In this document: positions 1-64,000 of the stretch, piece by piece | Numbering within the stretch: the stretch's first letter is position 1 | Layout of the letters: each line of letters begins with the position of its first letter | Translations under genes and position numbers: made by a program | Source of the DNA: Dictyostelium discoideum | Lineage: Eukaryota | Assembly: GCA_000004695.1 (NCBI GenBank) | Contig: CM000150.2 | Location: 64,001 to 128,000, forward strand | DNA length: 64,000 nucleotides | Direction: 5' to 3' | The notes under the pieces: model-generated | Seen by the model: only the letters and a program-made list of their open reading frames with translations | What the model was told of the DNA's origin: nothing | Database searches by the model: none

Positions 1-1
1 C

Positions 2-2041
2 CAAAATGGACAAGAAAATGATGATATTGAAATTTTGAAAGAAAAAGAAAATGGAAATTTAGGAAAAGAATTAAATAATTATGAAATTGGATTTTTAAAG
101 TTGGGTTTAGAAAATGCTAAATCGTTAAAATTTATGCAACAAATTTTGGATTTTTTTAAAAACAATATAAATGCAATTAATGAAATTAGATATACAACAA
201 AGTATATGGATTCTATATTTTTAGCAAATTTACCTATCGATGGTCACTTTTTGAGTTACAAATATTATGAAGAGTCAATTTTTTATTATGAAATTTGTTC
301 AGTTGTAAAATTATTAATTGAAAAAAAAAATTTTATAGAATATTTAGATTTCTCAAAAGACTATGAGCAAGGTATTTATAAAAATTATAAATCTGGAGAA
401 CAATTCAAAAAAATAAAAAATTCAATTTCAGATAAATTTATTTTATTAAGAATATTTAGTGACGGAATGAGTCATCAAGGTAGATCAGATTATACTATAA
501 TGGTGGATTTTGAAAATTATAATGGTCCATTTTTTAAAAATAACAAAATTGTTTTATTTATTGTTCCAAAAGAATGGTTTCACAATATACATCAAACAAT
601 TAAAAAATTATTTTCAGCGCAATTTAATAATAAATTAATAATTAAAGATAATAATGGAAATGATTATGAAATTATACCATATGGATTAACAATGGATATA
701 CCAGAATTTAGATCATCTTGTAGGATTAACCATTATAATTGCAATGAGTTCTCATGTCATACATGTGATAAACTAAGAGGTGTCGATTATTTATTAAAAG
801 AAGGAAATTATAGAAATCAAAAAGACATTATTGACTTTCACAATTCAAAACCAAATAAACAAGATTTTTTAAATCCTCAAAATAAAATTTTAAAATTAGA
901 AACAGAACAAAAAATGAAAAAAATCGGCATTACAGATTATGACAGATCTTGGGTAGAAAATTTAAAAATAAATTATTTGTACTTACAACCTGATATTTTA
1001 CACAACATATTATTGGGTATTGTACAATGGGTTTTAAATTATATTTTCAAAAAATATAAGGATCAAATTACAATTTTTATAAAAAAATTAAAAGAAGCTA
1101 AAATCATTCCAGATCATTTACCACCATCAGAATCTTTATTTGGTGTAAAAACAAGAAAAGGTAGAGAGAATAGAAGCATATTATATTATATTTTATTTTT
1201 TACTAAACCAAATGTATCAAATGATGATTTCTTATTATTAGAAGAAATGGTTCAGATTACTTTTTTATTATATCAAGATTCTTTCGACGAAGATGATTTG
1301 GATAAAATAAATTATTTAGTTAAAAATTTTAATAAAAAAATATTTATGATAATACCAAATGAACCAATCAACTTTCACCTTTTATTACATTATCCTTTAT
1401 ATATAAAAAATTGGGGTGCACCAAAATTTACATCAGCAGAGAGATTTGAAGCACAATTTAGTAAAATTAAAGACCTTTTGACAAACAATACAAACAACCA
1501 AGATCAACATAAATTTGAAAGAGTAACAAAAATATTAATGGCAACATTTTTAGATAATTTTAACAATCTAAAAGAAAAAGATGTTGACAATAATGATTTA
1601 ATTTTAGGGCAAATAATTAAAAAAAATGAAAATATTTATTTAAAAAATAATATTTTATCAGACATTAACTTGCATTACAAAAACATTGAAAATATTCAAT
1701 TTCATAAATCAATTAAAAATTTAAAAGAAATATATAATGTTGGTGATGGAATTGAAGTTGCCTCAGAAAATTCATTAACTGGACGATGGAGTGCAATAAT
1801 TATTGCTATTTGTTTAATAGAATTAAAAAATAAAAAAAGTGCACATTCTATTTATATACAATACTTTGATAAAGATACAGGTGATCAAAATAATAAGTAC
1901 CACTTTTTAAGAAAAAGCTTTTCAAGTATAGTATTTGATAACATAGTAAACACATTAATACCAATACAAATCGATTCGTCCAACTATCTTATAATTTATA
2001 AGTGCCATGACCAATTTTCAATAAGTAAAAAAAAAAAATGA
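2..2041 (+). CDS. Large ORF of the alpha DNA transposon (putative transposase-like protein). The frame is open back to the window start, so the N-terminus lies outside the window.
   Basis: The supplied 668-aa ORF is homologous along its length to the beta ORF at 4914-7109, for example VPFGLTMDIPEFR, CHTCDK/CHTCEK, DRSWVENL/DRGWVEPL and WGAPKFTSAE/WGAPKYTSAE. It has the Asn/Lys-rich low complexity typical of dictyostelids. Confidence 0.6.
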   Translation, partial: QNGQENDDIEILKEKENGNLGKELNNYEIGFLKLGLENAKSLKFMQQILDFFKNNINAINEIRYTTKYMDSIFLANLPIDGHFLSYKYYEESIFYYEICSVVKLLIEKKNFIEYLDFSKDYEQGIYKNYKSGEQFKKIKNSISDKFILLRIFSDGMSHQGRSDYTIMVDFENYNGPFFKNNKIVLFIVPKEWFHNIHQTIKKLFSAQFNNKLIIKDNNGNDYEIIPYGLTMDIPEFRSSCRINHYNCNEFSCHTCDKLRGVDYLLKEGNYRNQKDIIDFHNSKPNKQDFLNPQNKILKLETEQKMKKIGITDYDRSWVENLKINYLYLQPDILHNILLGIVQWVLNYIFKKYKDQITIFIKKLKEAKIIPDHLPPSESLFGVKTRKGRENRSILYYILFFTKPNVSNDDFLLLEEMVQITFLLYQDSFDEDDLDKINYLVKNFNKKIFMIIPNEPINFHLLLHYPLYIKNWGAPKFTSAERFEAQFSKIKDLLTNNTNNQDQHKFERVTKILMATFLDNFNNLKEKDVDNNDLILGQIIKKNENIYLKNNILSDINLHYKNIENIQFHKSIKNLKEIYNVGDGIEVASENSLTGRWSAIIIAICLIELKNKKSAHSIYIQYFDKDTGDQNNKYHFLRKSFSSIVFDNIVNTLIPIQIDSSNYLIIYKCHDQFSISKKKK

Positions 2042-2188
2042 AAAAAATTCGTTGAACTTATTTACATAACTTTTACATTTTTACGTAACTTTTTCTTTTT
2101 TTTTTTTTTTCTTTTTTTCCAATTTTCTTTTTTTTCGGTTGGAAATTATAGGATTTTAAAAAAAAATTAAAAAAATATTATAAAAAAA

Positions 2189-2476
2189 ATGACTCACAAT
2201 AATTCTGCATCATTTGAAACACCAAATAGAAGTGGTAATTATGTAAATAGATCATCTTTAACTTCACCAACATCACCAATAACACCAATACCATCTCTTA
2301 TTTTAAATCAAACTGATACCTCCATAGGTCCACAACGTACTGTTAGAAGACTACAAAGACCTCAAAGACCAAATGCAAGTCATCCACCAACAACAAATAT
2401 TGTAGAAAAAATATTGGTGTATGAAACATTGCACAGAAATTGTGTTTCTCAATACTATGCAACTGGTAAGGTAAGA

Positions 2477-2543
<67 letters not shown>

Positions 2544-3191
2544 AAGAGACTAATTAAATTAAATAAACAAAAATAATACATAAGATTTCCTCTCGTTTTA
2601 TTAGGACCTGTATATTAAATGCTGGCGGTACAAATTCAAATGAAAATAAAGTTGTTTTATCCAAATTGGTTAAATGGGTCAACAATAAACGTGGTAACAC
2701 ACGTATTAAAGCCCTAAATACCCTTAGACTTTTAGTTAGAAATAAAGTAGAACAGTTCAGCGAGTTGCTCTCTCAGGTTCCAGCATTAATGGAGTATGAA
2801 TCGGTATGTAAAATAAAAAAAAAAAATAAAAATAAAAAAATAAAAAAAAAAAAAAAATAAAAAAAAAAAAAAAAATAAATTATTAATAATTTGTTTTTTT
2901 AATTTTTTAATTATTATTTAGATAACTCCTTTTGATTTGGCCACTCTTATTATCGATACAGTTACCTTAGAAGCTTTTGACTCCGATCCTTTTGTAAAGT
3001 TCTTAGTGTCTCAATGCTTTACAATTGAAGAAAAAGAATGGTACAGCGGTTCCAAACCTCTTATTTCTTTAATAGTTAAAGCATTGCGTGGTGTTTCTCA
3101 AAAGTTCATTGACTCTCCTGATGAACTTACTTACACTGAAAAGGTTGCTTTTGAATTCACTTCAATACCTCTTTATGCTCCACTAAATTAA
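2189..3191 (+). CDS. Second gene of the alpha element, with about three exons (roughly 2189-2473, 2605-2808 and 2921-3191). The exact splice phases are unresolved.
   Basis: GTAAG and GTATGT donor motifs follow the coding blocks, and AT-rich introns end in TAG/AG. The last exon (…EEKEWYSGSKPLISLIVKAL…) is homologous to the last exon of the beta gene (…EEKHWYPDSVPLIKRLISIL…). The middle exon is homologous to the beta minus-copy exon at about 29520-29740. Confidence 0.45.
2484..2541. repeat. Poly(A) tract of about 58 nt inside the first intron of the alpha gene 2.
   Basis: Homopolymer run read directly in the sequence. Confidence 0.9.
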
Positions 3192-3394
3192 ATCGTTTAA
3201 ATAAAAAAAATTAATATGATTTCACATACTCAACTTTAATTTTTTCTTTTTTTTTTAAATCTTTATTTAATTTTTATTTTAAATTTTTATTTTTAATTTT
3301 TATTTTTAAAGTGATATTATTAATATATCTTATTAAGTTAACTTTATAATATAAATTTATAAATGCACTTTTAAATTGAATTTTATAAATATAA

Positions 3395-3790
3395 TTAATA
3401 AGAATACTTAATAATTGTACTTATAAAGAGTACATTATAATTATAATTAGTAATTACGCTTAATAAGTATACTTAATAATAATACTTAATAAGTATACTT
3501 ATTAAGTATACTTATTAATTATACTTAATAATTATACTTAATAAGTATACTTATTAAGTATACTTATTAATTATACTTAATAATTATACTTAATAAGTAT
3601 ACTAATTAATTATACTTAATAATTATACTTAATAATTATACTTAGTAAGTATACTTAATAAGTATACTTAATAAGTGTATTTAATAAGTATACTTAATAA
3701 GTATACTTTATAAGTATATTTAATAAGTATACTTAAAAAGTATACTTTATAATTATACTTATTAAGTACACTTTATAATAGTACTATTTA
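3395..3790. repeat. Array of the self-complementary 12-mer TAAGTATACTTA and variants, forming the subterminal repeats of the alpha element.
   Basis: The same array lies beside the other alpha-type termini at 8800-8930, 4400-4486 and 49510-49830. Confidence 0.8.
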
Positions 3791-3837
3791 CATTCCTACT
3801 TTAAAGATGCTTTTAAGTATTTTTTTTCGCCCCTGTG

Positions 3838-4192
3838 CAACACAACAAACAAATAACAACACAACAAACAAATAACACAATAACAACACAACAAACACAA
3901 TAACAACACAACAAACACAATAACAACACAATAACAAAACAACTTCAAAATAAATTACAACACAATAACAACACAATAACAACACTGTAGCCGAACACAA
4001 CAGGTACGACAACAACAATAATTACAACATAATAACAACACAACAACAGGTAGGACTGCAACATCAATAAAACAGCAACATCAATAGTACAACAACAGCA
4101 ATAATAAAGCAACAATAATAATACAACATCAATAATACAGCAACAGCAATAGAAATTACATAGCAATATCAATAATACAACAACCACAGAGT
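3838..4192. repeat. (CAA)n / AACACAACA-rich satellite-like array.
   Basis: Visible tandem repeats read directly. The overlapping Cys/Val-rich ORFs at 3788-4187 are artefacts of this repeat. Confidence 0.8.
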
Positions 4193-4284
4193 TATTTCAC
4201 ATTCTTTTTTTTTTTTACTTGGAAGTTTTTTAACATTCATATTATAGCTATTTCCAATGAAAATTATCAAAGTGTTTATAGCTT

Positions 4285-4395
4285 ACATGGTAATGCGATA
4301 AATTAATAAGGTAGAGGTCAAGGGTTCGATTCCCATATAAAACATTTCCACGGAACTTCAGGAAGGGAGGTCACGGTTCAATTCCCACATAAAAC
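4285..4395. other. Two tRNA-derived fragments with T-arm-like motifs GGTTCGATTCC and GGTTCAATTCC. They are likely remnants of tRNA genes or SINE-like sequence.
   Basis: The motifs are seen directly, but no complete cloverleaf can be folded. Confidence 0.25.
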
Positions 4396-4913
4396 ATAAA
4401 TATATATATTAATAAGTATACTTAAAAAGTAATACTTTATAAGTACACTTAATAAGTATACTTAATAAGTGTACTTATTAAGTAGTACCACAGCAAAGAA
4501 AAATGAAAAAAAAAAAAAAAATTTAATTATTTGTTTTGCATATTTATATTATAAGTATAAACATACATATAAAAAAAGATTTTTTATTTTTTATTTTTTA
4601 TAATTAATAAACAATTAACGAGTGCACAGGTATATTATTGCATTAGTGTAGTTTTACAATTAATTGGGCAGATTTTATAGTTTTTTTTTAATATTTTAAA
4701 AAGAAAAAGGTATAGACAGGGTCATAGGTTCCCCGTCATTTTTTGAAAATGGGGTATATCCCTCTAAATATAAAATTCTAAGTACTAAATCATATATCTA
4801 CTTGCTATAATGCTAAAATTTGAATAAAATGAAAAAAAAAAAAAAAAAAAACGTAAAAACTCGAGGAAAAAAAAAAAAAAAAAATTATTTTTAATTTCCA
4901 GCCAGCAAACAAA

Positions 4914-7109
4914 ATGAATTTAAATAACATATCATGCATTAATTGCAGAGAAAAATTAAAGAATTTTTAAAATATTATTATTCATTATATTATGCATAAA
5001 AATATATGTCCATTTTGTCTTGCATATTACCGTTCTTATAAACAATTTTATGATGTAAATGGACATTTCAACACCAAAAAATGTAAAAATGAACAAAATA
5101 AAATTATTACAAATAATCAAAAAAGAGATAGCTTTTATAAAAAATTAATGGATATTACTGGTGAAAAAATAAAATATCCAACAAATGATCCAGATGACCC
5201 ATGTAAACATTTATGTAACCAAAACCAAGATGAAATTTTTTATCAAGAAAATAATGAAAATAATGAAAATAATCAAACAATTGATAATGAAGAAAATCAT
5301 GATATAATTGGGTTGGTACATAGTGAAGATGAAAACAATGAAATTAGAATAGATGAAAATGAAGCAAACATTAATAATGAAAATAATGAAAATAATGAAA
5401 ATGAAAATGCTCAAAACGAACCAATAAATAATAATCTAAATAATAATTTAGATAATGAAAAATCAAAAAAAAAATTAAATGAAACTGAAATTGAATTTTT
5501 AATGTTGGGAATTGAAAACTCAATAAGTTTAAAGCTACTTGAAAAATTTAAAAGTTTTATTGACAAAAATAAAACCAATTTAAATCAAATAAGATACACA
5601 CCTCAATATATGGATAAATTATTTATTGAAGATTTTCAAATAAAAGGAGAAACATTTATAAATAAAAATTATGATCACTCAATTTTTTATTTTGAAATTA
5701 AAAAAGTATTAGAAACTTTATTAAATAAAAAGCAATTTTTTGAAAGAATAGATTTTGATACAGATTTTGAAACTGGAATTTATACAAATTATAAAAGTGG
5801 TCAACAATTTAAAGATTTAAAAAATAAAAATAAAAATAAAATTGTTTTACTTAGAATTTTCACTGATAGTATGCAGTGTCAAAACAAGAAAGATTATACT
5901 ATAATGCTGGATATAGAAAATTATATTGGAAATGAATTTAAAAATAATAAATTATTATTATTTGTAGTACCAAATGATTGGTTACTTAATTTTCATCAAA
6001 CAATTAGGGCATTGTTTTCATCTTTTATTGGTAATGGCTTTAATTTAATTATTGAAAATGAACAAATAGATGTTGTACCGTTTGGACTAACAATGGATAT
6101 TCCAGAATTTAGAGCATCGTGTAAACTTAATGGACATAATTCAAATGAATATGCATGTCACACATGTGAAAAACCAAGAGATGGTTTATTTATTTGCAAA
6201 TCAGGTACATTAAGAAAACAAGAAGATATTACAAATTTTCACTCCAACAAACCAAATTATGCTGAATTAAATGCTGATATAGAATTAAAAAAAGTATGGG
6301 AAAAAAAAGCAAAAGATATTGGTATCAAAGGTGTGGACAGAGGGTGGGTCGAACCCTTGTCTATTAATTATTTAAAAACACAACCAGACATATTACATAA
6401 TATTTTATTAGGTGTCGCGCAAAGATGTTTAAATTACATTTTTGATAAATATAAAAATAAAATTGCAAATTTTTTAAATAATTTAAAAAATGCAAAAATA
6501 ATAGATAACAAACCAAAACCTTCAATTTCACTATTTGCAAATAAAACAAGGAAAGGAAGAGAGAATAGATCAATATTATATTACCTTTTAATATCAATTA
6601 AAAATCAAATATCAAATGATGATTTTTTAATTATGGAACAATTAGTAACTATATGTTTTAAATTATATAGTGACTCTTTTGATGAAAATGATTTAAATTC
6701 ACTTCAAGTATTAATTGAATCGTTTAATGCAAAAGTAAATTTAATTACTGAAACAGAAATAATGAATTTCCACTTGTTGTTACATTATCCAATCTATATA
6801 AAAAATTGGGGAGCACCAAAATACACTTCAGCTGAAACTTTTGAAGCACAATTATCAAGAATTAAAAATTATTTAAAAAATAATACAAATAATAGGGATG
6901 AACAATATGAAAGGGTTACCAAATTAAACATGGTGAAATTTTTTAATTCAGTAGATAAATTAAAAAGTATTGAACCTGAAAGTACAGCATTAATTATTGG
7001 TTACAAAATAAAAAATCCAGATAATTTAGATAACATAAAAATTAAATTAGATTCATTATTTCAAAACTATAAAAATATAACTTTTCACTCATCAATTAAA
7101 AATAATTAA
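4914..7109 (+). CDS. Large ORF of the beta element (transposase-like, about 730 aa). This copy carries a nonsense codon (TAA) at 4968-4970.
   Basis: The inverted paralog at 32164..31142 reads straight through (…REKLKNFKNIIIHYIMHKNICPFCL). This copy has a T-to-A change that creates the TAA stop, and the supplied ORF 4992-7109 covers the rest. Confidence 0.6.
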
Positions 7110-7539
7110 GAAATATACAATGTTGGTGATGCAGTTGAAGTTGCATCAGATAATGAACTTTCAGGTAGATGGTCAGGTATTATCAATTCAATATCAATGA
7201 TTGAAATGGATGATAACATAATAAAACATGCAATATTATTAAATTATTTTGACAAATATGTTGGTGACCAATTTAATAAATACCAATAATTAAATTATAT
7301 TACATATGATAATATTCTAAATAATGTTATACCAATTCAAATTGATGATACCAATTACCTTATTATTTACAAATGCCACGATAAATTCTCGGCTTCAAAA
7401 AATAAAAAATCAAAAAATTAAAAACTTTTTTACATAATTTTTACATTGTTATGTAAATAATGATTTTTTTTTTTTAATTTTTTTTCATTTTCGGGCAGAC
7501 TGAAAAAGCGAATATGATTTCAATACATATTTTTTTAAA

Positions 7540-7920
7540 ATGAATTCATCTGCAAATTTTATAGCACCAAATGGTAATGTACCTGATTTTAACCAATCAC
7601 CAATCCAAAGAAGAACAAACAATAATATTTCTATCGGAGATGAATCATTTAATAATTTGTCAATAGGTAATGTATTAGGAAATGCAAATGCTCCAAACCC
7701 AATGGAAAACCAGAGAATAATTAGAAGAGTTCCAAGGCCAACTGTTCCACCAATCCAAGAAACAGTGCAAATAGCCACAAACCCACGTGTAACATACATA
7801 TTGGAATACGAAAGTCTTCAGAAAGTTTGTCAAAGTAAATACTATTCAGATGGCGATGTATGTTACCATTTGGTAATGAAATTGTGTGTATAAATTTATA
7901 TAATCAAAATTTACAAAATA

Positions 7921-7968
<48 letters not shown>

Positions 7969-8243
7969 AAATATAGTTTTCCCCTGCTTTACTTTCTCTT
8001 TTTCTCAGCCACATTAATTATGAAAATTATCAAAATGATATTTTCATAAAAGAGTTTGTTGACTCTTGTAAAACAGGTGAAGAGAAACACTGGTACCCAG
8101 ATTCAGTTCCTTTAATAAAGAGATTAATTTCAATATTAAATGATTTTAGTAGTAAATTTGACTCTAAGGCTAAAATGAGAAAAGATGCACAAGAAGCTTT
8201 TCAATTTCCTCATTCTGCACTTTACTTAAATTCTTCCCAATAA
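7540..8243 (+). pseudogene. Beta gene 2. Exon 1 is 7540-7857 with a GTATGT donor, and the last exon is about 7991-8243. The middle exon is missing because of an internal deletion of about 270 bp.
   Basis: Comparison with the inverted copy, which retains a middle exon at about 29520-29740 but lacks exon 1, and with the three-exon alpha gene. Confidence 0.45.
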
Positions 8244-8399
8244 AAGTTTTAAAATAATTTTTAAAATTTAAAAATAAATTTTATTATTAAAAAATAATAT
8301 ATCTGTGTATTTTATTGTTCACATAAAATTTTATTTCATACTATAGTTTTAAAATAATTTTTAAATTTTTTTTTTTATTTTTGTGGCATTATTAATAAG

Positions 8400-8799
8400 G
8401 TGCTTTTAAATGTAATTATTAATAATCTTTAAAATTCAATTTTTAAGGAGCTTTAAAATGTAATTATTAATATAATTTTTAATCATATTTTTAAGTAATT
8501 TTAAAGAGCATTATAAAGTTAATTTTAAAGGGCATTTTAAACTTAATTTTAAAGAGCATTATAAAGGTAATTTTAAAGGTCATTTTAAAGGTAATTTTCA
8601 AGGTCATTTTAAAGTTAATTTTAAAGGTGATTTTAAAGGTAATTTTAAAGGTGATTTTAAAGGTGATTTTAAAGGTGATTTTAAAGGTCATTTAAATAAT
8701 TGCTTTTAAATTAATTTTTAAGTGACTTTTTTATAGGACTTTAAATCCACTTTTAATTTAATTTAAAGTTGCTTTAAAGGTGTAATTTTCATCGCTGTG
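8400..8799 (+). repeat. Subterminal short tandem repeats (AATTTTAAAGGTGATTTTAAAGG…) of the beta and MITE right ends.
   Basis: The same repeats occur in inverted form at 28523-28900 and inside the MITE copies. The supplied 'MTFKITFKITFK' ORFs come from this repeat. Confidence 0.75.
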
Positions 8800-8976
8800 A
8801 CTTATAAAGTATATTTATTAAGTATACTTATTAATTGTACTTATTAAGTATTATTTATTAAGTATACTTATTAATTGTACTTATTAAGTATTACTTATTA
8901 AGTATACTTATTAATATATATTAAAAAGAGTACTTGGATTTAAAGGTGCTTTAAAGTGTTGATTTTCGCCGCTGTG
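8800..8976 (+). mobile_element. Alpha-type right-end fragment with a TAAGTATACTTA array and a terminus …TTTTCGCCGCTGTG.
   Basis: It has the same architecture as 3700-3837. Confidence 0.5.
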
Positions 8977-9178
8977 GTTGATCACAGTGCAGATACGTTT
9001 CGATTTTAAAATTCACATCTACCCTTGCACCTTTATTGTGTAGCAATTTGACCAGATCTACCTTATTTTTTTTCACTGCCCAATTCAACAACTTCTCACC
9101 GTTATCATTAATCGCAACATCTAAGTCTGGGAGTTTACTCTTGGAAGAAAGGTAAGTTGTTAGAAGAAGGTTTAACAA
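8977..9178 (-). pseudogene. Ankyrin-repeat protein fragment whose C-terminus is cut off by the transposon end.
   Basis: The motif LLNWAVKKNKVDLVKLLHNKGARVD is ankyrin-like. The frame runs into the TIR at 8976. Confidence 0.35.
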
Positions 9179-9299
9179 ATCATTACTCGGCCATGCGAAG
9201 CCAAACCCAGAGAGGTTTTTTTTTCACTATCTCGTTAAGCATTTCTGTAATAACGTAATCGCTATTACCCTCACCACGCAGTTCGATTATCATGGCAAT

Positions 9300-9503
9300 T
9301 TATTCTGGGTTAAGTTGTTTCTTTTGGCTTTTACTAAATGCTGATCTACCAAGAGATAATTGTAACTTGGCGCTACACGAATTTGAGCAGGTTGGTGGCG
9401 TACCGGTTTCCATTCTAGCTAAATAGTTCTTAGCGAGGATGCGTTTGAGCGCTCCACATAATGGACAGTAGAAGTCGAAGTATACACCGCCTTTCTCTTT
9501 CAA
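9300..9503 (-). CDS. Small C4 zinc-ribbon protein (CPLC…CSNSC). The start codon is uncertain, and a frameshifted paralog lies in G3/G4.
   Basis: Taken from the supplied ORF. The upstream frame is open with no ATG. A diverged homolog of its C-terminal part is seen in 37560-37611 and 38645-38700. Confidence 0.35.
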   Translation of the reverse strand: MKEKGGVYFDFYCPLCGALKRILAKNYLARMETGTPPTCSNSCSAKLQLSLGRSAFSKSQKKQLNPE

Positions 9504-9861
9504 AAATCTGCGATAACGTTCACTCTTAATTCGATTCTCTTCTACTGTAAGAATCTGATATCGTCATTGGTCCTATCTTCATCCATGTGATCTACTTGTT
9601 CATTGGGCGATAATAATCTACCCAACTTCACCGACATTAAGTATTATGCGTAAGTCCGAAACGATCATGGCTGCTGTTGAAGCGTTTTCTTTTATCAGAA
9701 CACTCGATTAGATATCCGAGAAGCCATTGTTCTTTAAAACGGTAACTGCAACTCTAAACGCATTTTGACTCCTTAATGGTCTATCAAGGTAGTCATGTAG
9801 GACTAAGAATATCTGCCACCGAAACCAATCATTCTACCAACTGAACTACACGAGCAAATAT

Positions 9862-9931
9862 GGAATGAGACCTAGGAGTCGAACCCAGGACCGCCGGATT
9901 TGAATCCTATGCTCAACCAAGTGAGCTCATA
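9862..9931 (-). tRNA. tRNA-like 3' portion with a T-arm (CTGGG-TTCGACT-CCTAG), acceptor strand and encoded CCA. Its 5' part is non-canonical or disrupted at the DIRS junction. A second tRNA 5'-half-like sequence (GCTCGTGTAGTTCAGTTGGTAGAAT) lies immediately downstream at about 9826-9852.
   Basis: Folded by hand. No complete cloverleaf was obtained. Confidence 0.3.
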
Positions 9932-10541
9932 TTTAAAAATTTAATTTATTAAATTATATTTGAATTTCCCAAATATTTAAGATAATTTTTTAGAATGTTC
10001 TAGAACATTCGAAGAATAAAAAATTTTCGAAAGAAAAGTAAAAATTTCGAACCGGCACAATGACGCGATCATTGCGCAAGGTCGAAAAATTAAAAATTTA
10101 ATTTATTAAATTATATTTTATATTAAATATATATATATATATTATGAATAACATTTATTTATTTGAATTTCCCAAATATTTAAGATAATTTTTTAGAATG
10201 TTCTAGAACATTCGAAGAATAAAAAATTTTCGAAAGAAAAGTAAAAATTTCGAACCGGCACAATGACGCGATAATTGCGCAAGGTCGAAAAACTGAAAAA
10301 TTCCGAACCGACACTATGCACAAATTTGTGAAGGGTCGAAAACTCTTATTTTTTTGAGTTTTGCGAAATTTTTAAGAAAATAAAAACGTATAAATAGTGG
10401 CACTAAAAACTAAAACAATTTGATTTATGGAATTCCGACTAAGGGCGGGTGGGATGGGACTAATATATATATATATATTTAATATAAAATATAATTTAAT
10501 AAATTAAATTTTTAATTTATATTATCATATATATATATATA

Positions 10542-13500
10542 TTATGAAATTTGAACGACAGTATTTAAGAAACCACCAGATTTTTCACCAATGATTCTTT
10601 TATCGTAGAAGGTATCTACAGTATCGTTTGATTTCCAACGACCCATCTTCTTGACAACGTGGAACGGAACGTTATTTGACAACAGCAGAGAAGCCATAGC
10701 GGAACGGGTAGAGTGTGATTTGAACTTGACAATATCAATGCCTGACTTTGAGAGTGTTGATAATACAATTGAATTAATATCATTAACTTGGAGCGGTTCA
10801 CCCTCATTCTTAATAAAGACAGAGTCACCCGAATGGGGCTTTCTTCTTCCTTTAGAGGCTCTAAGGTATGTTGCAATGTGGCGAACAGGGCATACTTGAG
10901 AGTTTGTATCATCTAACGATGTTAATTCTAAGATTGAAACAACACCACTTCTTTGTTCTTTAGCATTAATAACTGGACCTTTGATTGAGTCAGGAGTAAT
11001 AATGAGACCCTTGAACGACCACTTCACCAAGTCTGATGATCTTGCTAAACCAAACATTTTACAGAGTACAAGTGTCTTGTTTAATAGCGCAGTGTATGTG
11101 TACTTGGGGATGACTTTGATAGTAGATAAGTGCTTGAATACTTGATTTGCATCCCATATCTCTTTATACTTTGCAGATGAAGGACGCAACTTGTGAATAC
11201 CAGTCATAATTCTTGTAATGAATGGATCATTAACAATATCAGTTTGATTCCTAAGGAGTAACAACTGATTCAACATAGATCGATGACCGTTAATTGTTGA
11301 GAAAGCTAACGGAGGTTTGTGTTTGAATAGATGTGTAAGATAATCTATGAAAACAACTAAGGTAATGTTTGCTGGATTCAAAGAGTTCAAAGTACAGAAA
11401 TTGCGGAATCTTGTATAACTGGAGCTATATACTTTGAGAGTTGAAGGTTCCCAAGACTTCATTAACAGCTCAGCTGTTTTTGTATTTGTTGTACGAGCAA
11501 AGGACATTACATGAGATTGGAAAGTTGAATAATCCCCAGCTTCCAACGTTGTTGAATCTGGATTGGTATCGACTCTACTGATTGTTTGGTCAATACTTCT
11601 TGGAATGTTCCCAGTACTTGAGGAAACATGTGACGATGATGACGAGGAACTTGTGCTTGAATCATCGGATACCAAGTTGCTGATCTCCAGATTGGGAAGA
11701 TCAGTATTATAGAAACCTTCTTCGAACTGGATGAGTTCATCTTCTCCAGGATAGAAGGCAAAAGAATGGGTGGTGGGAAGGCTAGACATTGCTTCCATTG
11801 ACTCCAATCGAGGTGGAGTGCATTCATTCTTATTGTTGAGTAGTTGTTCGTTTGATGGTTGAGGTGAGATGCGAACAGATCCATCTGTATTTGACCGAAT
11901 TGAAGTTGGATGCGATTGAACACTTCCTTCTTCAGTTGCCAGTTGTAACTCTTGATTACTCTGGTCGATGATTTGTGATTCATCTCTGAAAGACGACTGA
12001 GGTGGTCGGCTTTTACATTGAAGAATCCTGGAATATGCTCTCCAATTAAGTTTACTTTCTTCTTGAGGCATTGTTTCCAAAGTTGTTCGAACAGAACTGA
12101 GAGATCTTGTATTTGACCACCCTGGCGATTGATATAAGAGAGAGTGGTAGTGTTGTCGGTTTGAATCTTCAGCTTGCAGTTGTTCAGTTTCCGACATAGC
12201 GCTTGATAGGCCATCAGCAGCGCGAGCATTTCTCGACGATTTGACGACATGTTTGATTGAGTTGTTGACCACTGGAATGACCAAGTTTTGATTACCTTGT
12301 TTCCTTTCTTGAGAGTGGCACCTGCACCTGATTCCGAGGCATCGGTTGTAAGAACATAGTCGTAACTTGGAAACAGACTGATTTCTTTTCCATTCCATTG
12401 GTTTAGAACTGTTAACCAATGTGAAATCTCTGACTTGACGTCTTGAGGAATGGGGAATGATTGATCCCAATCTCCATTGGCTAGAGTCAGACAGTGAGAG
12501 TGAAACTTGTTTGTTCGACGAGTGTAAAGTCTGAAAGGGATGACTGCATCTTTCAGTGCGATTAGCTTTCCTTTTAAACCAGCAAGCTTTCTTGGGGAGC
12601 AAAAATCTAGTTTTAAAAAGTTTCTTATTTCTTTGATGACACTTTTCTTCTTTTCTTTGGGAACAAGAAGCTTCATTGATACCGAATCGATTTGTAATCC
12701 GAGAAACGTAATTGATTGAGTTGGTTCGAGAACACTCTTTTCTAGGTTTAACTTGAAACCTAGTTTGACAAGTAAGTCCATTGTCTTTTTGAGGTTGGAT
12801 AAACATTCTTCTTTTGTTGAACCTACGATTAATAGATCGTCCAAGTAAGCGATGACGGATACGTTGATATCTCTCAACATTCGAAGTACAGGTCTTAACA
12901 GCATTGTAAAGATACGAGGAGCTGTCGATAGCCCGAACGGCATTGTTTTCCAACGGTAGTGCGAACCTTTCCACACGAAGCGGAATAAGTCTCTGTATTG
13001 TGGATCTACTAATACGTGGAGGTAGGCTTTCTTGATATCGAGTTTTACCATGTAATAACCTTGTTTGACCATTGATGGTAGATTCTTGATTCCTTCCATC
13101 TTGAATGATTGGTTGTTGATGTAAGTGTTTAACCTTTTTAAATCTAGAACTGGACGATGTAGATTCGTTCCAGGTTTTGGAACCGTAAACACGTTGGAGT
13201 AAAAAACGCGCTTTGAATAACGGTTTGGAAGTACTTGTTCGATGGCATCGTCTAATAACAAGTCTTGTACTTCCTTTGTGATGCAATCTGATTTCGGACC
13301 CTCCGGAATTGAAATCGGAATTGGGTTTAGCATCGGCTTGAAATTTGGAAGCAGATGGATTTTTAATCCATTTACGACCTCTTGACAAAAGTTTGGAAGA
13401 CCCAATTCTTTCCAAACTTGTTTGTGGTGGAATAGACGTCCACCTACTGGTAAGTTTACTTCTTGTTCTTCTGAAAACGGTTGTTGGTACCGTTGGCAGA

Positions 13501-13619
13501 CTTGGTATTGTTGCTACCTGATGCAACATTACTTGGTGATCCATTGAAGTTGTTAGATCGGCCATTACTCCCACTACTGGATTTACTATTACTACTGTTT
13601 CCTGTAGTGTTATTACCAC
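10542..13619 (-). CDS. DIRS-1 ORF3 long frame overlapping ORF2. The C-terminal part (about 10542-11800) is the tyrosine recombinase.
   Basis: The C-terminal …HSTRSAMASLLL… region is integrase-like. The whole frame is open as supplied. Confidence 0.7.
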   Translation of the reverse strand: MVITLQETVVIVNPVVGVMADLTTSMDHQVMLHQVATIPSLPTVPTTVFRRTRSKLTSRWTSIPPQTSLERIGSSKLLSRGRKWIKNPSASKFQADAKPNSDFNSGGSEIRLHHKGSTRLVIRRCHRTSTSKPLFKARFLLQRVYGSKTWNESTSSSSRFKKVKHLHQQPIIQDGRNQESTINGQTRLLHGKTRYQESLPPRISRSTIQRLIPLRVERFALPLENNAVRAIDSSSYLYNAVKTCTSNVERYQRIRHRLLGRSINRRFNKRRMFIQPQKDNGLTCQTRFQVKPRKECSRTNSINYVSRITNRFGINEASCSQRKEEKCHQRNKKLFKTRFLLPKKACWFKRKANRTERCSHPFQTLHSSNKQVSLSLSDSSQWRLGSIIPHSSRRQVRDFTLVNSSKPMEWKRNQSVSKLRLCSYNRCLGIRCRCHSQERKQGNQNLVIPVVNNSIKHVVKSSRNARAADGLSSAMSETEQLQAEDSNRQHYHSLLYQSPGWSNTRSLSSVRTTLETMPQEESKLNWRAYSRILQCKSRPPQSSFRDESQIIDQSNQELQLATEEGSVQSHPTSIRSNTDGSVRISPQPSNEQLLNNKNECTPPRLESMEAMSSLPTTHSFAFYPGEDELIQFEEGFYNTDLPNLEISNLVSDDSSTSSSSSSSHVSSSTGNIPRSIDQTISRVDTNPDSTTLEAGDYSTFQSHVMSFARTTNTKTAELLMKSWEPSTLKVYSSSYTRFRNFCTLNSLNPANITLVVFIDYLTHLFKHKPPLAFSTINGHRSMLNQLLLLRNQTDIVNDPFITRIMTGIHKLRPSSAKYKEIWDANQVFKHLSTIKVIPKYTYTALLNKTLVLCKMFGLARSSDLVKWSFKGLIITPDSIKGPVINAKEQRSGVVSILELTSLDDTNSQVCPVRHIATYLRASKGRRKPHSGDSVFIKNEGEPLQVNDINSIVLSTLSKSGIDIVKFKSHSTRSAMASLLLSNNVPFHVVKKMGRWKSNDTVDTFYDKRIIGEKSGGFLNTVVQIS
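11507..13405 (-). CDS. DIRS-1 ORF2 reverse transcriptase / RNase H.
   Basis: The RT motif VIAYLDDLLIVG is present. Confidence 0.85.
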   Translation of the reverse strand: MGLPNFCQEVVNGLKIHLLPNFKPMLNPIPISIPEGPKSDCITKEVQDLLLDDAIEQVLPNRYSKRVFYSNVFTVPKPGTNLHRPVLDLKRLNTYINNQSFKMEGIKNLPSMVKQGYYMVKLDIKKAYLHVLVDPQYRDLFRFVWKGSHYRWKTMPFGLSTAPRIFTMLLRPVLRMLRDINVSVIAYLDDLLIVGSTKEECLSNLKKTMDLLVKLGFKLNLEKSVLEPTQSITFLGLQIDSVSMKLLVPKEKKKSVIKEIRNFLKLDFCSPRKLAGLKGKLIALKDAVIPFRLYTRRTNKFHSHCLTLANGDWDQSFPIPQDVKSEISHWLTVLNQWNGKEISLFPSYDYVLTTDASESGAGATLKKGNKVIKTWSFQWSTTQSNMSSNRREMLALLMAYQALCRKLNNCKLKIQTDNTTTLSYINRQGGQIQDLSVLFEQLWKQCLKKKVNLIGEHIPGFFNVKADHLSRLSEMNHKSSTRVIKSYNWQLKKEVFNRIQLQFGQIQMDLFASHLNHQTNNYSTIRMNALHLDWSQWKQCLAFPPPILLPSILEKMNSSSSKKVSIILIFPIWRSATWYPMIQAQVPRHHRHMFPQVLGTFQEVLTKQSVESIPIQIQQRWKLGIIQLSNLM

Positions 13620-14463
13620 TTGAGTTAACTAATTTCTTGACATTGGGCTTGGAATGATAATTCAATTTTAACAATGATTGTTTTGCTTCGTTGTTCTTTC
13701 TGATTGACTTGGCTAGCTTTCTTACACGTTCAGTTTCAGTTTCATCAAACATCTTTGGTGTATCCTTGATCTTAATTGGTAAGAGTACTTCAGAACCATA
13801 GATTTCTTTAGCGATGTTGTTACGACGGACACGACTAAGCGATGCTTGAGCATTAACAGCTAAGACGATTGCACTCTGAGTTAAGTAACTAATAAGTTCT
13901 ACATCGACATTAGAGCTATCAGATGATAACATACTTGATATGAGAAGCAAAGGTTTCAAGCTATCGTTGATTCGCTTTTCGACAATCAACAAGTCAGTAT
14001 CATTGTTTTTGACGTTGGATGATACAGTAATACCTTCAGGTGTACCGAATGGAGCGACATTCACTTGGAAGTTAGATGGAAAGTTGAATACTTTATTCAA
14101 TTCGGATATCTCATCTTTCTTGAGGATACATTCTTCTTCGACGAGTAAACCTTGATTGTTTACCATATGTTTGTACTGACCAAGTAAGGTATCGGATAAT
14201 TGATAATCGGTTGGAACATCGACATTGTTACTTGATTCATCTTCACTTTGTTCATTCTCGGTGTCAGAGTTATCATGAGAAGGTTGGCTACTTGAATTGG
14301 TATTAGAAGAGAACATAGGTTCTTTCATGAATCTTGTAAAGGCTAAGGAAAGGTTGTTGATTTGATCTTCCATTGATTTCATTCTTAAATCAAAGGATTC
14401 AGCGCTATTAGAGGCAGAGGTACTACTACTAGAGGCTTCGTTATTATTAACAGTGGTAGACAT
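13456..14463 (-). CDS. DIRS-1 ORF1 (Gag-like), 335 aa.
   Basis: Supplied ORF that recurs in every DIRS copy. Confidence 0.8.
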   Translation of the reverse strand: MSTTVNNNEASSSSTSASNSAESFDLRMKSMEDQINNLSLAFTRFMKEPMFSSNTNSSSQPSHDNSDTENEQSEDESSNNVDVPTDYQLSDTLLGQYKHMVNNQGLLVEEECILKKDEISELNKVFNFPSNFQVNVAPFGTPEGITVSSNVKNNDTDLLIVEKRINDSLKPLLLISSMLSSDSSNVDVELISYLTQSAIVLAVNAQASLSRVRRNNIAKEIYGSEVLLPIKIKDTPKMFDETETERVRKLAKSIRKNNEAKQSLLKLNYHSKPNVKKLVNSSGNNTTGNSSNSKSSSGSNGRSNNFNGSPSNVASGSNNTKSANGTNNRFQKNKK

Positions 14464-14905
14464 ATTTTATTGTTGATATCTAAAATTATAATATGAGAAA
14501 AAAATAATAATAAAAATTAATAAAGAGAAATAATTATTTGTATAAAATTTGTGTGTGTGTGTATCTTAAATATATATAGGAGGAATTCCCAAATAAAATA
14601 AATCAAATTGTTTTAGTTTTTAGTGCCACTATTTATACGTTTTTATTTTCTTAAAAATTTCGCAAAACTCAAAAAAATAAGAGTTTTCGACCCTTCACAA
14701 ATTTGTGCATAGTGTCGGTTCGGAATTTTTCAGTTTTTCGACCTTGCGCAATTATCGCGTCATTGTGCCGGTTCGAAATTTTTACTTTTCTTTCGAAAAT
14801 TTTTTATTCTTCGAATGTTCTAGAACATTCTAAAAAATTATCTTAAATATTTGGGAAATTCAAATAAATAAATGTTATTCATAATATATATATATATATG
14901 ATAAT

Positions 14906-15910
14906 ATAAACATAAAAATTCCGAACCGACACAATGCACAAAGTTGTGAAGGGTCGAAAACTCTTATTTTTTTTTGAGTTTTGCGAAATTTTTAAGAAAA
15001 TAAAAACGTATAAATAGTGGCACTAAAAACTAAAACAATTTGATTTATTTTATTTGGGAAAACTCTTATTTTTTTGTATTTGACCACCTTGGCGATTGAT
15101 GTAAGAGAGAGTGGTAGTATTGTCGGTTTGAATCTTCAGTTTGCAGTTGTTCAGTTTCTGACATAGCGCTTGATAAGCCATTAGCAGCGCGAGCATTTCT
15201 CGACGATTTGACGACATGTTTGATTGAGTTGTTGACCACTGGAATGACCAAGTTTTGATTACCTTGTTTCCTTTCTTGAGTGTGGCACCTGCACCTGATT
15301 CCGAGGCATCGATTGTAAGAACATAGTCGTAGCTTGGAAACAGACTTATTTCTTTTCCATTCCATTGGTTTAGAACTGTTAACCAATGAGAAATCTCTGA
15401 CTTGACCTCTTGAGGAATGGGGAATGATTGATCCCAATCTCCATTGGCTAGAGTCAGACACTGAGAGTGAAACTTGTTTGTTCGACGAGTGTAAAGTCTG
15501 AATGGGATGACTGCATCCTTCAGTGCGATTAGCTTTCCTTTTAAACCAGCAAGCTTTCTTGGGGAGCAACAATCTAGTTTTAAAAAGTTTCTTATTTCCT
15601 TGATGACACTTTTCTTCTTTTCTTTGGGAACAAGAAGCTTCATTGATACCGAATCGATTTGTAATCCGAGAAACGTAATTGATTGAGTTGGTTCGAGAAC
15701 ACTCTTTTCTAGATTTAACTTGAAACCTAGTTTGACAAGTAAGTCCATTGTCTTTTTGAGGTTGGATAAACATTCTTCTTTTGTTGAACCGACGATCAAT
15801 AGATCGTCCAAGTAAGCGATGACGGATACGTTGATATCTCTCAACATTCGAAGTACAGGTCTTAACAGCATTGTAAATATACGAGGAGCTGTCGATAACC
15901 CGAACGGCAT
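14906..15910 (-). mobile_element. DIRS-1 fragment comprising a partial ITR and an RT segment.
   Basis: 15050..15910 matches the middle of ORF2 (MPFGLSTAPRIF…). Confidence 0.8.
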
Positions 15911-16339
15911 TTATATTATCATATATATATATATATTATGAATAACATTTATTTATTTGAATTTCCCAAATATTTAAGATAATTTTTTAGAATGTTCTAG
16001 AGTTTTGCCAAATTTTTTAGTGCCACTATTTATACGTTTTTATTTTCTTAAAAATTTCGCAAAACTCAAAAAAATAAGTGTTTTCGACCCTTCACAACTT
16101 TGTGCATAGTGTCGGTTCGGAATTTTTCAGTTTTTCGACCTTGCGCAATGATCGCGTCATTGTGCCGGTTCGAAATTTTTACTTTTCTTTCGAAAATTTT
16201 TTATTCTTCGAATGTTCTAGAACATTCTAAAAAATTATCTTAAATATTTGGGAAATTCAAATAAATAAATGTTATTCATAATATATATATATATATTTAA
16301 TATAAAATATAATTTAATAAATTAAATTTTTAATTAAAA
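15911..16339. repeat. DIRS-1 ITR sequences fused in both orientations.
   Basis: Read by comparison with the ITRs of copy D. Confidence 0.75.
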
Positions 16340-19300
16340 GTCCATCTGCTTCCAAATTTCAAGCCGATGCTAAACCCAATTCCGATTTCAATTCCAGAGG
16401 GTCCGAAATCAGATTGCATCACAAAGGAAGTACAAGACTTGTTATTAGACGATGCCATCGAACAAGTACTTCCAAACCGTTTTTCAAAGCGCGTTTTTTA
16501 CTCCAACGTGTTTACGGTTCCAAAACCTGGAACGAATCTACATCGTCCAGTTCTAGATTTAAAAAGGTTAAACACTTACATCAACAACCAATCATTCAAG
16601 ATGGAAGGAATCAAGAATCTACCATCAATGGTCAAACAAGGTTATTACATGGTAAAACTCGATATCAAGAAAGCTTACCTACACGTGTTAGTAGATCCAC
16701 AATACAGACTTATTCCGCTTCGTGTGGAAAGGTTCGCATTACCGTTGGAAAACAATGCCGTTCGGGTTATCTTTACAATGTTGTTAAGACCTGTACTTCG
16801 AATGTTGAGAGATATCAACGTATCCGTCATCGCTTACTTGGACGATCTATTAATCGTCGGTTCAACAAAAGAAGAATGTTTATCCAACCTCAAAAAGACA
16901 ATGGACTTACTTGTCAAACTAGGTTTCAAGTTAAATCTAGAAAAGAGTGTTCTCGAACCAACTCAATCAATTACGTTTCTCGGATTACAAATCGATTCGG
17001 TATCAATGAAGCTTCTTGTTCCCAAAGAAAAGAAGAAAAGTGTCATCAAGGAAATAAGAAACTTTTTAAAACTAGATTGTTGTTCCCCAAGAAAGCTTGC
17101 TGGTTTAAAAGGAAAGCTAATCGCACTGAAGGATGCAGTCATCCCATTCAGACTTTACACTCGTCGAACAAACAAGTTTTACTCTCAATGTCTGACTCTA
17201 GCCAATGGAGATTGGGATCAATCATTCCCCATTCCTCAAGAGGTCAAGTCAGAGATTTCACATTGGTTAACAGTTCTAAACCAATGGAATGGAAAAGAAA
17301 TCAGTCTGTTTCCAAGTTACGACTATGTTCTTACAACCGATGCATGGGAATCAGGTGCAGGTGCCACTCTCAAGAAAGGAAACAAGGTAATCAAAACTTG
17401 GTCATTCCAGTGGTCAACAAATCAATCAAACATGTCGTCAAATCGTCGAGAAATGCTCGCTCTGCTAATGGCCTATCAAGCGCTATGTCGGAAACTGAAC
17501 AACTGCAAGCTGAAGATTCAAACCGACAACACTACCACTCTCTCTTACATCAATCGCCAAGGTGGTCAAATACAAGATCTCTCAGTTCTATTCGAACAAC
17601 TTTGGAAACAATGCCTCAAGAAGAAAGTGAACTTGATTGGAGAGCATATTCCAGGATTCTTCAATGTAAAAGCCGACCACCTCAGTCGTCTTTCAGAGAT
17701 GAATCACAAATCATCGTCCAGAGTAATCAAGAGTTACAACTGGCAACTGAAGAAGGAAGTGTTCAATCGCATCCAACTTCAATTCGGTCAAATACAGATG
17801 GATCTATTCGCATCTCACCTCAACCATCAAACGAACAACTACTCAACAATCAAAATGAATGCACTCCACCTCGATTGGAGTCAATGGAAGCAATGTCTGG
17901 CCTTCCCACCACCCATTCTTTTGCCTTCTATCCTGGAGAAGATGAACTCATCCAGTTCGAAGAAGGTTTCTATAATACTGATCTTCCCAATCTGGAGATC
18001 AGCAACTTGGTATCCGATGATTCAAGCTCAAGTTCCTCGTCATCATCGTCACATGTTTCCTCAAGTATTGGGAACATTCCAAGAAGTATTGACCAAACAA
18101 TCAGTAGAGTCGATACCAATCCAGATTCAACAACGTTGGAAACTGGGGATTATTCAACTTTCCAATCTCATGTAATGTCATTCGCTCGTACAACAAATAC
18201 AAAAACAGCTGAGCTGTTAATGAAGTCTTGGGAACCTTCAACTCTCAAAGTATATAGCTCCAGTTATACAAGATTCCGCAATTTCTGTACTTTGAACTCT
18301 TTGAATCCAGCAAACATTACCTTAGTTGTTTTCATGGATTATCTTACAAATCTGTTCAAGCACAAACCTCCGTTAGCCTTCTCAACAATTAACGGTCATC
18401 GCTCTATGTTGAATCAGTTGTTACTCCTCAGGAATCAAACTGATATTGTTAATGATCCATTCATCACAAGAATTATGACTGGTATTCACAAGTTGCGTCC
18501 TTCATCTGCAAAGTATAAAGAGATATGGGATGCAAACCAAGTATTCAAGCACTTATCTACTATCAAAGTTATCCCTAAGTACACATACACTGCTCTATTA
18601 AACAAGACACTTGTACTCTGTAAAATGTTTGGTTTAGCAAGATCATCAGACTTGGTGAAGTGGTCGTTCAAAGGTCTCATTATTACTCCTGACTCAATCA
18701 AAGGTCCAGTTATCAATGCTAAAGAACAAAGAAGTGGTGTTGTTTCAATCTTAGAATTAACATCGTTAGATGATACAAACTCTCAAGTATGCCCTGTTCG
18801 CCACCTTGCAACATACCTTAGAGCCTCTAAAGGAAGAAGAAAGCCCCATTCGGGTGACTCTGTCTTTATTAAGAATGAGGGTGAACCGCTCCAAGTTAAT
18901 GATATTAACTCAATTGTATTATCAACGCTCTCAAAGTCAGGCATTGATATCGTCAAGTTCAAATCTCACTCTACCCGTTCCGCTATGGCTTCTCTGCTGT
19001 TGTCCAATAATGTTCCGTTCCACATTGTCAAGAAGATGGGTCGTTGGAAATCAAACGATACTGTAGATACCTTCTACGATAAAAGAATCATTGGTGAAAA
19101 ATCTGGTGGTTTCTTAAATACTGTCGTCCAAATTTCATAATATATATATATATATGATAATATAAATTAAAAATTTAATTTATTAAATTATATTTTATAT
19201 TAAATATATATATATATTAGTCCCATCCCACCCGCCCTTAGTCGGAATTCCATAAATCAAATTGTTTTAGTTTTTAGTGCCACTATTTATACGTTTTTAT

Positions 19301-19985
19301 TTTCTTAAAAATTTCGCAAAACTCAAAAAAATAAGAGTTTTCGACCCTTCACAACTTTGTGCATAGTGTCGGTTCGGAATTTTTCAGTTTTTGTAAAAGT
19401 CACTCACACTAATCTTCAATCCATTGTCACATTTGTTCAATCTTAAATCAAACAGTCCAATCTTTAAAGTAATGTATTTTAATATGAAGGATAGAAAGAG
19501 TGAAAGACTAATATCATAAAAGTAAACATACATAAAAGAGATAATTAAAAGTAAGGGCGTTATGAAACTAAACCGAAAAATCAGAATTTTTATTATTTTT
19601 TTAAATTTTAATTTAATTTAATTTTTTTTAATTTAATTTTTTATTTTTTGACTGAAAAAATAAAAAATTAAAAAATAAAAATAAAAATTAAATGAAATAT
19701 TTTTACATGGAGATGCGCGAATTTGTTACGTTGTTGAGCTCATACTAACTTTAAATTAATTTAGTTTTGAGTCTCTAACAGTTTTTCGACCTTGCGCAAT
19801 TATCGCGTCATTGTGCCGGTTCGAAATTTTTACTTTTCTTTCGAAAATTTTTTATTCTTCGAATGTTCTAGAACATTCTAAAAAATTATCTTAAATATTT
19901 GGGAAATTCAAATAAATAAATGTTATTCATAATATATATATATATTTAATATAAAATATAATTTAATAAATTAAATTTTTAATTT
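16340..19985 (+). mobile_element. DIRS-1 copy B, 5'-truncated. It starts inside ORF2, has an internal frameshift or deletion in ORF2, and its right ITR is interrupted by a Skipper solo LTR.
   Basis: ORF2 is 16367-18175, ORF3 is 16414-19140, and ITR pieces lie at 19141-19392 and 19781-19985. Confidence 0.8.
19393..19780 (+). mobile_element. Skipper solo LTR flanked by a 5-bp target-site duplication (TSD) GTTTT.
   Basis: About 95% identical to the LTRs at 52897-53287 and 59248-59617. It has TG…CA ends. The flanks read …CAGTTTT|LTR|GTTTTTCGACC against the intact ITR CAGTTTTTCGACC. Confidence 0.85.
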
Positions 19986-22900
19986 TTTGAGTTTTGCGAA
20001 ATTTTTAAGAAAATAAAAACGTATAAATAGTGGCACAAAAAACTAAAACAATTTGATTTATGGAATTCCGACTAAGGGCGGGTGGGATGGGACTAATATA
20101 TATATATATATTTAATATAAAATATAATTTAATAAATTAAATTTTTAATTTATATTATCATATATATATATATTATGAAATTTGGACGACAGTATTTAAG
20201 AAACCACCAGATTTTTCACCAATGATTCTTTTATCGTAGAAAGTATCTACAGTATCATTTGATTTCCAACGACCCATCTTCTTAACAACGTGGAACGGAA
20301 CGTTATTGGACAACAGCAGAGAAGCCATAGCGGAACGGGTAGAGTGAGATTTGAACTTGACAATATCAATACCTGACTTTGAGAGTGTTGATAGTACAAT
20401 TGAGTTAATATCATTAACTTGGAGCGGTTCACCCTCATTCTTAATAAAGACAGAGTCACCCGAATGGGGCTTTCTTCTTCCTTTAGAGGCTCTAAGGTAT
20501 GTTGCAAGGTGGCGAACAGGGCATACTTGAGAGTTTGTATCATCTAACGATGTTAATTCTAAGATTGAAACAACACCACTTCTTTGTTCTTTAGCATTAA
20601 TAACTGGACCTTTGATTGAGTCAGTACTAATAATGAGACCTTTGAACGACCACTTCACCAAGTCTGATGATCTTGCTAAACCAAACATTTTACAGAGTAC
20701 AAGTGTCTTGTTTAATAGCGCAGTGTATGTGTACTTAGGGATAACTTTGATAGTAGATAAGTGCTTGAATACTTGATTTGCATCCCATATCTCTTTATAC
20801 TTTGCAGATGAAGGACGCAACTTGTGAATACCAGTCATAATTCTTGTGATGAATGGATCATTAACAATATCAGTTTGATTCCTGAGGAGTAACAACTGAT
20901 TCAACATAGAGCGATGACCGTTAATTGTTGAGAAGGCTAACGGAGGTTCGTGTTTGAATAGATGTGTAAGATAATCCATGAAAACAACTAAGGTAATGTT
21001 TGCTGGATTCAAAGAGTTCAAAGTACAGAAATTGCGGAATCTTGTATAACTGGAGCTATATACTTTGAGAGTTGAAGGTTCCCAAGACTTCATTAACAGC
21101 TCAGCTGTTTTTGTATTTGCTGTACGAGCGAAGGACATAACATGAGATTGGAAAGTTGAATAATCCCCAGTTTCCAACGTTGTTGAATCTGGATTGGTAT
21201 CGACTCTACTGATTGTTTGGTCAATACTTCTTGGAATGTTCCCAATACTTGAGGAAACATGTGACGATGATGACGAGGAACTTGTGCTTGAATCATCGGA
21301 TACCAAGTTGCTGATCTCCAGATTGGGAAGACCAGTATTATAGAAACCTTCTTCGAACTGGATGAGTTCATCTTCTCCAGGATAGAAGGCAAAAGAATGG
21401 GTGGTGGGAAGGCCAGACATTGCTTCCATTGACTCCAGTCGAGGTGGAGTGCATTCATTCTGATTGTTGAGTAGTTGTTCGTTTGATGGTTCAGGTGAGA
21501 TGCGAACAGATCCATCTGTATTTGACCGAATTGAAGTTGGATGCGATTGAACACTTCCTTCTTCAGTTGCCAGTTGTAACTCTTGATTACTCTGGTGGAT
21601 GATTTGTTATTCATCTCTGAAAGACGGCTGAGGTGGTCGGCTTTTACATTGAAGAATCCTGGAATATGCTCTCCAATCAAGTTCACTTTCTTCTTGAGGC
21701 ATTGTTTCTAAAGTTGTTCGAACAGAACTGAGAGATCTTGTATTTGACCACCCTGGCGATTGATGTAAGAGAGAGTGGTAGTGTTGTCGGTTTGAATCTT
21801 CAGCTTGCAGTTGTTCAGTTTCCGACATAGCGCTTGATAGGCCATAAGCAGCGCGAGCATTTCTCGACGATTTGACGACATGTTTGATTGATTTGTTGAC
21901 CACTGGAATGACCAAGTTTTGATTACCTTGTTTCCTTTCTTGAGAGTGGCACCTGCACCTGATTCCGAGGCATCGGTTGTAAGAACATAGTCGTAACTTG
22001 GAAACAGACTGATTTCTTTTCCGTTCCATTGGTTTAGAACTGTTAACCAATGCGAAATCTCTGACTTGACCTCTTGGGGAATGGGGAATGATTGATCCCA
22101 ATCTCCATTGGCTAGAGTCAGACATTGAGAGTGAAACTTGTTTGTTCGACGAGTGTAAAGTCTGAATGGGATGACTGCATCCTTCAGTGCGATTAACTTT
22201 CCTTTTAAACCAGCAAGCTTTCTTGGGGAGCAACAATCTAGTTTTAAAAAGTTTCTTATTTCTTTGATGACACTTTTCTTCTTTTCTTTGGGAACAAGAA
22301 GCTTCATTGATACCGAATCGATTTGTAATCCGAGAAAAGTAATTGATTGAGTTGGTTCGAGAACACTCTTTTTTAAGTTTAACTTGAAGCCTAGTTTGAC
22401 AAGTAAGTCCATTGTCTTTTTGAGGTTGGATAAACATTCTTCTTTTGTTGAACCGACGATTAATAGATCGTCCAAGTAAGCGATGACGGATACGTTGATA
22501 TCTCTCAACATTCGAAGTACAGGTCTTAACAGCATTGTAAAGATACGAGGAGCTGTCGATAACCCGAACGGCATTGTTTTCCAACGGTAGTGCGAACCTT
22601 TCCACACGAAGCGGAATAAGTCTCTGTATTGTGGATCTACTAACACGTGGAGGTAGGCTTTCTTGATATCGAGTTTTACCATGTAATAACCTTGTTTGAC
22701 CATTGATGGTAGATTCTTGATTCCTTCCATCTTGAATGATTGGTTGTTGATGTAAGTGTTTAACCTTTTTAAATCTAGAACTGGACGATGTAGATTCGTT
22801 CCAGGTTTTGGAACCGTAAACACGTTGGAGTAAAAAACGCGCTTTGAATAACAGTTTGGAAGTACTTGTTCGATAGCATCGTCTAATAACAAGTCTTGTA

Positions 22901-25292
22901 CTTCCTTTGTGATGCAATCTGATTTCGGACCCTCTGGAATTGAAATCGGAATTGGGTTTAGCATCGGCTTGAAATTTGGAAGCAGATGGACTTTTAATCC
23001 ATTTACAACCTCTTGACAAAAGTTTAGAAGACCCAATTCTTTCCAAACTTGTTTGTGGTGGAACAGACGTCCACCTACTGGTAAGTTTACTTCTTGTTCT
23101 TCTGAAAACGGTTGTTGGTACCGTTGGCAGACTTTGTATTGTTGCTACCTGATGCAACAATACTTGGTGATCCATTGAAGTTGTTAGATCGGCCATTACT
23201 CCCACTACTGGATTTACCATTACTACTGTTTCCTGTAGTGTTATTACCACTTGAGTTAACTGATTTCTTGACATTGGACTTGGAATGATAATTCAATTTT
23301 AACAATGATTGTTTAGCTTCGTTGTTCTTTCTGATTGACTTGGCTAGCTTTCTTACACGTTCAGTTTCAGTTTCATCAAACATCTTTGGTGTATCCTTGA
23401 TCTTAATTCGTAAGAGTACTTCAGAACCATAAATTTCTTTAGCGATGTTGTTACGACGGACACGACTAAGCGATGCTTGAGCATTAACGGCTAAGACGAT
23501 TGCACTCTGAGTTAAATAACTAATAAGTTCTAAATCGACATTAGAGCTATCAGATGATAACATACTTGACATGAGAAGCAAAGGTTTTAAGCTATCGTTG
23601 ATTCGCTTTTCGACAATCAACAAGTCAGTATCATTGTTCTTGACGTTGGATGATACAGTAATACCTTCAGGTGTACCGAATGGAGCGACATTCACTTGGA
23701 AGTTAGATGGAAAGTTGAATACTTTATTCAATTCGGATATCTCATCTTTCTTGAGGATACATTCTTCTTCGACGAATAAACCTTGATTGTTAACCATATG
23801 TTTGTACTGACCAAGTAAAGTATCGGATAATTGATAATCGGTTGGAAAATCGACATTCACAGCAAAGAAAAAACCACCTTTAAATTCGCTTTAAATTAAA
23901 TTTAAATTTGCTTTAAAGTCCTGAATTAAAGCAATTTTAAAGGTAATTTTAAAGGTAATTTTTAAAGGTTACTTAAAATCACCTTAAAAAATTACATTAA
24001 AATTACCTTTTTAATGGCTTTAAAAGCGAGGTCCTGAGTTCGAATCCGTTATTTAACGGATAAATTTTTTAAAATTTTTTTTTTAATTTTTCAAAAATTA
24101 CCCAAAAGGGATTCGATCCCCCGACCCTCTATCAAAGGGTAGTCTCATCAACCATTACACCATTTGATTGCTTTGATGAAAAATTTAAAAATGATAGAAT
24201 ATTTTATCCCCATTTTTTTGTGCTAAAATTAGATCTTTTTTATTAAAAACCTTAAATTTATGTTTAAAGGAAATTTAAATTCACTTTAAATCTACTTTTA
24301 ATCTACTTTAAATCCTATTTAAAATTAATTTAAAATAAATTTTAAAGGTATTTTTAAATATCTTAAAAATTATCTTAAAAATTACCTTAAAAATCACCTT
24401 TAAAATCACCTTTAAAATCACCTTTAAAATTGCTTAAAAATTTATTTTAAAGCAAATTTTAAAGGCATTTTTAAATATCTTAAAAATTACCTTAAAAATT
24501 ACCTTAAAAATGAATTTTTTAAACGCGGCTTTAAATTCAATTTAAATCCAATTTAAATCAACTTTTCTTTAAATTTGCTTTAAAGGTGCATTTTTCTTTG
24601 CTGTGTTGTTACTTGATTCATCTTCACTTTGTTCATTCTCAGTGTCAGAGTCATCATGAGAAGGTTGGCTACGTGAATTGGTATTAGATGAGAACATAGG
24701 TTCTTTCATGAATCTAGTAAAGGCTAAGGAAAGGTTGTTGATTTGATCCTCCATTGACTTCATTCTTAAATCAAAGGATTCAGCACTATTAGAGGCAGAG
24801 GTATTGCTACTAGAGGCTTCATTATTATTAACAGTGGTAGACATATTTTATTGTTGATATCTAAAATTATAATATGAGAAAAATAATAATATTAAAAATT
24901 AATAAAGAGAAATAATTATTTGTATAAAATTTGTGTGTGTGTGTATCTTAAATATATATAGGAGGAATTCCCAAATAAAATAAATCGAATTGTTTTAGTT
25001 TTTAGTGCCACTATTTATACGTTTTTATTTTCTTAAAAATTTCGCAAAACTCAAAAAAATAAGAGTTTTCGACCCTTCACAACTTTGTGCATAGTGTCGG
25101 TTCGAAATTTTTCAGTTTTTCGACCTTACACAATGATCGCGTCATTGTGCCGGTTCGAAATTTTTACTTTTCTTTCGAAAATTTTTTATTCTTCGAATGT
25201 TCTAGAACATTCTAAAAAATTATCTTAAATATTTGGGAAATTCAAATAAATAAATGTTATTCATAATATATATATATATATGATAATATAAA
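19986..25292 (-). mobile_element. DIRS-1 copy C with frameshifts in ORF2 and ORF3. A 748-bp TIR element is inserted in ORF1.
   Basis: ORF3 pieces are 20173-21429 and 21607-23274, and ORF2 is 21708-23036. ORF1 is split into 23087-23857 and 24606-24844. The ITRs lie at 19986-20170 and 24960-25292. Confidence 0.8.
23858..24605 (+). mobile_element. MITE-like non-autonomous TIR element. Its TIRs are CACAGCAAAGAAAAAACCACCTTTAAA … TTTAAAGGTGCATTTTTCTTTGCTGTG. It has subterminal TTTAAAGG repeats and a tRNA-like core, and is flanked by a TT target duplication.
   Basis: It interrupts DIRS ORF1 exactly. The flanks read …CGACATT|…|TTGTTACT, against the intact CGACATTGTTACT at 14240. Other copies lie at 36130-36761 and 37612-38644. 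Confidence 0.75.
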
Positions 25293-26640
25293 ACAGCTGA
25301 GCTGTTAATGAAGTCATGGGAACCTTCCACTCTCAAAGTATATAGCTCCAGTTATACAAGATTCCGCAATTTCTGTACTTTGAACTCTTTGAATCCAGCA
25401 AACATTACCTTAGTTGTTTTCATGGATTATCTTACACATCTGTTCAAACACAAACCTCCGTTTGCCTTCTCAACAATTAACGGTCATCGCTCTATGTTGA
25501 ATCAGTTGTTACTCCTTAGGAATCAAACTGATATTGCTAATGATCCATTCATCACAAGAATTATGACTGGCATTCACAAGTTGCGTCCTTCATCTGCAAA
25601 GTATAAAGAGATATGGGATGCAAATCAAGTATTCAAGCACTTATCTACTATCAAAGTCATCCCCAAGTACACATACACTGCGCTATTAAACAAGACACTT
25701 GTACTCTGTAAAATGTTTGGTTTAGCAAGATCATCAGACTTGGTGAAGTGGTCGTTCAAAGGTCTCATTATTACTACTGACTCAATCAAAGGTCCAGTTA
25801 TTAATGCTAAAGAACAAAGAAGTGGTGTTGTTTCAATCTTAGAATTAACATCTTTAGATGATACAAACTCTCAAGTATGCCCTGTTCGCCACCTTGCAAC
25901 ATACCTTAGAGCCTCTAAAGGAAGAAGAAAGCCCCATTCGGGTGACTCTGTCTTTATTAAGAATGAGGGCTCCAAGTTAATGATATTAACTCAATTGTAT
26001 TATCAACACTCTCAAAGTCAGGTATTGATATTGTCAAGTTCAAATCTCACTCTACCCGTTCCGCTATGGCTTCTCTGCTGTTGTCAAATAACTTTCCGTT
26101 CCACGTTGTCAAGAAGTTGGTTCGTTGGAAATCAAACGATACTGTAGATACCTTCTACGATAAAAGAATCATTGGTGAAAAATCTGGTGGTTTCTTAAAT
26201 ACTGTCGTCCAAATTTCATAATATATATATATATATAATAATATAAATTAAAAATTTAATTTATTAAATTATATTTTATATTAAATATATATATATATAT
26301 TAGTCCCATCCCACTCTCCCTTAGTCGGAATTCCATAAATCAAATTGTTTTAGTTTTTAGTGCCACTATTTATACGTTTTTATTTTCTTAAAAATTTCGC
26401 AAAACTCAAAAAAATAAGTGTTTTCGACCCTTCACAACTTTGTGCATTGTGTCGGTTCGGAATTTTTATGTTTTTCGACCTTGCGCAATGATCGCGTCAT
26501 TGTGCCGGTTCGAAATTTTTACTTTTCTTTCGAAAATTTTTTTATTCTTCGAATGTTCTAGAACATTCTAAAAAATTATCTTAAATATTTGGGAAATTCA
26601 AATAAATAAATGTTATTCATAATATATATATATGATAATA
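25293..26640 (+). mobile_element. DIRS-1 fragment E comprising the ORF3 C-terminal part, with an internal deletion, plus the right ITR.
   Basis: It begins mid-ORF3 (MKSWEPSTLKVY…). A 57-bp ORF2 snippet follows at 26641-26697. Confidence 0.75.
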
Positions 26641-26697
26641 TAAATGCCGTTCGGGTTATCGACAGCTCCTCGTATCTTTACAATGCTGTTACAAAGA

Positions 26698-28522
26698 GAT
26701 AGCTTTTATAAAAAATTAATGGATATTACTGGTGAAAAAATAAAATATCCAACAAATGATCCAGATGACCCATGTAAACATTTATGTAACCAAAACCAGA
26801 TGAAATTTTTTATCAAGAAAATAATGAAAATAATGAAAATAATCAAACAATTGATAATGAAGAAAATCATGATACAATTGGGTTGGTACATAGTGAAGAT
26901 GAAAACAATGAAATTATAATGGATCAAAATGAAGCAAACATTAATAATGAAAATAATGAAAATAATGAAAATGAAAATTGTCAAAATGAACCAATAAATA
27001 ATAATCAAAATAATAATATAGATATTGAAAAATCAAAAAAAAAATTAAATGAAACTGAAATTGAATTTTTAATGTTGGGAATTGAAAACTCAATAAGTTT
27101 AAAGCTTCTTGAAAAATTTAAAAGTTTTATTGACAAAAATAAAACTAATTTAAATCAAATAAGATACACACCTCAATATATTGATAAATTATTTATGGAA
27201 GATTTTCAAATAAAAGGAGAAACATTTATAAATAAAAATTATGATCACTCAATTTTTTATTTTGAAATTAAAAAAGTATTAGAAACTTTATTAAATAAAA
27301 AGCAATTTTTTGAAAGAATAGATTTTGATACAGATTTTGAAACTGGAATTTATACAAATTATAAAAGTGGTCAACAATTTAAAGATTTAAAAAATAAAAA
27401 TAAAAATAAAATTGTTTTACTTAGAATATTCACTGATAGTATGCAGTGTCAAAACAAGAAAGATTATACTATAATGCTGGATACAGAAAATTATATTGGA
27501 AATTAATTTAAAAATAATAAATTATTATTATTTGTAGTACCAAATGATTGGTTACTTAATTTCCATCAAACAATTAGGGCATTGTTTTCATCTTTTATTG
27601 GTAATGGCTTTAATTTAATTATTGAAAATGAGCAAATAGATGTTGTACCGTTTGGACTGACAATGGATATTCCAGAATTTAGAGCATCGTGTAAACTTAA
27701 TGGACATAATCCAAATGAATATGCATGTCACACATGTGACAAACCAAGATATGGTTTATTTATTTGCAAATCAGGTACATTAAGAAAACAAGAAGATATT
27801 ACAAATTTTCACTCCACCAAACCAAATTATGCTGAACTAAATGCTGATATAGAATTAAAAAAAGTATGGGAAAAAAAAGCAAAAGATATTGGTATCAAAG
27901 GTGTGGACAGAGGGTGGGTCGAACCCTTGTCCATTAATTATTTAAAAACACAGCCGGACATTTTACATAATATTTTATAAGGTGTCGCACAAAGGTGTTT
28001 AAATTACATTTTTGATAAATATAAAAATAAAATTGCAAATTTTTTAAATAATTTAAAAAATGCAAAAATAATAGATAACAAACCAAAACCAGCAATTTCA
28101 CTATTTGCAAATAAAACAAGGAAAGGAAGAGATAATAGATCAATATTATATTACCTTTTGATGTCAATTAAAAATCAAATATCAAATGATGATTTTTTAA
28201 TTATGGAATAATTAGTAACTATATGTTTTAAATTATACAGTGACTCTTTTGATGAAAATGATTTAAATTCACTTCAAGAATTAATTGAAAGTAAATTTAA
28301 TTACTGAAACAGAAATAATGAATTTCCACTTGTAATTACATTATCCAATTTATATAAAAAATTTAGGTGCTCCAAAATACACTTCAGCTGAAACTTTTGA
28401 AGCACAATTATCAAGAATTAAAAATTATTTAAATAATAATACAAATAATAGGGATGAACAATATGAAAGGGTTTCCAAAGAAAACATGGTGAAATTTTTT
28501 AATTCAGTAGATAAATTAAAAA
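26698..28522 (+). mobile_element. Beta DNA-transposon fragment, 5'-truncated, with multiple stop codons.
   Basis: Colinear with 5130-6960. ORF pieces lie at 26883-27506 and 27582-27980. Confidence 0.7.
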
Positions 28523-29421
28523 CACAGCGATGAAAGTTACACCTTTAAAGCAACTTTAAATTAAATTAAAGTGGATTTAAAGTCCTATAAAAAAGTCACT
28601 TAAAAATTAATTTAAAAGCAATTTTTTAAATGACCTTTAAAATCACCTTTAAAATCACCTTTAAAATTACCTTTAAAATCACCTTTAAAATTAACTTTAA
28701 AATGACCTTGAAAATTACCTTTATAATGCTCTTTAAAATTAACTTTAAAATGCCCTTTAAAATTACCTTTATAATGCTCTTTAAAATTACCTTTAAAATG
28801 ACCTTTAAAATGACCTTTAAAATTACCTTTATAATTTTTTTTAAAATTAAGTTTAAAATGCCCTTTAAAATTAACTTTATAATGCTCTTTAAAATTACTT
28901 AAAAATATGATTAAAAACTATATTAATAATTACATTTTAAATCTCCTTAAAAATTGAATTTTAAAGTTTATTAATAATTACATTTAAAAGCACCTTATTA
29001 ATAATGCAAAAATAAATAAAAAAATTTTAAAAATTATTTTAAAACTATAGTATGAAATAAAATTTTATGTGAACAATAAAATACACAGATATATTATTTT
29101 TTAATAATAAAATTTATTTTTAAATTTTAAAAATTATTTAAAACTTTTATTGGGAAGAATTTAAGTAAAGTGCAGAATGAGGAAATTGAAATGCTTCTTG
29201 TGCATCTTTTCTCATTTTAGCCTTAGAGTCAAATTTACTACTAAAATCATTTAATATTGAAATTAATCTCTTTATTAAAGGAACTGAATCTGGGTACCAG
29301 TGTTTCTCTTCACCTGTTTAACAAGAGTCAACAAACTCTTTTATGAAAATATCATTTTGATAATTTTCATAATTAATGTGGCTGAGAAAAAGAGAAAGTA
29401 AAGCAGGGGAAAACTGTATTT

Positions 29422-29471
<50 letters not shown>

Positions 29472-29749
29472 TATTTTGTAAATTTTGATTATATTAATTT
29501 ATACACACAATTTCATTACCAAAAAATACTTGGCTATCGGAAATATAAACTTTAAGATTGTGGTTTTTTTCACCTTTTGAATAAATGGCTAAACTGTCAG
29601 CTACTTTTGTTCTTGTGTTACTATCCTTATTACTTACCCATTTCGTTAACCTTGCAAAAATATTTTGACTGGTACAATCTTCGTTACTACCACCAGCTTG
29701 TTTAATTATTCCAGTAATAAAGAAATTTGAAACCTATTTATTTAAATTA

Positions 29750-29786
<37 letters not shown>

Positions 29787-32603
29787 ATTAATCTGGTAAC
29801 ATACATCGCCATCTGAAAAGTATTTACTTTGACAAACTTTCTGAAGACTTTCGTATTCCAATATGTATTGAAATCATTTTCGCTTTTTCAGTCTGCCCGA
29901 AAATGAAAAAAAATTAAAAAAAATCATTTTTTACATAAAAATGTAAAAATTATGTAAAAAAGTTTTTAATTTTTTGATTTATTATTTTTTGAAGCCGAGA
30001 TTTTATCGTGGCATTTGTAAATTATAAGGTAATTGGTATCATCAATTTGAATTGGTAAAACATTATTTAGAATATTATCATATGTAATATAATTTAATTC
30101 ATTTGAAAGAAAATGGTATTTGTTAAATTGGTCACCAACATATTTGTCAAATAATTTAATAATATTGCATGTTTTATTATGTTATCATCCATTTCAATCA
30201 TTGATATTGAATTGATAATACCTGACCATCTACCTGAAAGTTCATTATCTGATGCAACTTCAACTGCATCACCAACATTGTATATTTCTTTATTATTTTT
30301 AATTGATGAGTGATTATTTATATTTTTATAATTTTGAAATAATGAATCTAATTTAATTTTTATGTTATCTAAATTATCTGGATTTTTTATTTTGTTACCA
30401 ATAATTAAAGCTGTACTTTCAATTTCAATACTTTTTAATTTATCTACTGATTTAAAAAATTTCACCATGTTTAATTTGGTAACCCTTTCATATTGTTCGT
30501 CCCTATTATTTGTATTATTATTTAAATAATTTTTAATTCTTGAGAATTGTGCTTCAAAAGTTTCAGCTGAAGTGTATTTTGGTGCACCCCAATTTTTTAT
30601 ATAAATTGGATAATGTAACAACAAGTGGAAATTCATTATTTCTGTTACTTTAAACATCTTTGCGCGACACCTAATAAAATATGTAAAATGTCTGGTTGTG
30701 TTTTTAAATAATTAATGGACAAGGGTTCGACCCACCCTCTGTCCACACCTTTGATACCAATATCTTTTGCTTTTTTTCCCATACTTTTTTTAATTCTATA
30801 TCAGCATTTAGTTCAGCATAATTTGGTTTGGTGGAGTGAAAATTTGTAATATCTTCTTGTTTTCTTAATGTACCTGATTTGCAAATAAATAAACCATATC
30901 TTGGTTTGTCACATGTGTGACATGCATATTCATTTGGATTATGTCCATTAAGTTTACACGATGCTCTAAATTCTGGAATATCCATTGTCAGTCCAAACGG
31001 TACAACATCTATTTGCTCATTTTCAATAATTAAATTAAAGCCATTACCAATAAAAGATGAAAACAATGCCCTAATTGTTTGATGGAAATTAAGTAACCAA
31101 TCATTTGGTACTACAAATAATAATAATTTATTATTTTTAAATTAATTTCCAATATAATTTTCTGTATCCAGCATTATAGTATAATCTTTCTTGTTTTGAC
31201 ACTGCATACTATCAGTGAATATTCTAAGTAAAACAATTTTATTTTTATTTTTATTTTTTAAATCTTTAAATTGTTGACCACTTTTATAATTTGTATAAAT
31301 TCCAGTTTCAAAATCTGTATCAAAATCTATTCTTTCAAAAAATTGCTTTTTATTTAATAAAGTTTCTAATACTTTTTTAATTTCAAAATAAAAAATTGAG
31401 TGATCATAATTTTTATTTATAAATGTTTCTCCTTTTATTTGAAAATCTTCCATAAATAATTTATCAATATATTGAGGTGTGTATCTTATTTGATTTAAAT
31501 TAGTTTTATTTTTGTCAATAAAACTTTTAAATTTTTCAAGAAGCTTTAAACTTATTGAGTTTTCAATTCCCAACATTAAAAATTCAATTTCAGTTCCATT
31601 TAATTTTTTTTTTGATTTTTCATTATCTAAATTATTATTAAGATTATTATTTATTGGTTCGTTTTGAGCATTTTCATTTTCATTATTTTCATTATTTTCA
31701 TTATTAATGTTTGCTTCATTTTCATCTATTCTAATTTCATTGTTTTCATCTTCACTATGTACCAACCCAATTATATCATGATTTTCTTCATTATCAATTG
31801 TTTGATTATTTTCATTATTTTCATTATTTTCTTGATAAAAAATTTCATCTTGGTTTTGGTTACATAAATGTTTACATGGGTCATCTGGATCATTTGTTGG
31901 ATATTTTATTTTTTCACCAGTAATATCCACTAATTTTTTATAAAAGCTATCTCTTTTTTGATTATTTGTAATAATTTTATTTTGTTCATTTTTACATTTT
32001 TTGGTGTTGAAATGTCCATTTACATCATAAAATTGTTTATAAGAACGGTAATATGCAAGACAAAATGGACATATATTTTTATGCATAATATAATGAATAA
32101 TAATATTTTTAAAATTCTTTAATTTTTCTCTGCAATTAATGCATGACATGTTATTTAAATTCATTTTGTTTGCTGGCTGGAAATTAAAAATAATATTTTT
32201 TTTTTTTTTTTCCTCGAGTTTTTACGTTTTTTTTTTTTTTTTTTTTTCATTTTATTCAAATTTTAGCATTTTAGCAAGTAGATATATGATTTAGTACTTA
32301 GAATTTTATATTTAGAGGGATATACCCCATTTTCAAAAAATGACCGGGAACCTATGACCCTGTCTATACCTTTTTCTTTTTAAAATATTAAAAAAAAAAA
32401 CTATAAAATCTGCCCAATTTATTGTAAAACTACACTAATGCAATAATATACATGTGCACTCGTTAATTGTTTATTAATTATAAAAAATAAAAAATAAAAA
32501 ATCTTTTTTTATATGTATGTTTATACTTATAATATAAATATGAAAAACAAATAATTAAATTTTTTTTTTTTTTTTTTTGATATTTTTCGCTTTTTGAAAT
32601 GAA
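28523..32603 (-). mobile_element. Beta DNA transposon, inverted near-full-length copy. It includes the right-end subterminal repeats (28523-28900).
   Basis: It is the reverse complement of 4489-8799. The large ORF is in pieces at 32164..31142, 31066..30704 and 30657..30094. Gene 2 retains its middle and last exons but lacks exon 1. The terminal sequence at about 32580-32603 is degenerate. Confidence 0.65.
31142..32164 (-). pseudogene. Beta large-ORF N-terminal portion. The N-terminus (MNLNNMSCINCREKLKNFKNIII…) is intact and the downstream part is frameshifted.
   Basis: Supplied ORF, homologous to 4914-5940. Confidence 0.6.
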
Positions 32604-32829
32604 AAGTAAAATTTAAAATAACATAATATAAAACCCAAGGCAATTGAAACACTTATTTATTATTAATTAATAAAAATAATAATAATAGAATTCAATTGCC
32701 ACTGAAACAAATAAATAAAGAATTAAAATTACTTTGGTTATCTTTTTAGTTTTTTTTTTTTTTTAATTTTCATAATTTTTTTTTTTTTCTTTTATTTTCT
32801 TATTTTTTTTTTTTTTTTAATAAATTTGA

Positions 32830-33135
32830 AATAAATAGTGTAAAAATTGATTTGAAATGTATTTAAAATGCATTTAAAATGTATTTTAAAAAATATAATT
32901 AATAAAAGCTTAAAAAAGGATTAATAAGTAATTTTAAATTACATTAAAAATAACTTTTTTAAATTTATTATAAAGTGATTAAAACATTATTTAAAAACCG
33001 CTTTATAATAAATTTAAAAGGTCATTTTTAATGTAATTTTAAATGACCTTAAAAATATCTTTAAAATTACCTTTTTAAAAAGCAAATTTTAAGCCAATTT
33101 AAAGTTGATTTAATGGTGTAATTTTCATCGCTGTG
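32830..33135 (+). mobile_element. MITE/beta-type right-end fragment with TTTAAAGG repeats and a terminus …TCATCGCTGTG at 33135.
   Basis: It has the same terminus as 8799. Confidence 0.55.
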
Positions 33136-34615
33136 TGGAAAGTTTACTTCCTGTTCTTCTGAAAACGGTTGTTGGTACCGTTGGCAGATTTGGTATTGTT
33201 GCTACCTGATGCAACATTACTTGGTGATCCATTGAAGTTGTTAGATCGGCCATTACTCCCACTACTGGATTTATTATCGCTACTGTTTCCTGTAGTGTTA
33301 TTACCACTTGGGTTAACTAATTTCTTGACATTGGGCTTGGAATGATAATTCAATTTTAACAATGATTGTTTAGCTTCGTTGTTCTTTCTGATTGACTTGG
33401 CTAGCTTTCTTACACGTTCAGTTTCAGTTTCATCAAAAATCTTTGGTGTATCCTTGATCTTAATTGGTAAGAGTACTTCAGAACCATAGATTTCTTTAGC
33501 GATGTTGTTACGAAGGACACGACTAAGCGATGCTTGAGCATTAACAACTAAGACGATTGCTCTCTGAGTTAAGTAACTAATAAGTTCTACATCGACATTA
33601 GAGCTATCAGATGATAAGATACTTGACATGAGAAGCAAAGGTTTCAAGCTATCGTTGATTCGCTTTTCAACAATCAACAAGTCAGTATCATTGTTCTTGA
33701 CGTTGGGTGATACAGTAATACCTTCAGGTGTACCGAATGGAGCGAAATTCACTTGGAAGTTAGATGGAAAGTTGAATACTTTATTCAATTCGGATATCTC
33801 ATCTTTCTTGAGGATTCATTCTTCTTCGACGACATTGTTACTTGATTCATCTTCACTTTGTTCATTCTCAGTGTCAGAGTCATCATGAGAAGGTTGGCTA
33901 CGTGAATTGGTATTAGATGAGAACATAGGTTCTTTCATGAATCTTGTTAAGGCTAAGGAAAGGTTGTTGATTTGATCCTCCATTGATTTCATTCTTAAAT
34001 CAAAGGATTCAGCGCTATTAGAGGTAGAGGTACTACCACTAGAGGCTTCATTATTATTAACAGTGGTAGACATATTTTATTGTTGATATCTAAAATTATA
34101 ATATGAGAAAAATAATAATATTAAAAATTAATAAAGAGAAATAATTATTTGTATAAAATTTGTGTGTGTGTGTATCTTAAATATATATAGGAGGAATTCC
34201 CAAATAAAATAAATCAAATTGTTTTAGTTTTTTGTGCCACTATTTATACGTTTTTATTTTCTTAAAAATTTCTCAAAACTCAAAAAAATAAGTGTTTTCG
34301 ACCCTTCACAACTTTGTGCATTGTGTCGGTTCGGAATTTTTATGTTTTTCGACCTTGCGCAATGATCGCGTCATTGTGCCGGTTCGAAATTTTTACTTTT
34401 CTTCGAAAATTTTTTATTCTTCGAATGTTCTAGAACATTCTAAAAAATTATCTTAAATATTTGGGATCGCGTCATTGTGCCGGTTCGAAATTTTTACTTT
34501 TCTTCGAAAATTTTTTATTCTTCGAATGTTCTAGAACATTCTAAAAAATTATCTTAAATATTTGGGAAATTAAAATAAATAAATGTTATTCATAATATAT
34601 ATATGATAATATAAA
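33136..34615 (-). mobile_element. DIRS-1 fragment F comprising ORF1, with an internal deletion of about 250 bp, and a left ITR that carries a 70-bp internal duplication.
   Basis: ORF pieces lie at 33144-33788 and 33816-34073. The duplicated ITR segments are 34370-34440 and 34480-34550. Confidence 0.75.
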
Positions 34616-34858
34616 CACCGTCCAATAGCTCGTTAATGGATATAATTCTTTCGTGGAACGTTTTAATGTGCGGGTGTTTCCGCGCCAATGACGGCTAGCT
34701 GGTGGTCGCTTTTTGTAATAACAAACAAGATTGAACAGAGATATCATCATTAGCGATCAACTTAAATAAATAGTCGACAGTCTGGGGAGTAGTGGGCATT
34801 TCTGGATCGATAAGGTAAGCGTGACGATTATTTTAAATGGTTTCGCCTAAGCCCTTAA

Positions 34859-35108
34859 CTACTGTAGCAAAGCACGTTTGAAATATAAATTAAATACCAC
34901 AACTAGAACGTTAGGGTTACGTATAGCATACTCAATTAACCAGCGAGTTTTCCCAGTTTGACGTGAGCCACTGAAGCCAATTGTAAACAACTCTCGTAAA
35001 TGACATGCCTTAGTACCGCCAAGATTATTAGCAGCGCTACGCATTATTAATCGCAATACTTTTCTCAAGTTCTTGAACTATCGCATCATAATCAATTGTA
35101 GACGTCAT
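34859..35108 (-). pseudogene. P-loop NTPase pseudogene with a Walker A motif GFSGSRQTGKT. The N-terminal ORF MTSTIDYDAIVQELEKSIAINNA stops and then frameshifts into the Walker A frame.
   Basis: The SRQxGKT signature resembles the Walker A motif of T4 gp17 large terminase (SRQLGKT). An SD sequence GAGGT lies 9 nt upstream of the ATG. The G5 paralog (61993-62139) is truncated by a TAA stop after the Walker A serine-arginine. Confidence 0.4.
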
Positions 35109-35120
35109 GATTTTTTTACC

Positions 35121-35288
35121 TCATTTATTTAAGTGGTTGTATGAACTCACAGGGTTATAGTCCTCATAAACAGGAAGTAGTAGACCAGGTGCATTAGGCA
35201 TTGTTATTAATACACGCTGCCCACGCACATAAGGTTGGTTGTTAACATATTTAAAATCAGTTGCCACATAGCCTTTTGGAATTTCCAT
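35121..35288 (-). CDS. Small ORF of 55 aa (MEIPKGYVATDFKYVNNQPYVRGQRVL…). Its stop codon overlaps the RBS of the next gene.
   Basis: An intact paralog lies in G5 (62151-62328) with an in-frame 3-codon indel. The gene layout is bacterial-style. Confidence 0.4.
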   Translation of the reverse strand: MEIPKGYVATDFKYVNNQPYVRGQRVLITMPNAPGLLLPVYEDYNPVSSYNHLNK

Positions 35289-35530
35289 GGTAAACTAATC
35301 CTCTTAATAGGGGACCGATGGCGGGTTGACCGTCAGACTTCTACAACACCCAACCACGTAATATCGGAGTGCTTCTGTCATTGTTATTTTATTTTTAGAT
35401 GCTACGCGGTTGATTGTGGTTTACTTACACCAAAGTGTAAGCGTCGGTTATTTGCTGGCATACTTTCAGCCACGTCCCAAGTCTCCAATTCACCGCCTTC
35501 CTGCTATTAATGGTGCCTAATGACGGACAT

Positions 35531-35568
35531 TCATCTCAAAATAAAACCAGGAGGGGTAAAACCCTCCT
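35531..35568 (-). terminator. Rho-independent terminator-like hairpin (AGGAGGG-GTAAAA-CCCTCCT) followed on the minus strand by TTTTATTTT.
   Basis: A 7-bp GC-rich stem plus a T-run, conserved in the G5 paralog at 62567-62601. Confidence 0.45.
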
Positions 35569-35889
35569 ATATACTAATCTTACGGACGTGGTGATATCGA
35601 ATACCACATTCTGTAATTTGGATCATGCTGGGTGTTATTTAATGTTTTGGCTATTGCTATAACCGACCGAGCTACTGTGTTTCCACAGAAATGACTCGAA
35701 CCATCGACCCACAGCGTGTATATAGTGAGCTGGTGGTTTAACCTCCCAAGGGCGGTGTTCGACTATTCGTCAAACGAAGACAAGCTTTTTAATTTAATTA
35801 AACTACCACACCATCTTCAATTTCGATTTTGGTAGAAGAGTTAGATTCAGTTAATCAATGTTGGCTTCGAAATCCAGAATCTCTTTTTC

Positions 35890-36078
35890 CTACTGCTTGA
35901 TTACTTTGCTGATCTCCAGCGGCTGATAACGTTCGATAACTGGATTAACGAACACAGCAATGGAAGCTTCATCGGCTTTCTTAGTACCGTTGAATGCTTC
36001 GGTGCGCGCGGTATTTTCACGCTGGTCAAAATTGGAGTTAGCGGTAACGTTGTGACGAGATATCGATTCGTAGTTCAC
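35890..36078 (-). CDS. Small ORF of 62 aa, probably GTG-initiated, of unknown function.
   Basis: Supplied ORF sitting in a compact gene array. Weak support. Confidence 0.25.
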   Translation of the reverse strand: MNYESISRHNVTANSNFDQRENTARTEAFNGTKKADEASIAVFVNPVIERYQPLEISKVIKQ

Positions 36079-36129
36079 TTTCTAAGCTTTGACAATATCG
36101 CGTTTCTCGCCTAATGCATTATGTGCATG

Positions 36130-36761
36130 TACAGCAAAGAAAAATCCACATTTAAAGCAAATTTAAAGCAAAGTTGATTTAAATTGGATTTAAATTGAAT
36201 TTAAAGCCGGGTTTAAAAAATTCATTTTCAAGGTAATTTTTAAGATAATTTTAAGATATTTAAAAATGCCTTTAAAATTTATTTTAAAATAATTTTAAAG
36301 AGGATTTAAAGTTGATTTAAAGTAGATTTAAAGTGAATTAAAATTTCCTTTAAATATAAATTTAAGGTTTTTAATAAAAAACATCTAATTTTAGATCAAA
36401 AAAATGGGGATAAAATATTCTATCATTTTTAAATTATCATCAAAGCAATCAAATGGTGTAATGGTTGATGAGACTACCCTTTGATTGATGAGACTACCCT
36501 TTTGGTAAATTTTCAAAAATTTCAAAAAAAAATTTTATAAAATTTATCCGTTAAATAACGGCTTCGAACTCCGGACCTCGCTTTTAAAGCCATTAAAAAG
36601 CTAATTCCTAAGGTAATTATAAAGGTAATTTATAAGGTGGTTTTAAAGTAACCTTAAAAATTACCTTTAAAATTACCTTAAAAATTGCTTTTGTACAGGA
36701 CTTTAAATTCGCTTTAAATTAAATTTAAATTTGCTTTAAAGGTGGTTTTTCTTTCACTGTG
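36130..36761 (-). mobile_element. MITE-like TIR element copy. It has the opposite orientation to 23858-24605 and is inserted between G2 and G3.
   Basis: Its termini are TACAGCAAAGAAAAATCC… and …GGTGGTTTTTCTTTCACTGTG. The interior is colinear with the 23858 copy and includes the tRNA-like core at about 36440-36500. Confidence 0.7.
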
Positions 36762-37026
36762 TAGTGTATTCTTTGCCAGCTACGGTAATAAGCGTACTAG
36801 CGTTGGACAATATCACTTTAGCAAGGATATCTTCACGCACACGAATGATATCTTGTAAACCATGGTAGTTTTCTTTGATCGCATCAGAAACCGCCCCAAC
36901 GGAATCATTGAAACCAGCTTCTTGGGCGAATTCATCAGTACCGCGAGTTAGTGAAATAAGCATCAGACCGTTGGACATGGATTTAACCGTGGCCAATGTA
37001 CGGGTAATTGAAATCTTAGTAGCCAT
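36754..37026 (-). CDS. Small ORF of 90 aa (MATKISITRTLATVKS…). Its last codons run into the inserted TIR element.
   Basis: TATAAAGG and AGGAAA lie upstream of the ATG. With the insertion removed, the frame continues three codons to a TAA stop. Confidence 0.35.
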   Translation of the reverse strand: MATKISITRTLATVKSMSNGLMLISLTRGTDEFAQEAGFNDSVGAVSDAIKENYHGLQDIIRVREDILAKVILSNASTLITVAGKEYTTQ

Positions 37027-37157
37027 TATATTTCCTTTTCCTTTATACGTTATAGACAGAGTGCCGAACCCTGTTTTAGAGAACGGTAGAGGCTTTCACT
37101 CTTAGGCTTTCATCGATCCCCGTTCGTGACCGTTTAGCGATTTCTTTAGATCTTAAT

Positions 37158-37247
37158 TGGTAGAGAATTAGAGATTCGAACTCTAGGAGCGGTTTCCCGC
37201 CCGACGGTTTTTAAGACCGTTACCTTGAACCACTCGGACAATTCTCC
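37158..37247 (-). tRNA. Type-II tRNA-like gene, probably tRNA-Leu (anticodon UAA), with a long variable arm and an encoded 3' CCA.
   Basis: Hand fold. The acceptor is GGAGAAT/ATTCTCT and the anticodon stem is ACGGT/ACCGT with loop CTTAAAA. The variable hairpin is GCGG-GAAA-CCGC. The T-arm is TAGAG-TTCGAAT-CTCTA, followed by A and CCA. The D-arm pairing is imperfect. Confidence 0.5.
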
Positions 37248-37406
37248 AATTGGGTGACACCCATTAGAATTTCACGTAGCTCTATAGCTATTACAGTCAA
37301 TACTAACACTTCACAAAAAGGCCTGGTTAACCCCTACTGATTGAACTTAGGTTGTCTTAGAGTTCCTACCAGGAAAACTGCAACTGATATCATTGTTTGG
37401 TGATTA

Positions 37407-37439
37407 CAAAAAAGACCAGTGTTATTGGCTGGTCTTTTT
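37407..37439. terminator. Bidirectional intrinsic-terminator-like hairpin AAAAAAGACCAG-TGTTATTGG-CTGGTCTTTTT. A mirrored copy lies in the palindrome arm at about 37905-37940.
   Basis: An 8-bp stem flanked by an A-run and a T-run. Confidence 0.45.
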
Positions 37440-37611
37440 GAGTTATACGATACCGTTCTCTTTACGATAACGGAATATTTTTGATCTATCGATATTAAGC
37501 ATTTCTGCAATTACTTAATCGCTATTACCTCACCAAGCAGTTCGATAATCATGGCAATATGTTCTGGGTTAAGTTGTGTCTTTTGGCTTTTACTTAATGC
37601 TGATCTACCAA

Positions 37612-37739
37612 CACAGCGAAGAAAAAACCACCTTTAAATTCGCTTTAAATTAAATTTAAATTTGCTTTAAAGTCCCGAATTAAAGCAATTTTAAAGGTAA
37701 TTTTAAAGCGAATTTAAAGGTGGTTTTTTCTTCGCTGTG
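37612..37739. mobile_element. Centre of the palindrome. It is MITE left end nt 1-98, then the reverse complement of nt 31-1, joined at a TTTAAAG microhomology.
   Basis: CACAGCGAAGAAAAAACCACCTTTAAATTCG lies at 37612 and its reverse complement ends at 37739. Confidence 0.7.
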
Positions 37740-38016
37740 TTGGTAGATCAGCATTAAGTAAAAGCCAAAAGACACAACTTAACCCAGAACATATTGCCAT
37801 GATTATCGAACTGCTTGGTGAGGTAATAGCGATTAAGTAATTGCAGAAATGCTTAATATCGATAGATCAAAAATATTCCGTTATCGTAAAGAGAACGGTA
37901 TCGTATAACTCAAAAAGACCAGCCAATAACACTGGTCTTTTTTGTAATCACCAAACAATGATATCAGTTGCAGTTTTCCTGGTAGGAACTCTAAGACAAC
38001 CTAAGTTCAATCAGTA

Positions 38017-38644
38017 AAACACTAAAAATTACCTTTAAAATTACCTTTAAAATTACCTTTTTAATCGCTTTAAAAGCGAGGTCCTGAGTTCGAAGCCGTT
38101 ATTTAACGGATAAATTTTTTAAAATTTTTTTTTTTAATTTTTCAAAAATTACCAAAAGGGATTCGATCCCCCGACCCTCTATCAAAGGGTAGTCTCATCA
38201 ACCATTACACCATTTGATTGCTTTGATGAAAATTTAAAAATGATAGAATATTTTATCCCCATTTTTTTGTTCTAAAATTAGATCTTTTTTATTAAAAACC
38301 TTAAATTTATGTTTAAAGGAAATTTAAATTCACTTTAAATCTACTTTAAATCTACTTTAAATCCTATTTAAAATTAATTTAAAATAAATTTTAAAGGTAT
38401 TTTTAAATATCATAAAAATTATCTTAAAAATTACCTTAAAAATCACCTTTAAAATCACCTTTAAAATCACCTTTATAAATTTATTTTAAAGCAAATTTTA
38501 AAGGCATTTTTAAATATCTTAAAAATTACCTTAAAAATTACCTTAAAAATGAATTTTTTAAACGCGGCTTTAAATTCAATTTAAATCCAATTTAAATCAA
38601 CTTTTCTTTAAATTTGCTTTAAAGGTGCATTTTTCTTTGCTGTG
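38017..38644 (+). mobile_element. Remainder (about nt 100 to the end) of the same MITE copy, with a right terminus …TTTCTTTGCTGTG at 38644.
   Basis: Colinear with 23955-24605. Once the inverted-duplication insert is removed, the whole MITE is flanked by an AA target duplication (…CTACCAA| and |AAGAGATCC). Confidence 0.65.
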
Positions 38645-38693
38645 AAGAGATCCAGTTCTACCATTCTGGCGATGCTTGCTTGCCGATCAGTCA

Positions 38694-38808
38694 TTAACGA
38701 ATCTTCTTCAGTAACTGAGTACGAAGAATTGGATTAGCATCTCGCTTGGCTTTATCGGCCGCTGCAGTGCGTTTTGTACAGTTACCAAAATCAAAAGATT
38801 TACATGGC
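38694..38808 (-). CDS. Small ORF of 38 aa (MPCKSFDFGNCTKRTAAADKAKRDANPILRTQLLKKIR). It has a perfect RBS (GGAGG 7 nt upstream), and its stop overlaps the next start (TAATGA).
   Basis: Read directly. The downstream overlapping gene MTDRQASIARMVELDL… is interrupted by the MITE. Confidence 0.4.
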
Positions 38809-38851
38809 ATGACATCCCTCCATTGACTTAAAAGAAAAATAAGGGGATAAC

Positions 38852-39052
38852 ATGTGTTCTGGTCAAGCCATACCCTTAATGAGGGTGTTAATCTTCGTCA
38901 TAATAATTTTGATCTTTTGGAGTACTTGCATGCAGAGAGGTTATGGGGACCATCCCTACACATTATATCCGGTACTGTGTAAAACTTTACATATCAATAG
39001 ATCAAAAATAAGAGGATGTAGTACATCCCCTCTTTCAATTAAGGCAACATGA
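38852..39052 (+). CDS. Small hydrophobic ORF of 66 aa with an RBS (AAGGGG 5 nt upstream of the ATG).
   Basis: Supplied ORF. A hydrophobic stretch (LMRVLIFVIIILIFW) suggests a membrane peptide. Confidence 0.3.
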   Translation: MCSGQAIPLMRVLIFVIIILIFWSTCMQRGYGDHPYTLYPVLCKTLHINRSKIRGCSTSPLSIKAT

Positions 39053-39330
39053 CCCTAGTCAAGTAGCGCATTGTGTCACGTAATAGGGATACACGCCCGC
39101 GATTAAGATCAACAATACCGTAGTTCAAATGAATAGAATCGTTATATATACCTTCTGCGTTAAGCCTGAAGTTCAAACGCGAACGGAGCGTAGTATGAAC
39201 CTGACCTTCACTTCTGAAAATGTGTACTCGTTATCTAACGCCACATCAAAGGCAGGCCAACCTGTTAATGCTGTTGATCTTATCCCAATTACGTGAAACA
39301 ATGCGCTACTTGGCTAAGGTCATGGTGGCC
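39048..39330. repeat. Pair of imperfect inverted repeats of about 60-75 bp (39048-39125 and 39255-39330). They flank a core of about 130-190 bp that carries a 33-codon ORF with a GGAG RBS.
   Basis: The left repeat reads CATGACCCTAGTCAAGTAGCGCATTGTGTCACGTAATAGGGATA…AGATCAACAATACC. The right repeat is its reverse complement with a 14-bp indel. Confidence 0.5.
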
Positions 39331-39385
39331 AATACAACTCCACCTGTAAACCTTTCACCAACCACTTGTCATTGACTAATAACTA

Positions 39386-39707
39386 GTCAGTTTCGTTGTT
39401 CTTGACGTTGGGTGATACAGTAATACCTTCAGGTGTACCGAATGGAGCGACATTCACTTGGAAGTTAGATGGAAAATTGAATATTTTATTCAATTCGGAT
39501 ATCTCATCTTTCTTGAGGATACATTCTTATTTGACGAGTAAACCTTGATTGTTTACCATATGTTTGTACTGACCAAGTAAGGTATCGGATAATTGATAAT
39601 CGGTTGGAACATCGACATTGTTACTTGATTCATCTTCACTTTGTTCATTCTCAGTGTCAGAGTCATTATGAGAAGGTTGGCTACGTGAATTGGTATTAGA
39701 TGAGAAT
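39386..39707 (-). mobile_element. DIRS-1 ORF1 fragment of about 320 bp.
   Basis: Matches the region 14030-14330. Confidence 0.75.
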
Positions 39708-40222
39708 TAATAATTTAATTTATTAAATTACATTTATATTAAATATATATAAATATATTATGAATAAAATTTATTTATATTATCATATATATATATATAT
39801 TATGAATAACATTTATTTATTTGAATTTCCCAAATATTTAAGATAATTTTTTAGAATGTTCTAGAACATTCGAAGAATAAAAAATTTTCGAAAGAAAAGT
39901 AAAAATTTCGAACCGGCACAATGACGCGATCATTGCGCAAGGTCGAAAAACTGAAAAATTCCGAACCGACACTATGCACAAAGTTGTGAAGGGTCGAAAA
40001 CTCTTATTTTTTTGAGTTTTGCTAAATTTTTAAGAAAATAAAAACGTATAAATAGTGGCACTAAAAACTAAAACAATTTGATTTATTTTATTTGGGAATT
40101 CCTCCTATATATATTTAAGATACACACACACACAAATTTTATACAAATAATTATTTCTCTTTATTAATTTTTAATATTATTATTTTTTCTCATATTATAA
40201 TTTTAGATATCAACAATAAAAT

Positions 40223-41230
40223 ATGTCTACCACTGTTAATAATAATGATGCCTCTAGTAGTAGTACCTCTGCCTCTAATAGCGCTGAATCCTTTGATTTA
40301 AGAATGAAATCAATGGAGGATCAAATCAACAACCTTTCCTTAGCCTTTACAAGATTCATGAAAGAACCTATGTTCTCTTCTAATACCAACTCACGTAGCC
40401 AACCTTCTCATGATAACTCTGACACCGAGAATGAACAAAGTGAAGATGAATCAAGTAACAATGTCGATGTTCCAACCGATTATCAATTATCCGATACCTT
40501 ACTTGGTCAGTACAAACATATGGTAAACAATAAAGGTTTACTCGTCGAAGAAGAATGTATCCTCAAGAAAGATGAGATATCCGAATTGAATAAAGTATTC
40601 AACTTTCCATCTAACTTCCAAGTGAATGTCGCTCCATTCGGTACACCTGAAGGTATTACTGTATCATCCAACGTCAAGAACAATGATACTGATTTGTTGA
40701 TTGTCGAAAAGCGAATCAACGATAGCTTGAAACCTTTGCTTCTCATGTCAAGTATGTTATCATCTGATAGCTCTAATGTCGATGTAGAACTTATTAGTTA
40801 CTTAACTCAGAGTGCAATCGTCTTAGCCGTTAACGCTCAAGCATCGCTTAGTCGTGTCCGTCGTAACAACATCGCTAAAGAAATCTATGGTTCTGAAGTA
40901 CTCTTACCAATTAAGATCAAGGATACACCAAAGATGTTTGATGAAACTGAAACTGAACGTGTAAGAAAGCTAGCCAAGTCAATCAGAAAGAACAACGAAG
41001 CAAAACAATCATTGTTAAAATTGAATTATCATTCCAAGCCCAATGTCAAGAAATCAGTTAACTCAAGTGGTAATAACACTACAGGAAACAGTAGTAATAG
41101 TAAATCCAGTAGTGGGAGTAATGGCCGATCTAACAACTTCAATGGATCACCAAGTAATGTTGCATCAGGTAGCAACAATACCAAGTCTGCCAACGGTACC
41201 AACAACCGTTTTCAGAAGAACAAGAAGTAA
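40223..41230 (+). CDS. DIRS-1 ORF1 (Gag-like).
   Basis: Supplied ORF of 335 aa. Confidence 0.8.
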   Translation: MSTTVNNNDASSSSTSASNSAESFDLRMKSMEDQINNLSLAFTRFMKEPMFSSNTNSRSQPSHDNSDTENEQSEDESSNNVDVPTDYQLSDTLLGQYKHMVNNKGLLVEEECILKKDEISELNKVFNFPSNFQVNVAPFGTPEGITVSSNVKNNDTDLLIVEKRINDSLKPLLLMSSMLSSDSSNVDVELISYLTQSAIVLAVNAQASLSRVRRNNIAKEIYGSEVLLPIKIKDTPKMFDETETERVRKLAKSIRKNNEAKQSLLKLNYHSKPNVKKSVNSSGNNTTGNSSNSKSSSGSNGRSNNFNGSPSNVASGSNNTKSANGTNNRFQKNKK

Positions 41231-44144
41231 ACTTACCAGTAGGTGGACGTCTGTTCCACCACAAACAAGTTTGGAAAGAATTGGGTCTTCCAAACTTTTG
41301 TCAAGAGGTCGTAAATGGATTAAAAGTCCATCTACTTCCAAACTTCAAGCCGATGCCAAACCCAATTCCGATTTCAATTCCAGAGGGTCCAAAATCAGAT
41401 TGCATCACAAAGGAAGTACAAGACTTGTTATTAGACGATGCCATCGAACAAGTACTTCCAAACCGTTATTCAAAGCGCGTTTTTTACTCCAACGTGTTTA
41501 CGGTTCCAAAACCTGGAACGAATCTACATCGTCCAGTTCTCGATTTAAAAAGGTTAAACACTTACATCAACAACCAATCATTCAAGATGGAAGGAATCAA
41601 GAATCTACCATCAATGGTCAAACAAGGTTATTACATGGTAAAACTCGATATCAAGAAAGCTTACCTCCACGTTTTAGTAGATCCGCAATACAGAGACTTA
41701 TTTCGCTTCGTGTGGAAAGGTTCGCACTACCGTTGGAAAACAATGCCGTTCGGGTTATCGACAGCTCCTCGTATCTTTACAATGTTGTTAAGACCTGTAC
41801 TTCGAATGTTGAGAGATATCAACGTATCCGTCATCGCATACTTGGACGATCTATTAATCGTCGGTTCAACAAAAGAAGAATGTTTATCCAACCTCAAAAA
41901 GACAATGGACTTACTTGTCAAACTAGGTTTCAAGTTAAATCTAGAAAAGAGTGTTCTCGAACCAACTCAATCAATTACATTTCTCGGATTACAAATCGAT
42001 TCGGTATCAATGAAGCTTCTTGTTCCCAAAGAAAAGAAGAAAAGTGTCATCAAGGAAATAAGAAACTTTTTAAAACTAGATTGTTGCTCCCCAAGAAAGC
42101 TTGCTGGTTTAAAAGGAAAGCTAATCGCACTGAAAGATGCAGTCATCCCTTTCAGACTTTACACTCGTCGAACAAACAAGTTTCACTCTCAGTGTCTGAC
42201 TCTAGCCAATGGAGATTGGGATCAATCATTCCCCATTCCTCAAGAGGTCAAGTCAGAGATTTCACATTGGTTAACAGTTCTAAACCAATGGAATGGAAAA
42301 GAAATCAGTCTGTTTCCAAGTTACGACTATGTTCTTACAACCGATGCCTCGGAATCAGGTGCAGGTGCCACACTCAAGAAAGGAAACAAGGTAATCAAAA
42401 CTTGGTCATTCCAGTGGTCAACAACTCAATCAAACATGTCGTCAAATCGTCGAGAAATGCTCGCGCTGCTAATGGCCTATCAAGCGCTATGTCAGAAACT
42501 GAACAACTGCAAGCTGAAGATCCAAACCGACAATACTACCACTCTCTCATACATCAATCGCCAGGGTGGTCAGATACAAGATCTCTCAGTTCTGTTCGAA
42601 CAACTTTGGAAACAATGCCTCAAGAAGAAAGTGAACTTGATTGGAGAGCATATTCCAGGATTCTTCAATGTAAAAGCCGACCACCTCAGTCGTCTTTCAG
42701 AGATGAATCACAAATCATCGACCAGAGTAATCAAGAGTTACATCTGGCAACTGAAGAAGGAAGTGTTCAATCGCATCCAACTTCAATTCGGTCAAATACA
42801 GATGGATCTGTTCGCATCTCACCTCAACCATCAAACGAACAACTACTCAACAATAAGAATGAATGCACTCAACCTCGATTGGAGTCAATGGAAGCAATGT
42901 CTGGCCTTTCCACCACCCATTCTTTTGCCTTCTATCCTGGAGAAGATGAACTCATCCAGTTCGAAGAAGGTTTCTATAATACTGATCTTCCCAATCTGGA
43001 GATCAGCAACTTGGTATCCGATGATTCAAGCACAAGTTCCTCGTCATCATCGTCACATGTTTCCTCAAGTACTGGGAACATTCCAAGAAGTATTGACCAA
43101 ACAATCAGTAGAGTCGATACCAATCCAGATTCAACAACGTTGGAAGCTGGGGATTATTCAACTTTCCAATCTCATGTAATGTCCTTCGCTCGTACAACAA
43201 ATACAAAAACAGCTGAGCTGTTAATGAAGTCATGGGAACCTTCAACTCTCAAAGTATATAGCTCCAGTTATACAAGATTCCGCAATTTCTGTACTTTGAA
43301 CTCTTTGAATCCAGCAAACATTACCTTAGTTGTTTTCATGGATTATCTTACACATCTATTCAAACACAAACCTCCGTTAGCTTTCTCAACTATTAACGGT
43401 CATCGATCTATGTTGAATCAGTTGTTACTCCTTAGGAATCAAACTGATATTGTTAATGATCCATTCATTACAAGAATTATGACTGGTATTCACAAGTTGC
43501 GTCCTTCATCTGCAAAGTATAAAGAGATATGGGATGCAAATCAAGTATTCAAGCACTTATCTACTATCAAAGTCATCCCCAAGTACACATACACTGCGCT
43601 ATTAAACAAGACACTTGTACTCTGTAAAATGTTTGGTTTAGCAAGATCATCAGACTTGGTGAAGTGGTCGTTCAAAGGTCTCATTATTACTCCTGACTCA
43701 ATCAAAGGTCCCGTTATTAATGCTAAAGAACAAAGAAGTGGTATTGTTTCAATCTTAGAATTAACATCGTTAGATGATACTAACTCTCAAGTGTGCCCTG
43801 TTCGCCACCTTGCAACATACCTTAGAGCATCTAAAGGAAGAAGAAAGCCCCATTCGGGTGACTCTGTCTTTATTAAGAATGAAGGTGAACCGCTCCAAGT
43901 TAATGATATTAATTCAATTGTACTATCAACACTCTCAAAGTCAGGTATTGATATTGTCAAGTTCAAATCTCACTCTACCCGTTCCGCTATGGCTTCTCTG
44001 CTGTTGTCCAATAACGTTCCGTTCCACGTTGTCAAAAAGATGGGTCGTTGGAAATCAAACGATACTGTAGATACCTTCTACGATAAAAGAATCATTGGTG
44101 AAAAATCTGGTGGTTTCTTAAATACTGTCGTCCAAATTTCATAA
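41043..44144 (+). CDS. DIRS-1 ORF3 overlapping frame with the tyrosine recombinase at the C-terminal end.
   Basis: 1033-aa open frame with the conserved C-terminal recombinase region. Confidence 0.7.
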   Translation: MSRNQLTQVVITLQETVVIVNPVVGVMADLTTSMDHQVMLHQVATIPSLPTVPTTVFRRTRSKLTSRWTSVPPQTSLERIGSSKLLSRGRKWIKSPSTSKLQADAKPNSDFNSRGSKIRLHHKGSTRLVIRRCHRTSTSKPLFKARFLLQRVYGSKTWNESTSSSSRFKKVKHLHQQPIIQDGRNQESTINGQTRLLHGKTRYQESLPPRFSRSAIQRLISLRVERFALPLENNAVRVIDSSSYLYNVVKTCTSNVERYQRIRHRILGRSINRRFNKRRMFIQPQKDNGLTCQTRFQVKSRKECSRTNSINYISRITNRFGINEASCSQRKEEKCHQGNKKLFKTRLLLPKKACWFKRKANRTERCSHPFQTLHSSNKQVSLSVSDSSQWRLGSIIPHSSRGQVRDFTLVNSSKPMEWKRNQSVSKLRLCSYNRCLGIRCRCHTQERKQGNQNLVIPVVNNSIKHVVKSSRNARAANGLSSAMSETEQLQAEDPNRQYYHSLIHQSPGWSDTRSLSSVRTTLETMPQEESELDWRAYSRILQCKSRPPQSSFRDESQIIDQSNQELHLATEEGSVQSHPTSIRSNTDGSVRISPQPSNEQLLNNKNECTQPRLESMEAMSGLSTTHSFAFYPGEDELIQFEEGFYNTDLPNLEISNLVSDDSSTSSSSSSSHVSSSTGNIPRSIDQTISRVDTNPDSTTLEAGDYSTFQSHVMSFARTTNTKTAELLMKSWEPSTLKVYSSSYTRFRNFCTLNSLNPANITLVVFMDYLTHLFKHKPPLAFSTINGHRSMLNQLLLLRNQTDIVNDPFITRIMTGIHKLRPSSAKYKEIWDANQVFKHLSTIKVIPKYTYTALLNKTLVLCKMFGLARSSDLVKWSFKGLIITPDSIKGPVINAKEQRSGIVSILELTSLDDTNSQVCPVRHLATYLRASKGRRKPHSGDSVFIKNEGEPLQVNDINSIVLSTLSKSGIDIVKFKSHSTRSAMASLLLSNNVPFHVVKKMGRWKSNDTVDTFYDKRIIGEKSGGFLNTVVQIS
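41281..43179 (+). CDS. DIRS-1 ORF2 RT/RNase H.
   Basis: The YLDD motif is present in a 632-aa intact frame. Confidence 0.85.
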   Translation: MGLPNFCQEVVNGLKVHLLPNFKPMPNPIPISIPEGPKSDCITKEVQDLLLDDAIEQVLPNRYSKRVFYSNVFTVPKPGTNLHRPVLDLKRLNTYINNQSFKMEGIKNLPSMVKQGYYMVKLDIKKAYLHVLVDPQYRDLFRFVWKGSHYRWKTMPFGLSTAPRIFTMLLRPVLRMLRDINVSVIAYLDDLLIVGSTKEECLSNLKKTMDLLVKLGFKLNLEKSVLEPTQSITFLGLQIDSVSMKLLVPKEKKKSVIKEIRNFLKLDCCSPRKLAGLKGKLIALKDAVIPFRLYTRRTNKFHSQCLTLANGDWDQSFPIPQEVKSEISHWLTVLNQWNGKEISLFPSYDYVLTTDASESGAGATLKKGNKVIKTWSFQWSTTQSNMSSNRREMLALLMAYQALCQKLNNCKLKIQTDNTTTLSYINRQGGQIQDLSVLFEQLWKQCLKKKVNLIGEHIPGFFNVKADHLSRLSEMNHKSSTRVIKSYIWQLKKEVFNRIQLQFGQIQMDLFASHLNHQTNNYSTIRMNALNLDWSQWKQCLAFPPPILLPSILEKMNSSSSKKVSIILIFPIWRSATWYPMIQAQVPRHHRHMFPQVLGTFQEVLTKQSVESIPIQIQQRWKLGIIQLSNLM

Positions 44145-44598
44145 TATATATATATATATGATAATATAAATTAAAAATTTAATTTATTAAATTATATTTT
44201 ATATTAAATATATATATATATATTAGTCCCATCCCACCCGCCCTTAGTCGGAATTCCATAAATCAAATTGTTTTAGTTTTTAGTGCCACTATTTATACGT
44301 TTTTATTTTCTTAAAAATTTAGCAAAACTCAAAAAAATAAGAGTTTTCGACCCTTCACAACTTTGTGCATAGTGTCGGTTCGGAATTTTTCAGTTTTTCG
44401 ACCTTGCGCAATGATCGCGTCATTGTGCCGGTTCGAAATTTTTACTTTTCTTTCGAAAATTTTTTATTCTTCGAATGTTCTAGAACATTCTAAAAAATTA
44501 TCTTAAATATTTGGGAAATTCAAATAAATAAATGTTATTCATAATATATATATATATATTTAATATAAAATATAATTTAATAAATTAAATTTTTAATT

Positions 44599-45265
44599 TA
44601 TTTGAACGACAGTATCAATGAAAATACCACCAGATTTTTCACCAATGATTCTTTTATCGTAGAAAGTATCTACAGTATCGTTTGATTTCCAGCGACCCAT
44701 CTTCTTGACAACATGGAACAGAACGTTATTGAACAACAGCAGAGAAGCCATAGCGGAACGGGTAGAGTGAGATTTGAACTTTCCAGTGTCAATACCTGAG
44801 CTTGAGAGTGTTGATAATACAATTGAACTAATATCATTAACTTGGAGCGGTTCACCCTCATTCTTAATAAAGACAGAGTCACCCGAATGGGGCTTTCTTC
44901 TTCCTTTAGAGGCTCTAAGGTATGTTGCAAGGTGGCGAACAGGACATACTTGAGAGTTAGTATCATCTAACGATGTTAATTATAAGATTGAAACAACACC
45001 ACTTCTTTGTTCTTTAGCATTGATAACTAGACCTTTGATTGAGTCAGTACTAATAATGAGACCTTTGAATGACCACTTCACCAAGTCTGATGATCTTGAT
45101 AAACCAAACATTTTACAGAGTACAAGTGTCTTGTTTAATAGCGCAGTGTATATGTACTTGGGGATAACTTTGATAGTAGACAAGTGCTTGGATACTTGAT
45201 TTGCACCCCATATCTCTTTATACTTTGCAGATGAAGGGAGCAACTTGTGAATACCAGTCATAATT
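44599..45265 (-). mobile_element. DIRS-1 fragment G comprising only the ORF3 C-terminal region, with no ITR.
   Basis: It begins at the ORF3 stop codon and abuts DIRS-D. Confidence 0.7.
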
Positions 45266-46335
45266 ATATATCGTGGTATTTGTAAATTATAAGGTAATTG
45301 GTATCATCAATTTGAATTGGTATAACTATATTTAGAATACTATCATACGTAATATAATTTATTTGAAAGAAAATGGTATTGGTCACCAACATATTTGTCA
45401 AAATAATTTAATAATATTGAATGTTTTACTAGTTATCATCCATTTCAATCATTGATATTGAATTGATAATACCTGACCATCTACCTGAAAGTTCATTATA
45501 TGATGCAACTTCAACTGCATCACCAACATTGTATATTTCTTTATTATTTTTAATTGATGAGTGAAAAGTTAAATTTTTATAATTTTGAAATAATGAATCT
45601 AATTTAATTTTTATGTTATCTAAATTATCTGGATTTTTTATTTTATAATTAATGCTGTACTTTCAGGTTCAATACTTTTTAATTTAAAAAATTTCACCAT
45701 GTTTAATTTGGTAACCCTTTCATATTGTTCATCCCTATTATTTGTATTATTATTTAAATAATTTTTAATTCTTGATAATTGTGCTTCAAAAGTTTCAGCT
45801 TAAGTGTATTTTGGTGCACCCCAATTTTTTATATAGATTGGATAATATAACAACAAGTGGAAATTCGTTATTTCTGTTTCAGTAATTAAATTTACTTTTG
45901 CATTAAACGATTCAATTAATACTTGAAGTGAAATTAAATCATTTTCATCAAAGGAGTCACTATATAATTTAAAACATATAGTTACTAATTGTTCCATTAT
46001 TAAAAATCATCATTTGATATTTGATTTTTAATTGATATTAAAAGGTAATATAATATTGATCTATTCTCTCTTCCTTTCCTTGTTTTATTTGCAAATAGTG
46101 AAATTGATGGTTTTGGTTTATTATCTATTATTTTTGCATTTTTTAAATTATTTAAAAAATTTTCAATTTTTTTATTTTTATCAAAAATGTAATTTAAACA
46201 CCTTTGTGCGACACCTAATAAAATATGTCTGGTTGTGTTTTTAAATAATTAATGGACAAGGGTTCGACACCCTCTGTCCACACCTTTGATACCAATATCT
46301 TTTGCTTTTTTTTCCCATACTTTTTTTAATTCTAT
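45266..46335 (-). mobile_element. Beta transposon fragment, colinear with about 6300-7385 in inverse orientation.
   Basis: Matched by eye. ORF pieces lie at 45800-45997. Confidence 0.6.
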
Positions 46336-49148
46336 ATCAGCATTTATATTATCATATATATATATATATTATGAATAACATTTATTTATTTGAATTTCCC
46401 AAATATTTAAGATAATTTTTTAGAATGTTCTAGAAGAATAAAAAATTTTCGAAAGAAAAGTAAAAATTTCGAACCGGCACAATGACGCGATAATTGTTTA
46501 AGGTCGAAAAACTGAAAAATTCCGAACCGACACTATGCACAAAGTTGTGAAGGGTCGAAAACACTTATTTTTTTGAGTTTTGCGAAATTTTTAAGAAATA
46601 AAAACGTATAAATAGTGGCACTAAAAACTAAAAACAATTTGATTTATTTTATTTGGGAATTCCTCCTATATATATTTAAGATACACACACACACAAATTT
46701 TATACAAATAATTATTTCTCTTTATTAATTTTTAATATTATTATTTTTCTCATATTATATTTTTAGATATCAACAATAAAATATGTCTACCACTGTTAAT
46801 AATAATGAAGCCTCTAGTAGCAATACCTCTGCCTCTAATAGCGCTGAATCCTTTGATTTAAGAATGAAATCAATGGAGGTTCAAATCAACAACCTTTCCT
46901 TAGCCTTTACAAGATTCATGAAAGAACCTATGTTCTCTTCTAATACCAACTCACGTAGCCCACCTTCTCATGATCACTCTGACACCGAGAATGAACAAAG
47001 TGAAGATGAATCAAGTAACAATGTCGATGTTCCAACCGATTATCAATTATCCGATACCTTACTTGGTCAGGAATGTATCCTCAAGAAAGATGAGATATCC
47101 GAATTGAATAAAGTATTCAACTTTCCATCTAACTTCCAAGTGAACGTCGCTCCATTCGGTACACCTGAAGGTATTACTGTATCATCCAACGTCAAGAACA
47201 ATGATACTGACTTGTTGATTGTCGAAAAGCGAATCAACGATAGCTTAAAACCTTTGCTTCTCATGTCAAGTATGTTATCATCTGATAGCTCTAATGTCGA
47301 TGTAGAACTTATTAGTTACTTAACTCAGAGTGCAATCGTCTTAGCCTTTAATGCTCAAGCATCGCTTAGTCGTGTCCGTCGTAACAACATCGCTAAAGAA
47401 ATCTATGGTTCTGAAGTACTCTTACCAATTAAGATCAAGGATACACCAAAGATGTTTGATGAAACTGAAACTGAACGTGTAAGAAAACTAGCCAAGTCAA
47501 TCAGAAAGAACAACGAAGCTAAACAATCATTGTTAAAATTGAATTATCATTCCAAGTCAAATGTCAAGAAATCAGTTAACTCAAGTGGTAATAACACTAC
47601 AGGAAACAGTAGTAATAGTAAATCCAGTAGTGGGAGTAATGGCCGATCTAACAACTTCAATGGATCACCAAGTAATGTTGCATCAGGTAGCAACAATACC
47701 AAGTCTGTTTCCAAGTTACGACTATGTTCTTACAACCGATGCCTCGGAATCAGGTGCAGGTGCCACACTCAAGAAAGGAAACAAGGTAATCAAAACTTGG
47801 TCATTCCAATGGTCAACAACTCAATCAAATATGTAGTCAAATCGTCGAGAAATGCTCGCGCTGCTGATGGCCTATCAAGCGCTATGTCGGAAACTGAACA
47901 ACTGCAAGCTGAAGATTCAAACCGACAACACTACCACTCTCTCTTACATCAATCGCCAGGGTGGTCAAATACAAGATCTCTCAGTTCTGTTCGAACAACT
48001 TTGGAAACAATGCCTCAAGAAGAAAGTGAACTTGATTGGAGAGCATATTCCAGGATTCTTCAATGTAAAAGCCGACCACCTCAGCCGTCTTTCAGAGATG
48101 AATCACAAATCATCGTCCAGAGTAATCAAGAGTTACAACTGGCAACTGAAGAAGGAAGTGTTCAATCGCATCCAACTTCAATTCGGTCAAATACAGATGG
48201 ATCTGTTCGCATCTCACCTCAACCATCAAACGAACAACTACTCAACAATCAGAATGAATGCACTCCACCTCGATTGGAGTCAATGGAAGCAATGTCTAGC
48301 CTTCCCACCACCCATTCTTTTGCCTTCTATCCTGGAGAAGATGAACTCATCCAGTTCGAAGAAGGTTTCTATAATACTGATCTTCCCAATCTGGAGATCA
48401 GCAACTTGGTATCCGATGATTCAAGCACAAGTTCCTCGTCATCATCTTCACATGTTTCCTCAAGTACTGGGAACATTCCAAGAAGTATTGACCAAACAAT
48501 CAGTAGAGTCGATACCAATCCAGATTCAACAACGTTGGAAGCTGGGGATTATTCAACTTTCCAATCTCATGTAATGTCCTTCGCTCGTACAACAAATACA
48601 AAAACAGCTGAGCTGTTAATGAAGTCATGGGAACCTTCAACTCTCAAAGTATATAGCTCCAGTTATACAAGATTCCACAATTTCTGTACTTTGAACTCTT
48701 TGAATCCAGCCAACATTACCTTAGTTGTTTTCATGGATTATCTTACACATCTGTTCAAACACAAACCTCCGTTAGCCTTCTCAACAATTAACGGTCCCAA
48801 ATAAAATAAATCAAATTGTTTTTAGTTTTTAGTGCCACTATTTATACGTTTTTATTTTCTTAAAAATTTCGCAAAACTCAAAAAAATAAGAGTTTTCGAC
48901 CCTTCACAACTTTGTGCATAGTGTCGGTTCGGAATTTTTCAGTTTTTCGACCTTAAACAATTATCGCGTCATTGTGCCGGTTCGAAATTTTTACTTTTCT
49001 TTCGAAAATTTTTTATTCTTCGAATGTTCTAGAACATTCTAAAAAATTATCTTAAATATTTGGGAAATTCAAATAAATAAATGTTATTCATAATATATAT
49101 ATATATATTTAATATAAAATATAATTTAATAAATTAAATTTTTAATTT
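46336..49148 (+). mobile_element. DIRS-1 copy H with internal deletions. ORF1 is fused to mid-ORF2/3 at about 47705, ORF3 is truncated at 48798, and it has both ITRs.
   Basis: The chimeric ORF is 46783-48804. Confidence 0.75.
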
Positions 49149-49462
49149 AATTCAGCATAATTTGGTTTGATGGAGTGAAAATTTGTAATGTCTTCTTGTT
49201 TTCTTAATGTACCTGATTTGCAAATATATAAACCATCTATTGGATTGTCACATGTGTGACATGCATATTCATTTGAATTATGTCCATTAAGTTTACACGA
49301 TGCTCTAAATTCTGGAATATCCATTGTTAGTCCAAACGGTACAACATCTATTTGTTCATTTTCAATAATTAAATTAAACCCATTACCAATAAAAGATGAA
49401 AACAATGCCTAATGGTTTAATGAAAATTAAGTAACCAATCATATGGTACTACAAATAATACA
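49149..49462 (-). mobile_element. Beta transposon fragment.
   Basis: The ORF at 49142-49405 matches …FSSFIGNGFNLIIENEQ…. Confidence 0.6.
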
Positions 49463-49830
49463 CAGGGGCGAAAAAAAATACTTAAAAGCATCTTTAAAGT
49501 AGGAACGTAAATAGTACTATTATAAAGTATACTTAATAAGTATATTTATTAAGTATACTTATTAAGTGTACTTATTAAGTATATTTATTAAGTATATTTA
49601 TTAAGTATACTTATTAAGTATATTTATTAAGTATATTTATTAAATATATTTATTAAATATATTTATTAAGTATATTTATTAAGTATATTTAATAAGTATA
49701 TTTATTAAGTATATTTATTAAGTATATTTATTAAGCATAATTATTAAGTATAATTATAAAATATAATTATTAATTAAAATTATTAAGTATAATTAATAAG
49801 GGTAATTATAAAGTTCACTTAATAAGAATA
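49463..49830 (-). mobile_element. Alpha-type right end in inverted orientation, comprising the terminus CACAGGGGCGAAAAAAAA and a TAAGTATACTTA array.
   Basis: It is the reverse complement of 3700-3837. Confidence 0.6.
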
Positions 49831-50190
49831 CTTAAAAAGTTAAAAATAACATTTTATAATAATAATTTAAAATAAATTTAAAAAAAAAAAAAAAAAAAAC
49901 TAAAAAAAAAAAAAAGAATTAATTAAAAAGTAAAGTATTTGAAATCAGAAATTTTTTTTATTTAATTGTGAAAATTCTAAGGGTATTAATATGTTGACTT
50001 TAACAAGGGTCATACAACATTTATAATTGACTAATTTGAAAAGCAGAACTTTATTTCCATTATTATTTGTACCAAAAGCATTTACTTTACAGGTTCAAAT
50101 AAAAGAAGGGACAACCTAAAATATAATTGTTTTTTAAATTATATTAATCTCTTTATTTTATATTATTATTTTTTTTTTTCTTTGAACCAG

Positions 50191-52896
50191 AGGGTCCGAA
50201 ATCAGATTGCATCACAAAGGAAGTACAAGACTTGTTATTAGACGATGCCATCGAACAAGTACTTCCAAACCGTTATTCAAAGCGCGTTTTTTACTCCAAC
50301 GTGTTTACGGTTCCAAAACCTGGAACGAATCTACATCGTCCAGTTCTCGATCTAAAAAGGTTAAACACTTACATCAACAACCAATCATTCAAGATGGAAG
50401 GAATCAAGAATCTACCGTCAATGGTCAAACAAGGTTATTACATGGTAAAACTCGATATCAAGAAAGCTTACCTCTACGTGTTAGTAGATCCACAATACAG
50501 AGACTTATTCCGCTTCGTGTGGAAAGGTTCGCACTACCGTTGGAAAACAATGCCGTTCGGGTTATCGACAGCTCCTCGTATCTTTACAATGCTGTTAAGA
50601 CCTGTGCTTCGAATGTTGAGAGATATAAACGTATCCGTCATCGCTTACTTGGACGATCTATTAATCGTCGGTTCAACAAAAGAAGAATGTTTATCCAACC
50701 TCAAAAAGACAATGGACTTACTTGTCAAACTAGGTTTCAAGTTAAATCTAGAAAAGAGTGTTCTCGAACTAACTCAATCAATTACGTTTCTCGGATTACA
50801 AATCGGTTCAATATCAATGAAGCTTCTTGTTCCCAAAGAAAAGAAGAAAAGTGTCATCAAAGAAATAAGAAACTTTTTAAAACTAGATTGTTGCTCCCCA
50901 AGAAAGCTTGCTGGTTTAAAAGGAAAGCTAGTCGCACTGAAAGATGCATTCAGACTTTCCACTCGTCGAACAAACAAGTTTCACTCTCAGTGTCTGACTC
51001 TAGCCAATGGAGATTGGGATCAATCGTTCCCCATTCCTCAAGATGTCAAGTCAGAGATTTCACATTGGTTAACAGTTCTAAACCAATGGAATGGAAAAGA
51101 AATCAGTCTGTTTCCAAGTTACGACTATGTTCTTACAACCGATGCCTCGGAATCAGGTGCAGGTGCCACACTCAAGAAAGGAAACAAGGTAATCAAAACT
51201 TGGTCATTCCAGTGGTCAACAACTCAATCAAACATGTCGTCAAATCGTCGAGAAATGCTCGCGCTGCTAATGGCCTATCAAGCGCTATGTCAGAAACTGA
51301 ACAACTGCAAGCTGAAGATTCAAACCGACAATACTACCACTCTCTCTTACATCAATCGCCAGGGTGGTCAGATACAAGATCTCTCAGTTCTGTTCGAACA
51401 ACTTTGGAAACAATGCCTCAAGAAGAAAGTGAACTTGATTGGAGAGCATATTCCAGGATTCTTCAATGTAAAAGCACCTCAGCCGTCTTTCAGAGAAGAA
51501 TCACAAATCATCGTCCAGAGTAATCAAGAGTTACAACTGGCAACTGAAGAAGGAAGTGTTCAATCGCATCCAACTTCAATTCGGTCAAATACAGATATAT
51601 CTGTTCGCATCTCACCTCAACCATCAAACGAACAACTACTCAACAATCAGAATGAATGCACTCCACCTCGATTGGAGTCAATGGAAGCAATGTCTGGCCT
51701 TCCCACCACCCATTCTTTTGCCTTCTATCCTGGAGAAGATGAACTCATCCAGTTCGAAGAAGGTTTCTTTAATACTGATCTTCCCAATCTGGAGATCAGC
51801 AACTTGGTATCCGATGATTCAAGCACAAGTTCCTCGTCATCATCGTCACATGTTTCCTCAAGTACTGGGAACATTCCAAGAAGTATTGACCAAACAATCA
51901 GTAGAGTCGATACCAATCCAGATTCAACAACGTTGGAAACTGGGGATTATTCAACTTTCCAATATCATGTAATGTCCTTCGCTGGTACAACAAATACAAA
52001 AACAGCTGAGCTGTTAATGAAGTCTTGGGAACCTTCTACTCTCAAAGTATATAGCTCCAGTTATACAAGATTCCGCAATTTCTGTACTTTGAACTCTTTG
52101 AATCCAGCAAACATTACCTTAGTTGTTTTCATGGATTATCTTACACATCTGTTCAAACACAAACCTCCGTTAGCCTTCTCAACAATTAATGGTCATCGCT
52201 CTATGTTGAATCAGTTGTTACTCCTTAGGAATCAAACTGATATTGTTAATGATCCATTCATCACAAGAATTATGACTGGTATTCACAAGTTGCGTCCTTC
52301 ATCTGCAAAGTATAAAGAGATATGGGATGCAAATCAAGTATTCAAGCACTTGTCTACTATCAAAGTCATCCCTAAGTACACATACACTGCGCTATTAAAC
52401 AAGACACTTGTACTCTGTAAAACGTTTGGTTTAGCAAGATCATCAGACTTGGTGAAGTGGTCGTTCAAAGGTCTCATTATTACTACTGACTCAATCAAAG
52501 GTCCAGTTATCAATGCTAAAGAACAAAGAAATGGTGTTGTTTCAATCTTAGAATTAACTTCGTTAGATGATACTAACTCTCAAGTATGCCCTGTTCGCCA
52601 CCTTGCAACATAACTTAGAGCCTCTAAAGGAAGAAGAAAGCCCCATTCGGGTGACTCTGTCTTTATTAAGAATGAGGGCGAACAGCTCCAAGTTAATGAT
52701 ATTAATTCAATTGTATTATCCTCACTCTCAAAGTCAGGTATTGATATTGCCAAGTTCAAATCTCACTCTACCCGTTCCTCTATGGCTTCTCTGCTGTTGT
52801 CCAATAACGTTCCGTTCCACGTTGTCAAGAAGATGGGTCGTTGGAAATCAAACGATACTGTGCCGGTTCGAAATTTTTTATTCTTCGAATGTTCTT
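50191..52896 (+). mobile_element. DIRS-1 copy I, 5'-truncated, with an internal deletion fusing ORF2 to ORF3. Its ITR is interrupted by the Skipper insertion.
   Basis: ORFs lie at 50232-52613. The ITR piece 52861-52896 continues at 59618-59735. Confidence 0.75.
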
Positions 52897-53330
52897 GTGT
52901 AAAAGTCACTCACACTAATCTTCAATCCATTGTCACATTTGTTCAATCTTTAATCAAACAGTCCAATTTTTAAAGTAATGTTTTTTTAAAATGAAGGATA
53001 GAAAGAGTGAAAGACTAATATCATAAAAGTAAACATACATAAAAGAGATAATTAAAAGTAAGGGCGTTATGAAAAACTAAACCGAAAATCAGAATTTTTA
53101 TTATTATTTAAATTTTAATTTAATTTTATTTAATTTAATTTAATTTTTTATTTTTCAACTGAAAAAATAAAAAATTAAAAAATAAAAATTAAAATTAAAT
53201 GAAATATTTTTACATGGAGATGCGCGAATTTGTTACGTTGTTGAGCTCATACTAACTTTAAATTAATTTAGTTTTGAGTCTCCAACACCTTCCCCTTCCT
53301 TCTTTAGGCTAGCTTTGGCTTAGAGGTGGA

Positions 53331-53612
53331 CTATAATCTCTTCGGTGTAACTTTTCTTCCTGATCTTGTTGTTTTAATTTGTAAACTAAGATCAAGTTCA
53401 TCATCATCACTTGAAGTATTTTGATTTCTTGATTTTCTTTTCTTTGATTGGTTCATTTGATTTGAGTTGGAGTTTTGTTGTCTTGGAGGAGTTGGTTGCA
53501 ATGTTTGGGACCTTTGAACTTCTTGGGAGAGTGGAGGTGACACAATTGGCTCAACGGCTTCTGTAGTTACATTCTCTCTTTCTCTTCTAGAGTTCAATTG
53601 TTTCTTCTGCAC
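53331..53612 (-). CDS. Basic Ser/Gln-rich ORF immediately downstream of integrase, possibly an integrase C-terminal extension.
   Basis: Supplied ORF with no recognisable motif. Confidence 0.25.
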   Translation of the reverse strand: MQKKQLNSRRERENVTTEAVEPIVSPPLSQEVQRSQTLQPTPPRQQNSNSNQMNQSKKRKSRNQNTSSDDDELDLSLQIKTTRSGRKVTPKRL

Positions 53613-53613
53613 G

Positions 53614-55266
53614 TTATTCCAATACTCTCTGACTAACTAGTTTTACGATTTGATCCTTGTTGTACACATTGTGTTTCTTTGGATAACCTACTAAATCGAG
53701 TGTTACATTATTACCATGAACGGCAGTGATTATGAATGGTCCACAATTCTTGGATTCAAGTTTGTGAGAGATTAGATCTTTTGAAAGGTTAGTTTGGAAG
53801 AATTTTCTTTTAACCATCACCTTTTCTCCGACTACGAAGATAACATCACCACGACCTCGGTTGTAGTACTTTTGAGCATTGATTTGAGCATCTAGTATAT
53901 TATCACGGACAATCTTTTTGATGTTGCTCATTGGTATACGAGTCTTTGTTAATGAATTGAAATGATTAACTGGAGTTGGTGGATTGAATCCATAAACGAT
54001 TTGGAATGGTGACATCTTTGTAGACTTGCTCATTGATGAGTTCATTGCAAATTCAATAAGTGGAATGATATCTGAACAATTCTCCACATACTCTGTTGAG
54101 GCTTTAGTTAATATTCTAATAATTTCTCTATTCATTCTTTCAGTTTGACCATCAGCTTGTGCTCTGTGTGCCACAGTCATCTTGAGTTTAGAATCCATCG
54201 TCTTTGCCCATCTCTCACATATTTCTGAAAGGAATCTTGGATCTCTATCGGAGACGATTGTTCTTGGATAACCATGGAGTCTGAACACATGATTCAACAA
54301 TAATTGAGCGGTATGTTGGGCATCTATTGTCTTATGACATGGAACTATATTAACCATTTTAGATAATCTACAAACAATGACACAAACTTGATCGACTTCA
54401 ACTGTAAATCCGTTTAGTGCATACATTGTTTTTGGTAGCGATAAGAAATCGATTGATATATCTCTCCAAACTTCAAAGGGAATTTCTAAACTTTGGAGTA
54501 TACCATTATCTTTACGGTTAATTTTCAATTGACATGTTGCACAAGACTTTATGTACCTCTTGATAATAGAAAACATTTCTTTAAAATAGTAATCTTGTCT
54601 TATATTATTGTATGTTATATCTAAAGCGTAATGACCACTATATTTGGTATCGTGATATTCCCTAATGACGGTATGAATAGTTTCTTTATCTATGATGATT
54701 AATTTCTTGAACCCATCTTCACTAAGGTAACATAAATCATTAATTTCTTCAATGCATAAATTTGGATTCTTTTTCATCTCTAATAGCCATTGAGAATTGA
54801 TTTGTTCTTCCTTAATTTTATTTAAAAACGATTCATCCCATTGGAAATTATCATATTTACGAGATAAGAAATCAGCTATACAATTCTTTTTACCACTTAT
54901 ATGTCTTAATTCATAATCAAATTCTTTAATATATTTCATATAATTATCTTGTCTCTTTGTGAACGGTTTATCGTTTGACTTATTGATAATATATTTAAGA
55001 TTTTGGTGATCAGTGTAGATTGAAACCTTTTTACCAATTAATAAATGTTGAAACTTCTTTAGAGAATCAATGATTGAAAGGAACTCTCTATCACCTATGC
55101 TGTACCTCTTTTGAGTATCAGTAAGTTTTCTACTGTGAAACCAAATGACTTTGAATTTATCACCTTGAATTTGATATAATACACCTGATAATGCTTTATC
55201 ATTAACATCACAATACAAGTGAAAACTACCATTGTTTAGATTATTATTATCTGAATGGATTGGCAT
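53614..55266 (-). CDS. Skipper RNase H + integrase with an HHCC zinc finger and a DDE core.
   Basis: RNase H-like YTDHQNL, then H…H…C..C (HDTKYSGHYALD…CATC), and a catalytic core. Confidence 0.7.
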   Translation of the reverse strand: MPIHSDNNNLNNGSFHLYCDVNDKALSGVLYQIQGDKFKVIWFHSRKLTDTQKRYSIGDREFLSIIDSLKKFQHLLIGKKVSIYTDHQNLKYIINKSNDKPFTKRQDNYMKYIKEFDYELRHISGKKNCIADFLSRKYDNFQWDESFLNKIKEEQINSQWLLEMKKNPNLCIEEINDLCYLSEDGFKKLIIIDKETIHTVIREYHDTKYSGHYALDITYNNIRQDYYFKEMFSIIKRYIKSCATCQLKINRKDNGILQSLEIPFEVWRDISIDFLSLPKTMYALNGFTVEVDQVCVIVCRLSKMVNIVPCHKTIDAQHTAQLLLNHVFRLHGYPRTIVSDRDPRFLSEICERWAKTMDSKLKMTVAHRAQADGQTERMNREIIRILTKASTEYVENCSDIIPLIEFAMNSSMSKSTKMSPFQIVYGFNPPTPVNHFNSLTKTRIPMSNIKKIVRDNILDAQINAQKYYNRGRGDVIFVVGEKVMVKRKFFQTNLSKDLISHKLESKNCGPFIITAVHGNNVTLDLVGYPKKHNVYNKDQIVKLVSQRVLE

Positions 55267-55617
55267 GTCTGTTGATGCTTTAACCTTTTCGATATCTATT
55301 GGTATGCAGTTATCTTGTTCAATTGGAATATCGACAATATTTTCACCTTCAAACTCTTTCTTTAGATTATTGAATTCTTTGAGTGATTCATCAGAAAGTG
55401 TTTTCTTGTTTTTTCCTATTGATTCTTTGGAAAGGTGATATGTTTTTTCAGCGTAATTTTCAATGTGTCTCCTGAAGAATCCAAAAAGACCTAATGCAGC
55501 TTCAGCTTCTTTGGCGTTTCTTGGTTCAGGTAACTCAGAGATAGCTCTAACCTTTGCAGCTCTTGGAGATATACCATCTTTATGAATGTGAAAACCAAGG
55601 AAATCTACTTCAGTCTT

Positions 55618-56637
55618 TTACATTTCACTCTTTTCTCTTGAAATGAATAATAGGTACATTCTACAATATAGAAGCATTCTAATGATTTCAATGAAATGTA
55701 CCATGTAGTCGAGTTTTGAATGAACCAAAAGATCATCAAAGTATTGTAATAAACTTTTGATTTTTCCAAATATTTCGACCATCAATCTAGCGAATGTGGA
55801 TGGAGAGTTGACTAAACCTTGTGGCATTCTAGTATATTCAAATTTACCAATATGTGTAATGAAAATGGTGTACTTTGCGTGTTCTGGATTAATTAACACT
55901 TGTAAATAACCCATAATCATGTCAAACTTTGAGAAAAGCTTTGAATATTTACATTGATTTAAAAGACTATCAACCGGAGTGAATGGATGATCGTCTCTAA
56001 CAGTGACTTTATTTATTTGACGATAGTCGTGGACTACACGCCATGAATCTCTCTTCTTTAATAACATGATTGGGGATGAGTAATTTGATTCTGATCTTTT
56101 GATAATACCTAAATCTATAAATTTGAGAACCATTTCTTCGACATGTCTCTTATGATCATCTGTTGAGTAATAGATTTGTTTCTTTGTTGGTTCAACATCT
56201 TGATCTTTCTTTATTATGATATTATGTATGATATTACCTCTTCTGGAATTGTTAATCTGATCTGGAACATCAGGAAGTTTATCTACTATAACATCTTCGA
56301 ATGAATTATTAATGAAATCACGTACTGCTTGTATCTCTTCTTCTTCTGGATTATTTTTAACCAGTATATCACAAAGTTGTGATGGGATGCTTTCAATAAA
56401 CTTTGTAACTTGTTCTTTGATATCTTCATCATCATCTAGTAGATTATGTGACTGTGACTGATTATCATTGGATACGGTAACATGTTTTCTTGGAGCTTTT
56501 ACATTACAATGTAATTGATTCGACTGTTGATAATTAATTTTGTATGTACTGTTATTCAACTTGATTATTTTATCTTTTTGGTTAATGATAGAGTCCTTAA
56601 GGATATCATTACCAAAAAGTACATCAATGATATCCAA
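55618..56637 (-). CDS. Skipper reverse transcriptase.
   Basis: The YFDDLLV motif. Stop codons interrupt the pol frames, so this copy may be slightly defective. Confidence 0.7.
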   Translation of the reverse strand: MDIIDVLFGNDILKDSIINQKDKIIKLNNSTYKINYQQSNQLHCNVKAPRKHVTVSNDNQSQSHNLLDDDEDIKEQVTKFIESIPSQLCDILVKNNPEEEEIQAVRDFINNSFEDVIVDKLPDVPDQINNSRRGNIIHNIIIKKDQDVEPTKKQIYYSTDDHKRHVEEMVLKFIDLGIIKRSESNYSSPIMLLKKRDSWRVVHDYRQINKVTVRDDHPFTPVDSLLNQCKYSKLFSKFDMIMGYLQVLINPEHAKYTIFITHIGKFEYTRMPQGLVNSPSTFARLMVEIFGKIKSLLQYFDDLLVHSKLDYMVHFIEIIRMLLYCRMYLLFISREKSEM

Positions 56638-57342
56638 TTATATATTAAAGAAGTTATGAATTTCATTGTTAACTTGTATATTGATTTGTTCAACAAACTC
56701 TTCTTTGACGTCAAGTAGCGGTAAGTTAATCTTGGCTTTGGTTTTGTGAACGTGGTTCTTCATATCTTTTGAAATCAACCTCTTATTGATTAAACTAACA
56801 TTACTTCCAGTATCGAGAATTAATTTGAATTGTTTTTTTTTGGAATGAGAGTTAATTATAATCTTGGGTTTATCCATGTTTTCTCTGTTTGGAACGATTA
56901 AACATTTTAGAGTCGGAATGAGAGCAGTATCACTTGTACCAGTACTATGTAATAATGAGATGATTGGTTTGTTTGTTTCTTTATCGAATTTAATTGTGTA
57001 AAGCAATTCATCTTCTTCATCGTTAATTAATTCTTTACCAGAATTTAATATCTTTGGACGATTGAATATGTTTACAGTATAGTTTTTATCTTGAACATTT
57101 GTTAACTCTGTTGGAGTATTAAATTCAATCTTCTGTGGTGTATACTTCATCTCTGATTCCACAGCTTTTGGAATTGGAACGTTTGTATCAGGAACTAGTT
57201 TTATACCATATGAGTCTTTGACGTATTCTTTAAGTTTGTTGATGTTTTTATGAACATCATGTTGCTGGCTTTGTTGATGTAACTGTTTAACAATGTTTTG
57301 ATTATAAAAAGAGTTAAGAGTATAAAGTGAATCTTTGTTCAC
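56638..57342 (-). CDS. Skipper aspartic protease, a separate ORF.
   Basis: LILDTGSNVSLI active-site motif. Confidence 0.7.
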   Translation of the reverse strand: MNKDSLYTLNSFYNQNIVKQLHQQSQQHDVHKNINKLKEYVKDSYGIKLVPDTNVPIPKAVESEMKYTPQKIEFNTPTELTNVQDKNYTVNIFNRPKILNSGKELINDEEDELLYTIKFDKETNKPIISLLHSTGTSDTALIPTLKCLIVPNRENMDKPKIIINSHSKKKQFKLILDTGSNVSLINKRLISKDMKNHVHKTKAKINLPLLDVKEEFVEQINIQVNNEIHNFFNI

Positions 57343-57432
57343 TGGGTAATCATTATCCTCAAGGTGATGATATTGTGAAATTTTATAATTTTTATTTAAA
57401 ATCTTTGACCTGGACTCATCACCTTCATCGAG

Positions 57433-57852
57433 TCATTGTTGCTTTTTGGCTAATGGACCTGGATTGGCTTTGGCATCGACCGGATCAATTCTACATGTAG
57501 ATGTGGAGTGATTTGATTTACCACAATTGAGACAGTAGCCTTTGCTTTGACGGTAAACGATGAAACTGCTTCTTATCTTTTTGAGGTCTACCTTAGAGTC
57601 TTTTCTTATTTCGGGTAATATTGCAGCTCTAATCTTATCAGCTTGAGCATCAAAGGAATTCCTGTTATGAGAGTTATGATTTGGAGTAGCATGATTCTTT
57701 TTTAATGGAAACTTCTCATCAGTATTCGATGCAGAATCGGAAGGTCTTCTTCTCGAGAACTTATCAGCATTGTTAAGAACCAACTCGGTGATGGCTTCAC
57801 GACACTCGGTGATATCGGTTTGTAACCAGTCTGGTACGACCATCTTTAACAA
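57433..57852 (-). CDS. Skipper Gag C-terminal / nucleocapsid CCHC zinc knuckle.
   Basis: CLNCGKSNHSTSTC motif. Confidence 0.65.
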   Translation of the reverse strand: MLKMVVPDWLQTDITECREAITELVLNNADKFSRRRPSDSASNTDEKFPLKKNHATPNHNSHNRNSFDAQADKIRAAILPEIRKDSKVDLKKIRSSFIVYRQSKGYCLNCGKSNHSTSTCRIDPVDAKANPGPLAKKQQ

Positions 57853-57879
57853 AGCAAGGATATTATTATCTAAAATTGA

Positions 57880-58567
57880 TCATAGATACTCTAATTGAAC
57901 TTCAGCAGTACCATGGATGAGATACACCGGATTAATTACATTGTGGTAACTCATAATGGCTTCGATGTTATTTATAACATCTTGGGCTGAGTAGCAGTTA
58001 CGATGGTTAATAGCTTCGACTACTTTAGTATTGGCAGCTTCGTAGTCAGTTTTGAATGGAACCAAAGTCTTGGATCTAAAGTTACGGTGGATTAGCTTCT
58101 TCAATGTTTCACCTTCAATTTTATCGTTGTTCTTAACTGATTCATTGTGGGTAGGTTGAAGCAATTGAAATAATTCATTTGATGCAGCACCATTGTCCAC
58201 AATGGTCTTCAAGGTTGGTTCAACACCATTCTGGGAGCAGTGGATGGTAAAAAGATTCATGAAGATGACAGCAGTGGCAGCATTTTTTAAAGCATCAATG
58301 GTTTTAGCTTCAATGGAATTGGTCTTTGATTTCTTTGGCACTTTCTCTCTGACTTCGACGTCGGATACATCAGTGCTTTCAGTTGAAATAAATTTCATCA
58401 TCAACTTCAGTGGGACGAAGAGTCTTTTTTGATTTTACTTGAACAGTAATAGCATCATGGGAGGCGGTTGTCACTTCAGCGGCACGTTTGGCGGTGGAAG
58501 ACACTTTGGCTTTACGGATGGCTTTCTTTGAAGGAGTAGTAGTTGATGACATGACTTTCACCAACAA
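57880..58567 (-). CDS. Skipper Gag.
   Basis: The supplied ORFs 58379-58567 and 57880-58404 are adjacent, with a possible frameshift between them. Confidence 0.6.
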
Positions 58568-59735
58568 TTATATATAAAATTTATTAAATATAATTTAATT
58601 TTATAATTTAATTTTATAATTTAATTTACATAATTTAATTATATAATTTAATTTAATTTATTTAATTTAATTTAATTTAATTTTTAATTAAATAATTAAA
58701 TATAAGTATTAATATATGTTAACTGTTATTCCACTAATATATTTTTATTGTGGTGTCTTTATATTATTTAATTGATAATAAATATTATCTTAAATTATTT
58801 TAATTATAACAATGCATCAATATAACTGTTATTCCACTAATAATTTATATTGTGGTGTATTTATTTAACTGTTATTCCACTAATAATTTATATTGTGGTG
58901 TCTTTATTTAACTGTTATTCCACTAATAATTTATAGTGGTGTCTTTGTATTTGAGCATTATTATTAAATTAATTGATACAATCTTGTTTTATATTACTTT
59001 ATAAAAGATGCATGTTTACAATGTGAGTAGGAAGTGTCGTTGTACCGCCTAAGCAGTACAGCGTTAATCTTGCAAACAGAAGGGCCATTGTAATGCATTT
59101 TTATTTTGTTTTAAATACTACTGTTATTCCTCTAATCTGAAGAGTCGACTTCTTCATCATGAGGTGTCATTGTATACGAAATATAAGGATTGTATCTAAT
59201 TATTTGTTTTAATGTATTTGTTTTATGTTAAAATTAGAAAAAAAAAGTGTAAAAGTCACTCACACTAATCTTCAATCCATTGTCACATTTGTTTAATCTT
59301 TAATCAAACAGTCCAATCTTTAAAGTAATGTTTTTTTAAAATGAAGGATAGAAAGAGTGAAAGACTAATATCATAAAAGTAAACATACATAAAACAGATA
59401 ATTAAAAGTAAGGGCGTTATGAAAATCAGAATTTTTATTATTATTTAAATTTTAATTTAATTTTATTTAATTTAATTTTTTATTTTTCAACTGAAAAAAT
59501 AAAAAATTAAAAAATAAAAATTAAAATTAAATGAAATATTTTTACATGGAGATGCGAATTTGTTACGTTGTTGAGCTCATACAAACTTTAAATTAATTTA
59601 GTTTTGAGTCTCTAACATCTAGAACATTCTAAAAAATTATCTTAAATATTTGGGAAATTCAAATAAATTAATGTTATTCATAATATATATATATATTTAA
59701 TATATAATATAATTTAATAAATTAAATTTTTAATT

Positions 59736-61924
59736 GATTGAGTTGGTTCGAGAACACTCTTTTCTAGATTTAACTTGAAACCTAGTTTGACAAGTAAGTC
59801 CATTGTCTTTTTGAGGTTGGATAAACATTCTTCTTTTGTTGAACCGACGATTAATAGATCGTCCAAGTAAGCGATGACGGATACTTTGATATCTCTCAAC
59901 ATTCGAAGTACAGGTCTTAACAGCATTGTAAAGATACGAGGAGCTGTCGATAACCCGAACGACATTGTTTTCCAACGGTAATGCGAACCTTTCCACAAGA
60001 AGCGGAATAAGTCTCTGTATTGCGGATCTACTAACACGTGGAGTAGGCTTTCTTGATATCGAGTTTTACCATGTAATAACCTTGTTTGACCATTGACGGT
60101 AGATTCTTGATTCCTTCCATCTTGAATGATTGGTTGTTGATGTAAGTGTTTAACCTTTTTAGATCGAGAACTGGACGATGTAGATTCGTTCCAGGTTTTG
60201 GAACCGTAAACACGTTGGAGTAAAAAACGCGCTTTGAATAACGGTTTGGAAGTACTTGTTCGATGGCATCGTCTAATAACAAGTCTTGTACTTCCTTTGT
60301 GATGCAATCTGATTTCGGACCCTCTGGAATTGAAATCGGAATTGGGTTTAGCATCGGCTTGAAGTTTGGAAGTAGATGGACTTTTAATCCATTTACGACC
60401 TCTTGACAAAAGTTTAGAAGACCCAATTCTTTCCAAACTTGTTTGTGGTGGAACAGACGTCCACCTACTGGTAAGTTTACTTCTTGTTCTTCTGAAAACG
60501 GTTGTTGGTACCGTTGGCAGACTTGGTATTGTTGCTACCTGATGCAACATTACTTGGTGATCCATTGAAGTTGTTAGATCGGCCATTACTCCCACTACTG
60601 GATTTACTATTACTACTGTTTCCTGTAGTGTTATTACCACTTGAGTTAACTGATTTCTTGACATTGGACTTGGAATGATAATTCAATTTTAACAATGATT
60701 GTTTTGCTTCGTTGTTCTTTCTGATTGATTTGGCTAGCTTTCTTACACGTTCAGTTTCAGTTTCATCAAACATCTTTGGTGTATTCTTGATCTTAATTGG
60801 TAAGAGTACTTCAGAACCATAGATTTCTTTAGCGATGTTGTTACGACGGACACGACTAAGCGATGCTTGAGCATTAACGGCTAAGACGATTGCACTCTGA
60901 GTTAAGTAACTAACAAGTTCTACATCGACAATAGAGCTATCAGATGATAACATACTTGACATGAGAAGCAAAGGTTTTAAGCTATCGTTGATTCGCTTTT
61001 CGACAATCAACAAGTCAGTATCATTGTTCTTGACGTTGGATGATACAGTAATACCTTCAGGTGTACCGAATGGAGCGACGTTCACTTGGAAGTTAGATGG
61101 AAAGTTGAATACTTTATTCAATTCGGATATCTCATCTTTCTTGAGGATACATTATTCTTCGACGAGTAAACCTTGATTGTTTACCATATGTTTGTACTGA
61201 CCAAGTAAGGTATCGGATAATTGATAATCGGTTGGAACATCGACATTGTTACTTGATTCATCTTCACTTTGTTCATTCTCAGTGTCAGAGTTATCATGAG
61301 AAGGTAGGCTACGTCTTAAATCAAAGGATTCAGCGCTATTAGAGGCAGAGGTACTACTACTAGAGGCATCATTATTATTAACAGTGGTAGACATTTTTTA
61401 TTGTTGATATCTAAAATTATAATATGAGAAAAATAATAATATTAAAAATTAATAAAGAGAAATAATTATTTGTATAAAATTTGTGTGTGTGTGTATCTTA
61501 AATATATATAGGAGGAATTCCCAAATAAAATAAATCAAATTGTTTTAGTTTTTAGTGCCACTATTTATACGTTTTTATTTTCTTAAAAATTTCGCAAAAC
61601 TCAAAAAAATAAGAGTTTTCGACCCTTCACAACTTTGTGCATAGTGTCGGTTCGGAATTTTTCGACCTTGCGCAATGATCGCGTCACTGTGCCGGTTCGA
61701 AATTTTTATTTTTCTTTCGAAAATTTTTTTTTTCTTCGAATGTTCTAGAACATTCTAAAAAATTATCTTAAATATTTGGGAAATTCAAATAAATAAATGT
61801 TATTCATAATATTAATATATATATGATAATATAAATCTTGGAATGTTTTAGAACATTCTAAAAAATTATCTTAAATATTTGGGAAATTCAAATAAATAAA
61901 TGTTATTCATAATATATATATATG
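59736..61924 (-). mobile_element. DIRS-1 fragment J comprising part of ORF2, ORF1 with a deletion, and a left ITR with an internal duplication.
   Basis: ORF pieces lie at 60031-60426, 60477-61121 and 61152-61394. The ITR is 61500-61924. Confidence 0.75.
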
Positions 61925-62150
61925 ATAAATTAAATTTACTAGAACGTTAGGGTTACGGATAGCATACTCAAATAACCAGCGAGTTTTCCCAGTTTAACGT
62001 GAGCCACTCAAGCCAATTGTAAACAACTCTCGTAACTGACATGCCTTAGTACCGCCAAGGTTATTAGCAGCGCTACGCTCATTATTAATCGCAATACTTT
62101 TCTCAATCGCATCATAATCGATGGTTGTCGTAGACGTCATGATTTTTTAC

Positions 62151-62328
62151 CTCATTTATTTAGGTGGTTGTATGAACCCACATGGGTATAGTCCTCATAA
62201 ACAGGAGCTACTTTTGCTGGTAGACCAGGTGCATTAAGCATTGTTTTTAATACACGCTGACCACGCACATAAGGTTGGTTGCTAACATATTTTAAATCAG
62301 TTGCCACATAGCCTTTTGGAATTTCCAT
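62151..62328 (-). CDS. Small ORF of 58 aa, paralog of 35121-35288 (MEIPKGYVATDLKYVSNQPYVRGQRVL…).
   Basis: It is intact in both diverged copies, with an in-frame indel, and the same RBS and overlap arrangement is retained. Confidence 0.4.
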
Positions 62329-62941
62329 GGTAAACTAATCCTCTAAATAGGTGACCAATGGCGGGTTTACTTCTACAACACTCAACCACGTAATGTTGGA
62401 AGTGCTTCGGTATTGTTCTTTTATTTTGAGATGCCATGCGGTTGATCGTGGTTTACTTACCCCAAAGTGTAAGTGTCGGTTATTTGCTGGCATACTTTCA
62501 GCCACTTCCCAAGTCTCCAATTCACCGCCGTCCTGCTATTAAGGGTGCCCAATGACGGACATCCATCTCAAAATAAAACTAGGAGGGGGTAAAACCCTCC
62601 TATATACTGATCTTACGGACGTGGTGATATCGAATACCACATTCTGTAATTTGGATCACACTGGGTGTTATTTACAATACCTAACGGACTGTATTTATCG
62701 TAGAAGGATCCCACTGTTGCGTTGCAATACCGTTAACAATCAACACTAAGCTGATTGTCCATACACTATTCTTCGTCGATGTATGATAAGGTAGGACAAT
62801 CCCATCAGCCGGTAGCTTATCCAATACAGCATCAACAATCAGCGCTTTGGACGGTGCTAAAATAAGGAACATCCGTTGTTAGCTTTGTTTTCCATATTTG
62901 GTTCACTGTCTTACAAACAAACCACCGGCATCTTTACCCTG

Positions 62942-62987
62942 CGTGTTACTAATAGGAATGGGGAAGGCATTCCTATTAGTAACACGC
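62942..62987. repeat. Strong hairpin or palindrome with 19-bp arms CGTGTTACTAATAGGAATG and a GGGAAGG loop.
   Basis: Read directly. Confidence 0.6.
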
Positions 62988-63115
62988 ATAACTGACGTTT
63001 TCACTAGGGGCTAATACTAATTAATATTACCATGCCAGCTACGGTGTCAATCCAGTGTGTCAAATTAGTAACAGCTTTGGAGCCATCCAGATATGACGGA
63101 ACGCCTGGGCCTGAA

Positions 63116-64000
63116 ATTTAAAAATTTAATTTATTAAATTATATTTTATATTAAATATATATATATATATTATGAATAACATTTATTTATTTGAATTTCC
63201 CAAATATTTAAGATAATTTTTTAGAATGTTCTAGAACATTCGAAGAAAAAAAAATTTTCGAAAGAAAAGTAAAAATTTCGAACCGGCACAATGACGCGAT
63301 AATTGCGCAAGGTCGAAAAACTGAAAAATTCCGAACCGACACTATGCACAAAGTTGTGAAGGGTCGAAAACTCTTATTTTTTTGAGTTTTGCGAAATTTT
63401 TAAGAAAATAAAAACGTATAAATAGTAGCACTAAAAACTAAAAACAATTTGATATATGGAATTCCGACTAAGGGCGGGTGGGATGGGACTAATATATATA
63501 TATATATTTAATATAAAATATAATTTAATAAATTAAATTTTTAATTTATATTATCATATATATATATATATTATGAAATTTGGACGACAGTATTTAAGAA
63601 ACCACCAGATTTTTCACCAATGATTCTTTTATCGTAGAAGGTATCTACAGTATCGTTTGATTTCCAACGACCCATCTTCTTGACAACGTGGAACGGAACG
63701 TTATTGGACAACAGCAGAGAAGCCAGAGCGGAACGGGTAGAGTGAGATTTGAACTTGGCAATATCAATACCTGACTTTGAGAGTGTTGATAGTACAATTG
63801 AGTTAATATCATTAACTTGGAGCGGTTCACCCTCATTCTTAATAAAGACAGAGTCACCCGAATGAGGCTTTCTTCTTCCTTTAGAGGCTCTAAGGTATGT
63901 TGCAAGGTGGCGAACAGGGCATACTTGAGAGTTTGTATCATCTAACGAAGTTAATTCTAAGATTGAAACAACACCACTTCTTTGTTCTTTAGCATTAATA
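63116..64000 (-). mobile_element. DIRS-1 copy K comprising the 3' ITR and the ORF3 C-terminal region. It continues beyond the window.
   Basis: The ITR is 63116-63590 and the ORF3 end is at 63600 and beyond. Confidence 0.8.

Follow-up and report, generated by a model that had tools for sequence, protein, structure and literature searches.

Positions 4489-8799 of the window analysed here, a stretch of 64,000 nucleotides of Dictyostelium discoideum DNA, raise the question of what kind of element carries a large open reading frame followed on the same strand by the exons of a small gene, and to which transposon lineage it belongs. In our judgement this is very probably a dead copy of a D. discoideum DDT-type cut-and-paste DNA transposon of the CMC (CACTA/Mirage/Chapaev) superfamily. 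The host is D. discoideum, every close homologue is from that species, and DIRS-1 and LTR elements are abundant across the window. The DDT elements (DDT-A, DDT-B and DDT-S) of the same host are likewise DNA transposons; they have terminal inverted repeats, occur also as short non-autonomous derivatives, and form clusters together with DIRS-1 and skipper in the repeat regions of centromeres. They account for about 20% of D. discoideum centromeres (PMC2665215). The window elements share both this host and the co-location with DIRS-1 in centromeric repeat clusters and, placed by host, habitat and element type, they most likely belong to the same family. The element would then be already catalogued, within the DDT group, and with a transposase of the CMC superfamily it is an ordinary transposon. 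To this extent the analysis is mostly housekeeping, explaining raw sequence as catalogued repeats, and the anatomy described in the initial annotation proved accurate, with the amendments given below. As to the ancestry of the transposase, a 2017 review states that DDT transposases have no significant similarity to known transposases (PMC5633606) and our literature search returned no paper linking DDT to EnSpm or CMC.

The window holds copies of two families, here called alpha and beta (Table 1), with 52% protein identity in the transposase and about 67% identity at the DNA level. As had been proposed, homology between them runs beyond the large open reading frame through the intergenic spacer and the small gene. 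Other assemblies of D. discoideum contain intact two-gene copies of beta (L001 and L003) and of alpha (L002), which bear out the claim of a two-gene DNA transposon architecture in two diverged families, and at many loci consecutive locus tags pair the transposase gene with the small gene.

Table 1. Positions, within the window, of DDT-type elements and of the features of the beta copy at 4489-8799
Feature	Position	Strand	Basis or remark
Alpha-family copy, truncated by window edge	1-3837	+	transposase open from 2 to 2041
Alpha small gene, three exons, all intact	2189-2470, 2585-2803, 2922-3191	+	GT..AG frame, 256 aa
Alpha 13-bp subterminal array, x30	3385-3778	+	Tandem Repeats Finder
Alpha right terminus, ...CCCCTGTG	ends 3837	+	
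Beta-family DDT-type copy, defective	4489-8799	+	termini CACAGC...GCTGTG
Left terminal inverted repeat remnant, CACAGCAAAGAAAAATG, 17 nt	4489-4505	+	inverted copy and L001 retain full region
Transposase pseudogene, full product ~830 aa	4914-7421	+	translation, comparison with P0001-P0004
Putative N-terminal zinc finger, C2H2 spacing C-x2-C-x12-H-x3-H	4935-4997	+	pattern match
DDE catalytic core with CMC signature	5865-6845	+	joint alignment with CMC relatives
Core residues D; D; C(2)C	5865-5867; 6096-6098; 6156-6167	+	
Core residues LH; H(3)H; E	6393-6398; 6771-6785; 6843-6845	+	
Transposase C-terminal beta-rich domain, EIYNVGDAVEVAS..GRWSGII..	7110-7418	+	
28-nt intergenic motif, TTTACATAATTTTTACATTGTTATGTAA	7429-7456	+	five-copy alignment, both families
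Small gene exon 1, donor GTATGT at 7858	7540-7857	+	homologous to L001 exon 1 (8619-8948) and alpha exon 1
Middle exon remnant, last 15 nt	7869-7883	+	remainder deleted
Small gene exon 3 including stop codon	7977-8244	+	homology
Right subterminal tandem repeats; core 12-bp unit ATTTTAAAGGTA, x17 at 8487-8693	8391-8731	+	Tandem Repeats Finder
Alpha-type element end, 13-bp array and terminus CACAGCGGCGAAAA (minus-strand reading)	8800-8976	-	89% identical to alpha_ref 1-177
Non-autonomous derivative, 748 bp, beta-type terminal repeats	23858-24605	+	TT target duplication
Beta fragment with stops and frameshifts, counterpart of 5122-6966	26674-28522	+	abuts terminus of inverted copy
Inverted beta copy	28523-33135	-	both termini present
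Beta transposase remnant, pieces 45266-46356 and 49137-49460	45266-49460	-	divided by DIRS-1 fragment

The plus-strand beta copy is bordered by a 2-bp target duplication (AC at 4487-4488 and 8800-8801) and was inserted within the 13-bp array of an alpha-type end, the counterpart array lying at 4402-4488. The tRNA-like strings just upstream (4300-4390) do not constitute a tRNA gene. Apart from two internal deletions, the beta copy can be aligned with an intact one of 5157 bp (L001 4979-10135). About 570 bp of subterminal sequence that should follow the left terminal repeat remnant are gone, and ~270 bp, covering the remainder of intron 1 and all but the last 15 nt of the middle exon, are missing between 7868 and 7869; the inverted copy retains the latter segment at 29524-29793, in agreement with the reported loss of the middle exon. 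The transposase frame carries in-frame stops at 4968-4970, 7107-7109 and 7287-7289, with a 12-bp deletion beside the last, so that the single nonsense codon first recorded is present but is only one of several lesions. Similarly, a 705-aa open reading frame (4992-7109) corresponds to the product of about 700 aa originally described, but the full transposase measures 818-831 aa in both families.

The inverted beta copy is defective in other ways: its transposase gene has lost ~308 bp, frameshifts are present, and a stop codon interrupts exon 3 of the small gene. It also lacks the counterpart of 7533-7794 (exon 1), and here the deletion previously noted is real, although the direct repeats between which it occurred are 9 bp long (ATACATATT) and not merely ACATAT. 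The end of this copy had been placed at 32575, which is incorrect, since it extends to 33135; arrays matching the right subterminal repeats of the plus-strand copy are present at its ends. Where alignable, the two beta copies are 98% identical, and yet every lesion is private to one of them, which fits decay of the copies after insertion, as the initial annotation had suggested. They have decayed independently, by AAA-to-TAA nonsense mutation, deletion between short repeats and nested insertion in a centromere-like transposon graveyard.

The three motifs by which the large open reading frame was first characterised were all located in the plus-strand beta copy, as CHTCEK (6156-6173), DRGWVEPL (6336-6359) and WGAPKYTSAE (6807-6836), with the alpha versions CHTCDK, DRSWVENL and WGAPKFTSAE. 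The protein begins with a putative zinc finger, presumed from its sequence to be a DNA-binding module; a further Cys/His cluster comes after it, and the region is conserved between alpha and beta. The only Pfam match to the finger region is a weak one to ADD_ATRX (E 0.0013). An exhaustive HMM search gave 75 matches, those from outside Dictyostelium including insect proteins, and several of these non-Dictyostelium relatives pass the Pfam gathering scores of Transposase_21 or DUF1258, or match DUF4218. Comparison of the DDT profile with these relatives by hhalign gave a probability of 99.6% (E 6e-25) over 477 columns that take in the DDE core. When the sequences are aligned jointly, D310, D387, C407, C410, H612, H616, F635 and E636 are invariant and H487 nearly so. 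The zinc-binding signature of CMC elements is found in both families as the motifs CHTC, DILHN and NFHLLLH, and the DDT residues match the motif set that defines the CMC/Transib group (PMC12730594, PMC4079192). The DDT transposase is only 14-18% identical to its nearest CMC relatives, and a Pfam scan of the protein itself (E up to 1-5) gave no match to Transposase_21 or DUF4218, which is treated as a limit of sensitivity rather than a defining failure. A PDB search with the DDT-only profile returned a chance lectin match alone, and an AlphaFold model built from 13 sequences of only two subfamilies reached a pLDDT of 39, such that the fold is unsupported by the model. From the profile comparisons and the joint alignment the large gene is nonetheless shown to encode a DDE transposase with the CMC-specific zinc-binding signature, and the profile searches contradict the statement that DDT transposases resemble no others (PMC5633606).

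The element termini and the 2-bp target duplication agree with this CMC assignment. All ends identified, both in the window and in L001-L004, read CACAG[C/G]...[C/G]CTGTG, and matching 2-bp flanks border eight of nine complete elements (AC, TT, AA, TT, TA, TG, TT and TT), the exception being the inverted beta copy (AA versus TG); three-base flanks match in none of the complete elements. By our own estimate the probability of this pattern arising by chance is ~1e-7. The pair 37612/38644, of which 37612 lies inside a palindrome with 326-nt arms, was excluded from the count. In common with CMC elements (CACTA/EnSpm, Mirage and Chapaev), DDT therefore combines a DDE triad bearing C(2)C, LH and H(3-4)H motifs with 5'-CAC...GTG-3' termini and a short target duplication, its 2 bp lying within the 2-5 bp of the superfamily. 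As in plant CACTA elements there are subterminal repeat arrays and a second gene, and the arrays are short-unit and family-specific (13-bp units x30 in alpha, 12-bp units x17 in beta). However, DDT is not CACTA/En-Spm in the strict sense, as it has CACAG and 2 bp in place of the CACTA terminal pentanucleotide and the 3-bp duplication of classic CACTA, and its small protein is unrelated to TnpA. A 2-bp duplication is also seen in some animal CACTA elements and in Mirage, which it defines in the Repbase classification; one of the relatives scores above the threshold of Pfam DUF1258, which is a C. elegans family. With DDT the CMC superfamily gains an amoebozoan lineage in which the duplication is 2 bp, and the explicit catalytic residues offer targets for mutagenesis. 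Mechanistically, the DDE core would excise the element and then insert it with a 2-bp stagger, while the N-terminal zinc fingers, the small protein or both would recognise the terminal and subterminal repeats.

The small downstream gene has three exons and a product of about 256-276 aa, and is conserved in both families with constant exon lengths, variable intron lengths and conserved GT..AG boundaries. Its existence had been claimed from the sequence, with a lack of conservation between copies named beforehand as evidence that would count against it; the gene proves to be conserved across copies and retains an intact three-exon frame in alpha. It is real, with a predicted three-exon structure, because the alpha protein shares 99% identity along its entire length with the AX4 gene model DDB_G0267230, because the gene is intact in other assemblies (L001 and L002), and because its dN/dS between lineages is about 0.3 (0.30 in alpha, 0.32 in beta). 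The corresponding values for the transposase are 0.21 and 0.25, and these ratios indicate that both genes are under purifying selection.

What the small protein does is less certain. In maize En/Spm, TnpD is the transposase and TnpA binds the subterminal repeats. DDT likewise has a large transposase and a smaller product predicted to be spliced, and just within each end there are short-repeat arrays that vary from one related family to another, although the DDT small gene is a separate downstream unit rather than an alternative splice form, and its product has no sequence similarity to TnpA. By this analogy it is plausible, if short of probable, that the small protein is an accessory transposition factor comparable to TnpA. 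Somewhat doubtful, but deserving serious consideration, is the proposal that the gene is a passenger outside the transposition machinery, either a gene captured or co-opted from the host, or one with a regulatory or targeting role, for instance as a repressor or as a tether to the chromatin of centromeres. The protein has no DNA-binding or transposase-associated domain, a Pfam scan giving no match, and it evolves faster than the transposase (33-36% versus about 50% identity across families). An AlphaFold model from 15 sequences of only two subfamilies (pLDDT 47) predicts an all-helical structure behind a disordered basic N-terminus, for which the Foldseek matches, 14-3-3 and homeodomain noise, did not fall below E 1. 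All homologues listed by a word-indexed search with the combined alpha and beta profile are from D. discoideum or D. cf. discoideum, which would suit a passenger in that the search found no relatives beyond the DDT copies, but which also argues against it, as at least six of these homologues are preceded by the locus tag of a DDT transposase gene. Moreover, the gene keeps its position, orientation and two intron sites in families that are about 50% diverged, it is under purifying selection about as strong as that acting on the transposase, and CACTA elements are typically two-protein systems with subterminal repeats.

The placement of the large gene has to be weighed against the Transib/RAG1 lineage, Transib having been listed beside CACTA in the initial annotation. 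The joint profile of DDT and its relatives matches RAG1 in the PDB (E 0.0013, 20 bits) in the stretch that contains the second D and C(2)C, the D...D-C(2)C...H(3)H...E layout is held in common, with CxxC about 20 residues past the second catalytic D and H(3)H before the catalytic E, and the DDT termini start with CACAG, as does the recombination-signal heptamer CACAGTG. Transib typically makes a 5-bp target duplication, whereas that of DDT is 2 bp. There is no RAG2-like partner, and the RAG1 similarity is weak, and local rather than full-length. Furthermore, the significant relatives bear Transposase_21, DUF1258 or DUF4218 and not RAG1 domains, and the shared motifs are common to the whole CMC/Transib group (PMC12730594). 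Membership in the Transib/RAG1 lineage instead of CMC proper is thus very improbable, and Transib is rejected as its home family and kept only as a distant cousin.

Equally, the two reading frames might be one gene that was split by mutation or is spliced into a single transposase product, as the genes lie on the same strand with a spacer of only about 120-150 bp, and the two products of maize En/Spm share exons. This is highly improbable. Copies of both families in which both frames are open keep the stop codon, the conserved spacer and a separate ATG (the alpha copy in the window being judged on its in-window part), the annotation of independent assemblies treats the two as separate genes, and the large frame alone matches the length of CMC transposases, to which the small protein has no significant similarity by hhalign. 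A split by frameshifts, which the initial annotation had itself put forward as a possible objection, therefore finds no support. Within the spacer, a 28-nt motif is near-invariant between alpha (at ~2061-2090) and beta, from which we infer a possible regulatory role. PIF/Harbinger with a Myb partner, also suggested at first, is rejected, since neither protein has a DDE_Tnp_4-type or Myb/SANT Pfam match and the relatives are CMC. Among the superfamilies put forward in the initial annotation it is CACTA, taken as CMC, that proves right.

The CMC transposase of DDT ends in a beta-rich domain that possibly resembles the BAH chromatin-reader fold, as judged from a weak structural model; Pfam gave no BAH match to this domain alone, and hhalign found no significant similarity to the C-termini of the insect CMC relatives. 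It is an unlikely proposition that the last ~110 residues are a BAH-like reader of histone marks that steers integration to centromeric heterochromatin, with the small protein as a new kind of accessory factor binding the family-specific subterminal repeats. DDT would then be a CMC transposon with chromatin targeting and a new partner protein, and the targeting tail would account for the accumulation of DDT elements beside DIRS-1 in D. discoideum centromeres. Both the partner gene, conserved and under selection, and the possible BAH-like tail give testable handles on the way in which DNA transposons come to form Dictyostelium centromeres.

The transposase of the alpha and beta elements, two diverged families that each pair a large ORF with a downstream three-exon small gene, gave no match in sequence searches of Pfam and the PDB with either the large protein or the family profile. 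An exhaustive HMM search with an alpha plus beta profile recovered, besides Dictyostelium copies, about 50 weaker matches (E 3e-8 to 1e-3) spanning the DILHN to WGAPKYTSAE region, and those that bear a source name are insect proteins. When ten were run against Pfam, three passed the Transposase_21 threshold, one of which also passed that for DUF1258, and another matched DUF4218 below threshold. The initial annotation had listed CACTA among the candidate families for such a search, and the relatives indeed belong to the CACTA/Mirage/Chapaev (CMC) superfamily (Transposase_21/DUF1258/DUF4218). Profile–profile comparison of the Dictyostelium alignment with 15 relatives gave 99.6% probability (E 6e-25, 477 columns), and in the joint alignment D310, D387, C407, C410, R426, H612, H616, F635 and E636 are invariant and H487 nearly so (numbered on the reference protein P0003). 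At the level of sequence, these residues reproduce the D, D, C(2)C, LH, H(3–4)H, E pattern of CACTA/Mirage/Chapaev and Transib/RAG1 (PMC4079192; PMC12730594). The joint profile also matches RAG1 structures near the second D and the CxxC (E 0.0013), as expected because CACTA/Mirage/Chapaev and Transib/RAG1 form one wider clade.

The element termini are in accord with this placement. Every end located in the window and in four fetched loci reads CACAG[C/G], and eight of the nine two-ended elements have identical 2-bp flanks (AC, TT, AA, TT, TA, TG, TT, TT), whereas none of the nine has matching 3-bp flanks. At this base composition the chance of a 2-bp match is estimated at ~0.11 per element, or ~1e-7 for eight of nine. 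CAC...GTG ends with a 2–5 bp duplication are hallmarks of the group (PMC4079192; PMC12730594), and some animal CACTA elements are reported to duplicate 2 bp (PMC6004678). Taken together, the CMC-type core, the CAC...GTG ends and the short duplication argue that these elements, on sequence grounds, are CMC elements. Plant CACTA elements have CACTA ends and duplicate 3 bp, whereas the present ones have CACAG ends and duplicate 2 bp, and in behaviour they are nearer to Mirage and animal CACTA.

The elements match an already known family, the Dictyostelium DNA Transposons (DDT), by host and setting rather than by consensus alignment. The family was reportedly catalogued in 2001. According to a 2017 review, transposases of D. 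discoideum DNA transposons have no significant similarity to known ones (PMC5633606), and a search limited to one literature library found no paper placing DDT in EnSpm or CMC. What the analysis adds to this known family is of modest interest: its placement in a superfamily, a 2-bp duplication, evidence that the partner gene is under selection, and a BAH-like tail seen in a poor model. This tail comprises the last ~110 residues of the transposase, modelled as a beta domain (local pLDDT 50–76) in an otherwise poor prediction. Foldseek searches of the PDB with it returned almost only BAH domains (ZMET2, AIPP3, DNMT1, SHL/EBS, PBRM1, BAHCC1, TNRC18, Rsc2; E 0.013–0.2, probabilities 0.9–1.0), and sequence and profile comparisons and Pfam gave no support for BAH. 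Should this fold be genuine, the transposase would carry a histone-mark reader, a possible explanation for the accumulation of DDT at centromeres.

The initial annotation had also proposed a spliced small gene downstream, and its frame and splice sites are conserved across copies and in both families. The alpha gene has a GT..AG three-exon frame of 256 aa that shares 99% identity with the AX4 model DDB_G0267230. Two of the fetched loci, L001 (beta) and L002 (alpha), have an intact small gene, of 276 and 257 aa respectively, downstream of an intact transposase gene, and at least six transposase/small-gene pairs carry consecutive locus tags. Across the three exons the alpha and beta products share 33–36% identity; both introns are in phase 0 and interrupt the two genes at equivalent points of the alignment. 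Between the window alpha copy and L002 the splice sites are conserved, with exon lengths of 282/285, 219/219 and 270/270 and intron lengths of 114/75 and 118/74. By the Nei–Gojobori method, the small gene has a dN/dS of 0.30 in alpha and 0.32 in beta; the transposase has 0.21 and 0.25, respectively. Intact copies, conserved introns and dN/dS together argue that this is a real, constrained gene belonging to the element. Its product has no Pfam domain, no homologue was found outside DDT copies, and profile comparison detected no similarity to CMC transposases. A low-confidence structure prediction shows helices preceded by a basic, disordered N-terminus and gave no Foldseek match. Directly after the transposase stop codon lies a 28-nt motif, TTTACATAAYTTTTACATTKTTAYGTAA (7429–7456, ~2061–2090 and the L001/L002 equivalents), which hardly differs between the two families while coding DNA is only ~67% identical. 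Its 3' end, a TTAYGTAA half-palindrome, resembles a bZIP-type site, and the motif could serve the small gene as a promoter or processing signal.

Besides the catalytic signature, the termini and the 2-bp stagger, the elements carry family-specific subterminal arrays (a 13-bp unit repeated 30 times in alpha, a 12-bp unit 17 times in beta). By extension from the CMC family, the transposase would bind the element ends, probably through N-terminal C2H2-spaced zinc fingers, then excise and reinsert the element, with the small protein as accessory factor. By analogy with TnpA of En/Spm, the small protein may bind the subterminal repeats; alpha and beta have different repeats, and the fast-evolving small protein likewise diverges between them.

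Copies were mapped by comparing the window with itself and with L001 4979–10135, an intact 5157-bp copy in a different assembly.

DDT-type elements in the window
Feature	Position	Strand
Beta copy (this finding)	4489–8799	+
Beta copy with both termini (inverted copy)	28523–33135	-
Beta fragment	26674–28522	+
Beta remnant, two pieces with a DIRS-1 fragment between	45266–46356 and 49137–49460	-
Alpha copy, truncated by window edge, 52% protein identity to beta	1–3837	+
Alpha-type ends	8800–8976; 49461 onward	
Short non-autonomous element, 748 bp	23858–24605	

The plus-strand beta copy starts with CACAGCAAAG and ends with CATCGCTGTG. The motifs CHTC[D/E]K, DRGWVEPL and WGAPKYTSAE noted in the large ORF are present, and alpha/beta homology spans both genes, as described, and the short spacer between them. 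The length of about 700 aa given for the large ORF holds for a 705-aa ORF in the plus-strand copy, a remnant between two of three in-frame stops (4968, 7107, 7287), and not for the complete protein, which has 818–831 aa. Both proposed exon losses were borne out: the plus-strand copy lacks the middle exon (junction 7868/7869; the missing stretch is kept in the inverted copy at 29524–29793), and the inverted copy lost exon 1 by deletion between 9-bp direct repeats, ATACATATT. The plus-strand copy has also lost ~570 bp of left subterminal sequence, and the inverted copy has a ~308-bp deletion, frameshifts and a stop in exon 3. The two are 98% identical where aligned and have no lesion in common, which supports decay after insertion, as the annotation had suggested from the sequence. 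One terminus of the inverted copy adjoins the plus-strand beta fragment (28522/28523) at a point equivalent to 6966; that fragment does not continue at the opposite flank (33135/33136), and the 2-bp flanks are unequal (AA versus TG), which points to a nested insertion followed by another rearrangement.

The window is very AT-rich (G+C 22–39%), close protein homologues all come from D. discoideum or D. cf. discoideum, and the plus-strand copy has as neighbours several DIRS-1-type elements, which encode a reverse transcriptase and a tyrosine recombinase, and one LTR element. These surroundings match the D. discoideum centromeric repeat clusters, of whose sequence DDT transposons make up ~20% (PMC2665215). 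A LLMKSWEPSTLKVYSSSY...FSTING segment occurs both in the DIRS-1 ORF at 10542–13619 and in the 673-aa ORF of the DIRS-1 fragment (46357–49136) that interrupts the beta transposase remnant. Immediately after the alpha right terminus, a long imperfect CAACA/ACAAT-type array (3838–4180) is likely insertion context; tRNA-like strings, GGTTCGATTCCC and GGTTCAATTCCCAC, lie at 4300–4390, immediately left of the array flanking the plus-strand copy, where ARAGORN called no tRNA gene. Short non-autonomous elements of 700–760 bp, found also at L001 2776–3474 and L004 3043–3801 and 3841–4599, consist mostly of subterminal repeats, have terminal repeats of the beta type flanked by TT duplications, and are probably of the DDT-S type. 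In the 7.8-kb alpha copy at L002 2434–10226, ~3.5 kb of sequence with two small called genes precedes the transposase ATG, against ~1 kb in beta; either nested insertions or extra alpha content would account for this. Finally, 37335–38016 forms a near-perfect palindrome, with arms of 326 nt that are 98% complementary and separated by 30 nt. The palindrome is centred ~64 bp within a DDT-type end and thus comprises an inverted duplication of ~277 nt of flank together with the element end. L001 has similar inverted duplicates of flank and end (2776 and 10558), and such structures could be scars of hairpin-capped break repair or aberrant transposition.

Follow-up and report, generated by a model that had tools for sequence, protein, structure and literature searches.

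The window, the whole 64,000-nucleotide stretch of Dictyostelium discoideum DNA analysed here (contig CM000150.2, positions 64,001 to 128,000), is a DIRS-1 cluster whose gene models match AX4 chromosome 1. It holds three copies of a short element with inverted ends, one inside a DIRS-1 open reading frame and two in a GC-richer island. Their positions and parts are as follows.

23858–24605, + strand: miniature copy 1, complete, 748 bp, within a DIRS-1 ORF, with a TT duplication (delimited by its termini and by empty DIRS sites)
23858–23884, + strand: left terminal inverted repeat of copy 1, CACAGCAAAGAAAAAACCACCTTTAAA
23878–24009: left-arm inverted equivalent of the TTTAAA(G/A)-type arrays (from inverted repeat pairs)
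24037–24047, + strand: a further B-box-like motif, AGTTCGAATCC, convergent with that of the core, in a region conserved in all eight aligned copies
24099–24169, − strand: tRNA-gene-like core, a sub-threshold cloverleaf
24274–24511, no strand: right-arm subterminal arrays of 11–12-bp TTTAAA(G/A)-type units (TRF)
24579–24605, − strand: right terminal inverted repeat of copy 1 (reverse complement CACAGCAAAGAAAAATGCACCTTTAAA)
34617–39380, no strand: GC-richer island between DIRS-1 copies, host to miniature copies 2 and 3
36130–36761, − strand: miniature copy 2, an older element of 632 bp that has internal deletions and splits a phage-derived gene
37612–38644, + strand: miniature copy 3, a young, full element with an AA duplication, disrupted here by an inverted duplication
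37722–38014, − strand: perfect inverted copy (293/293) of 37337–37629, inside copy 3

The flagged sequence is a genuine family of ~750-bp non-coding, non-autonomous, MITE-like DNA transposons in a centromeric repeat cluster. Besides the three copies of the window, at least seven lie in related D. discoideum loci, the ends reading CACAGC[A/G]AAGAAAAA…CTGTG, so that about 140 kb of centromeric sequence from D. discoideum holds at least ten miniature copies in all. The 15-mer CACAGCAAAGAAAAA, with up to two mismatches, is matched seven times against 0.49 expected, and the 27-nt end pattern TTTAAAGGTG…GCTGTG ten times against 0 expected. Of the 29 element ends listed from five sources, every one opens with CACAG or differs from it by one or two bases (TACAG, CACAT, TGCAG). 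In 26 of them the opening is CAC, as in CMC termini; the other three (TACAG twice, TGCAG) are all ends of copy 2, an old insertion, or of its paralogue. These counts, together with TRF and a comparison of the inverted ends, bear out the terminal inverted repeats of about 27 bp and the subterminal repeats of the preliminary description: copy 1 has both termini, its 27-bp inverted ends differing by two mismatches, and subterminal arrays of 12-bp repeats occur in both orientations in every miniature copy. The elements measure 748–759 bp (632 bp in the deleted copy 2) with a consensus of about 760 bp, which is near the upper limit of the usual MITE size of less than 800 bp (PMC6004678), and no ORF longer than 37 aa is found inside them. 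An alignment of eight copies separates young ones, 97–99.5% identical, from older ones at 82–92%; copy 1 is 96.7–97.1% identical to the other complete young copies. In its inverted termini, its small and homogeneous size, its non-coding sequence and its copy number, the family thus has the properties of MITEs.

All three copies had been proposed from the letters of the window and all three are real, but the span given for copy 3 is swollen by the 293-bp inverted duplication. The source of that duplication, 37337–37629, consists of the left flank plus element bases 1–18, and at the same locus in another assembly (L004) copy 3 is a clean element of 749 bp that lacks it. A 128-bp micro-element at 37612–37739 was considered and rejected, as the sequences on its two sides repeat each other in inverted and not in direct orientation. 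Copy 2 lies in inverted orientation and is 89% identical to copy 1; it ends in TACAG… (mutated) and …CACTGTG, is flanked by TG and TA, and is also present in the paralogous island of another locus (L003). A further locus (L002) was rejected as an equivalent of the window, just one identical DIRS copy being common to the two.

An exact 2-bp target duplication flanks seven of the eight complete elements: TT, AA, GG, TT and TT in five of six complete miniature copies, and AC and TG in the beta elements, larger two-gene transposons described below. Moreover, three insertions have empty paralogous sites, which differ from the occupied ones by the element and 2 bp alone. Five empty DIRS-1 sites (GACATTGTTAC) prove the TT duplication of copy 1, within DIRS ORF1, and the unoccupied paralogous site in L003 (CTACCAAGAGATCC) proves the AA duplication of copy 3, so that both duplications claimed earlier are confirmed. 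A target duplication of fixed length with empty sites is characteristic of MITEs, and 2 bp lies within the 2–4 bp of CMC elements. Copy 2 is the one without a matching duplication (TG versus TA); removal of the element plus 1 nt restores the reading frame of the phage gene, which points to a small indel at the junction that leaves the duplication unreadable. The insertions sit in contexts unrelated to one another: phage-like DNA, repeats rich in CAA, and DIRS at two separate positions. The preference for GC-rich targets that had been suggested finds no support, since GC content varies between 0.14 and 0.44 in the flanks of 12 insertion ends, of which ten belong to MITEs, against 0.31 for the window.

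Between its arms the miniature element carries a core that had been read as tRNA-like. No tRNA is called there by ARAGORN at default settings or by Rfam at E values up to 10, and ARAGORN calls the core only when the score threshold is lowered to 85% of default, a level at which it makes 12 calls per 64 kb; the Rfam matches on the element are weak miRNA- and CRISPR-like chance matches alone. What does stand of that reading is the pair of promoter-like boxes at tRNA-gene spacing: an A-box-like TGGTGTAATGG at positions 8–18 of the core (two mismatches) and a B-box-like GGATCGAATCC at positions 51–61 (one mismatch), close to the canonical positions in tRNA genes (about 8–19 and 52–62) and both kept in six of eight copies. 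B-box-like motifs occur eight times in the window against 1.4 expected. Judged by its motifs, the core probably acts as a binding module for TFIIIC and RNA polymerase III, and it presumably does not derive from beta. Other loci that mimic tRNA genes by A and B boxes, on the rDNA palindrome and in DDT-B, likewise have the boxes at tRNA spacing outside a tRNA gene. The retrotransposon TRE5-A targets these loci, and its attraction to the motif of DDT-B has been demonstrated (PMC9012585). In contrast to such targeted loci, no TRE5-A copy lies beside any miniature copy examined, and factor binding at the core is predicted. Dozens of mobile A/B-box modules could spread Pol III/TFIIIC sites and retrotransposon landing pads through the centromeres.

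The miniature copies share the window with two kinds of larger, two-gene transposon, alpha and beta.

1–3837, + strand: alpha autonomous element, cut by the start of the window, ending in …CCCCTGTG
35–2041: alpha transposase ORF, its product 52% identical to the beta protein
3385–3778: alpha array of the 13-bp unit ATAAGTATACTTA
4190–4488, + strand: right-end fragment of another alpha copy, with B-box motifs at 4323 and 4375
4489–8799, + strand: beta autonomous element, 4311 bp, AC duplication, interrupting the subterminal repeats of an alpha end
4992–7109, + strand: ORF of the beta transposase, CMC-type DDE, 705 aa in this copy against 772–831 aa in intact relatives
7540–8243, + strand: beta second gene, two exons at ~7540–7893 and ~8000–8243 (frame translations); an alpha homologue exists
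8487–8693, + strand: beta right-arm array, 17 copies of the 12-bp unit ATTTTAAAGGTA, as in the MITE arms
8800–8976, + strand: second half of the interrupted alpha right end, terminating in CGCCGCTGTG and adjoining phage-like DNA
28523–32592, − strand: inverted beta copy, inside another beta fragment (26693–28522)
32830–33135, + strand: isolated beta-type right end (…GGTGTAATTTTCATCGCTGTG)

The alpha right end that breaks off at 4488 resumes at 8800–8976 beyond the beta insertion. Beta elements are 4.3–5.0 kb long (copies of 4311 and 5034 bp), and their left terminus agrees with that of the miniature element at 15 of 15 positions. Their right end follows a pattern close to the miniature end, and the 12-bp ATTTTAAAGGTA unit is common to both, whereas the subterminal unit of alpha is the different, 13-bp ATAAGTATACTTA. 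In left end, right-end pattern, 12-bp unit and 2-bp duplication, beta therefore has what is expected of the autonomous partner of a MITE, and the predicted partner of the miniature element, as judged from these sequence features, is beta and not alpha. The left end of the beta copy in the window has only 15 nt in common with the miniature element and is without TTTAAAG repeats; a beta-like copy at another locus (L001) carries such repeats at its left end. The correspondence noted earlier with the beta left end at 4489, and the CTGTG termini at 3837, 8799 and 8976, hold on inspection. Three supposed partial miniature ends do not, being beta right ends throughout: 8400–8799 makes up the right arm of the beta element at 4489–8799, which is complete, 28523–28900 is the right end of the inverted beta copy, and 32830–33135 carries the beta-type end GTGTAATTTTCATCGCTGTG at 33109–33135.

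Both alpha and beta encode a DDE transposase, the beta protein being ~800 aa long with D…D…CxxC…H…E motifs. The two proteins are 52% identical, and close homologues are found only in D. discoideum. A Pfam scan of alpha, beta and three other ORFs gave no match even at E values up to 1, and AlphaFold2 run on a 13-sequence alignment reached a mean pLDDT of 38, too low for the model to be used. A profile search with the transposase alignment over 1.84 billion proteins, on the other hand, returned 77 matches, and four of the ten remote matches scanned exceed the gathering cut-off of Pfam Transposase_21, one of them also that of DUF1258. When the Dictyostelium alignment is compared with the remote proteins by hhalign, the two align with 99.7% probability (E = 2.8e-26) over 464 columns, with D292, D369, C389/C392, H468 and E615/E618 in register with the D, D, CxxC, H and E that do not vary among them. 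The CMC link passes through intermediate sequences found with the same profile, Pfam having no direct match to alpha or beta, and it is by way of Transposase_21 (tnp2/CACTA) proteins that the conserved CMC-type DDE residues are reached. CMC elements have invariable 5'-CAC…GTG-3' ends (PMC4079192, PMC6004678), and some create 2-bp duplications (PMC6004678), while those of Chapaev are 3–4 bp (PMC4079192). Because the Transposase_21 profile link, the CAC…GTG ends and the 2-bp duplication agree, the assignment of alpha, beta and the miniature family to the CMC (CACTA-Mirage-Chapaev) superfamily is supported at the level of sequence; the subterminal repeats and the two-gene layout are consistent with it. 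A mechanism for the family follows from this placement, as do candidate catalytic residues for mutation.

In the mechanism that we propose, the beta transposase would bind the common termini and excise the miniature element in trans, and insertion would take place at a 2-bp staggered cut whose repair yields the duplication. In maize En/Spm, TnpA binds reiterated subterminal motifs; by analogy, the product of the second beta gene may bind the reiterated 12-bp motifs in a TnpA-like manner.

Which family of D. discoideum this is can be approached through the repeats already catalogued in the species. Glöckner et al. are said to have described DDT-A, DDT-B and DDT-S among them in 2001, in a catalogue whose abstract reportedly claims a complete list of the complex D. 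discoideum repeats, and DDT-S is reportedly a short DDT member without an ORF. DDT makes up ~20% of D. discoideum centromeres, where it lies beside DIRS-1, so that the species and the centromeric, DIRS-1-associated niche are the same as those of the family here (PMC2665215). The A/B-box motif of DDT-B (PMC9012585) is likewise matched by the A/B-box motifs in the miniature element and the alpha end, and the family thus resembles DDT both in its enrichment in a centromeric DIRS-1 cluster and in the motif that it carries. DDT elements are regarded as putative DNA transposons, and the reviews state that the transposases of Dictyostelium DNA transposons are without recognised relatives (PMC5633606). 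Likened by context and description rather than by consensus sequence, the elements are very probably the catalogued DDT group, with DDT-S probably the miniature form. Overall, we hold it to be highly probable that the miniature copies are non-autonomous, MITE-like members of a cut-and-paste CMC group of D. discoideum, in all likelihood the catalogued DDT family. The core of the preliminary description stands, namely a non-autonomous, MITE-like element with 2-bp duplications and termini common to two-gene elements. Identity with DDT being very likely, however, the element is probably already annotated, an outcome which that description had listed as counting against it. Seen as a repeat family it is routine, the transposons of D. 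discoideum having reportedly been catalogued in 2001 and DDT being known to fill the centromeres. What the superfamily assignment adds to the reviews consulted is that DDT, left without a superfamily there, is here placed in CMC.

One may argue instead that the copies are a genuine CMC miniature element distinct from DDT-S, thug and H3R, that is, an undescribed family; the DDT-B length of 5471 bp (PMC9012585) indeed differs from that of both beta copies (4311 and 5034 bp), although the incomplete alpha could fit. The window, on the other hand, matches the AX4 chromosome 1 gene models exactly, and the element was therefore within the data analysed in 2001–2005. The 2001 catalogue reportedly claims to be complete. 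In addition, no DNA transposon group other than DDT is reported at ~20% of the centromeres (PMC2665215), a share in keeping with how common alpha, beta and the miniature element are in this region. We consider an undescribed family unlikely on these grounds, though it deserves some weight; literature searches on DDT-S, DDT-A and AX4 gene identifiers returned no description of element structure.

The other explanations dispute the CMC assignment or transposition itself. Tc1/mariner-type or Tdd (Ginger2)-type transposons, of which the miniature copies would be deletion derivatives, exist or have been proposed in D. discoideum, Tdd elements are also centromeric (PMC2665215), and Tc1/mariner likewise duplicates 2 bp. 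[quoted passage not shown] The ends had been said to recall both CACTA-like and Transib-like elements, and while the transposase profile supports the former, the latter fails. A Transib/RAG-like element would use CACAG ends akin to the CACAGTG heptamer and transpose via hairpins on flanking DNA, and the termini do open with CACAG. The inverted duplication of flank and element end at copy 3, possibly with a similar one beside copy 2 in L003, also superficially recalls hairpin-type by-products. Transib target duplications, however, are 5 bp long, against 2 bp in seven of eight elements here. Moreover, the remote transposase relatives that were checked carry Transposase_21/DUF1258, and a search of the PDB with the transposase profile, RAG1 and Transib chains included, gave no match at E values up to 10. 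The 293-bp inverted duplication has its centre of symmetry inside the element and not at the terminus–flank junction, and it is missing from the other assembly, so that a Transib affiliation is hardly credible. Equally hard to credit are spread of the copies by segmental duplication or rearrangement of the DIRS cluster, in spite of the many duplicated blocks of the region and a copy-2 island that is itself duplicated (L003 being its paralogue), given three precise empty sites and insertions in unrelated contexts, and an origin as tRNA-derived, SINE-like retroposons, in spite of pol III-type A and B boxes, since inverted termini, the absence of a poly(A) or A-rich tail and a duplication of fixed rather than variable length do not suit retroposition.

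The miniature insertions also serve as time stamps for the phage-derived segment that hosts copies 2 and 3. We lean slightly toward reading the island as the decayed remains of part of a jumbo bacteriophage genome, several kb in size, long resident in Dictyostelium centromeric DNA and with a history proven and ordered by transposon insertions. Copy 2 would have entered the homologue of a phage 'tail fibre' gene before the island was duplicated, and copy 3 would have entered one of the two paralogues afterwards. The insertions within the island show that the segment read as phage-derived belongs to the amoeba genome itself and is no contaminant. In a search for synteny with phage Ea35-70 (within 18.5 kb), the 'tail fibre' homologue alone was matched, and PHROG searches on the other ORF remnants of the island gave nothing except a P-loop remnant (phrog_2586) and weak matches (E 7e-5 and 1.5e-3) for a remnant with ankyrin repeats. 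If the phage reading is true, phage-to-eukaryote DNA transfer would have become fixed in a centromere. On the same reading, its nearest relatives would be Ea35-70/SPN3US-like (Agricanvirus-type) phages of enterobacteria, the prey of the amoeba, and the window would contain at least three pieces of phage fragment. The AX4 reference also has a copy, which its annotation lists as hypothetical protein DDB_G0267286. A tRNA lying upstream offers a further, loose parallel with Ea35-70.

Among known systems other than DDT, the closest parallels to the family lie within the CMC superfamily. It shares with maize En/Spm (CACTA), its dSpm/I derivatives and the CMC superfamily CAC…GTG termini, a short target duplication, ~12-bp subterminal motifs in both orientations, a two-gene autonomous element, non-autonomous partners that are internally unrelated or deleted, and a Transposase_21-related transposase. 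The En/Spm end, CACTACAAGAAAA, resembles CACAGCAAAGAAAAA. There are differences as well, since plant CACTA elements duplicate 3 bp rather than 2 bp and begin with CACTA rather than CACAG, the Dictyostelium protein is undetected by Pfam directly, and the host is an amoebozoan. On the side of Mirage and the animal CMC MITEs, one remote profile match of the Dictyostelium transposase also passes DUF1258, presumably a nematode family. Mirage and the animal CMC MITEs CMC-NA_1, CMC-NA_2 and ENS1_Cis have CAC/GTG ends and, as here, a 2-bp duplication (PMC6004678), but the similarity of the termini ends at CAC and the Dictyostelium proteins form a clade of their own.

The miniature elements (MITEs) of this region are demonstrated to be mobile units with defined ends, 2-bp target duplications and empty sites, and they have no coding capacity. 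Three copies lie in the window:

23858-24605: MITE copy 1, clean, 748 bp, with ~27-bp inverted ends that differ at 2 positions
36130-36761: MITE copy 2, older, inverted, 89% identical to copy 1, with internal deletions and one end mutated to TACAG
37612-38644: MITE copy 3, young, disrupted in the window by an inverted duplication

The preliminary description had proposed a MITE-like family with inverted termini of about 27 bp and subterminal repeats, and window searches bear this out. There are ten matches to the 27-nt end pattern TTTAAAGGTG-N3-TTTT-N2-T-N-GCTGTG against 0 expected, the terminal 15-mer CACAGCAAAGAAAAA occurs seven times against 0.49 expected (at most 2 mismatches), and copy 1 is complete. 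Both arms of copy 1 are made of 11-12-bp TTTAAA(G/A)-type units, in opposite orientation in each arm, and its internal ORFs are all 37 aa or shorter. Additional copies were sought in D. discoideum loci surrounding related genes; one of these (L006) holds two full copies and two single ends, and another (L003) two further ends. All 29 ends listed start with CACAG or a variant differing by 1-2 bases, and the terminus is thus conserved across copies. Alignment of eight copies yields a consensus of ~760 bp. Five young copies are 95-99.5% identical pairwise (most pairs at least 97%), which, as judged from sequence, indicates recent transposition, and the older ones (copy 2 and the copies at L003 and L001) show 82-92% identity. 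The central ~280 bp is conserved somewhat above the left arm in three of four comparisons, each with at least one old copy (copy 1 versus L001: core 86%, left arm 77%, right arm 81%); this is only a hint of constraint, as the low-complexity arms align less reliably.

Empty sites back both target duplications claimed at the outset, TT for copy 1 and AA for copy 3. Copy 1 is inserted within a DIRS-1 ORF, and elsewhere in the window five DIRS copies have the uninterrupted sequence …ATCGACATTGTTACTTG…; therefore, its insertion added the element and TT. The empty site of copy 3, …CTACCAAGAGATCC…, is present in the paralogous island at L003, which proves that copy 3 made the AA duplication. In addition, a divergent full copy at L001 (82% identity to copy 1) has a GG/CC duplication, with six examples of its empty DIRS site in the window, the two full L006 copies are each flanked by TT, and beta, an autonomous two-gene transposon, has AC in the window and TG at L001. 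The target duplication is consistently 2 bp, perfect and of variable sequence, in seven of eight complete elements. The exception is copy 2 (flanks TG versus TA); if it is removed together with one base, the interrupted gene is back in frame, so the junction suffered a small indel.

A suggested preference for GC-rich targets did not hold: flank GC at 12 insertion ends is 0.14-0.44 against a window mean of 0.31, and GC is at least 0.30 across ~59% of the window, so that finding all three window copies in such DNA is unremarkable. Insertion sites comprise two different DIRS-1 positions, phage-like DNA, CAA-rich simple repeats, repeats of alpha (the second autonomous two-gene transposon) and a beta ORF. 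Clustering of these elements among other repeats is already known (PMC2665215), and what the data show is this clustering and no composition preference. A tract of imperfect 11-34-bp tandem repeats rich in CAA/ACAACA, at 3838-4190, adjoins an alpha end, and in a similar tract at ~6000-7650 of L006 only 39 bp separate two MITE copies, both of which have a TT duplication.

The disruption of copy 3 is a 293-bp inverted duplication, in which 37722-38014 is the 100% identical reverse complement of 37337-37629 (palindrome arms 37335-38016). It comprises the left flank of copy 3 and the first 18 element bases and takes the place of ~31 bp of the element; one of its junctions shows TTTAAAG microhomology. 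In a further assembly (L004; GCA_054883475.1 JBTAPE010000022.1), the corresponding locus, 99.9% identical over 21 kb, has an intact 749-bp copy 3 without the inverted duplication. The duplication is either a recent fold-back rearrangement or a long-read/assembly artefact. At L003 10290-10620 (minus-strand reading), copy 2 has a truncated right end, beyond which come ~330 bp of additional GC-rich DNA; at the end of this DNA, the flank recurs as a short inverted repeat (GGCAAAGAATAC…GTATTCTTTGCC). Possibly, this is another rearrangement affecting a MITE end.

Three supposed partial MITE ends turned out to be right ends of beta: 8400-8799 forms the right arm of a complete beta of 4311 bp (4489-8799), an inverted beta copy reaching ~32592 has its right end at 28523, and 33109-33135 bears the beta-specific end GTGTAATTTTCATCGCTGTG. 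The terminal identity proposed between the MITE and the left end of beta extends to 15 of 15 positions. The MITE also matches the beta right-end pattern and has in common with beta the 12-bp unit ATTTTAAAGGTA, present 17 times in the beta right arm; outside the ends, the two share no sequence. The subterminal unit of alpha is the 13-bp ATAAGTATACTTA.

Alpha and beta each have one large protein (52% identical to each other) and a second gene of two exons. Pfam recognised no family in the large protein, in agreement with the published view that the transposases of Dictyostelium DNA transposons are unlike any known transposase (PMC5633606). Thirteen aligned proteins of alpha and beta type share the invariant motifs LLRIF(T/S)D, (L)T(M/I)DIPEFR, CHTC, QPDILHNILLG, NFH(L/I)LLHY and SAE(T/R)FE, and the profile of this alignment gave 77 matches among 1.84 billion representative proteins, with remote matches (E = 3e-8 to 1e-3) ranking after Dictyostelium fragments. 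When ten remote matches, one an insect protein from Frankliniella fusca, were scanned with Pfam, four exceeded the gathering cut-off of Transposase_21, the tnp2 family of CACTA/En-Spm transposases (Pfam); one of the four exceeds the DUF1258 cut-off as well, and a further three have DUF1258 matches below it. Profile-profile comparison of the Dictyostelium alignment with these ten proteins gave 99.7% probability (E = 2.8e-26, 464 columns), and beta D292, D369, the CxxC pair, H468 and E615/E618 align with their invariant D, D, C..C, H and E. Terminus type and 2-bp duplication of this kind are among the MITE hallmarks of the CACTA-Mirage-Chapaev (CMC) superfamily (PMC6004678; also PMC4079192). Taken together, transposase relatives, termini and duplication place alpha, beta and the MITE in CMC as predicted members. 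The initial guess of CACTA-like ends is thereby supported, whereas the Transib-like one fails on duplication length (2 bp here) and on the transposase relationships tested; Tdd/Ginger2 was rejected on duplication length and protein type (PMC2836005), and Tc1/mariner on the count of TA duplications, which is zero. The co-resident beta has the same ends and repeats as the MITE and encodes a CMC-type DDE transposase (class from sequence). This enzyme would pair the MITE ends, perhaps with help from the second gene's protein, which would bind the 12-bp repeats, and would then excise the MITE and insert it at a 2-bp staggered cut.

The description of the MITE core as tRNA-like stands for its promoter boxes and not for a tRNA. 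ARAGORN at default settings and Rfam find no tRNA in the MITE, Rfam giving no tRNA match even at E up to 10, and a 71-nt cloverleaf at 24099-24169 (minus strand) is called only at 85% of the ARAGORN score threshold, where one of 12 calls in 64 kb is a real tRNA. Within the 71-mer, an A-box-like TGGTGTAATGG (positions 8-18) and a B-box-like GGATCGAATCC (positions 51-61) have canonical tRNA-gene spacing, and both are retained in six of eight copies, the most divergent included. B-box-like motifs number 8 in the window against 1.4 expected. Given boxes at this spacing and no detectable tRNA, the core is best described as a predicted tRNA-gene-like RNA polymerase III promoter module. It would bind TFIIIC/TFIIIB, and it may serve the MITE or merely make copies landing pads for TRE retrotransposons. 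The right-end fragment of alpha holds two B-box motifs, at 4323-4333 (GGTTCGATTCC) and 4375-4385 (GGTTCAATTCC), in tRNA 3'-half-like sequences ~290-340 bp from the alpha terminus. DDT-B, of the catalogued DDT transposon group, carries an A/B-box site that was shown to be a target of the retrotransposon TRE5-A (PMC9012585). The alpha pair may be this site, which would suggest that alpha is DDT-B.

DIRS-1 copies are numerous in the window, ~98% identical and in both orientations, close homologues of the alpha and beta proteins were found in D. discoideum assemblies only, and a small minus-strand ORF (36754-37026) matches the AX4 gene model DDB_G0267286 with 100% identity, a gene located on the same 4.92-Mb contig as DDB_G0267274 to DDB_G0267280. 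The window is therefore a chromosome-end or centromeric cluster; in such clusters, DIRS-1 makes up ~49% and "DDT" DNA transposons ~20% of sequence (Glöckner and Heidel; PMC2665215). MITE copies 2 and 3 lie in phage-like DNA within it:

34617-39380: GC-richer island between DIRS-1 copies
37158-37247, minus strand: tRNA-Leu(taa), type II, 90 nt, Rfam 50.7 bits
9235-9352: paralogous piece, 91.5% identity, within 8977-10086
61938-62674: paralogous piece, 89.6% identity, within 61838-63113
L003 8709-12330: island paralogue, 95-96% identity
L004 7931-12409: the island in L004

The island has no long ORFs and shows 69-76% nucleotide similarity to jumbo phages of Erwinia and Salmonella. Its tRNA-Leu, the sole tRNA in the window (ARAGORN default, Rfam), is of bacterial/phage type and is probably a phage tRNA rather than a Dictyostelium gene, because in the phage collection its best nucleotide matches fall on phage tRNA genes. 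It lies ~130 bp upstream of a gene remnant of 167 aa that copy 2 interrupts and that is 39.6% identical end to end to a protein of Erwinia phage Ea35-70 and relatives; in Ea35-70, too, a tRNA gene closely precedes the homologue, which lies near the PhuZ tubulin gene. The remnant is a homologue of phrog_1491 'tail fibre', with 96 matching phage records (mostly Klebsiella, Erwinia, Salmonella and Escherichia phages), and a P-loop remnant in the island is phrog_2586. In a search of 5.8 billion proteins, close protein relatives turned up only among D. discoideum gene models, the AX4 entries DDB_G0267286 and DDB_G0294314 among them. The 90-aa model DDB_G0267286 covers the N-terminal portion of the phage-derived gene and takes its last residues and stop codon from the copy 2 terminus, which makes it an annotation artefact arising from a pseudogene. 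Copy 2 is common to the window, L004 and the L003 paralogue, and copy 3 is missing from L003; therefore, phage DNA integration was followed by copy 2, island duplication and copy 3, in that order. The MITE insertions thus date the island relative to its duplication, and their being shared and ordered argues strongly against contamination or misassembly. On balance, we lean somewhat towards a decayed enterobacterial jumbo-phage fragment, resident and ordered by MITE insertions and also present in the AX4 reference; a limited literature search found no description of this island. Among the smaller GC-rich pieces, the one adjoining the alpha end at 8976 has an ankyrin-repeat ORF remnant (8978-9223, minus strand), and a 110-aa ankyrin gene model occupies a similar DIRS-flanked position at L002 4942-5351. 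The second GC-rich piece yields a sub-threshold tRNA-like ARAGORN call at 9861-9930 (minus strand) that includes an exact B box (9875-9885, GGTTCGACTCC), and may hold another decayed phage tRNA.

DDT elements, reportedly defined in 2001, include the short ORF-less member DDT-S. No other DNA transposons are reported to reach ~20% of centromeric sequence (PMC2665215), and DDT-B has an A/B box. The identity of the MITE with DDT is drawn from context; set against the points just given, an undescribed family is improbable, and the MITE family is almost certainly already known as DDT. The new content is possibly the CMC assignment and the A/B-box module in the MITE. In maize En/Spm, TnpA binds reiterated subterminal motifs, and the two-gene layout of alpha and beta with reiterated 12-bp subterminal motifs parallels that system. 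Moreover, the termini and 2-bp duplication of the MITE are exactly those of CMC-superfamily MITEs (PMC6004678), and the A/B boxes of the MITE core are consistent with the published DDT-B observation (PMC9012585).

Follow-up and report, generated by a model that had tools for sequence, protein, structure and literature searches.

The window, a 64,000-nt stretch of the Dictyostelium discoideum genome, contains short, bacterial-looking genes among retrotransposons, which raises the question of where these genes came from and how they reached a dictyostelid chromosome. The genes lie in five low-copy segments (G1–G5) with GC content of 0.40–0.42, located where the initial annotation had placed them. 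Consistent with its description of tight packing on one strand, all of them are read on the minus strand, which it had not specified. The GC contrast it reported holds against AT-rich DNA but not against the neighbouring DIRS-1 elements: GC content is 0.23 in the TIR element at 36130–36761, and 0.36 in DIRS-1 overall and 0.39 within its ORF.

Gene content of the segments

Three gene families match phage profiles, namely PHROG 1491 (E 6e-16), PHROG 2586, and the HNH family PHROG 14913 (E 4e-18), in agreement with the initial reading of horizontally acquired phage or bacterial DNA. Beyond these families, only two tRNAs can be shown to have phage or bacterial affinity.

The PHROG 1491 gene is in two pieces. 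The N-terminal half (36763–37026, minus strand) matches phrog_1491 with E 6.2e-16, and the C-terminal half (35798–36129, minus strand) matches positions 117–178 of the profile. Specifically, residues 1–95 of Erwinia phage AH06 gp217 align to 37026–36763 and residues 99–197 to 36135–35854. Because the alignment resumes beyond the 36130–36761 TIR element, the gene is split by this element. The ORF at 36754–37026 is identical to the AX4 hypothetical protein DDB_G0267286 (Q55H13, P0015). A premature TAG at 35890–35892 interrupts the C-terminal half, with a still recognisable tail beyond it; the same TAG is present in the paralogous locus L004, where the tail EKEILDFEANIDYALTE... can still be read. 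By tblastn, the protein is found in 146 phage records, the best match being 47% identical, in the Erwinia phage Ea35-70 group.

G2 (34616–36129, minus strand; GC 0.41; low copy; apparently phage-derived) contains two further genes. A P-loop NTPase pseudogene at 34862–35108 (minus strand) has the Walker A motif SGSRQTGKT and matches phrog_2586 (E 2.7e-8, elsewhere given as about 1e-8), with residues 15–86 of AH06 gp219 aligning to 35074–34862. By tblastn, its protein is found in 14 jumbo-phage records (SA002 and Erwinia phages) at 39–49% identity, and its named relatives are exclusively jumbo phages of 270–295 kb. The second gene, ORF55 (MEIPKGY..., 55 aa; 35121–35288, minus strand), has no homolog in PHROG or Pfam. 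The P-loop gene had been likened to the large terminase of T4-type phages. This reading was rejected: neither terminase nor any other significant match was found in Pfam or PDB, and the gene belongs with the small P-loop proteins of PHROG 2586.

Beyond the PHROG 1491 gene lie a tRNA and an HNH homing endonuclease remnant. The tRNA (37158–37247, minus strand) is a bacterial-type class II tRNA called by both ARAGORN and Rfam (37161–37247, minus strand, 50.7 bits), followed by an encoded CCA. It has anticodon UAA and discriminator A. The paralogs in L004 and L003 retain anticodon UGA, and the gene matches phage tRNA-Ser genes by blastn; it derives from tRNA-Ser(UGA). The remnant (37444–37611, minus strand; ...GRSALSKSQKTQLNPEH...RKENGIV, then a stop) is the frameshifted C-terminal part of the endonuclease gene. 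In L003 it is contiguous with the N-terminal part.

G1 (8977–9925, minus strand) contains an ankyrin-repeat fragment (9223–8978; Ank_4, E 2e-6), a frameshifted HNH endonuclease pseudogene (9640 to about 9222, minus strand), a tRNA-like remnant (9858–9812) and a truncated tRNA. The pseudogene is 92% identical to P0002, a protein that matches HNH_3 and phrog_14913 (E 4.4e-18). The truncated gene (9861–9925, minus strand) encodes CCA and derives from tRNA-Trp(CCA); it is cut at its 5' side by a DIRS-1 end and scores only E = 0.9 in Rfam, and its paralog in L003 (9718–9793) is an intact tRNA-Trp(CCA). The two tRNA genes with encoded CCA reported initially are thus confirmed. Neither ORF55 nor the ankyrin piece has homologs that would show phage affinity.

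G4 (38645–39385, minus strand) contains a 38-aa ORF (38810–38694), a terminator hairpin (39032–39010, minus strand, scored by the scanner) and a 47-bp inverted repeat, with no blastn, PHROG or Pfam match. Its orientation and composition are those of the other segments, it is contiguous with G3 in L004, and we infer that it too is of phage origin.

Bacterial expression signals accompany these genes. As initially noted, Shine-Dalgarno sites precede the minus-strand ORFs: TGAGGT lies 9 nt before the ATG of the P-loop gene, GGAGGG precedes the 38-aa ORF, and AAGAGGA precedes ORF55. Of the three rho-independent terminators proposed, two were scored, namely the one in G4 and a GGAGGG-loop-CCCTCC hairpin with a T-run (35548–35569, minus strand) that is conserved in G5. 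The third (37404–37438, minus strand), a terminator-like hairpin after the HNH remnant with T-runs on both sides, was recognised by eye and is absent from the scanner output because its loop is 9 nt. Terminators number 6 against 3.3 ± 1.8 expected, a count that is not significant by itself.

Insertion, duplication and decay in a probable centromere

The contiguity of G2, G3 and G4 after removal of two TIR insertions, as originally proposed, is borne out by the gp217 alignment for G2/G3 and by an uninterrupted site in L004 for G3/G4. The first insertion (36130–36761), the CACAG-TIR element that interrupts the gp217 alignment, is non-autonomous, with CACAG... ends and TA on both flanks. Its relatives lie at 38017–38644 and 23858–24394, and the insertion is also present in L004. 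The second insertion (37612–38644) has a 2-bp target duplication, AA, and L004 keeps the empty site CTACCAAGAGATCC. It is a TIR insertion as claimed, but includes a 293-bp foldback (37722–38014), a 100% inverted duplicate made of a 277-bp inverted copy of 37335–37611 plus a TIR end, which is missing from the other assembly (L002).

DIRS-1 elements were said to cut the segments with their exact termini. The left boundary of G2, 34615, is the exact right-hand DIRS-1 terminus (...GATAATATAAA), and the junctions at 34615, about 9926 and about 63116 are all at, or within 1–2 nt of, element termini; at 61924, the final ~6 nt of the DIRS-1 end are missing. The junction at 39374–39385 is of another kind. 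DIRS-1 homology begins at 39374 and is internal, not a terminus. L004 has the same junction, with its positions 8312–9434 colinear with 39778–38645 of the window at 96.6% identity, making 39374–39385 a candidate for the original integration junction. The copies in the window and L004 both carry the first TIR insertion as well as the same 393 bp of adjoining internal DIRS-1 sequence; therefore the segments spread by segmental duplication and not by transposition with ends of their own.

The paralogous fragments number at least five and have diverged by ~2–7% in substitutions. G5 (61925–63115, minus strand), with DIRS-1 ends on both sides, is a paralog of G2 over 61925–62674, which covers the P-loop pseudogene (62140–61937), a copy of ORF55 (62334–62155) and the terminator. 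G2 is 88.4% identical to G5 with gaps included, or 92.9% by substitutions only, and 95–96% identical to L004. The paralogs described initially thus exist, but the similarity of G1 to G3, in the HNH remnant, spans just 118 bp (91.5%). The tail of G5 (62675–63115) is unrelated to G2 and gave no match in the searches.

The signs of decay agree with the initial view of decaying, amplified DNA. Stop codons and frameshifts, both shared and private, occur across the copies. Specifically, the P-loop pseudogene of G2 has a private 2-bp frameshift near its N-terminus relative to G5, while that of G5 has a private CAA-to-TAA change within the Walker A motif. ORF55 of G2 and G5 differ by 9 nonsynonymous and 2 synonymous changes and a 9-bp indel (dN/dS about 1–1.3). 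Of 22 polarised substitutions, 17 are GC to AT, 4 AT to GC and 1 other, a ~6-fold per-site bias.

DIRS-1 clusters are confined to centromeres (PMC2665215), and the window contains DDB_G0267286, an AX4 chromosome 1 gene; we therefore infer that the window belongs to the chromosome 1 centromere, in keeping with the pericentromeric repeat region suggested at first. The same 2009 study reported two tRNA genes in this centromere, and non-transposon repeats that occur only in centromeres and have 'no obvious coding capacity' (PMC2665215). Like those repeats, the G segments are centromere-exclusive, low-copy and not transposons, with GC content like that of their surroundings, and the two are very probably the same sequences.

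Origin of the DNA and alternative explanations

These observations make it highly probable that the G segments are non-functional dsDNA fossils of a large jumbo-type tailed phage, spread by segmental duplication. The best relatives are jumbo phages of Enterobacterales of roughly 270–290 kb, at 39–49% amino-acid identity, and the donor would be distantly related to the group of Erwinia Agricanvirus, Salmonella SA002 and Serratia Moabite. In AH06, 1.6 kb separates gp217 from gp219, and both their order and their orientation match the island. Because capsid, terminase and RNA polymerase, the hallmark jumbo-phage genes, are all missing from the fragments, the label 'jumbo phage' rests on the 39–49% best matches and this two-gene synteny. 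None of the collections searched contained a close donor.

The missing hallmark genes and best identities below 50% would also fit a bacterial chromosome or plasmid as donor, that is, a prophage or phage-like island of a prey or symbiont; prophages, too, have tRNA genes, HNH endonucleases and small P-loop proteins. Such a donor is nevertheless unlikely. For both informative proteins, the relatives that carry names are all phage proteins, those of the P-loop protein being confined to 270–295 kb jumbo phages, and the gene order agrees with that of AH06. Moreover, a HMMER search of 1.84 billion representative proteins, drawn from genomes and metagenomes, returned, other than the Dictyostelium copies, only 10 proteins (165–219 aa, 34–47% identity), none named as bacterial; the sole named cluster consists of Klebsiella and Salmonella phage proteins.

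Nothing suggests any function for the segments, and it is very doubtful that the 37158–37247 tRNA works as tRNA-Leu(UAA) or that the repeats serve the centromere. The tRNA still scores 50.7 bits, and its only two differences from L004, UGA to UAA in the anticodon and G to A at the discriminator, are both towards leucine identity. According to the 2009 study, a tRNA gene in a centromere 'seems to be functional', and the non-transposon repeats are centromere-exclusive (PMC2665215). However, neutral evolution in this lineage would be expected to yield about two changes in 90 nt, and G to A, the type of both, is the dominant class of decay mutation. The CCA is encoded, inspection of ~120 nt downstream revealed no RNA polymerase III termination T-run, and every protein gene is broken. 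In addition, DIRS-1 clusters are heterochromatic.

A eukaryotic mobile element or a large DNA virus of amoebae, only remotely related to bacteriophages, is scarcely credible. Giant viruses commonly carry tRNAs and HNH endonucleases, and also ankyrin repeats, of which G1 has a fragment. The 2009 authors proposed 'rare DNA transposable elements' or recombination products as the source of the non-transposon repeats (PMC2665215). Against such an element, the Shine-Dalgarno motifs, intrinsic terminators and encoded CCA are of bacterial type, homologs occur solely in phage families and phage genomes, and flanking DIRS-1 and TIR pieces were carried along as the segments spread, as in segmental duplication.

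Phage DNA from a library host or food bacteria, mis-joined to Dictyostelium repeats, is very unlikely, as initially argued, and the least probable source: prokaryotic-looking DNA in eukaryotic assemblies is frequently contaminant and the AX4 foldback is suspicious, but the junctions recur in a separately produced assembly at 99.9% identity, TIR elements with target-site duplications lie inside phage ORFs with an empty site in a paralog, and the diverged fragments carry shared and private inactivating mutations and AT-biased substitutions. The second assembly, GCA_054883475.1, contains this locus too, with all DIRS/G and TIR/G junctions, and is 99.86–99.97% identical across 21 kb; its likely source project used Nanopore and Illumina reads (PMC12745789). 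This assembly matches the AX4 protein DDB_G0294314 with 100% identity where the two align and probably stems from the same laboratory lineage; it therefore excludes an assembly artefact and says nothing of wild populations.

For phage fossils, the ancestral order in minus-strand sense would be tRNA-Trp(CCA), HNH, terminator, tRNA-Ser(UGA), PHROG 1491, terminator, the 55-aa ORF and the small P-loop NTPase. Phage DNA would have been joined to a DIRS-1 element of a centromeric cluster by illegitimate recombination, with 39374–39385 as candidate scar; its source was probably infected bacteria that the amoeba digested as prey. The fragments, never expressed as genes, gained stops, frameshifts and AT-biased substitutions, and TIR DNA elements and DIRS-1 retroelements later inserted into them. 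Together with adjoining pieces of transposons they were duplicated inside centromeric regions and from one such region to another, as shown for the copies in the window and L004.

Relation to known systems

As in the island, homologs of both PHROG 1491 and PHROG 2586 are present in Erwinia Agricanvirus (Ea35-70, AH06), Salmonella vB_SalM_SA002 and Serratia Moabite and 2050HW. These phages share short stretches of 69–76% DNA similarity with the island, yet only 39–49% amino-acid identity, and, unlike in the island, neither a tRNA nor an HNH gene is annotated upstream of gp217 in AH06. In the tRNA clusters of T4- and T5-type phages, an HNH endonuclease gene, small ORFs and intrinsic terminators lie between CCA-encoding tRNA genes. 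The island resembles them in organisation only; the searches revealed no similarity in sequence to T4 or T5.

Integration by illegitimate recombination is also the route of NUMTs, NUPTs and Wolbachia transfers to insects and nematodes, including prophage WO genes. Those insertions, like the island, are unexpressed, decay neutrally to host composition, are interrupted by transposons and are sometimes duplicated. In contrast, the island seems to come from a virulent jumbo phage of prey-type bacteria rather than from an endosymbiont or organelle, it lies in a centromere built of retrotransposons, and its fragments include bacterial-type tRNAs and a homing endonuclease.

What the present analysis demonstrates beyond the 2009 description of the repeats is homology to phage proteins, tRNAs of bacterial type and expression signals, and we found no paper noting a phage origin. 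Phage fossils are thus a plausible origin for the 'non-transposon repeats' of 2009.

A DIRS-1-rich, probably centromeric region with five low-copy segments

Self-comparison of the window yields exactly five low-copy segments with GC content of 0.40-0.42, namely G1 (8977-9925), G2 (34616-36129), G3 (36762-37611), G4 (38645-39385) and G5 (61925-63115), which are the five segments that the initial annotation had singled out. Within the window, the segments bear no relation to DIRS-1, to the Skipper-like element or to the TIR elements, and they duplicate along with their flanks, not with ends of their own. They are surrounded by many copies of the retroelement DIRS-1, recognised as RVT_1 and Phage_integrase in gene calls on the locus matching the window, and by AT-rich TIR elements; a single Ty3/gypsy-type element at 53288-59247 is consistent with Skipper. 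Because DIRS-1 clusters are confined to centromeres (PMC2665215) and the window is rich in DIRS-1, we infer that it lies within the chromosome 1 centromere. Two long ORFs of 668 and 705 aa (35-2041 and 4992-7109) lie in AT-rich repeated DNA; neither has a Pfam match, and both presumably come from DDT-type DNA transposons of Dictyostelium.

The GC contrast claimed for the segments holds against AT-rich Dictyostelium DNA in parts of the window (GC 0.17-0.25, far lower) but not against DIRS-1 (0.36 overall, 0.39 in its ORF), compared with which the segments are only slightly higher; GC content was accordingly rejected as a discriminator from adjacent DIRS-1. The recognisable genes do lie on one strand, here corrected to the minus strand for all of them. 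Of the proposed diverged paralogs, G2 and G5 are 88.4% identical over 776 aligned columns (92.9% with gaps ignored), whereas the match between G1 and G3 (91.5%) is limited to 118 bp.

Phage protein genes, tRNA genes and expression signals

A minus-strand ORF at 37026-36763 matches PHROG 1491 (E 6e-16, profile positions 1-93), and the reading frame past the TIR element at 36130-36761 matches positions 117-178 of the same profile. Specifically, residues 1-95 and 99-197 of the homolog gp217 (217 aa) of Erwinia jumbo phage AH06 align on either side of the TIR element; a Dictyostelium transposon has therefore split one phage gene. With this protein, tblastn finds 146 phage records, the best (47% identity) being 271-275 kb Erwinia phages of the Ea35-70 group. 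For the minus-strand ORF at 36754-37026, D. discoideum AX4 has an identical protein, DDB_G0267286 (Q55H13). A P-loop ORF at 35108-34862 (minus strand) matches PHROG 2586 (E ~1e-8), and its relatives in tblastn are only 270-295 kb phages of Salmonella, Erwinia, Serratia and Pectobacterium (38-49% identity). Its AH06 homolog gp219 lies 1.6 kb from gp217, with order and orientation as in the island, and among AH06 genes 199-236 matches to the window come from gp217 and gp219 only.

The Walker A motif of this P-loop gene had been taken as reminiscent of T4-type large terminase, a protein of ~500-600 aa with ATPase and nuclease domains. The idea is rejected because the AH06 homolog is a protein of 172 aa with neither a terminase signature nor a Pfam terminase match. 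The P-loop protein has weak matches to AAA_14 and AAA_33 in Pfam and to polynucleotide kinase in the PDB.

A broken HNH homing endonuclease is carried by G1 and by the right end of G3, in frameshifted or shortened copies with 92% and ~90% identity to P0002, a better-preserved paralog at the locus L003. The HNH domain is identified through P0002, which matches PF13392 HNH_3 and phrog_14913 (E 4.4e-18). Phage-protein searches of the segments and of P0002 recover three families (PHROG 1491, 2586 and 14913), with homology to phages and none to host genes. A Pfam search of the phage-like ORFs gave no match except for an ankyrin-repeat fragment in G1 (8978-9223, minus strand; Ank_4, E 2e-6), which is fused to the end of the HNH pseudogene.

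HMMER searches of 1.84 billion representative proteins returned only the Dictyostelium copies and ten proteins (165-219 aa, 34-47% identity), all of these relatives being from phages or metagenomes; the sole cluster with names comprises phage proteins of Klebsiella and Salmonella, and there is no close donor among these sampled sequences. The best non-Dictyostelium homolog sits on a metagenomic contig (L005) that stops at the gene and carries no synteny information. A word-index protein search, which is insensitive and says little on pseudogenes, found Dictyostelium models (AX4 and ACTFIT) only; in IMG/VR, a pattern scan based on the PHROG 1491 peptide yielded no relatives, and exact-protein look-ups of the ORFs at 35121-35288 and 36754-37026 and of the protein P0014 matched no record. 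When 50,697 phage records were searched with blastn ("distant"), no match came from G1, G4, the tail of G5 or L003 17860-19081; G2 and G3 had short matches only (69-89% identity), corresponding in G3 to tRNA genes and in G2 to short stretches that follow the gp217 homolog and precede that of the P-loop protein. Two stretches that look non-coding, at 35443-35542 and 35655-35797, resemble DNA of Salmonella phage SA002 and Erwinia phage Desertfox at 69-76% identity; the neighbouring proteins are <50% identical. One of them holds a tRNA T-arm-like motif, GGGTCGATGGTTCGAGTC (minus strand), and neither has an Rfam match. They may be a conserved phage RNA or a regulatory element.

ARAGORN and Rfam (50.7 bits) identify a minus-strand tRNA gene at 37247-37161, directly followed by CCA (37158-37247 with CCA). 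Its closest DNA relatives are phage tRNA-Ser genes, and ARAGORN reads it as Leu(UAA). Its paralog at the locus L004 (9780-9869) reads Ser(UGA) and has G as the discriminator, and UGA is also retained in L003 (~10657-10740), which makes tRNA-Ser(UGA) the ancestral form. The window copy departs from that of L004 in just two places, the anticodon (UGA to UAA) and the discriminator (G73 to A73); both are G to A changes, and both point from serine toward leucine identity. A second tRNA gene with CCA (9925-9861, minus strand) is cut by a DIRS-1 end 7 nt into the acceptor stem; its intact L003 paralog is tRNA-Trp(CCA). The claim of two tRNA genes with encoded CCA stands, the CCA immediately following the discriminator in both, and their identities are corrected to tRNA-Ser(UGA)- and tRNA-Trp(CCA)-derived. 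Eukaryotic tRNA genes generally do not encode CCA, and by eye no T4 run is seen in the ~120 nt downstream of 37158, unlike an ordinary Dictyostelium nuclear tRNA gene, for which a T-run terminator would be expected shortly after the gene.

As to bacterial expression signals, Shine-Dalgarno-like motifs are read from the sequence 6-11 nt ahead of start codons, as had been noticed. Two of the three rho-independent terminators listed in the initial annotation are scored as hairpins (35569-35548 and 39032-39010, minus strand), while the third (~37404-37438) has a 9-nt loop; the number of terminator-like sites is itself not significant (6 found, 3.3 ± 1.8 expected). Promoter-like sites are not enriched (12 found, 15.5 expected). 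G4 contains a 47-bp inverted repeat (39045-39091/39281-39327, 89% identity, spacer of ~190 bp), which is also found in L004.

Junctions, paralogs and decay in the nuclear genome

In a second D. discoideum assembly, GCA_054883475.1, the matching locus L002 aligns colinearly to window 25879-47310 (99.86-99.97% identity). This span takes in the junction of DIRS-1 with G2, both TIR/G junctions and the border between G4 and DIRS, so continuity with host DNA is reproduced independently at the assembly level. The second assembly probably belongs to PRJNA1300491, which comprises Nanopore and Illumina reads (PMC12745789). The sole difference is a 293-bp foldback at 37722-38014, a perfect 277-bp inverted copy of the G3 end (37335-37611) plus a duplicated TIR end, centred near 37675. 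L002 has a simple TIR element at this site, and the foldback is either an AX4-specific rearrangement or a reference artefact.

The same segments occur elsewhere in the genome, with paralogs in L003 and L004. L004 carries G4, G3 and G2 at 95-97% identity. Its G4 and G3 adjoin at CTACCAAGAGATCC, a site that is empty there but holds the second TIR insertion in the window, with AA duplicated on both sides of the element. The first TIR insertion and 393 bp of an internal DIRS-1 fragment past 39385 are common to the window and L004, and therefore the unit was copied by segmental duplication after those events. L003 joins a G1-type HNH and tRNA-Trp part to a G3-type part, which gives the ancestral order and makes the G3/G4 junction, 7 nt from the TIR site, a secondary rearrangement.

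The TIR family is non-autonomous, perhaps of the DDT or thug type, ~630-745 bp long and TTTAAAG-rich, with CACAGCGAAGAAAAA... ends and 2-bp target duplications (AA and TA), and it has inserted repeatedly into the phage-derived DNA (36130-36761, 37612-38644, up to 8976, and L003 ~9250-9515). The elements hold a degenerate tRNA-like stretch, e.g., at 38150-38230. Rfam "miRNA" matches (MIR2670, MIR5185 and mir-548; 36600-36694 and 37587-37764) are below gathering scores and were rejected as TIR and foldback hairpins.

The exact DIRS-1 termini reported at the segment borders are confirmed at 34615, ~9926 and ~63116 (at or ≤1-2 nt from the true termini) but not at 61924, where ~6 nt of the element end are missing. 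The DIRS-1 left ends next to G1 (9926-9955) and G5 (63116-63140) have a variant terminus, ...AAATTTTTAAAT..., in place of the usual ...AAATTTTTAATT, and these two junctions may be related by duplication.

Two further GC-rich pieces were observed in the paralogous loci. In L004, an additional ~360 bp (10262-10620) separates the N-terminal half of PHROG 1491 from the TIR element. This piece starts with a short inverted duplication (GGCAAAGAATAC TGTG ... GTGTATTCTTTGCC), contains an intact-looking 90-aa ORF on the opposite strand and has no PHROG match. L003 17860-19081 is a single-copy segment (GC 0.44) beside a TIR end on a different contig, with no match in Rfam or phage blastn. An ORF fragment in it matches PHROGs 4365 and 29914 (E ~4e-14), and it is possibly a further phage-derived piece.

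The segments are decaying, as had been proposed. A TAG before the conserved C-terminal tail of PHROG 1491 is common to the window and L004 copies, while a 2-bp deletion in G2 and a CAA to TAA change within the Walker A motif of G5 are private. ORF55, a 55-aa ORF at 35121-35288, has nine nonsynonymous and two synonymous differences between G2 and G5 (dN/dS ~1.3) and is under no purifying selection. Polarised with an outgroup paralog, the 22 substitutions in the window and L004 lineages include 17 from GC to AT and 4 from AT to GC, an about six-fold bias toward AT per site, as expected for neutral DNA in an AT-rich genome. Substitution divergence is ~2% between the window and L004 and ~6-7% from G5 and L003. 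TIR insertions with target duplications, pseudogenisation and drift toward the composition of the host are all signs of residence.

Proposed origin and meaning of the segments

Phage homology, junctions in a second assembly, paralogs and decay support the G segments as horizontally acquired phage DNA fossils in the nuclear genome, in line with the old, amplified phage or bacterial DNA first suggested. The best matches are phages of 271-294 kb and the gp217-gp219 order is kept, pointing to a jumbo-phage donor. Jumbo-phage hallmarks (major capsid, terminase, multisubunit RNA polymerase, PhuZ/chimallin) were absent from the fragments examined; the DNA is therefore described as derived from a phage related to Agricanvirus-like jumbo phages, not from a member of the genus.

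A bacterial donor carrying a prophage, rather than a free phage, is improbable, as no bacterial relative appeared in the searches. Domestication by Dictyostelium, with the former tRNA-Ser(UGA) transcribed and used as a leucine-type tRNA, is more doubtful still. The Ser-to-Leu pair of changes is striking, and the AT-rich genes of Dictyostelium depend heavily on UUA codons; if true, a bacteriophage tRNA would have been domesticated by a eukaryote. However, every protein gene is broken, the two changes match the expected number and type of neutral changes, and no RNA polymerase III terminator is seen downstream. Because both changes are G to A, the pair is probably due to chance. The same very low probability covers, jointly with tRNA domestication, a centromere that repeatedly captures prey and phage DNA, with the fossils representing several independent uptakes. 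A giant-virus or transposon origin, which conflicts with both the bacterial expression signals and the phage-only homologs, is very improbable. Contamination or a chimeric assembly, which according to the initial annotation should not give such a pattern, is effectively excluded by the L002 junctions, the paralogs with an empty TIR site in L004, the shared and private lesions and the AT-biased decay.

For the phage-derived segments, we propose that a large virulent phage supplied the DNA, which probably came in with infected prey bacteria and became ligated into a DIRS-1 element; the best candidate for an original scar would be the border with internal DIRS-1 at 39374-39385, present in two paralogs. 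The DNA would never have been functional in the amoeba, TIR elements and DIRS-1 would have inserted into it later, and segmental duplications would have spread it within and between centromeric regions.

Centromeric repeats with "no obvious coding capacity", GC content like the surroundings and exclusive to centromeres were described in 2009 as possibly rare DNA transposons, and the chromosome 1 centromere was reported to have two tRNA genes (PMC2665215). The G segments fit this description of centromeric non-transposon repeats, the match being by description and not by coordinates. Pieces of them are annotated as hypothetical proteins in AX4 and in the newer assembly. Full-text literature searches found no paper ascribing Dictyostelium centromeric sequences to phage, and a family of phage-DNA fossils in the centromere of a model organism is apparently unreported. 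Like NUMTs and Wolbachia insertions, the segments are foreign, non-functional DNA within the nucleus of a eukaryote, and nothing hints at a function, but their type of donor and resting place are unusual.

In annotation, the AX4 models DDB_G0267286 and DDB_G0294314 should now be called phage-derived pseudogenes, as should at least one of the annotated centromeric tRNAs. With their AT-biased decay and ordered TIR and DIRS-1 insertions, the paralogs provide a clock of neutral evolution by which centromere turnover can be measured. The finding probably gives a concrete, previously unrecognised origin for D. discoideum centromeric non-transposon repeats, and, in a bacterivorous protist, it offers a clear example of bacteriophage DNA with several genes that has become fixed in the nuclear genome. 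The segments represent the raw, unselected material that is predicted by the "you are what you eat" model of gene transfer and rarely caught, and they indicate that a heterochromatic, retrotransposon-built centromere can be a tolerant sink in which foreign DNA survives and is amplified.

Follow-up and report, generated by a model that had tools for sequence, protein, structure and literature searches.

The window, that is, the whole stretch of DNA analysed here, covers 64,000 nt of chromosome 1 of Dictyostelium discoideum AX4 (GCA_000004695.1 CM000150.2:64001-128000). Its minus strand carries two short and broken copies, G2 and G5, of one P-loop gene, each copy beginning with an SD-preceded ORF (Table 1). 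In G2, the ATG is found at 35108-35106, with a GAGG about 9 nt upstream (...AAATGAGGTAAAAAAATCATG). The first frame, MTSTIDYDAIVQELEKSIAINNA, opens with MTSTIDYDA… and is closed by a TAG at 35039-35037; the +1 frame (...RSAANNLGGTKACHLRELFTIGFSGSRQTGKTRWLIEYAIRNPNVLVVVFNLYFKRALLQ, ending with a stop at 34861-34859) carries the sequence GFSGSRQTGKT. When the two copies were aligned with each other, the lesion of G2 was located as a 2-bp deletion between 35043 and 35042, where G2 has AAT--GCG and G5 has AATGAGCG. G5 reads MTSTTTIDYDAIEKSIAINNERSAANNLGGTKACQLRELFTIGLSGSR, TAA (61996-61994), TGKTRWLFEYAIRNPNVLV and is in frame up to this TAA, which lies inside the RQ-G-K motif (GLSGSR-stop-TGKT) at a site where G2 has CAA (Gln). 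The initial annotation had described ORFs that run from MTSTIDYDA… into GFSGSRQTGKT in G2 or GLSGSR-stop in G5, and had considered both copies disrupted. This description was accurate, and the alignment of the copies confirmed the frameshift and TAG of G2 as well as the CAA>TAA change of G5. The start motif was observed once in the window, the expected number being 0. The 3' part of the G2 copy is an exact ORF match to the gene model DDB_G0267284 (61 aa, D. discoideum AX4).

Table 1. Features of the phage-derived block, its flank and the second gene copy (positions counted from the first nucleotide of the window)
Feature	Position	Strand	Basis or remark
DIRS-1 terminal-repeat sequence, many copies in window	33830..34621	.	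flanks phage block
41% GC DNA from truncated gene to DIRS-1 ITR, absent from G5	34622..34858	-	
P-loop pseudogene, G2 copy	34859..35108	-	family HMM, phrog_2586, phage tblastn
Small SD-preceded ORF, 55 aa (MEIPKGYVATDF... / MEIPKGYVATDFKYVNNQPYVRGQRV...)	35121..35288	-	both copies; G5 equivalent ~62153-62330
Terminator-like hairpin (35548-35569), then leader	35443..35569	-	DNA comparison with SA002
Intergenic DNA, tRNA-like fragments (T-arm, D-arm motifs)	35655..35848	-	phage DNA conservation
Upstream phage pseudogene, homologue of AH06 gp217 / Desertfox gp202	35810..37026	-	tblastx/tblastn, phrog_1491
AT-rich MITE-like Dictyostelium repeat, 630 bp	36131..36760	.	terminal inverted repeats
tRNA-Leu(taa), long variable arm	37158..37247	-	Rfam 50.7 bits
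Palindrome, 326-nt arms, 98% complementary, 30-nt spacer	37335..38016	.	
41% GC single-copy DNA (about 730 bp): gene 3' end, 38-aa ORF, terminator-like hairpin 39010-39032	38648..39380	-	
P-loop pseudogene, G5 copy	61937..62140	-	paralogue alignment; gene model DDB_G0267318 (48 aa), exact ORF match

A blastn self-comparison of the window found a single paralogue of the G2 region: the segments 34885-35641 and 61925-62674 are 88.4% identical, or 92.9% identical over 718 ungapped columns, with 51 substitutions in those columns. In addition to the two inactivating lesions, in-frame indels of +6 and -12 separate G5 from G2. The G5 copy is truncated at about 61925-61936, beside a DIRS-1 ITR, where about 250 bp present in G2 have been deleted; short repeats flank this deletion and suggest, in our own reading, microhomology. 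When the substitutions were sorted by codon position, counts of 6/6/8 were obtained for the P-loop gene and 3/6/2 for the small ORF. Although these numbers are small, an even distribution over codon positions is the pattern predicted for neutral decay.

In a six-frame search of the window with the HMM of the gene family, the G2 frame was recovered with an E-value of 1.3e-17. The Dictyostelium sequence aligned with the family from residue 1 to about 86, so that positions 1-86 of 165 are present in G2. Past model position 86, the HMM found nothing in any frame of the window, and neither tblastn nor an unfiltered HMM search in six frames detected the missing C-terminal half in 34622-34858. Interrupted by a frameshift or a stop and reduced to positions 1-86 of 165, the Dictyostelium copy is thus a pseudogene of its family and not a working member of it. 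Both ORFs are relics of a single gene, neutral and without function, and represent roughly the first 86 of about 165-170 codons.

The family in question is phrog_2586, which the reconstructed ORF matched with an E-value of 2.2e-11, residues 5-77 aligning with profile positions 5-77 of 166. By tblastn, 31 jumbo phages infecting Erwinia, Serratia, Klebsiella, Salmonella and Pectobacterium were matched. The best match was gp219 of Erwinia phage AH06 (172 aa), with 45% identity over 86 aa (E 2e-17); the homologue in Salmonella phage SA002, gene 2060 (ACSA002_2060, 194 aa), showed 43% identity. The 86-aa reconstructed query contained one surplus threonine (MTSTTTT... for MTSTTT...), which left the matches unaffected. 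A profile search of 1.84 billion representative proteins returned 83 relatives, all of 150-209 aa, and the Dictyostelium ORF was recovered among them at E 1.5e-7. Pfam gave no matches to the reconstructed ORF or to the small upstream ORF, and IMG/VR contained no close relatives of the ORF. Since no close phage relative was found (45% identity at best, and none in IMG/VR), the donor lineage can be given only approximately.

Homology to the phrog_2586 proteins (AH06 gp219, SA002 2060) extends over all 86 surviving residues of the Dictyostelium copy and includes the N-terminal TTT-x-DY/NW-x-AIVQELE helix and the near-invariant T..G...(P/S)RQxG motif. The most conserved residues in AH06-type numbering, T46 (74 of 77 relatives), R53 (75), Q54 (76) and G56 (75), are all kept in G2, which reads T-I-G-F-S-G-S-R-Q-T-G-K-T. 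The serine before RQ in the Dictyostelium copy differs from the proline usual in the family. G2 also keeps GKT, and the Walker B region is missing from the Dictyostelium copy. In the family itself, the Walker A lysine is kept in 42 of 77 relatives and replaced by A, S, R, G or T in the other 35; 63 of 77 relatives have the Walker B Asp, and the residue after it is D/E in 47 of 77. The frequent loss of the lysine beside near-invariant R-Q and G residues suggests that the P-loop of phrog_2586 proteins may serve something other than canonical ATP hydrolysis.

The P-loop pseudogene belongs to a block of about 4.8 kb (34622-39380) of decayed, chimallivirus-like jumbo-phage DNA that has received a MITE-like insertion and is partly duplicated. 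The nearest relatives of the block are Agricanvirus/SPN3US-type phages. Phages of this type encode a tubulin/FtsZ-like protein together with a multisubunit RNA polymerase, both of them hallmarks of chimalliviruses; in AH06, the tubulin/FtsZ-like protein and a gene for the RNA polymerase beta' subunit are present. Upstream of the P-loop gene lies a second phage pseudogene, which is 42-46% identical to phage genes and matches phrog_1491 ('tail fiber protein') with an E-value of 7e-16. Because this upstream neighbour corresponds to AH06 gp217, the phage gene order is kept. Like phrog_2586 genes in phages, the P-loop gene is found downstream of a phrog_1491 gene in a tRNA-bearing region, and in SA002 a tRNA adjoins the homologue directly. 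The gp217 homologue has internal stops and a frameshift, with stops also in its C-terminal half, and is split at residue ~95/99 by the MITE-like element. The terminal inverted repeats of the element are 37 nt long (36131-36167 and 36724-36760), TACA adjoins it on either side, and its relatives occur in a non-phage context at 23858-24606 and elsewhere in the window. The annotation of a second assembly, GCA_054883475.1, contains a 111-aa model, ACTFIT_001916, in which the element has apparently been treated as an intron of the gp217 homologue.

The DNA between the two pseudogenes is also related to phage DNA. A leader of about 100 nt (35443-35542) matches, with 76% identity, the DNA that immediately precedes the homologous gene in SA002, and the intergenic stretch 35655-35848 is 69% identical to DNA of Erwinia phage Desertfox and 89% identical, over 45 nt, to that of AH06. 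The phrog_2586 loci of phages and the Dictyostelium block have in common both the upstream neighbour gene and conserved intergenic DNA. Non-coding DNA between the phage genes is conserved at 69-89%, even though the proteins are only about 40-45% identical; its counterparts in the phage loci are found at 19848-19946 (L003), 4001-4208 (L001) and 19063-19107 (L002). A search of 34500-36300 against Rfam at E-values up to 1 gave nothing. This conserved DNA could represent a structured RNA, or an element derived from tRNA, that has so far not been described in jumbo phages. The small ORF sits between the leader and the P-loop gene; in SA002 it is missing from this place, where the gap between leader and gene is about 55 bp, and no Pfam or PHROG homologue of it was found.

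Further upstream, the intact-looking tRNA-Leu(taa) gene is 76-86% identical to phage tRNA genes annotated as tRNA-Ser, and it was the only sequence in the whole window to pass the Rfam gathering score. Two tRNA genes have been reported for the chromosome 1 centromere (PMC2665215), and the present gene is probably one of them. A search of 36990-39420 against phages for distant DNA similarity found nothing besides the tRNA. Each arm of the palindrome contains the 3' end of an HNH-endonuclease-type gene and a terminator, and a small MITE-like unit occupies the centre. The single-copy DNA at 38648-39380 stops at a DIRS-1 fragment (39381). No homologue was found for this DNA or for 34622-34858, and a PHROG scan of the GC-richer fragments 38697-39313 and 62684-63117 gave no matches. 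Single-copy stretches of 41-43% GC, each having no detectable homologue, adjoin both copies of the pseudogene (62675-63113 and 34622-34858); these may be further phage DNA that is no longer recognisable.

Dictyostelium eats bacteria, and the DNA could in principle have come from a bacterial chromosome or plasmid, for example that of a food bacterium or a symbiont, and not from a phage particle or an infected cell. Bacterial proteins may indeed be among the 83 relatives, as the library that was searched is unannotated. However, all annotated matches are lytic-type jumbo phages, phage gene order is preserved across the two neighbouring genes, the leader and the tRNA-like DNA between the genes, and a phage-type tRNA gene and an HNH homing-endonuclease fragment are found alongside. 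We thus consider a bacterial donor unlikely and prefer a phage source for the block.

For the intact phage protein, an AlphaFold2 model was built from an alignment of 77 sequences, a 6-sequence alignment having given an unusable pLDDT of 37. The model predicted a single alpha/beta domain of 172 aa (pLDDT 95.7, pTM 0.89). Foldseek searches against the PDB were led by DEAD-box, XPB and RadD proteins, and the closest folds, as judged from this predicted structure, are the RecA1 domains of SF2 helicases. In BFVD, the model best matched small proteins, as yet uncharacterised, from phiKZ-like Pseudomonas phages (201phi2-1, PhiPA3, Noxifer, Phabio and EL). At the sequence level, a PDB search with a shallow family profile gave only a marginal match to the RecA superfamily (SSO2452, E 0.015), and one with the deep profile gave none. 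SF2 helicases (DEAD-box, DEAH/RHA, XPB, T4 UvsW) have two tandem RecA-like domains with motifs I-VI, whereas the phrog_2586 protein is a single 172-aa domain in which the second RecA domain is missing. Its sequence identity to SF2 RecA1 domains is 10-17%, and no helicase family in Pfam was matched by the relatives. Our best guess, held with low confidence, is that the intact protein may be a nucleotide-binding or regulatory single RecA-like domain.

According to the initial annotation, the SRQ-x-GKT signature matched the ATPase Walker A motif of T4-type large terminases, and the disrupted ORFs were consistent with a decaying phage packaging gene. A P-loop of the form RQ-x-GK(T/S) is typical of large terminases, that of T4 gp17 being SRQLGKT. 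The likeness is real at the level of the motif, as hhalign aligned the loop with PRQTGKS of the AH06 terminase. One GenBank record (H32) labels the homologue as 'terminase large subunit', and the ATPase domain of P74-26 TerL appeared in the Foldseek list at rank 33 (E 9e-3). Its TM score of 0.40, compared with 0.40-0.48 for helicase domains, reflects the generic ASCE fold and does not discriminate between the two. None of the terminase families in Pfam or PHROGs was matched by the ORF, which matched phrog_2586. When 6 or 77 relatives were used, the only terminase match was a weak one to GpA_ATPase in one of the 77 (E 0.009); the recurrent weak Pfam match was AAA_14, found in 17 of 77 relatives.

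Several observations speak against a packaging motor. TerL consists of an N-terminal ATPase and a C-terminal RNase H-like nuclease and is typically longer than 400 aa, whereas all 83 relatives have 150-209 aa and lack a nuclease domain. The terminase of AH06 is a different protein of 731 aa (AH06_193), encoded about 16 kb away from gp219; the genomes that carry the family also carry a genuine terminase. The hhalign comparison of the 77-sequence profile with this terminase covered just 10 columns (PRQSGKT/PRQTGKS), with a probability of 15.6%. Furthermore, the Walker lysine is dispensable in 45% of phrog_2586 members, being present in just 42 of 77 relatives. What the family has in common with TerL of the T4 gp17 and AH06 types is thus the RQ-x-GK(T/S) P-loop and the broad ASCE/RecA-like fold class. 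The sequence and structure tests show that the motif resemblance is genuine but confined to the P-loop. The ASCE fold being common to both, a very distant common origin with terminase ATPases may exist. It is very unlikely that the ORFs derive from a large terminase, and we reject this identity on the basis of the size of 150-209 aa, the one-domain structure, the separate AH06 terminase and the 10-column similarity. The part of the initial annotation that holds is that of a decaying gene of phage origin, as indicated by phrog_2586 and synteny. The phrog_2586 family is a separate stand-alone RecA-like domain and not a packaging motor. The terminase label should not be propagated. In its intact form, the family is widespread in jumbo phages and uncharacterised; its one RecA-like domain carries an RQxG(K) loop that resembles that of terminases, often without the lysine.

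The initial annotation had also taken the pseudogenes as support for a phage origin of the whole island. Here the results were different: the island is a DIRS-1/Skipper retrotransposon cluster of chromosome 1, and phage DNA is present in patches only. The GC content of the window is 21-40%. The DIRS-1 architecture is evident from large overlapping ORFs, one frame encoding a tyrosine recombinase and another RT/RNase H/Dam methyltransferase. The intervals 53291-58718, 9957-26691 and 39381-52861 hold one single-copy gypsy-type element and several nested or truncated DIRS-1 copies; the gypsy-type element (RT, RNase H, integrase) is probably Skipper. Such elements account for the 'phage integrase' and Dam signals, both of which belong to DIRS-1.

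DIRS-1 sequence bounds the block 34622-39380 on both sides, and the same DIRS-1 junction partner is found beside G5 (61314-61934). The DIRS-1 repeats adjoining the two copies (33993-34615 and 61314-61934) are 90.7% identical. The phage-derived patches of the cluster are 34622-39380, 61936-~62674 and an HNH fragment within 9186-9643 only. This last HNH-endonuclease fragment, at 9545-9643, matched phrog_14913 with an E-value of 3.8e-11 and is surrounded by single-copy GC-richer DNA (8977-9234 and 9353-9951). The stretch 9186-9563, which continues the HNH fragment and represents a C-terminal part, looks by eye like a paralogue of the 37440-37620 gene end. An ankyrin-repeat-like fragment is present at 8954-9223, within a GC-richer single-copy patch (8954-9951).

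The chromosome 1 centromere was rebuilt manually from shotgun reads (PMC2665215), and contaminating phage DNA might have been mis-assembled into this repetitive region. The window was compared with an independent D. discoideum assembly (GCA_054883475.1, contig JBTAPE010000022.1). The contig was colinear with 29888-43310 of the window at 99.9% identity, an interval that takes in the phage block with its MITE-like insertion as well as the flanking DIRS-1 sequence. The palindrome at 37335-38016 was not reproduced: the second assembly jumps from 38015 to 37721 and is thus without 37722-38014, one of the arms. The missing arm represents either a strain difference or an artefact of the reference assembly. 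As the second assembly possibly comes from the same laboratory lineage, the comparison bears on the question of an artefact and not on the age of the insert or its presence throughout the species. The colinearity over the whole block and its flanks nevertheless shows that the block is not an artefact of the 2005 assembly. Contamination is also contradicted by the divergence of 7-12% between the two copies, the Dictyostelium MITE-like repeat inside a phage gene, the DIRS-1 junctions beside both copies and the multiple inactivating lesions. Given the MITE-like element in the phage gene, the divergence of the duplicate and the agreement with the second assembly, we reject contamination or mis-assembly, which appears extremely improbable.

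That DDB_G0267284 and DDB_G0267318 are functional short Dictyostelium genes domesticated from the phage is hardly credible: both ORFs are annotated as gene models, and in the second annotation the MITE is treated as an intron of the upstream gene, but the two copies are inactivated at different places, no more than half of the domain remains, the substitutions show no third-codon-position bias, and the expression signals (SD, intrinsic terminator) are bacterial. Both gene models are probably spurious. Since the first ~86 of ~165 family positions are all that is left, and the substitutions are even over codon positions, the relic is non-functional; it has no function in the amoeba today.

We conclude that the two ORFs are very probably the remnants of a dead jumbo-phage P-loop gene, which came with phage DNA integrated into a DIRS-1/Skipper cluster and was then duplicated and decayed. 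A piece of jumbo phage of at least ~4.8 kb would have integrated into the cluster at the centromeric end of chromosome 1, presumably following the uptake of DNA from phage-infected bacterial prey. The incoming piece would have carried the phrog_1491 gene, the tRNA-like intergenic DNA, the terminator, the small ORF and the P-loop gene, with the tRNA gene and the end of the HNH-endonuclease gene upstream. A segment including the adjacent DIRS-1 repeat would subsequently have been duplicated, giving G2 and G5. Because the two copies share both the phage segment and the adjoining DIRS-1 repeat, we infer a single integration followed by segmental duplication. Both copies have decayed through the frameshift, the nonsense mutation and the indels; the MITE-like element was inserted into the upstream gene, and truncations arose next to DIRS-1 ends.

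With somewhat less assurance, we also favour a broader reading, in which a multi-kb piece of a nucleus-forming-type (chimallivirus-like) jumbo phage, with its intact-looking tRNA-Leu(UAA), was captured by the centromeric DIRS-1 cluster, duplicated and invaded by transposons. If this is true, the block would be a direct fossil of 'you are what you eat' DNA uptake, in which material from a lytic phage reached the centromere of a eukaryote, and would provide an origin for part of the unassigned non-transposon fraction of the chromosome 1 centromere. The published description of this centromere region does not mention phage (PMC2665215). Nor did full-text literature searches, whose coverage did not extend to subscription journals, turn up any account of phage DNA in Dictyostelium centromeres; the context may thus be new. 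As a gene, the relic is ordinary, being a dead fragment; it is moderately interesting as a centromeric jumbo-phage fossil. Jumbo-phage DNA in a eukaryotic centromere region is a rare, datable trace of phage-to-eukaryote transfer and shows that foreign DNA can collect in DIRS-1 clusters.

The intact members of phrog_2586 reside in phages, whereas the copies described here reside in a eukaryotic chromosome and, unlike those members, keep only the N-terminal half of the protein and are interrupted by a frameshift (G2) or a nonsense change (G5). Fossils of foreign DNA in eukaryotic nuclear genomes include organelle-derived inserts and those of Wolbachia or phage WO in arthropods. In these systems, as in the present locus, promoter-less DNA of prokaryotic type decays neutrally and then acquires host transposons and duplications. 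In contrast to them, the apparent donor here is a lytic jumbo phage of Enterobacterales-like hosts, and the site is the DIRS-1 centromeric cluster of a bacterivorous amoeba.

Follow-up and report, generated by a model that had tools for sequence, protein, structure and literature searches.

A phage-type tRNA gene, most likely a dead serine tRNA, in decayed jumbo-phage DNA of the Dictyostelium discoideum chromosome 1 DIRS cluster

The 64-kb stretch of DNA analysed here (the window) is the chromosome-1 DIRS/Skipper repeat cluster of Dictyostelium discoideum AX4, and it contains a real tRNA gene of bacterial or phage type at 37158-37247 on the minus strand. We consider it probable that this phage or bacterial tRNA came into the nucleus on jumbo-myophage DNA, was integrated in the cluster and is now a decayed tRNA-Ser. 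This reading builds on the tRNA call, the homology and order of the flanking phage sequences, the presence of the locus in two assemblies, its broken flanks and neutral drift, and the serine-type body of the gene.

A type-II tRNA gene with a serine-type body

ARAGORN called a tRNA-Leu(taa) at 37158-37247 on the minus strand, its sole call in the window, and independently the Rfam model RF00005 matched 37161-37247 on the same strand over the full model (1-71) with 50.7 bits (E 6.4e-8), above the gathering score of 29 bits, which places the gene in this family. The first-pass annotation, which had proposed a type-II tRNA here without giving its strand, had allowed for there being no tRNA call and a poor covariance-model score; neither was found. 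The 90-nt gene carries the elements drawn at that stage: the T-loop TTCGAAT, an anticodon stem of 5 bp (ACGGT/ACCGT) with the loop CTTAAAA and anticodon UAA, a variable-arm hairpin (GCGG-GAAA-CCGC) of 4 bp in the MFE fold that can extend to 6, a discriminator A followed by an encoded CCA, and a D-arm that is indeed imperfect, with U10·U25. The acceptor stem has a G1·U72 wobble. Intact bacterial tRNA-Ser genes scored 59-60 bits with the same Rfam model, about 9 above this copy, suggesting that it is somewhat degraded. The single-sequence MFE fold contained no cloverleaf (z-score -1.8); since such folds are uninformative for tRNAs, the covariance model was relied on. The type-II form, the encoded CCA and the foreign composition of the surrounding island agree with the original assignment to a bacterial or phage type, not a eukaryotic nuclear one.

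The leucine identity first assigned to the gene did not hold up when it was aligned with tRNA-Ser and tRNA-Leu genes and with a viral tRNA-Ser profile. Its leucine features are confined to the anticodon UAA and A73; the remaining molecule resembles tRNA-Ser(UGA) and is unlike a true tRNA-Leu(UAA). Across 5,426 E. coli genomes the best match was a tRNA-Ser in all and a tRNA-Leu in none, and a Pseudomonas tRNA-Ser(UGA) was colinear over 90 nt with 86% identity. With bacterial and phage tRNA-Ser(UGA) genes (E. coli serT-type, Pseudomonas, jumbo phages; 80-86% identity) it shares the 90-nt length, D-arm CCGAGTGGTTNAAGG, T-arm AGAGTTCGAATCTCT, anticodon stem, positions 32-33 and 37-38, 17-nt variable arm, G2:C71, A3:U70 and encoded CCA, whereas those genes have the anticodon UGA, a G discriminator and Watson-Crick pairs in place of G1·U72 and U10·U25, and score about 9 bits higher. 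E. coli leuZ, a tRNA-Leu(UAA), has UAA, A37, A73, a long type-II variable arm and an encoded CCA in common with the gene but differs from it in the D-arm, anticodon stem, variable arm, T-arm and acceptor stem; the leucine-type body, with a D-arm of the GGNAGAC type and a T-arm of the GGTTCAAGTCC type, is absent here.

The viral reference profile comprised 85 tRNA-Ser(UGA) genes picked by a serine-type motif, which biases nearest-neighbour comparison with them. The gene has the serine-type body of this family, with D-arm CCGAGNGGTTNAAGG, T-loop TTCGAAT, G2:C71 and A3:U70 (both typical among the 85) and a long variable arm whose 17 nt fall within the family range of 14-18 nt and are matched in 30 of the 85. 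It departs from the family by G35>A, G73>A, G1·U72 and U10·U25. Position 35 is G in 85/85 by construction of the motif, and the family discriminator is G in 79 genes, A in 3 and T in 3; G1-C72 is found in 84 and G1·U72 in one, and position 10:25 is Watson-Crick in 82 and U·U in one. In the nearest-neighbour comparison, which this motif selection biases, the first 11 neighbours were all Ser(UGA) and the first 14 all Ser. With the anticodon masked, the tRNA-Leu(UAA) genes in the comparison set agreed at no more than 56 of 84 positions, versus 67 for tRNA-Ser. These sequence comparisons favour a broken tRNA-Ser over a functional tRNA-Leu as the reading of the gene.

A short serine motif was adopted for database searches after a fixed-spacing D-arm-to-T-arm pattern had given no match. 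Among 2.9 million viral contigs, the serine D-arm was followed by the loop CTTGAAA in at least 120 and by CTTAAAA in none, and an exact 45-nt piece of the tRNA had no match among viral contigs. The combination with CTTAAAA was present at four loci in 185,579 prokaryote genomes, one of which (L128) is an intact tRNA. Compensatory changes separate three acceptor-stem pairs of the gene from those of the nearest tRNA-Ser; before transfer it was therefore a distinct functional gene, whose ancestral anticodon is not directly readable. A separate observation is that the two identity-relevant changes, A35 and A73, are both towards leucine, which is somewhat suspicious for random decay.

Phage-derived DNA around the tRNA gene

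The tRNA lies inside a segment of 40-43% GC, confirming the compositionally foreign island described at first pass; GC content is 41-43% in the island, 31% in the window, about 22% in its AT-rich parts and 44-48% in phages. By homology and gene order, the island is decayed jumbo-myophage DNA of the Enterobacterales type, with Erwinia phages Ea35-70 and AH06 and Salmonella phage SA002 as relatives. Five island blocks are colinear with 170.08-172.52 kb of AH06 (the gene 215/216 intergenic region, gene 217, a motif after 217, and gene 219), and the gene order is also the same in SA002.

On the 3' side of the tRNA, a homologue of PHROG 1491 ('tail fiber protein'; AH06 gene 217) begins 131 nt downstream, preceded by the ribosome-binding-site-like sequence AAGGAAAAGGAAA. 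Its N-terminal 88 codons (36763-37026, minus strand; PHROG E 7e-16) matched 146 phage records by tblastn, best Ea35-70 (47% identity, E 7e-15), and local tblastn also matched them to AH06 and SA002. The reading frame is then split by an AT-rich (23% GC) host-type repeat of 12-nt period (36131-36761), which has an inverted copy at 38015-38644 and related 12-nt arrays at 8500-8811 and 28552-28947. A weak C-terminal fragment of the same homologue follows at 35893-36081 (minus strand; PHROG 1491 positions 117-178, E 0.014), with 35% identity to AH06 gene 217 by tblastn (E 1e-5), and next to it a short motif (35751-35795, minus strand) conserved with the region right after AH06 gene 217 (89% over 45 nt). 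An intergenic block at 35443-35569 (minus strand) has 76% DNA identity to the SA002 sequence upstream of its PHROG 2586 gene and includes an intrinsic-terminator-like hairpin (35548-35569). The PHROG 2586 homologue itself (AH06 gene 219, SA002 ACSA002_2060) is broken; the fragment at 34862-35120 (minus strand; PHROG E 2.6e-8), annotated in AX4 as DDB_G0267284, matched 14 phage records by tblastn, with 48% identity to SA002 and 39% to AH06. The records matched by the two homologues are nearly all from jumbo phages, and protein identities of 39-48% together with the shared order are what would be expected of a jumbo-phage segment (Agricanvirus/SA002-like, Enterobacterales).

Directly upstream of the tRNA, 37253-37334 (minus strand) is weakly like the AH06 gene 215/216 intergenic region (69% over 88 aligned positions, E 0.003). 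About 165 nt upstream on the tRNA's strand, the sequence reads as a bacterial-type bidirectional intrinsic terminator (37408-37439; A6-GACCAG-loop-CTGGTC-T5). This lies in a near-perfect palindrome (37335-38016) with arms at 37335-37660 and 37691-38016 (98%), the second of which is missing in the other D. discoideum assembly. The island ends in unique DNA of 41% GC (38645-39373), bounded by DIRS and without a detectable homologue. Candidate 'miRNAs' at 37587-37764 and 36607-36694 were rejected as artefacts of the palindrome and an AT-rich inverted repeat, being below gathering scores and found on both strands.

The island is not a live phage or prophage: its genes are truncated, interrupted and drifting neutrally, and no ORF of at least 100 aa occurs in 33.8-40.2 kb. 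At the DNA level, only short stretches match any of 50,697 phage records, and a search of viral contigs with the PHROG 1491 fragment for a closer donor gave no confirmed relative. A concatenated six-frame query of 8936-9947, 37250-37700, 38645-39373, 62675-63113 and 35560-35900 against all phage records returned no match, and a sigma-70 promoter scan found 10 candidates versus 11.2 expected, not above chance. The slot that holds the tRNA is occupied in AH06 by a small ORF, and in SA002 a tRNA-Tyr lies two genes beyond it; no phage with a tRNA in exactly this slot was found. The SA002 tRNA-Tyr, which lies beside the PHROG 2586 gene, is similar in being a type-II tRNA among small genes of a PHROG 1491 to 2586 block, on the same strand and with bacterial terminators. 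It differs in isotype and in slot, the island tRNA being upstream of the PHROG 1491 homologue, at the position of AH06 gene 216; the amoeba copy, unlike the SA002 gene, is now outside any live phage.

Pieces of foreign DNA recur elsewhere in the window. A second, diverged PHROG 2586 region (61925-63113, minus strand) begins with a copy (61925-62674) of 34885-35641 at 88% identity with numerous indels, followed by unique unrelated DNA of 43% GC. The 53 substitutions between the copies are evenly distributed among codon positions (3/6/2 and 4/3/3); the indels are 1, 1, 2, 4, 6, 8, 9 and 12 nt long. The duplicated piece has drifted neutrally. In a unique 39% GC segment, 'G1' (8936-9947, minus strand), a 118-nt block (9235-9352) is 91.5% identical to island positions 37495-37611. 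A second tRNA-like remnant had been proposed in G1 at 9826-9931, and this was partly confirmed: the CCA and the tight spacing are present, and the remnant proved to be two truncated phage-type tRNAs, with the one that was scored (9872-9927, minus strand) below the Rfam threshold (18.2 bits, E 0.62). The first (9928-9861) is tRNA-Lys-like, 83-85% identical over about 57 nt to phage tRNA-Lys genes; it has its CCA at 9863-9861 and lacks the 5' acceptor strand, having been cut at the start of a DIRS element at about 9931. Five bases further on is a 5' half-tRNA (9855 to about 9826), whose D-arm GTAGTTCAGTTGGTAGAA (9832-9849) is the exact tRNA consensus, with no matches in 100 shuffles.

The host locus has multiple copies of DIRS-type RT/RNase H/tyrosine-recombinase ORFs and a Ty3/gypsy element; five packed same-strand ORFs at 53.3-58.7 kb that resembled a phage operon belong to this Skipper-like retrotransposon. 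For the host, the only protein matches are to D. discoideum, AX4 DDB_G0267284 among them, and exact look-ups of ORFs of the window in an assembly index gave none. An independent D. discoideum assembly (GCA_054883475.1) contains the island at 99.87% identity with the same junctions, so the island is not an artefact, and the tRNA with 400 nt around it is identical in the two assemblies. The DIRS-rich cluster is the chromosome 1 centromere, for which Glöckner & Heidel (2009; PMC2665215) reported centromeric tRNA genes: two hits per centromere on chromosomes 1 and 2, mostly pseudogenes, with one gene rated 'functional' by tRNAscan. The loci described here may be among them, and that paper mentions no isotype, origin or phage-like flanks.

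Origin and fate of the tRNA gene

The donor phage would have had, in the slot enclosed by the PHROG 1491 gene and the upstream terminator, a tRNA-Ser(UGA) that may have supplemented host tRNAs during infection. DNA of the phage, or of an infected bacterium, was probably taken up by the bacterivorous amoeba and probably joined into repeat DNA by end-joining. Selection on the tRNA would then have been lost and AT-biased changes accumulated, among them G35>A, which would convert the anticodon from UGA to UAA, along with G73>A, C72>T and a change at position 25, leaving an inert molecular fossil. The donor tRNA-Ser(UGA), the changes after transfer, the absence of function and the route of entry are what we infer from the observations above. 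Two other origins were rejected: a mitochondrial insert, as the flanks match phage genes, and an attP or integration-site remnant, as the tRNA is full length and inside a gene block of lytic-phage type.

Positions 35 and 73 matter most in tRNA identity rules for leucine versus serine, and A35 and A73 are the two non-structural departures of this gene. That coincidence would suit a donor phage that already had a serine body with UAA and A73 for UUA codons, whether recharged by LeuRS or placing serine at leucine codons. L128 is such a molecule, an intact tRNA (64 bits) with a serine-type D-arm, UAA and A73, in an alphaproteobacterial array where one serine-type body carries the three anticodons AGG, UAA and UAC; viral loci also have other long-arm tRNAs with anticodons that are not Ser, Leu or Tyr, and A73 occurs in 3 of the 85 viral tRNA-Ser bodies. 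Nevertheless, this origin appears unlikely given that, among 2.9 million viral contigs, none has the serine D-arm with the UAA loop and at least 120 have it with UGA. G1·U72 and the U·U at 10:25, each seen in 1 of 85, indicate that decay has touched the copy. Nearby DNA has diverged neutrally by about 7%, besides carrying indels, a level at which several changes per 90 nt are to be expected, and G:C>A:T changes, as a genome of 22% GC would favour, make up three of the four departures. That the gene is an undamaged phage tRNA of a kind not yet described, with UAA and A73 purposely set in a serine-type body, seems to us a small chance; if true, the serine-body/UAA tRNA would belong to a device for codon reassignment or programmed mistranslation in large phages or mobile elements.

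Continued use in the amoeba, either as a Pol III tRNA reading UUA (the commonest leucine codon of the AT-rich genome) or as a landmark bound by TFIIIC, for instance a chromatin boundary, is very unlikely. Fission yeast does use tRNA genes as centromere boundaries, and the gene has a cloverleaf well above the Rfam threshold, flanks of 400 nt identical across two assemblies and near-intact boxes A and B (one and two mismatches); such boxes belong to the conserved sequence of every tRNA and are no proof of promoter activity. The 'functional' centromeric tRNA gene of the earlier survey (PMC2665215) would also fit. A Pol III gene, however, would be expected to leave CCA unencoded and to have oligo-T soon after, and here CCA is encoded, the flanks are prokaryotic, no run of at least four T lies within 457 nt downstream, and no good external B box was found. 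TRE and DGLT-A elements, which home to active D. discoideum tRNA genes (TREs being near-absent from centromeres; PMC2665215), do not lie beside the tRNA, nor was a non-LTR element present among the ORFs scanned. A serine-type body with a leucine anticodon would mistranslate if charged by SerRS, and in G1, which is DNA of the same kind, the tRNAs are clearly dead. The missing Pol III terminator and the dead neighbouring phage genes make a fossil without function in the amoeba most likely. Binding of Pol III or TFIIIC to the near-intact boxes is conceivable from their sequence.

A native origin from a nuclear or mitochondrial D. discoideum tRNA, for example as a reverse-transcribed, CCA-ended copy, is highly improbable. 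Such a retro-copy would account for the CCA in a cluster full of reverse-transcriptase elements, and eukaryotic cytosolic tRNA-Leu D-arms resemble those of bacterial tRNA-Ser, but the gene is colinear between phage blocks; a bacterial terminator precedes it, and a ribosome-binding-site-like sequence and a phage gene come after it. Its 86% identity to Pseudomonas tRNA-Ser, A37 and 17-nt variable arm are bacterial, and the 5-nt spacing of the G1 remnants is typical of phage arrays. Barely credible is contamination by phage DNA from food bacteria or a cloning host that assembly wrongly joined to DIRS reads. Enterobacteria serve as food for D. discoideum cultures, shotgun reads were used to rebuild its centromere sequence (PMC2665215), and the palindrome at 37335-38016 is not the same in both assemblies; yet the same island and junctions recur at 99.87% in an independent assembly, the phage genes are no longer intact, an AT-rich repeat of host type having split one of them, island pieces are duplicated elsewhere in the cluster (88%, and 118 nt at 91.5%), and 50,697 phage records match the DNA only in short stretches.

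Significance for Dictyostelium and its centromeres

The phage-derived surroundings and the serine-type body give a 'centromeric tRNA gene' of D. discoideum that had gone unexplained a clear origin and a corrected isotype: annotation pipelines will label 37158-37247 tRNA-Leu(UAA), and it is most likely a dead tRNA-Ser. As a phage tRNA fossil it implies no new mechanism and indicates no amoebal function. The gene models DDB_G0267284 (AX4) and ACTFIT_001916 (GCA_054883475.1) lie on decayed phage fragments and should be re-annotated. Like other foreign-DNA fossils in eukaryotes, such as organelle or bacterial inserts and giant-virus fragments in amoebae, the island has a distinct composition, broken genes, neutral drift and fragmentation by host transposons, but its source is a tailed jumbo bacteriophage and not an organelle, endosymbiont or eukaryotic virus; our literature search found no report of a jumbo-phage DNA fossil in Dictyostelium. 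Fixation of lytic jumbo-bacteriophage DNA in the nuclear genome of a eukaryote represents a rare direction of transfer, and passage from phage to amoeba accords with the 'you are what you eat' view of amoebae that feed on bacteria. The DIRS centromere cluster is a graveyard in which foreign DNA can persist, duplicate and drift.

A minus-strand tRNA gene with a serine-type body

The 90-nt tRNA gene described by the first-pass annotation at 37158-37247 was borne out, and both ARAGORN and Rfam placed it on the minus strand. ARAGORN called tRNA-Leu(taa) at 37158-37247(-) as the sole tRNA in the 64-kb window, and positions 37161-37247(-) matched the Rfam tRNA model over its full length (50.7 bits, E 6.4e-8; gathering score 29 bits). 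The sequence, GGAGAAT-TG-TCCG-AGTGGTTCA-AGGT-A-ACGGT-CTTAAAA-ACCGT-[CGGGCGGGAAACCGCTCC]-TAGAG-TTCGAAT-CTCTA-ATTCTCT-A-CCA, contains each element earlier described, namely the T-loop, the 5-bp anticodon stem, the CTTAAAA loop, the GCGG/GAAA/CCGC variable hairpin, A73 and the encoded CCA. The imperfect D-arm noted then corresponds to a U10·U25 mismatch, and a G1·U72 wobble was also found in the acceptor stem. Under the same model, tRNA-Ser genes of bacteria that are intact reach 59-60 bits, so this copy is mildly degraded.

The leucine identity first assigned was not supported: it follows solely from the anticodon and A73, and the body is Ser-type. The strongest phage DNA matches are annotated as tRNA-Ser, and the best match was a tRNA-Ser, never a tRNA-Leu, in 5,426 of 5,426 complete E. 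coli genomes. Pseudomonas tRNA-Ser(UGA) aligned over 90 nt without gaps and with near-identical D-arm, anticodon stem and T-arm; E. coli leuZ (Leu-UAA) differed throughout. With the anticodon masked, the nearest 11 neighbours were Ser(UGA) and the nearest 14 were Ser, the best agreeing at 67/84 positions compared to 56/84 for the best tRNA-Leu(UAA). Against 85 distinct tRNA-Ser(UGA) genes taken from viral contigs, the tRNA was typical in its 17-nt variable arm, G2:C71, A3:U70 and T-loop, and departed at four constrained sites: position 35 (G35>A), the discriminator (G in 79/85 viral genes, here A), the 1:72 pair (G1-C72 in 84/85, here G·U) and the 10:25 pair (Watson-Crick in 82/85, here U·U). 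Three of these four departures run in the G:C>A:T direction. Compensatory changes at three acceptor pairs relative to the nearest Ser indicate that this was a functional, distinct phage tRNA before transfer. The tRNA works like a phage or bacterial tRNA-Ser and descends from one. Because it misses two defining tRNA-Ser features (anticodon and discriminator) and fails the body test for tRNA-Leu, we file it as a Ser-type tRNA pseudogene belonging to neither functional family.

The motif 'Ser-type D-arm + N7 + CTTGAAA' occurred in at least 120 viral contigs, and its CTTAAAA counterpart in none; the latter was found in 185,579 prokaryote genomes at only four loci, one an intact tRNA. One retrieved prokaryotic locus, L128 (2312-2861; Alphaproteobacteria MAG CBDCME010000022.1), has anticodons AGG, UAA and UAC on near-identical type-II bodies of Ser type, three in all (55-64 bits), which share acceptor stem, A73 and CCA; a weak tRNA-Ala is interleaved with them. 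With several non-serine anticodons on one body, this tRNA array looks unusual. Within the retrieved viral loci (L007-L126), ARAGORN called tRNAs of at least 80 nt beyond Ser/Leu/Tyr, including Ile(tat) six times, Trp(cca), Ser(act) and others.

Jumbo-phage homology around the tRNA

Starting 131 nt downstream of the tRNA, on its strand and preceded by an AGGAAA-type ribosome-binding sequence, 88 intact codons correspond to the N-terminal end of the 'tail fiber protein' family PHROG 1491 (E 7e-16). The frame 35893-36081 is a weak match to the C-terminal portion of this family, and a 631-nt AT-rich host-type repeat (36131-36761) splits the two parts; further downstream, 34862-35120 matches PHROG 2586. 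A tblastn search with the PHROG 1491 N-terminal fragment returned 146 phage records headed by 143-275 kb myophages of Erwinia, Cronobacter and Salmonella, with the best match to Erwinia phage Ea35-70 and its relatives (47% identity), and the PHROG 2586 fragment returned 14 records, every one a jumbo phage of 270-295 kb (among them Salmonella SA002, 48%, and Erwinia AH06, 39%). By local comparison, five blocks running from 37334 to 34862 (minus strand) are colinear with AH06 170.08 to 172.52 kb, and SA002 keeps the same block order, including a 100-nt stretch at 76% DNA identity. The slot held by the tRNA is occupied in AH06 by the small gene 216; in SA002, a type-II tRNA-Tyr lies two genes further along. 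Intrinsic terminators of bacterial type lie at 35548-35569 and ~165 nt upstream of the tRNA. A tubulin/FtsZ-like protein is encoded near the syntenic block in AH06, which puts these phages among the nucleus-forming jumbo phages. The island is real amoeba-genome DNA of phage origin.

Public gene models lie on decayed phage fragments (34862-35120, 36763-37095): DDB_G0267284 in the AX4 reference annotation and ACTFIT_001916 in the independent assembly GCA_054883475.1. No database proteins other than these D. discoideum hypotheticals match island ORFs (ACTFIT_001916 at 99% identity), and neither model is likely to be a real amoebal gene.

Bounds, decay and genomic setting

The island DNA (40-43% GC) is bounded by DIRS ends at ~34615 and 39374, between which no ORF of at least 100 aa was found. 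GCA_054883475.1 also has the island, 99.87% identical overall and with the tRNA unchanged; it differs solely in missing the second palindrome arm (37722-38014), which points either to a structural polymorphism or to differing assembly. The palindrome (37335-38016) is near-perfect, with 326-nt arms at 98% and a centre near 37676, and yields strong yet sub-threshold 'miRNA' matches on both strands. The tRNA block is flanked by two inverted copies (36131-36761 and 38015-38644, 86-91%) of an AT-rich repeat whose period is 12 nt, with related 12-nt arrays at 8500-8811 and 28552-28947; this repeat may belong to a host DNA transposon. Unique 41-43% GC segments at 62675-63113 and 38645-39373 adjoin phage-derived pieces, gave no match in phage or protein-family searches, and probably represent more foreign DNA that lacks known relatives.

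The phage genes of the island are truncated or interrupted. A 750-nt piece is duplicated, and its copies at 34885-35641 and 61925-62674 share only 88% identity; the 53 substitutions between them fall evenly over codon positions (3/6/2, 4/3/3) and the indels are 1, 1, 2, 4, 6, 8, 9 and 12 long, indicating neutral drift rather than protein-constrained divergence. A 118-nt island block (37495-37611) recurs at 9235-9352 (91.5% identity) in G1, a separate unique segment where a tandem tRNA-like remnant with CCA had been proposed. The tandem, at the end of G1, and the CCA of its first member stood, but both members are truncated: the first is tRNA-Lys-like (18.2 bits; 83-85% identical to phage tRNA-Lys genes) and is cut at a DIRS junction, lacking its 5' acceptor strand, and the second, five bases past it, is a 5' half-tRNA whose D-arm fits the consensus perfectly. 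The duplicated island pieces and G1 remnants imply that several related phage tRNA-region scraps are scattered in the cluster, and these differ among themselves more than DIRS copies do. The island is old and dead. G1 also holds a 90-codon open frame at 8954-9223(-) with an ankyrin-repeat-like stretch, KLLNWAVKKNKVDLVKLLHNKGARVDVN (phrog_9049, E 8e-5).

The window has a mean GC of 31%, with 21-25% stretches and richer islands, and is dense with RT/RNase H/tyrosine-recombinase element copies that are 97-99% identical mutually and whose overlapping-ORF layout is DIRS-type architecture; a Ty3/gypsy element lies at 53.3-58.7 kb. At 3197-4152, a ~950-nt tandem array of dozens of copies of a 13-nt AT-rich unit (TATACTTAATAAG-like) is host satellite-like DNA. 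Long ORFs in 21-25% GC DNA (35-2041, 4992-7109, 26883-27506, 30094-32164) had no match in a Pfam search, are in part repeated in inverse orientation (4815-6307 vs 30771-32263, 98%), and probably belong to a DDT-type Dictyostelium DNA transposon family.

Alternative readings and proposed history

The donor tRNA could already have been an identity-switched tRNA of Ser type, with UAA and A73 in place. A35 and A73 both point to leucine identity, and the sole intact look-alike (L128) also has A73 and comes from an odd one-body/three-anticodon array; however, the zero viral occurrences of the Ser-type D-arm with the UAA loop and the two structural defects of the island tRNA make such a donor unlikely. 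A present amoebal function, as a tRNA or TFIIIC site, is very improbable. The A and B boxes are near-intact, and these are conserved tRNA positions. Nothing suggests a present function: the 457 nt downstream contain no oligo-T terminator, no convincing external B box was found, the flanks are prokaryotic and the G1 tRNAs are dead. A native or retro-copied amoebal tRNA is very unlikely, and so is contamination or misassembly, given that a second assembly carries the island, host repeats have inserted into it and its duplicates have diverged.

We favor a decayed tRNA-Ser of phage origin. In the donor phage, the gene would have stood between an upstream terminator and a structural-module gene, the usual position for phage tRNAs. 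Phage tRNAs are host-processed and add to the tRNA pool during infection; by analogy, the donor tRNA would have been transcribed, processed by host enzymes and supplemented that pool. Phage or infected-cell DNA may then have reached the amoeba nucleus and joined repeat DNA. It has drifted since, the tRNA probably gaining a few AT-biased changes, one of them converting UGA to UAA.

tRNA hits in this centromere are already published: Glöckner & Heidel listed two in the DIRS-rich centromere of chromosome 1 and left their nature uncommented (PMC2665215). A phage origin of centromeric tRNAs, or surrounding jumbo-phage DNA, was not found in the literature searchable here. The island and its tRNA are best classed as a horizontally acquired DNA fossil.
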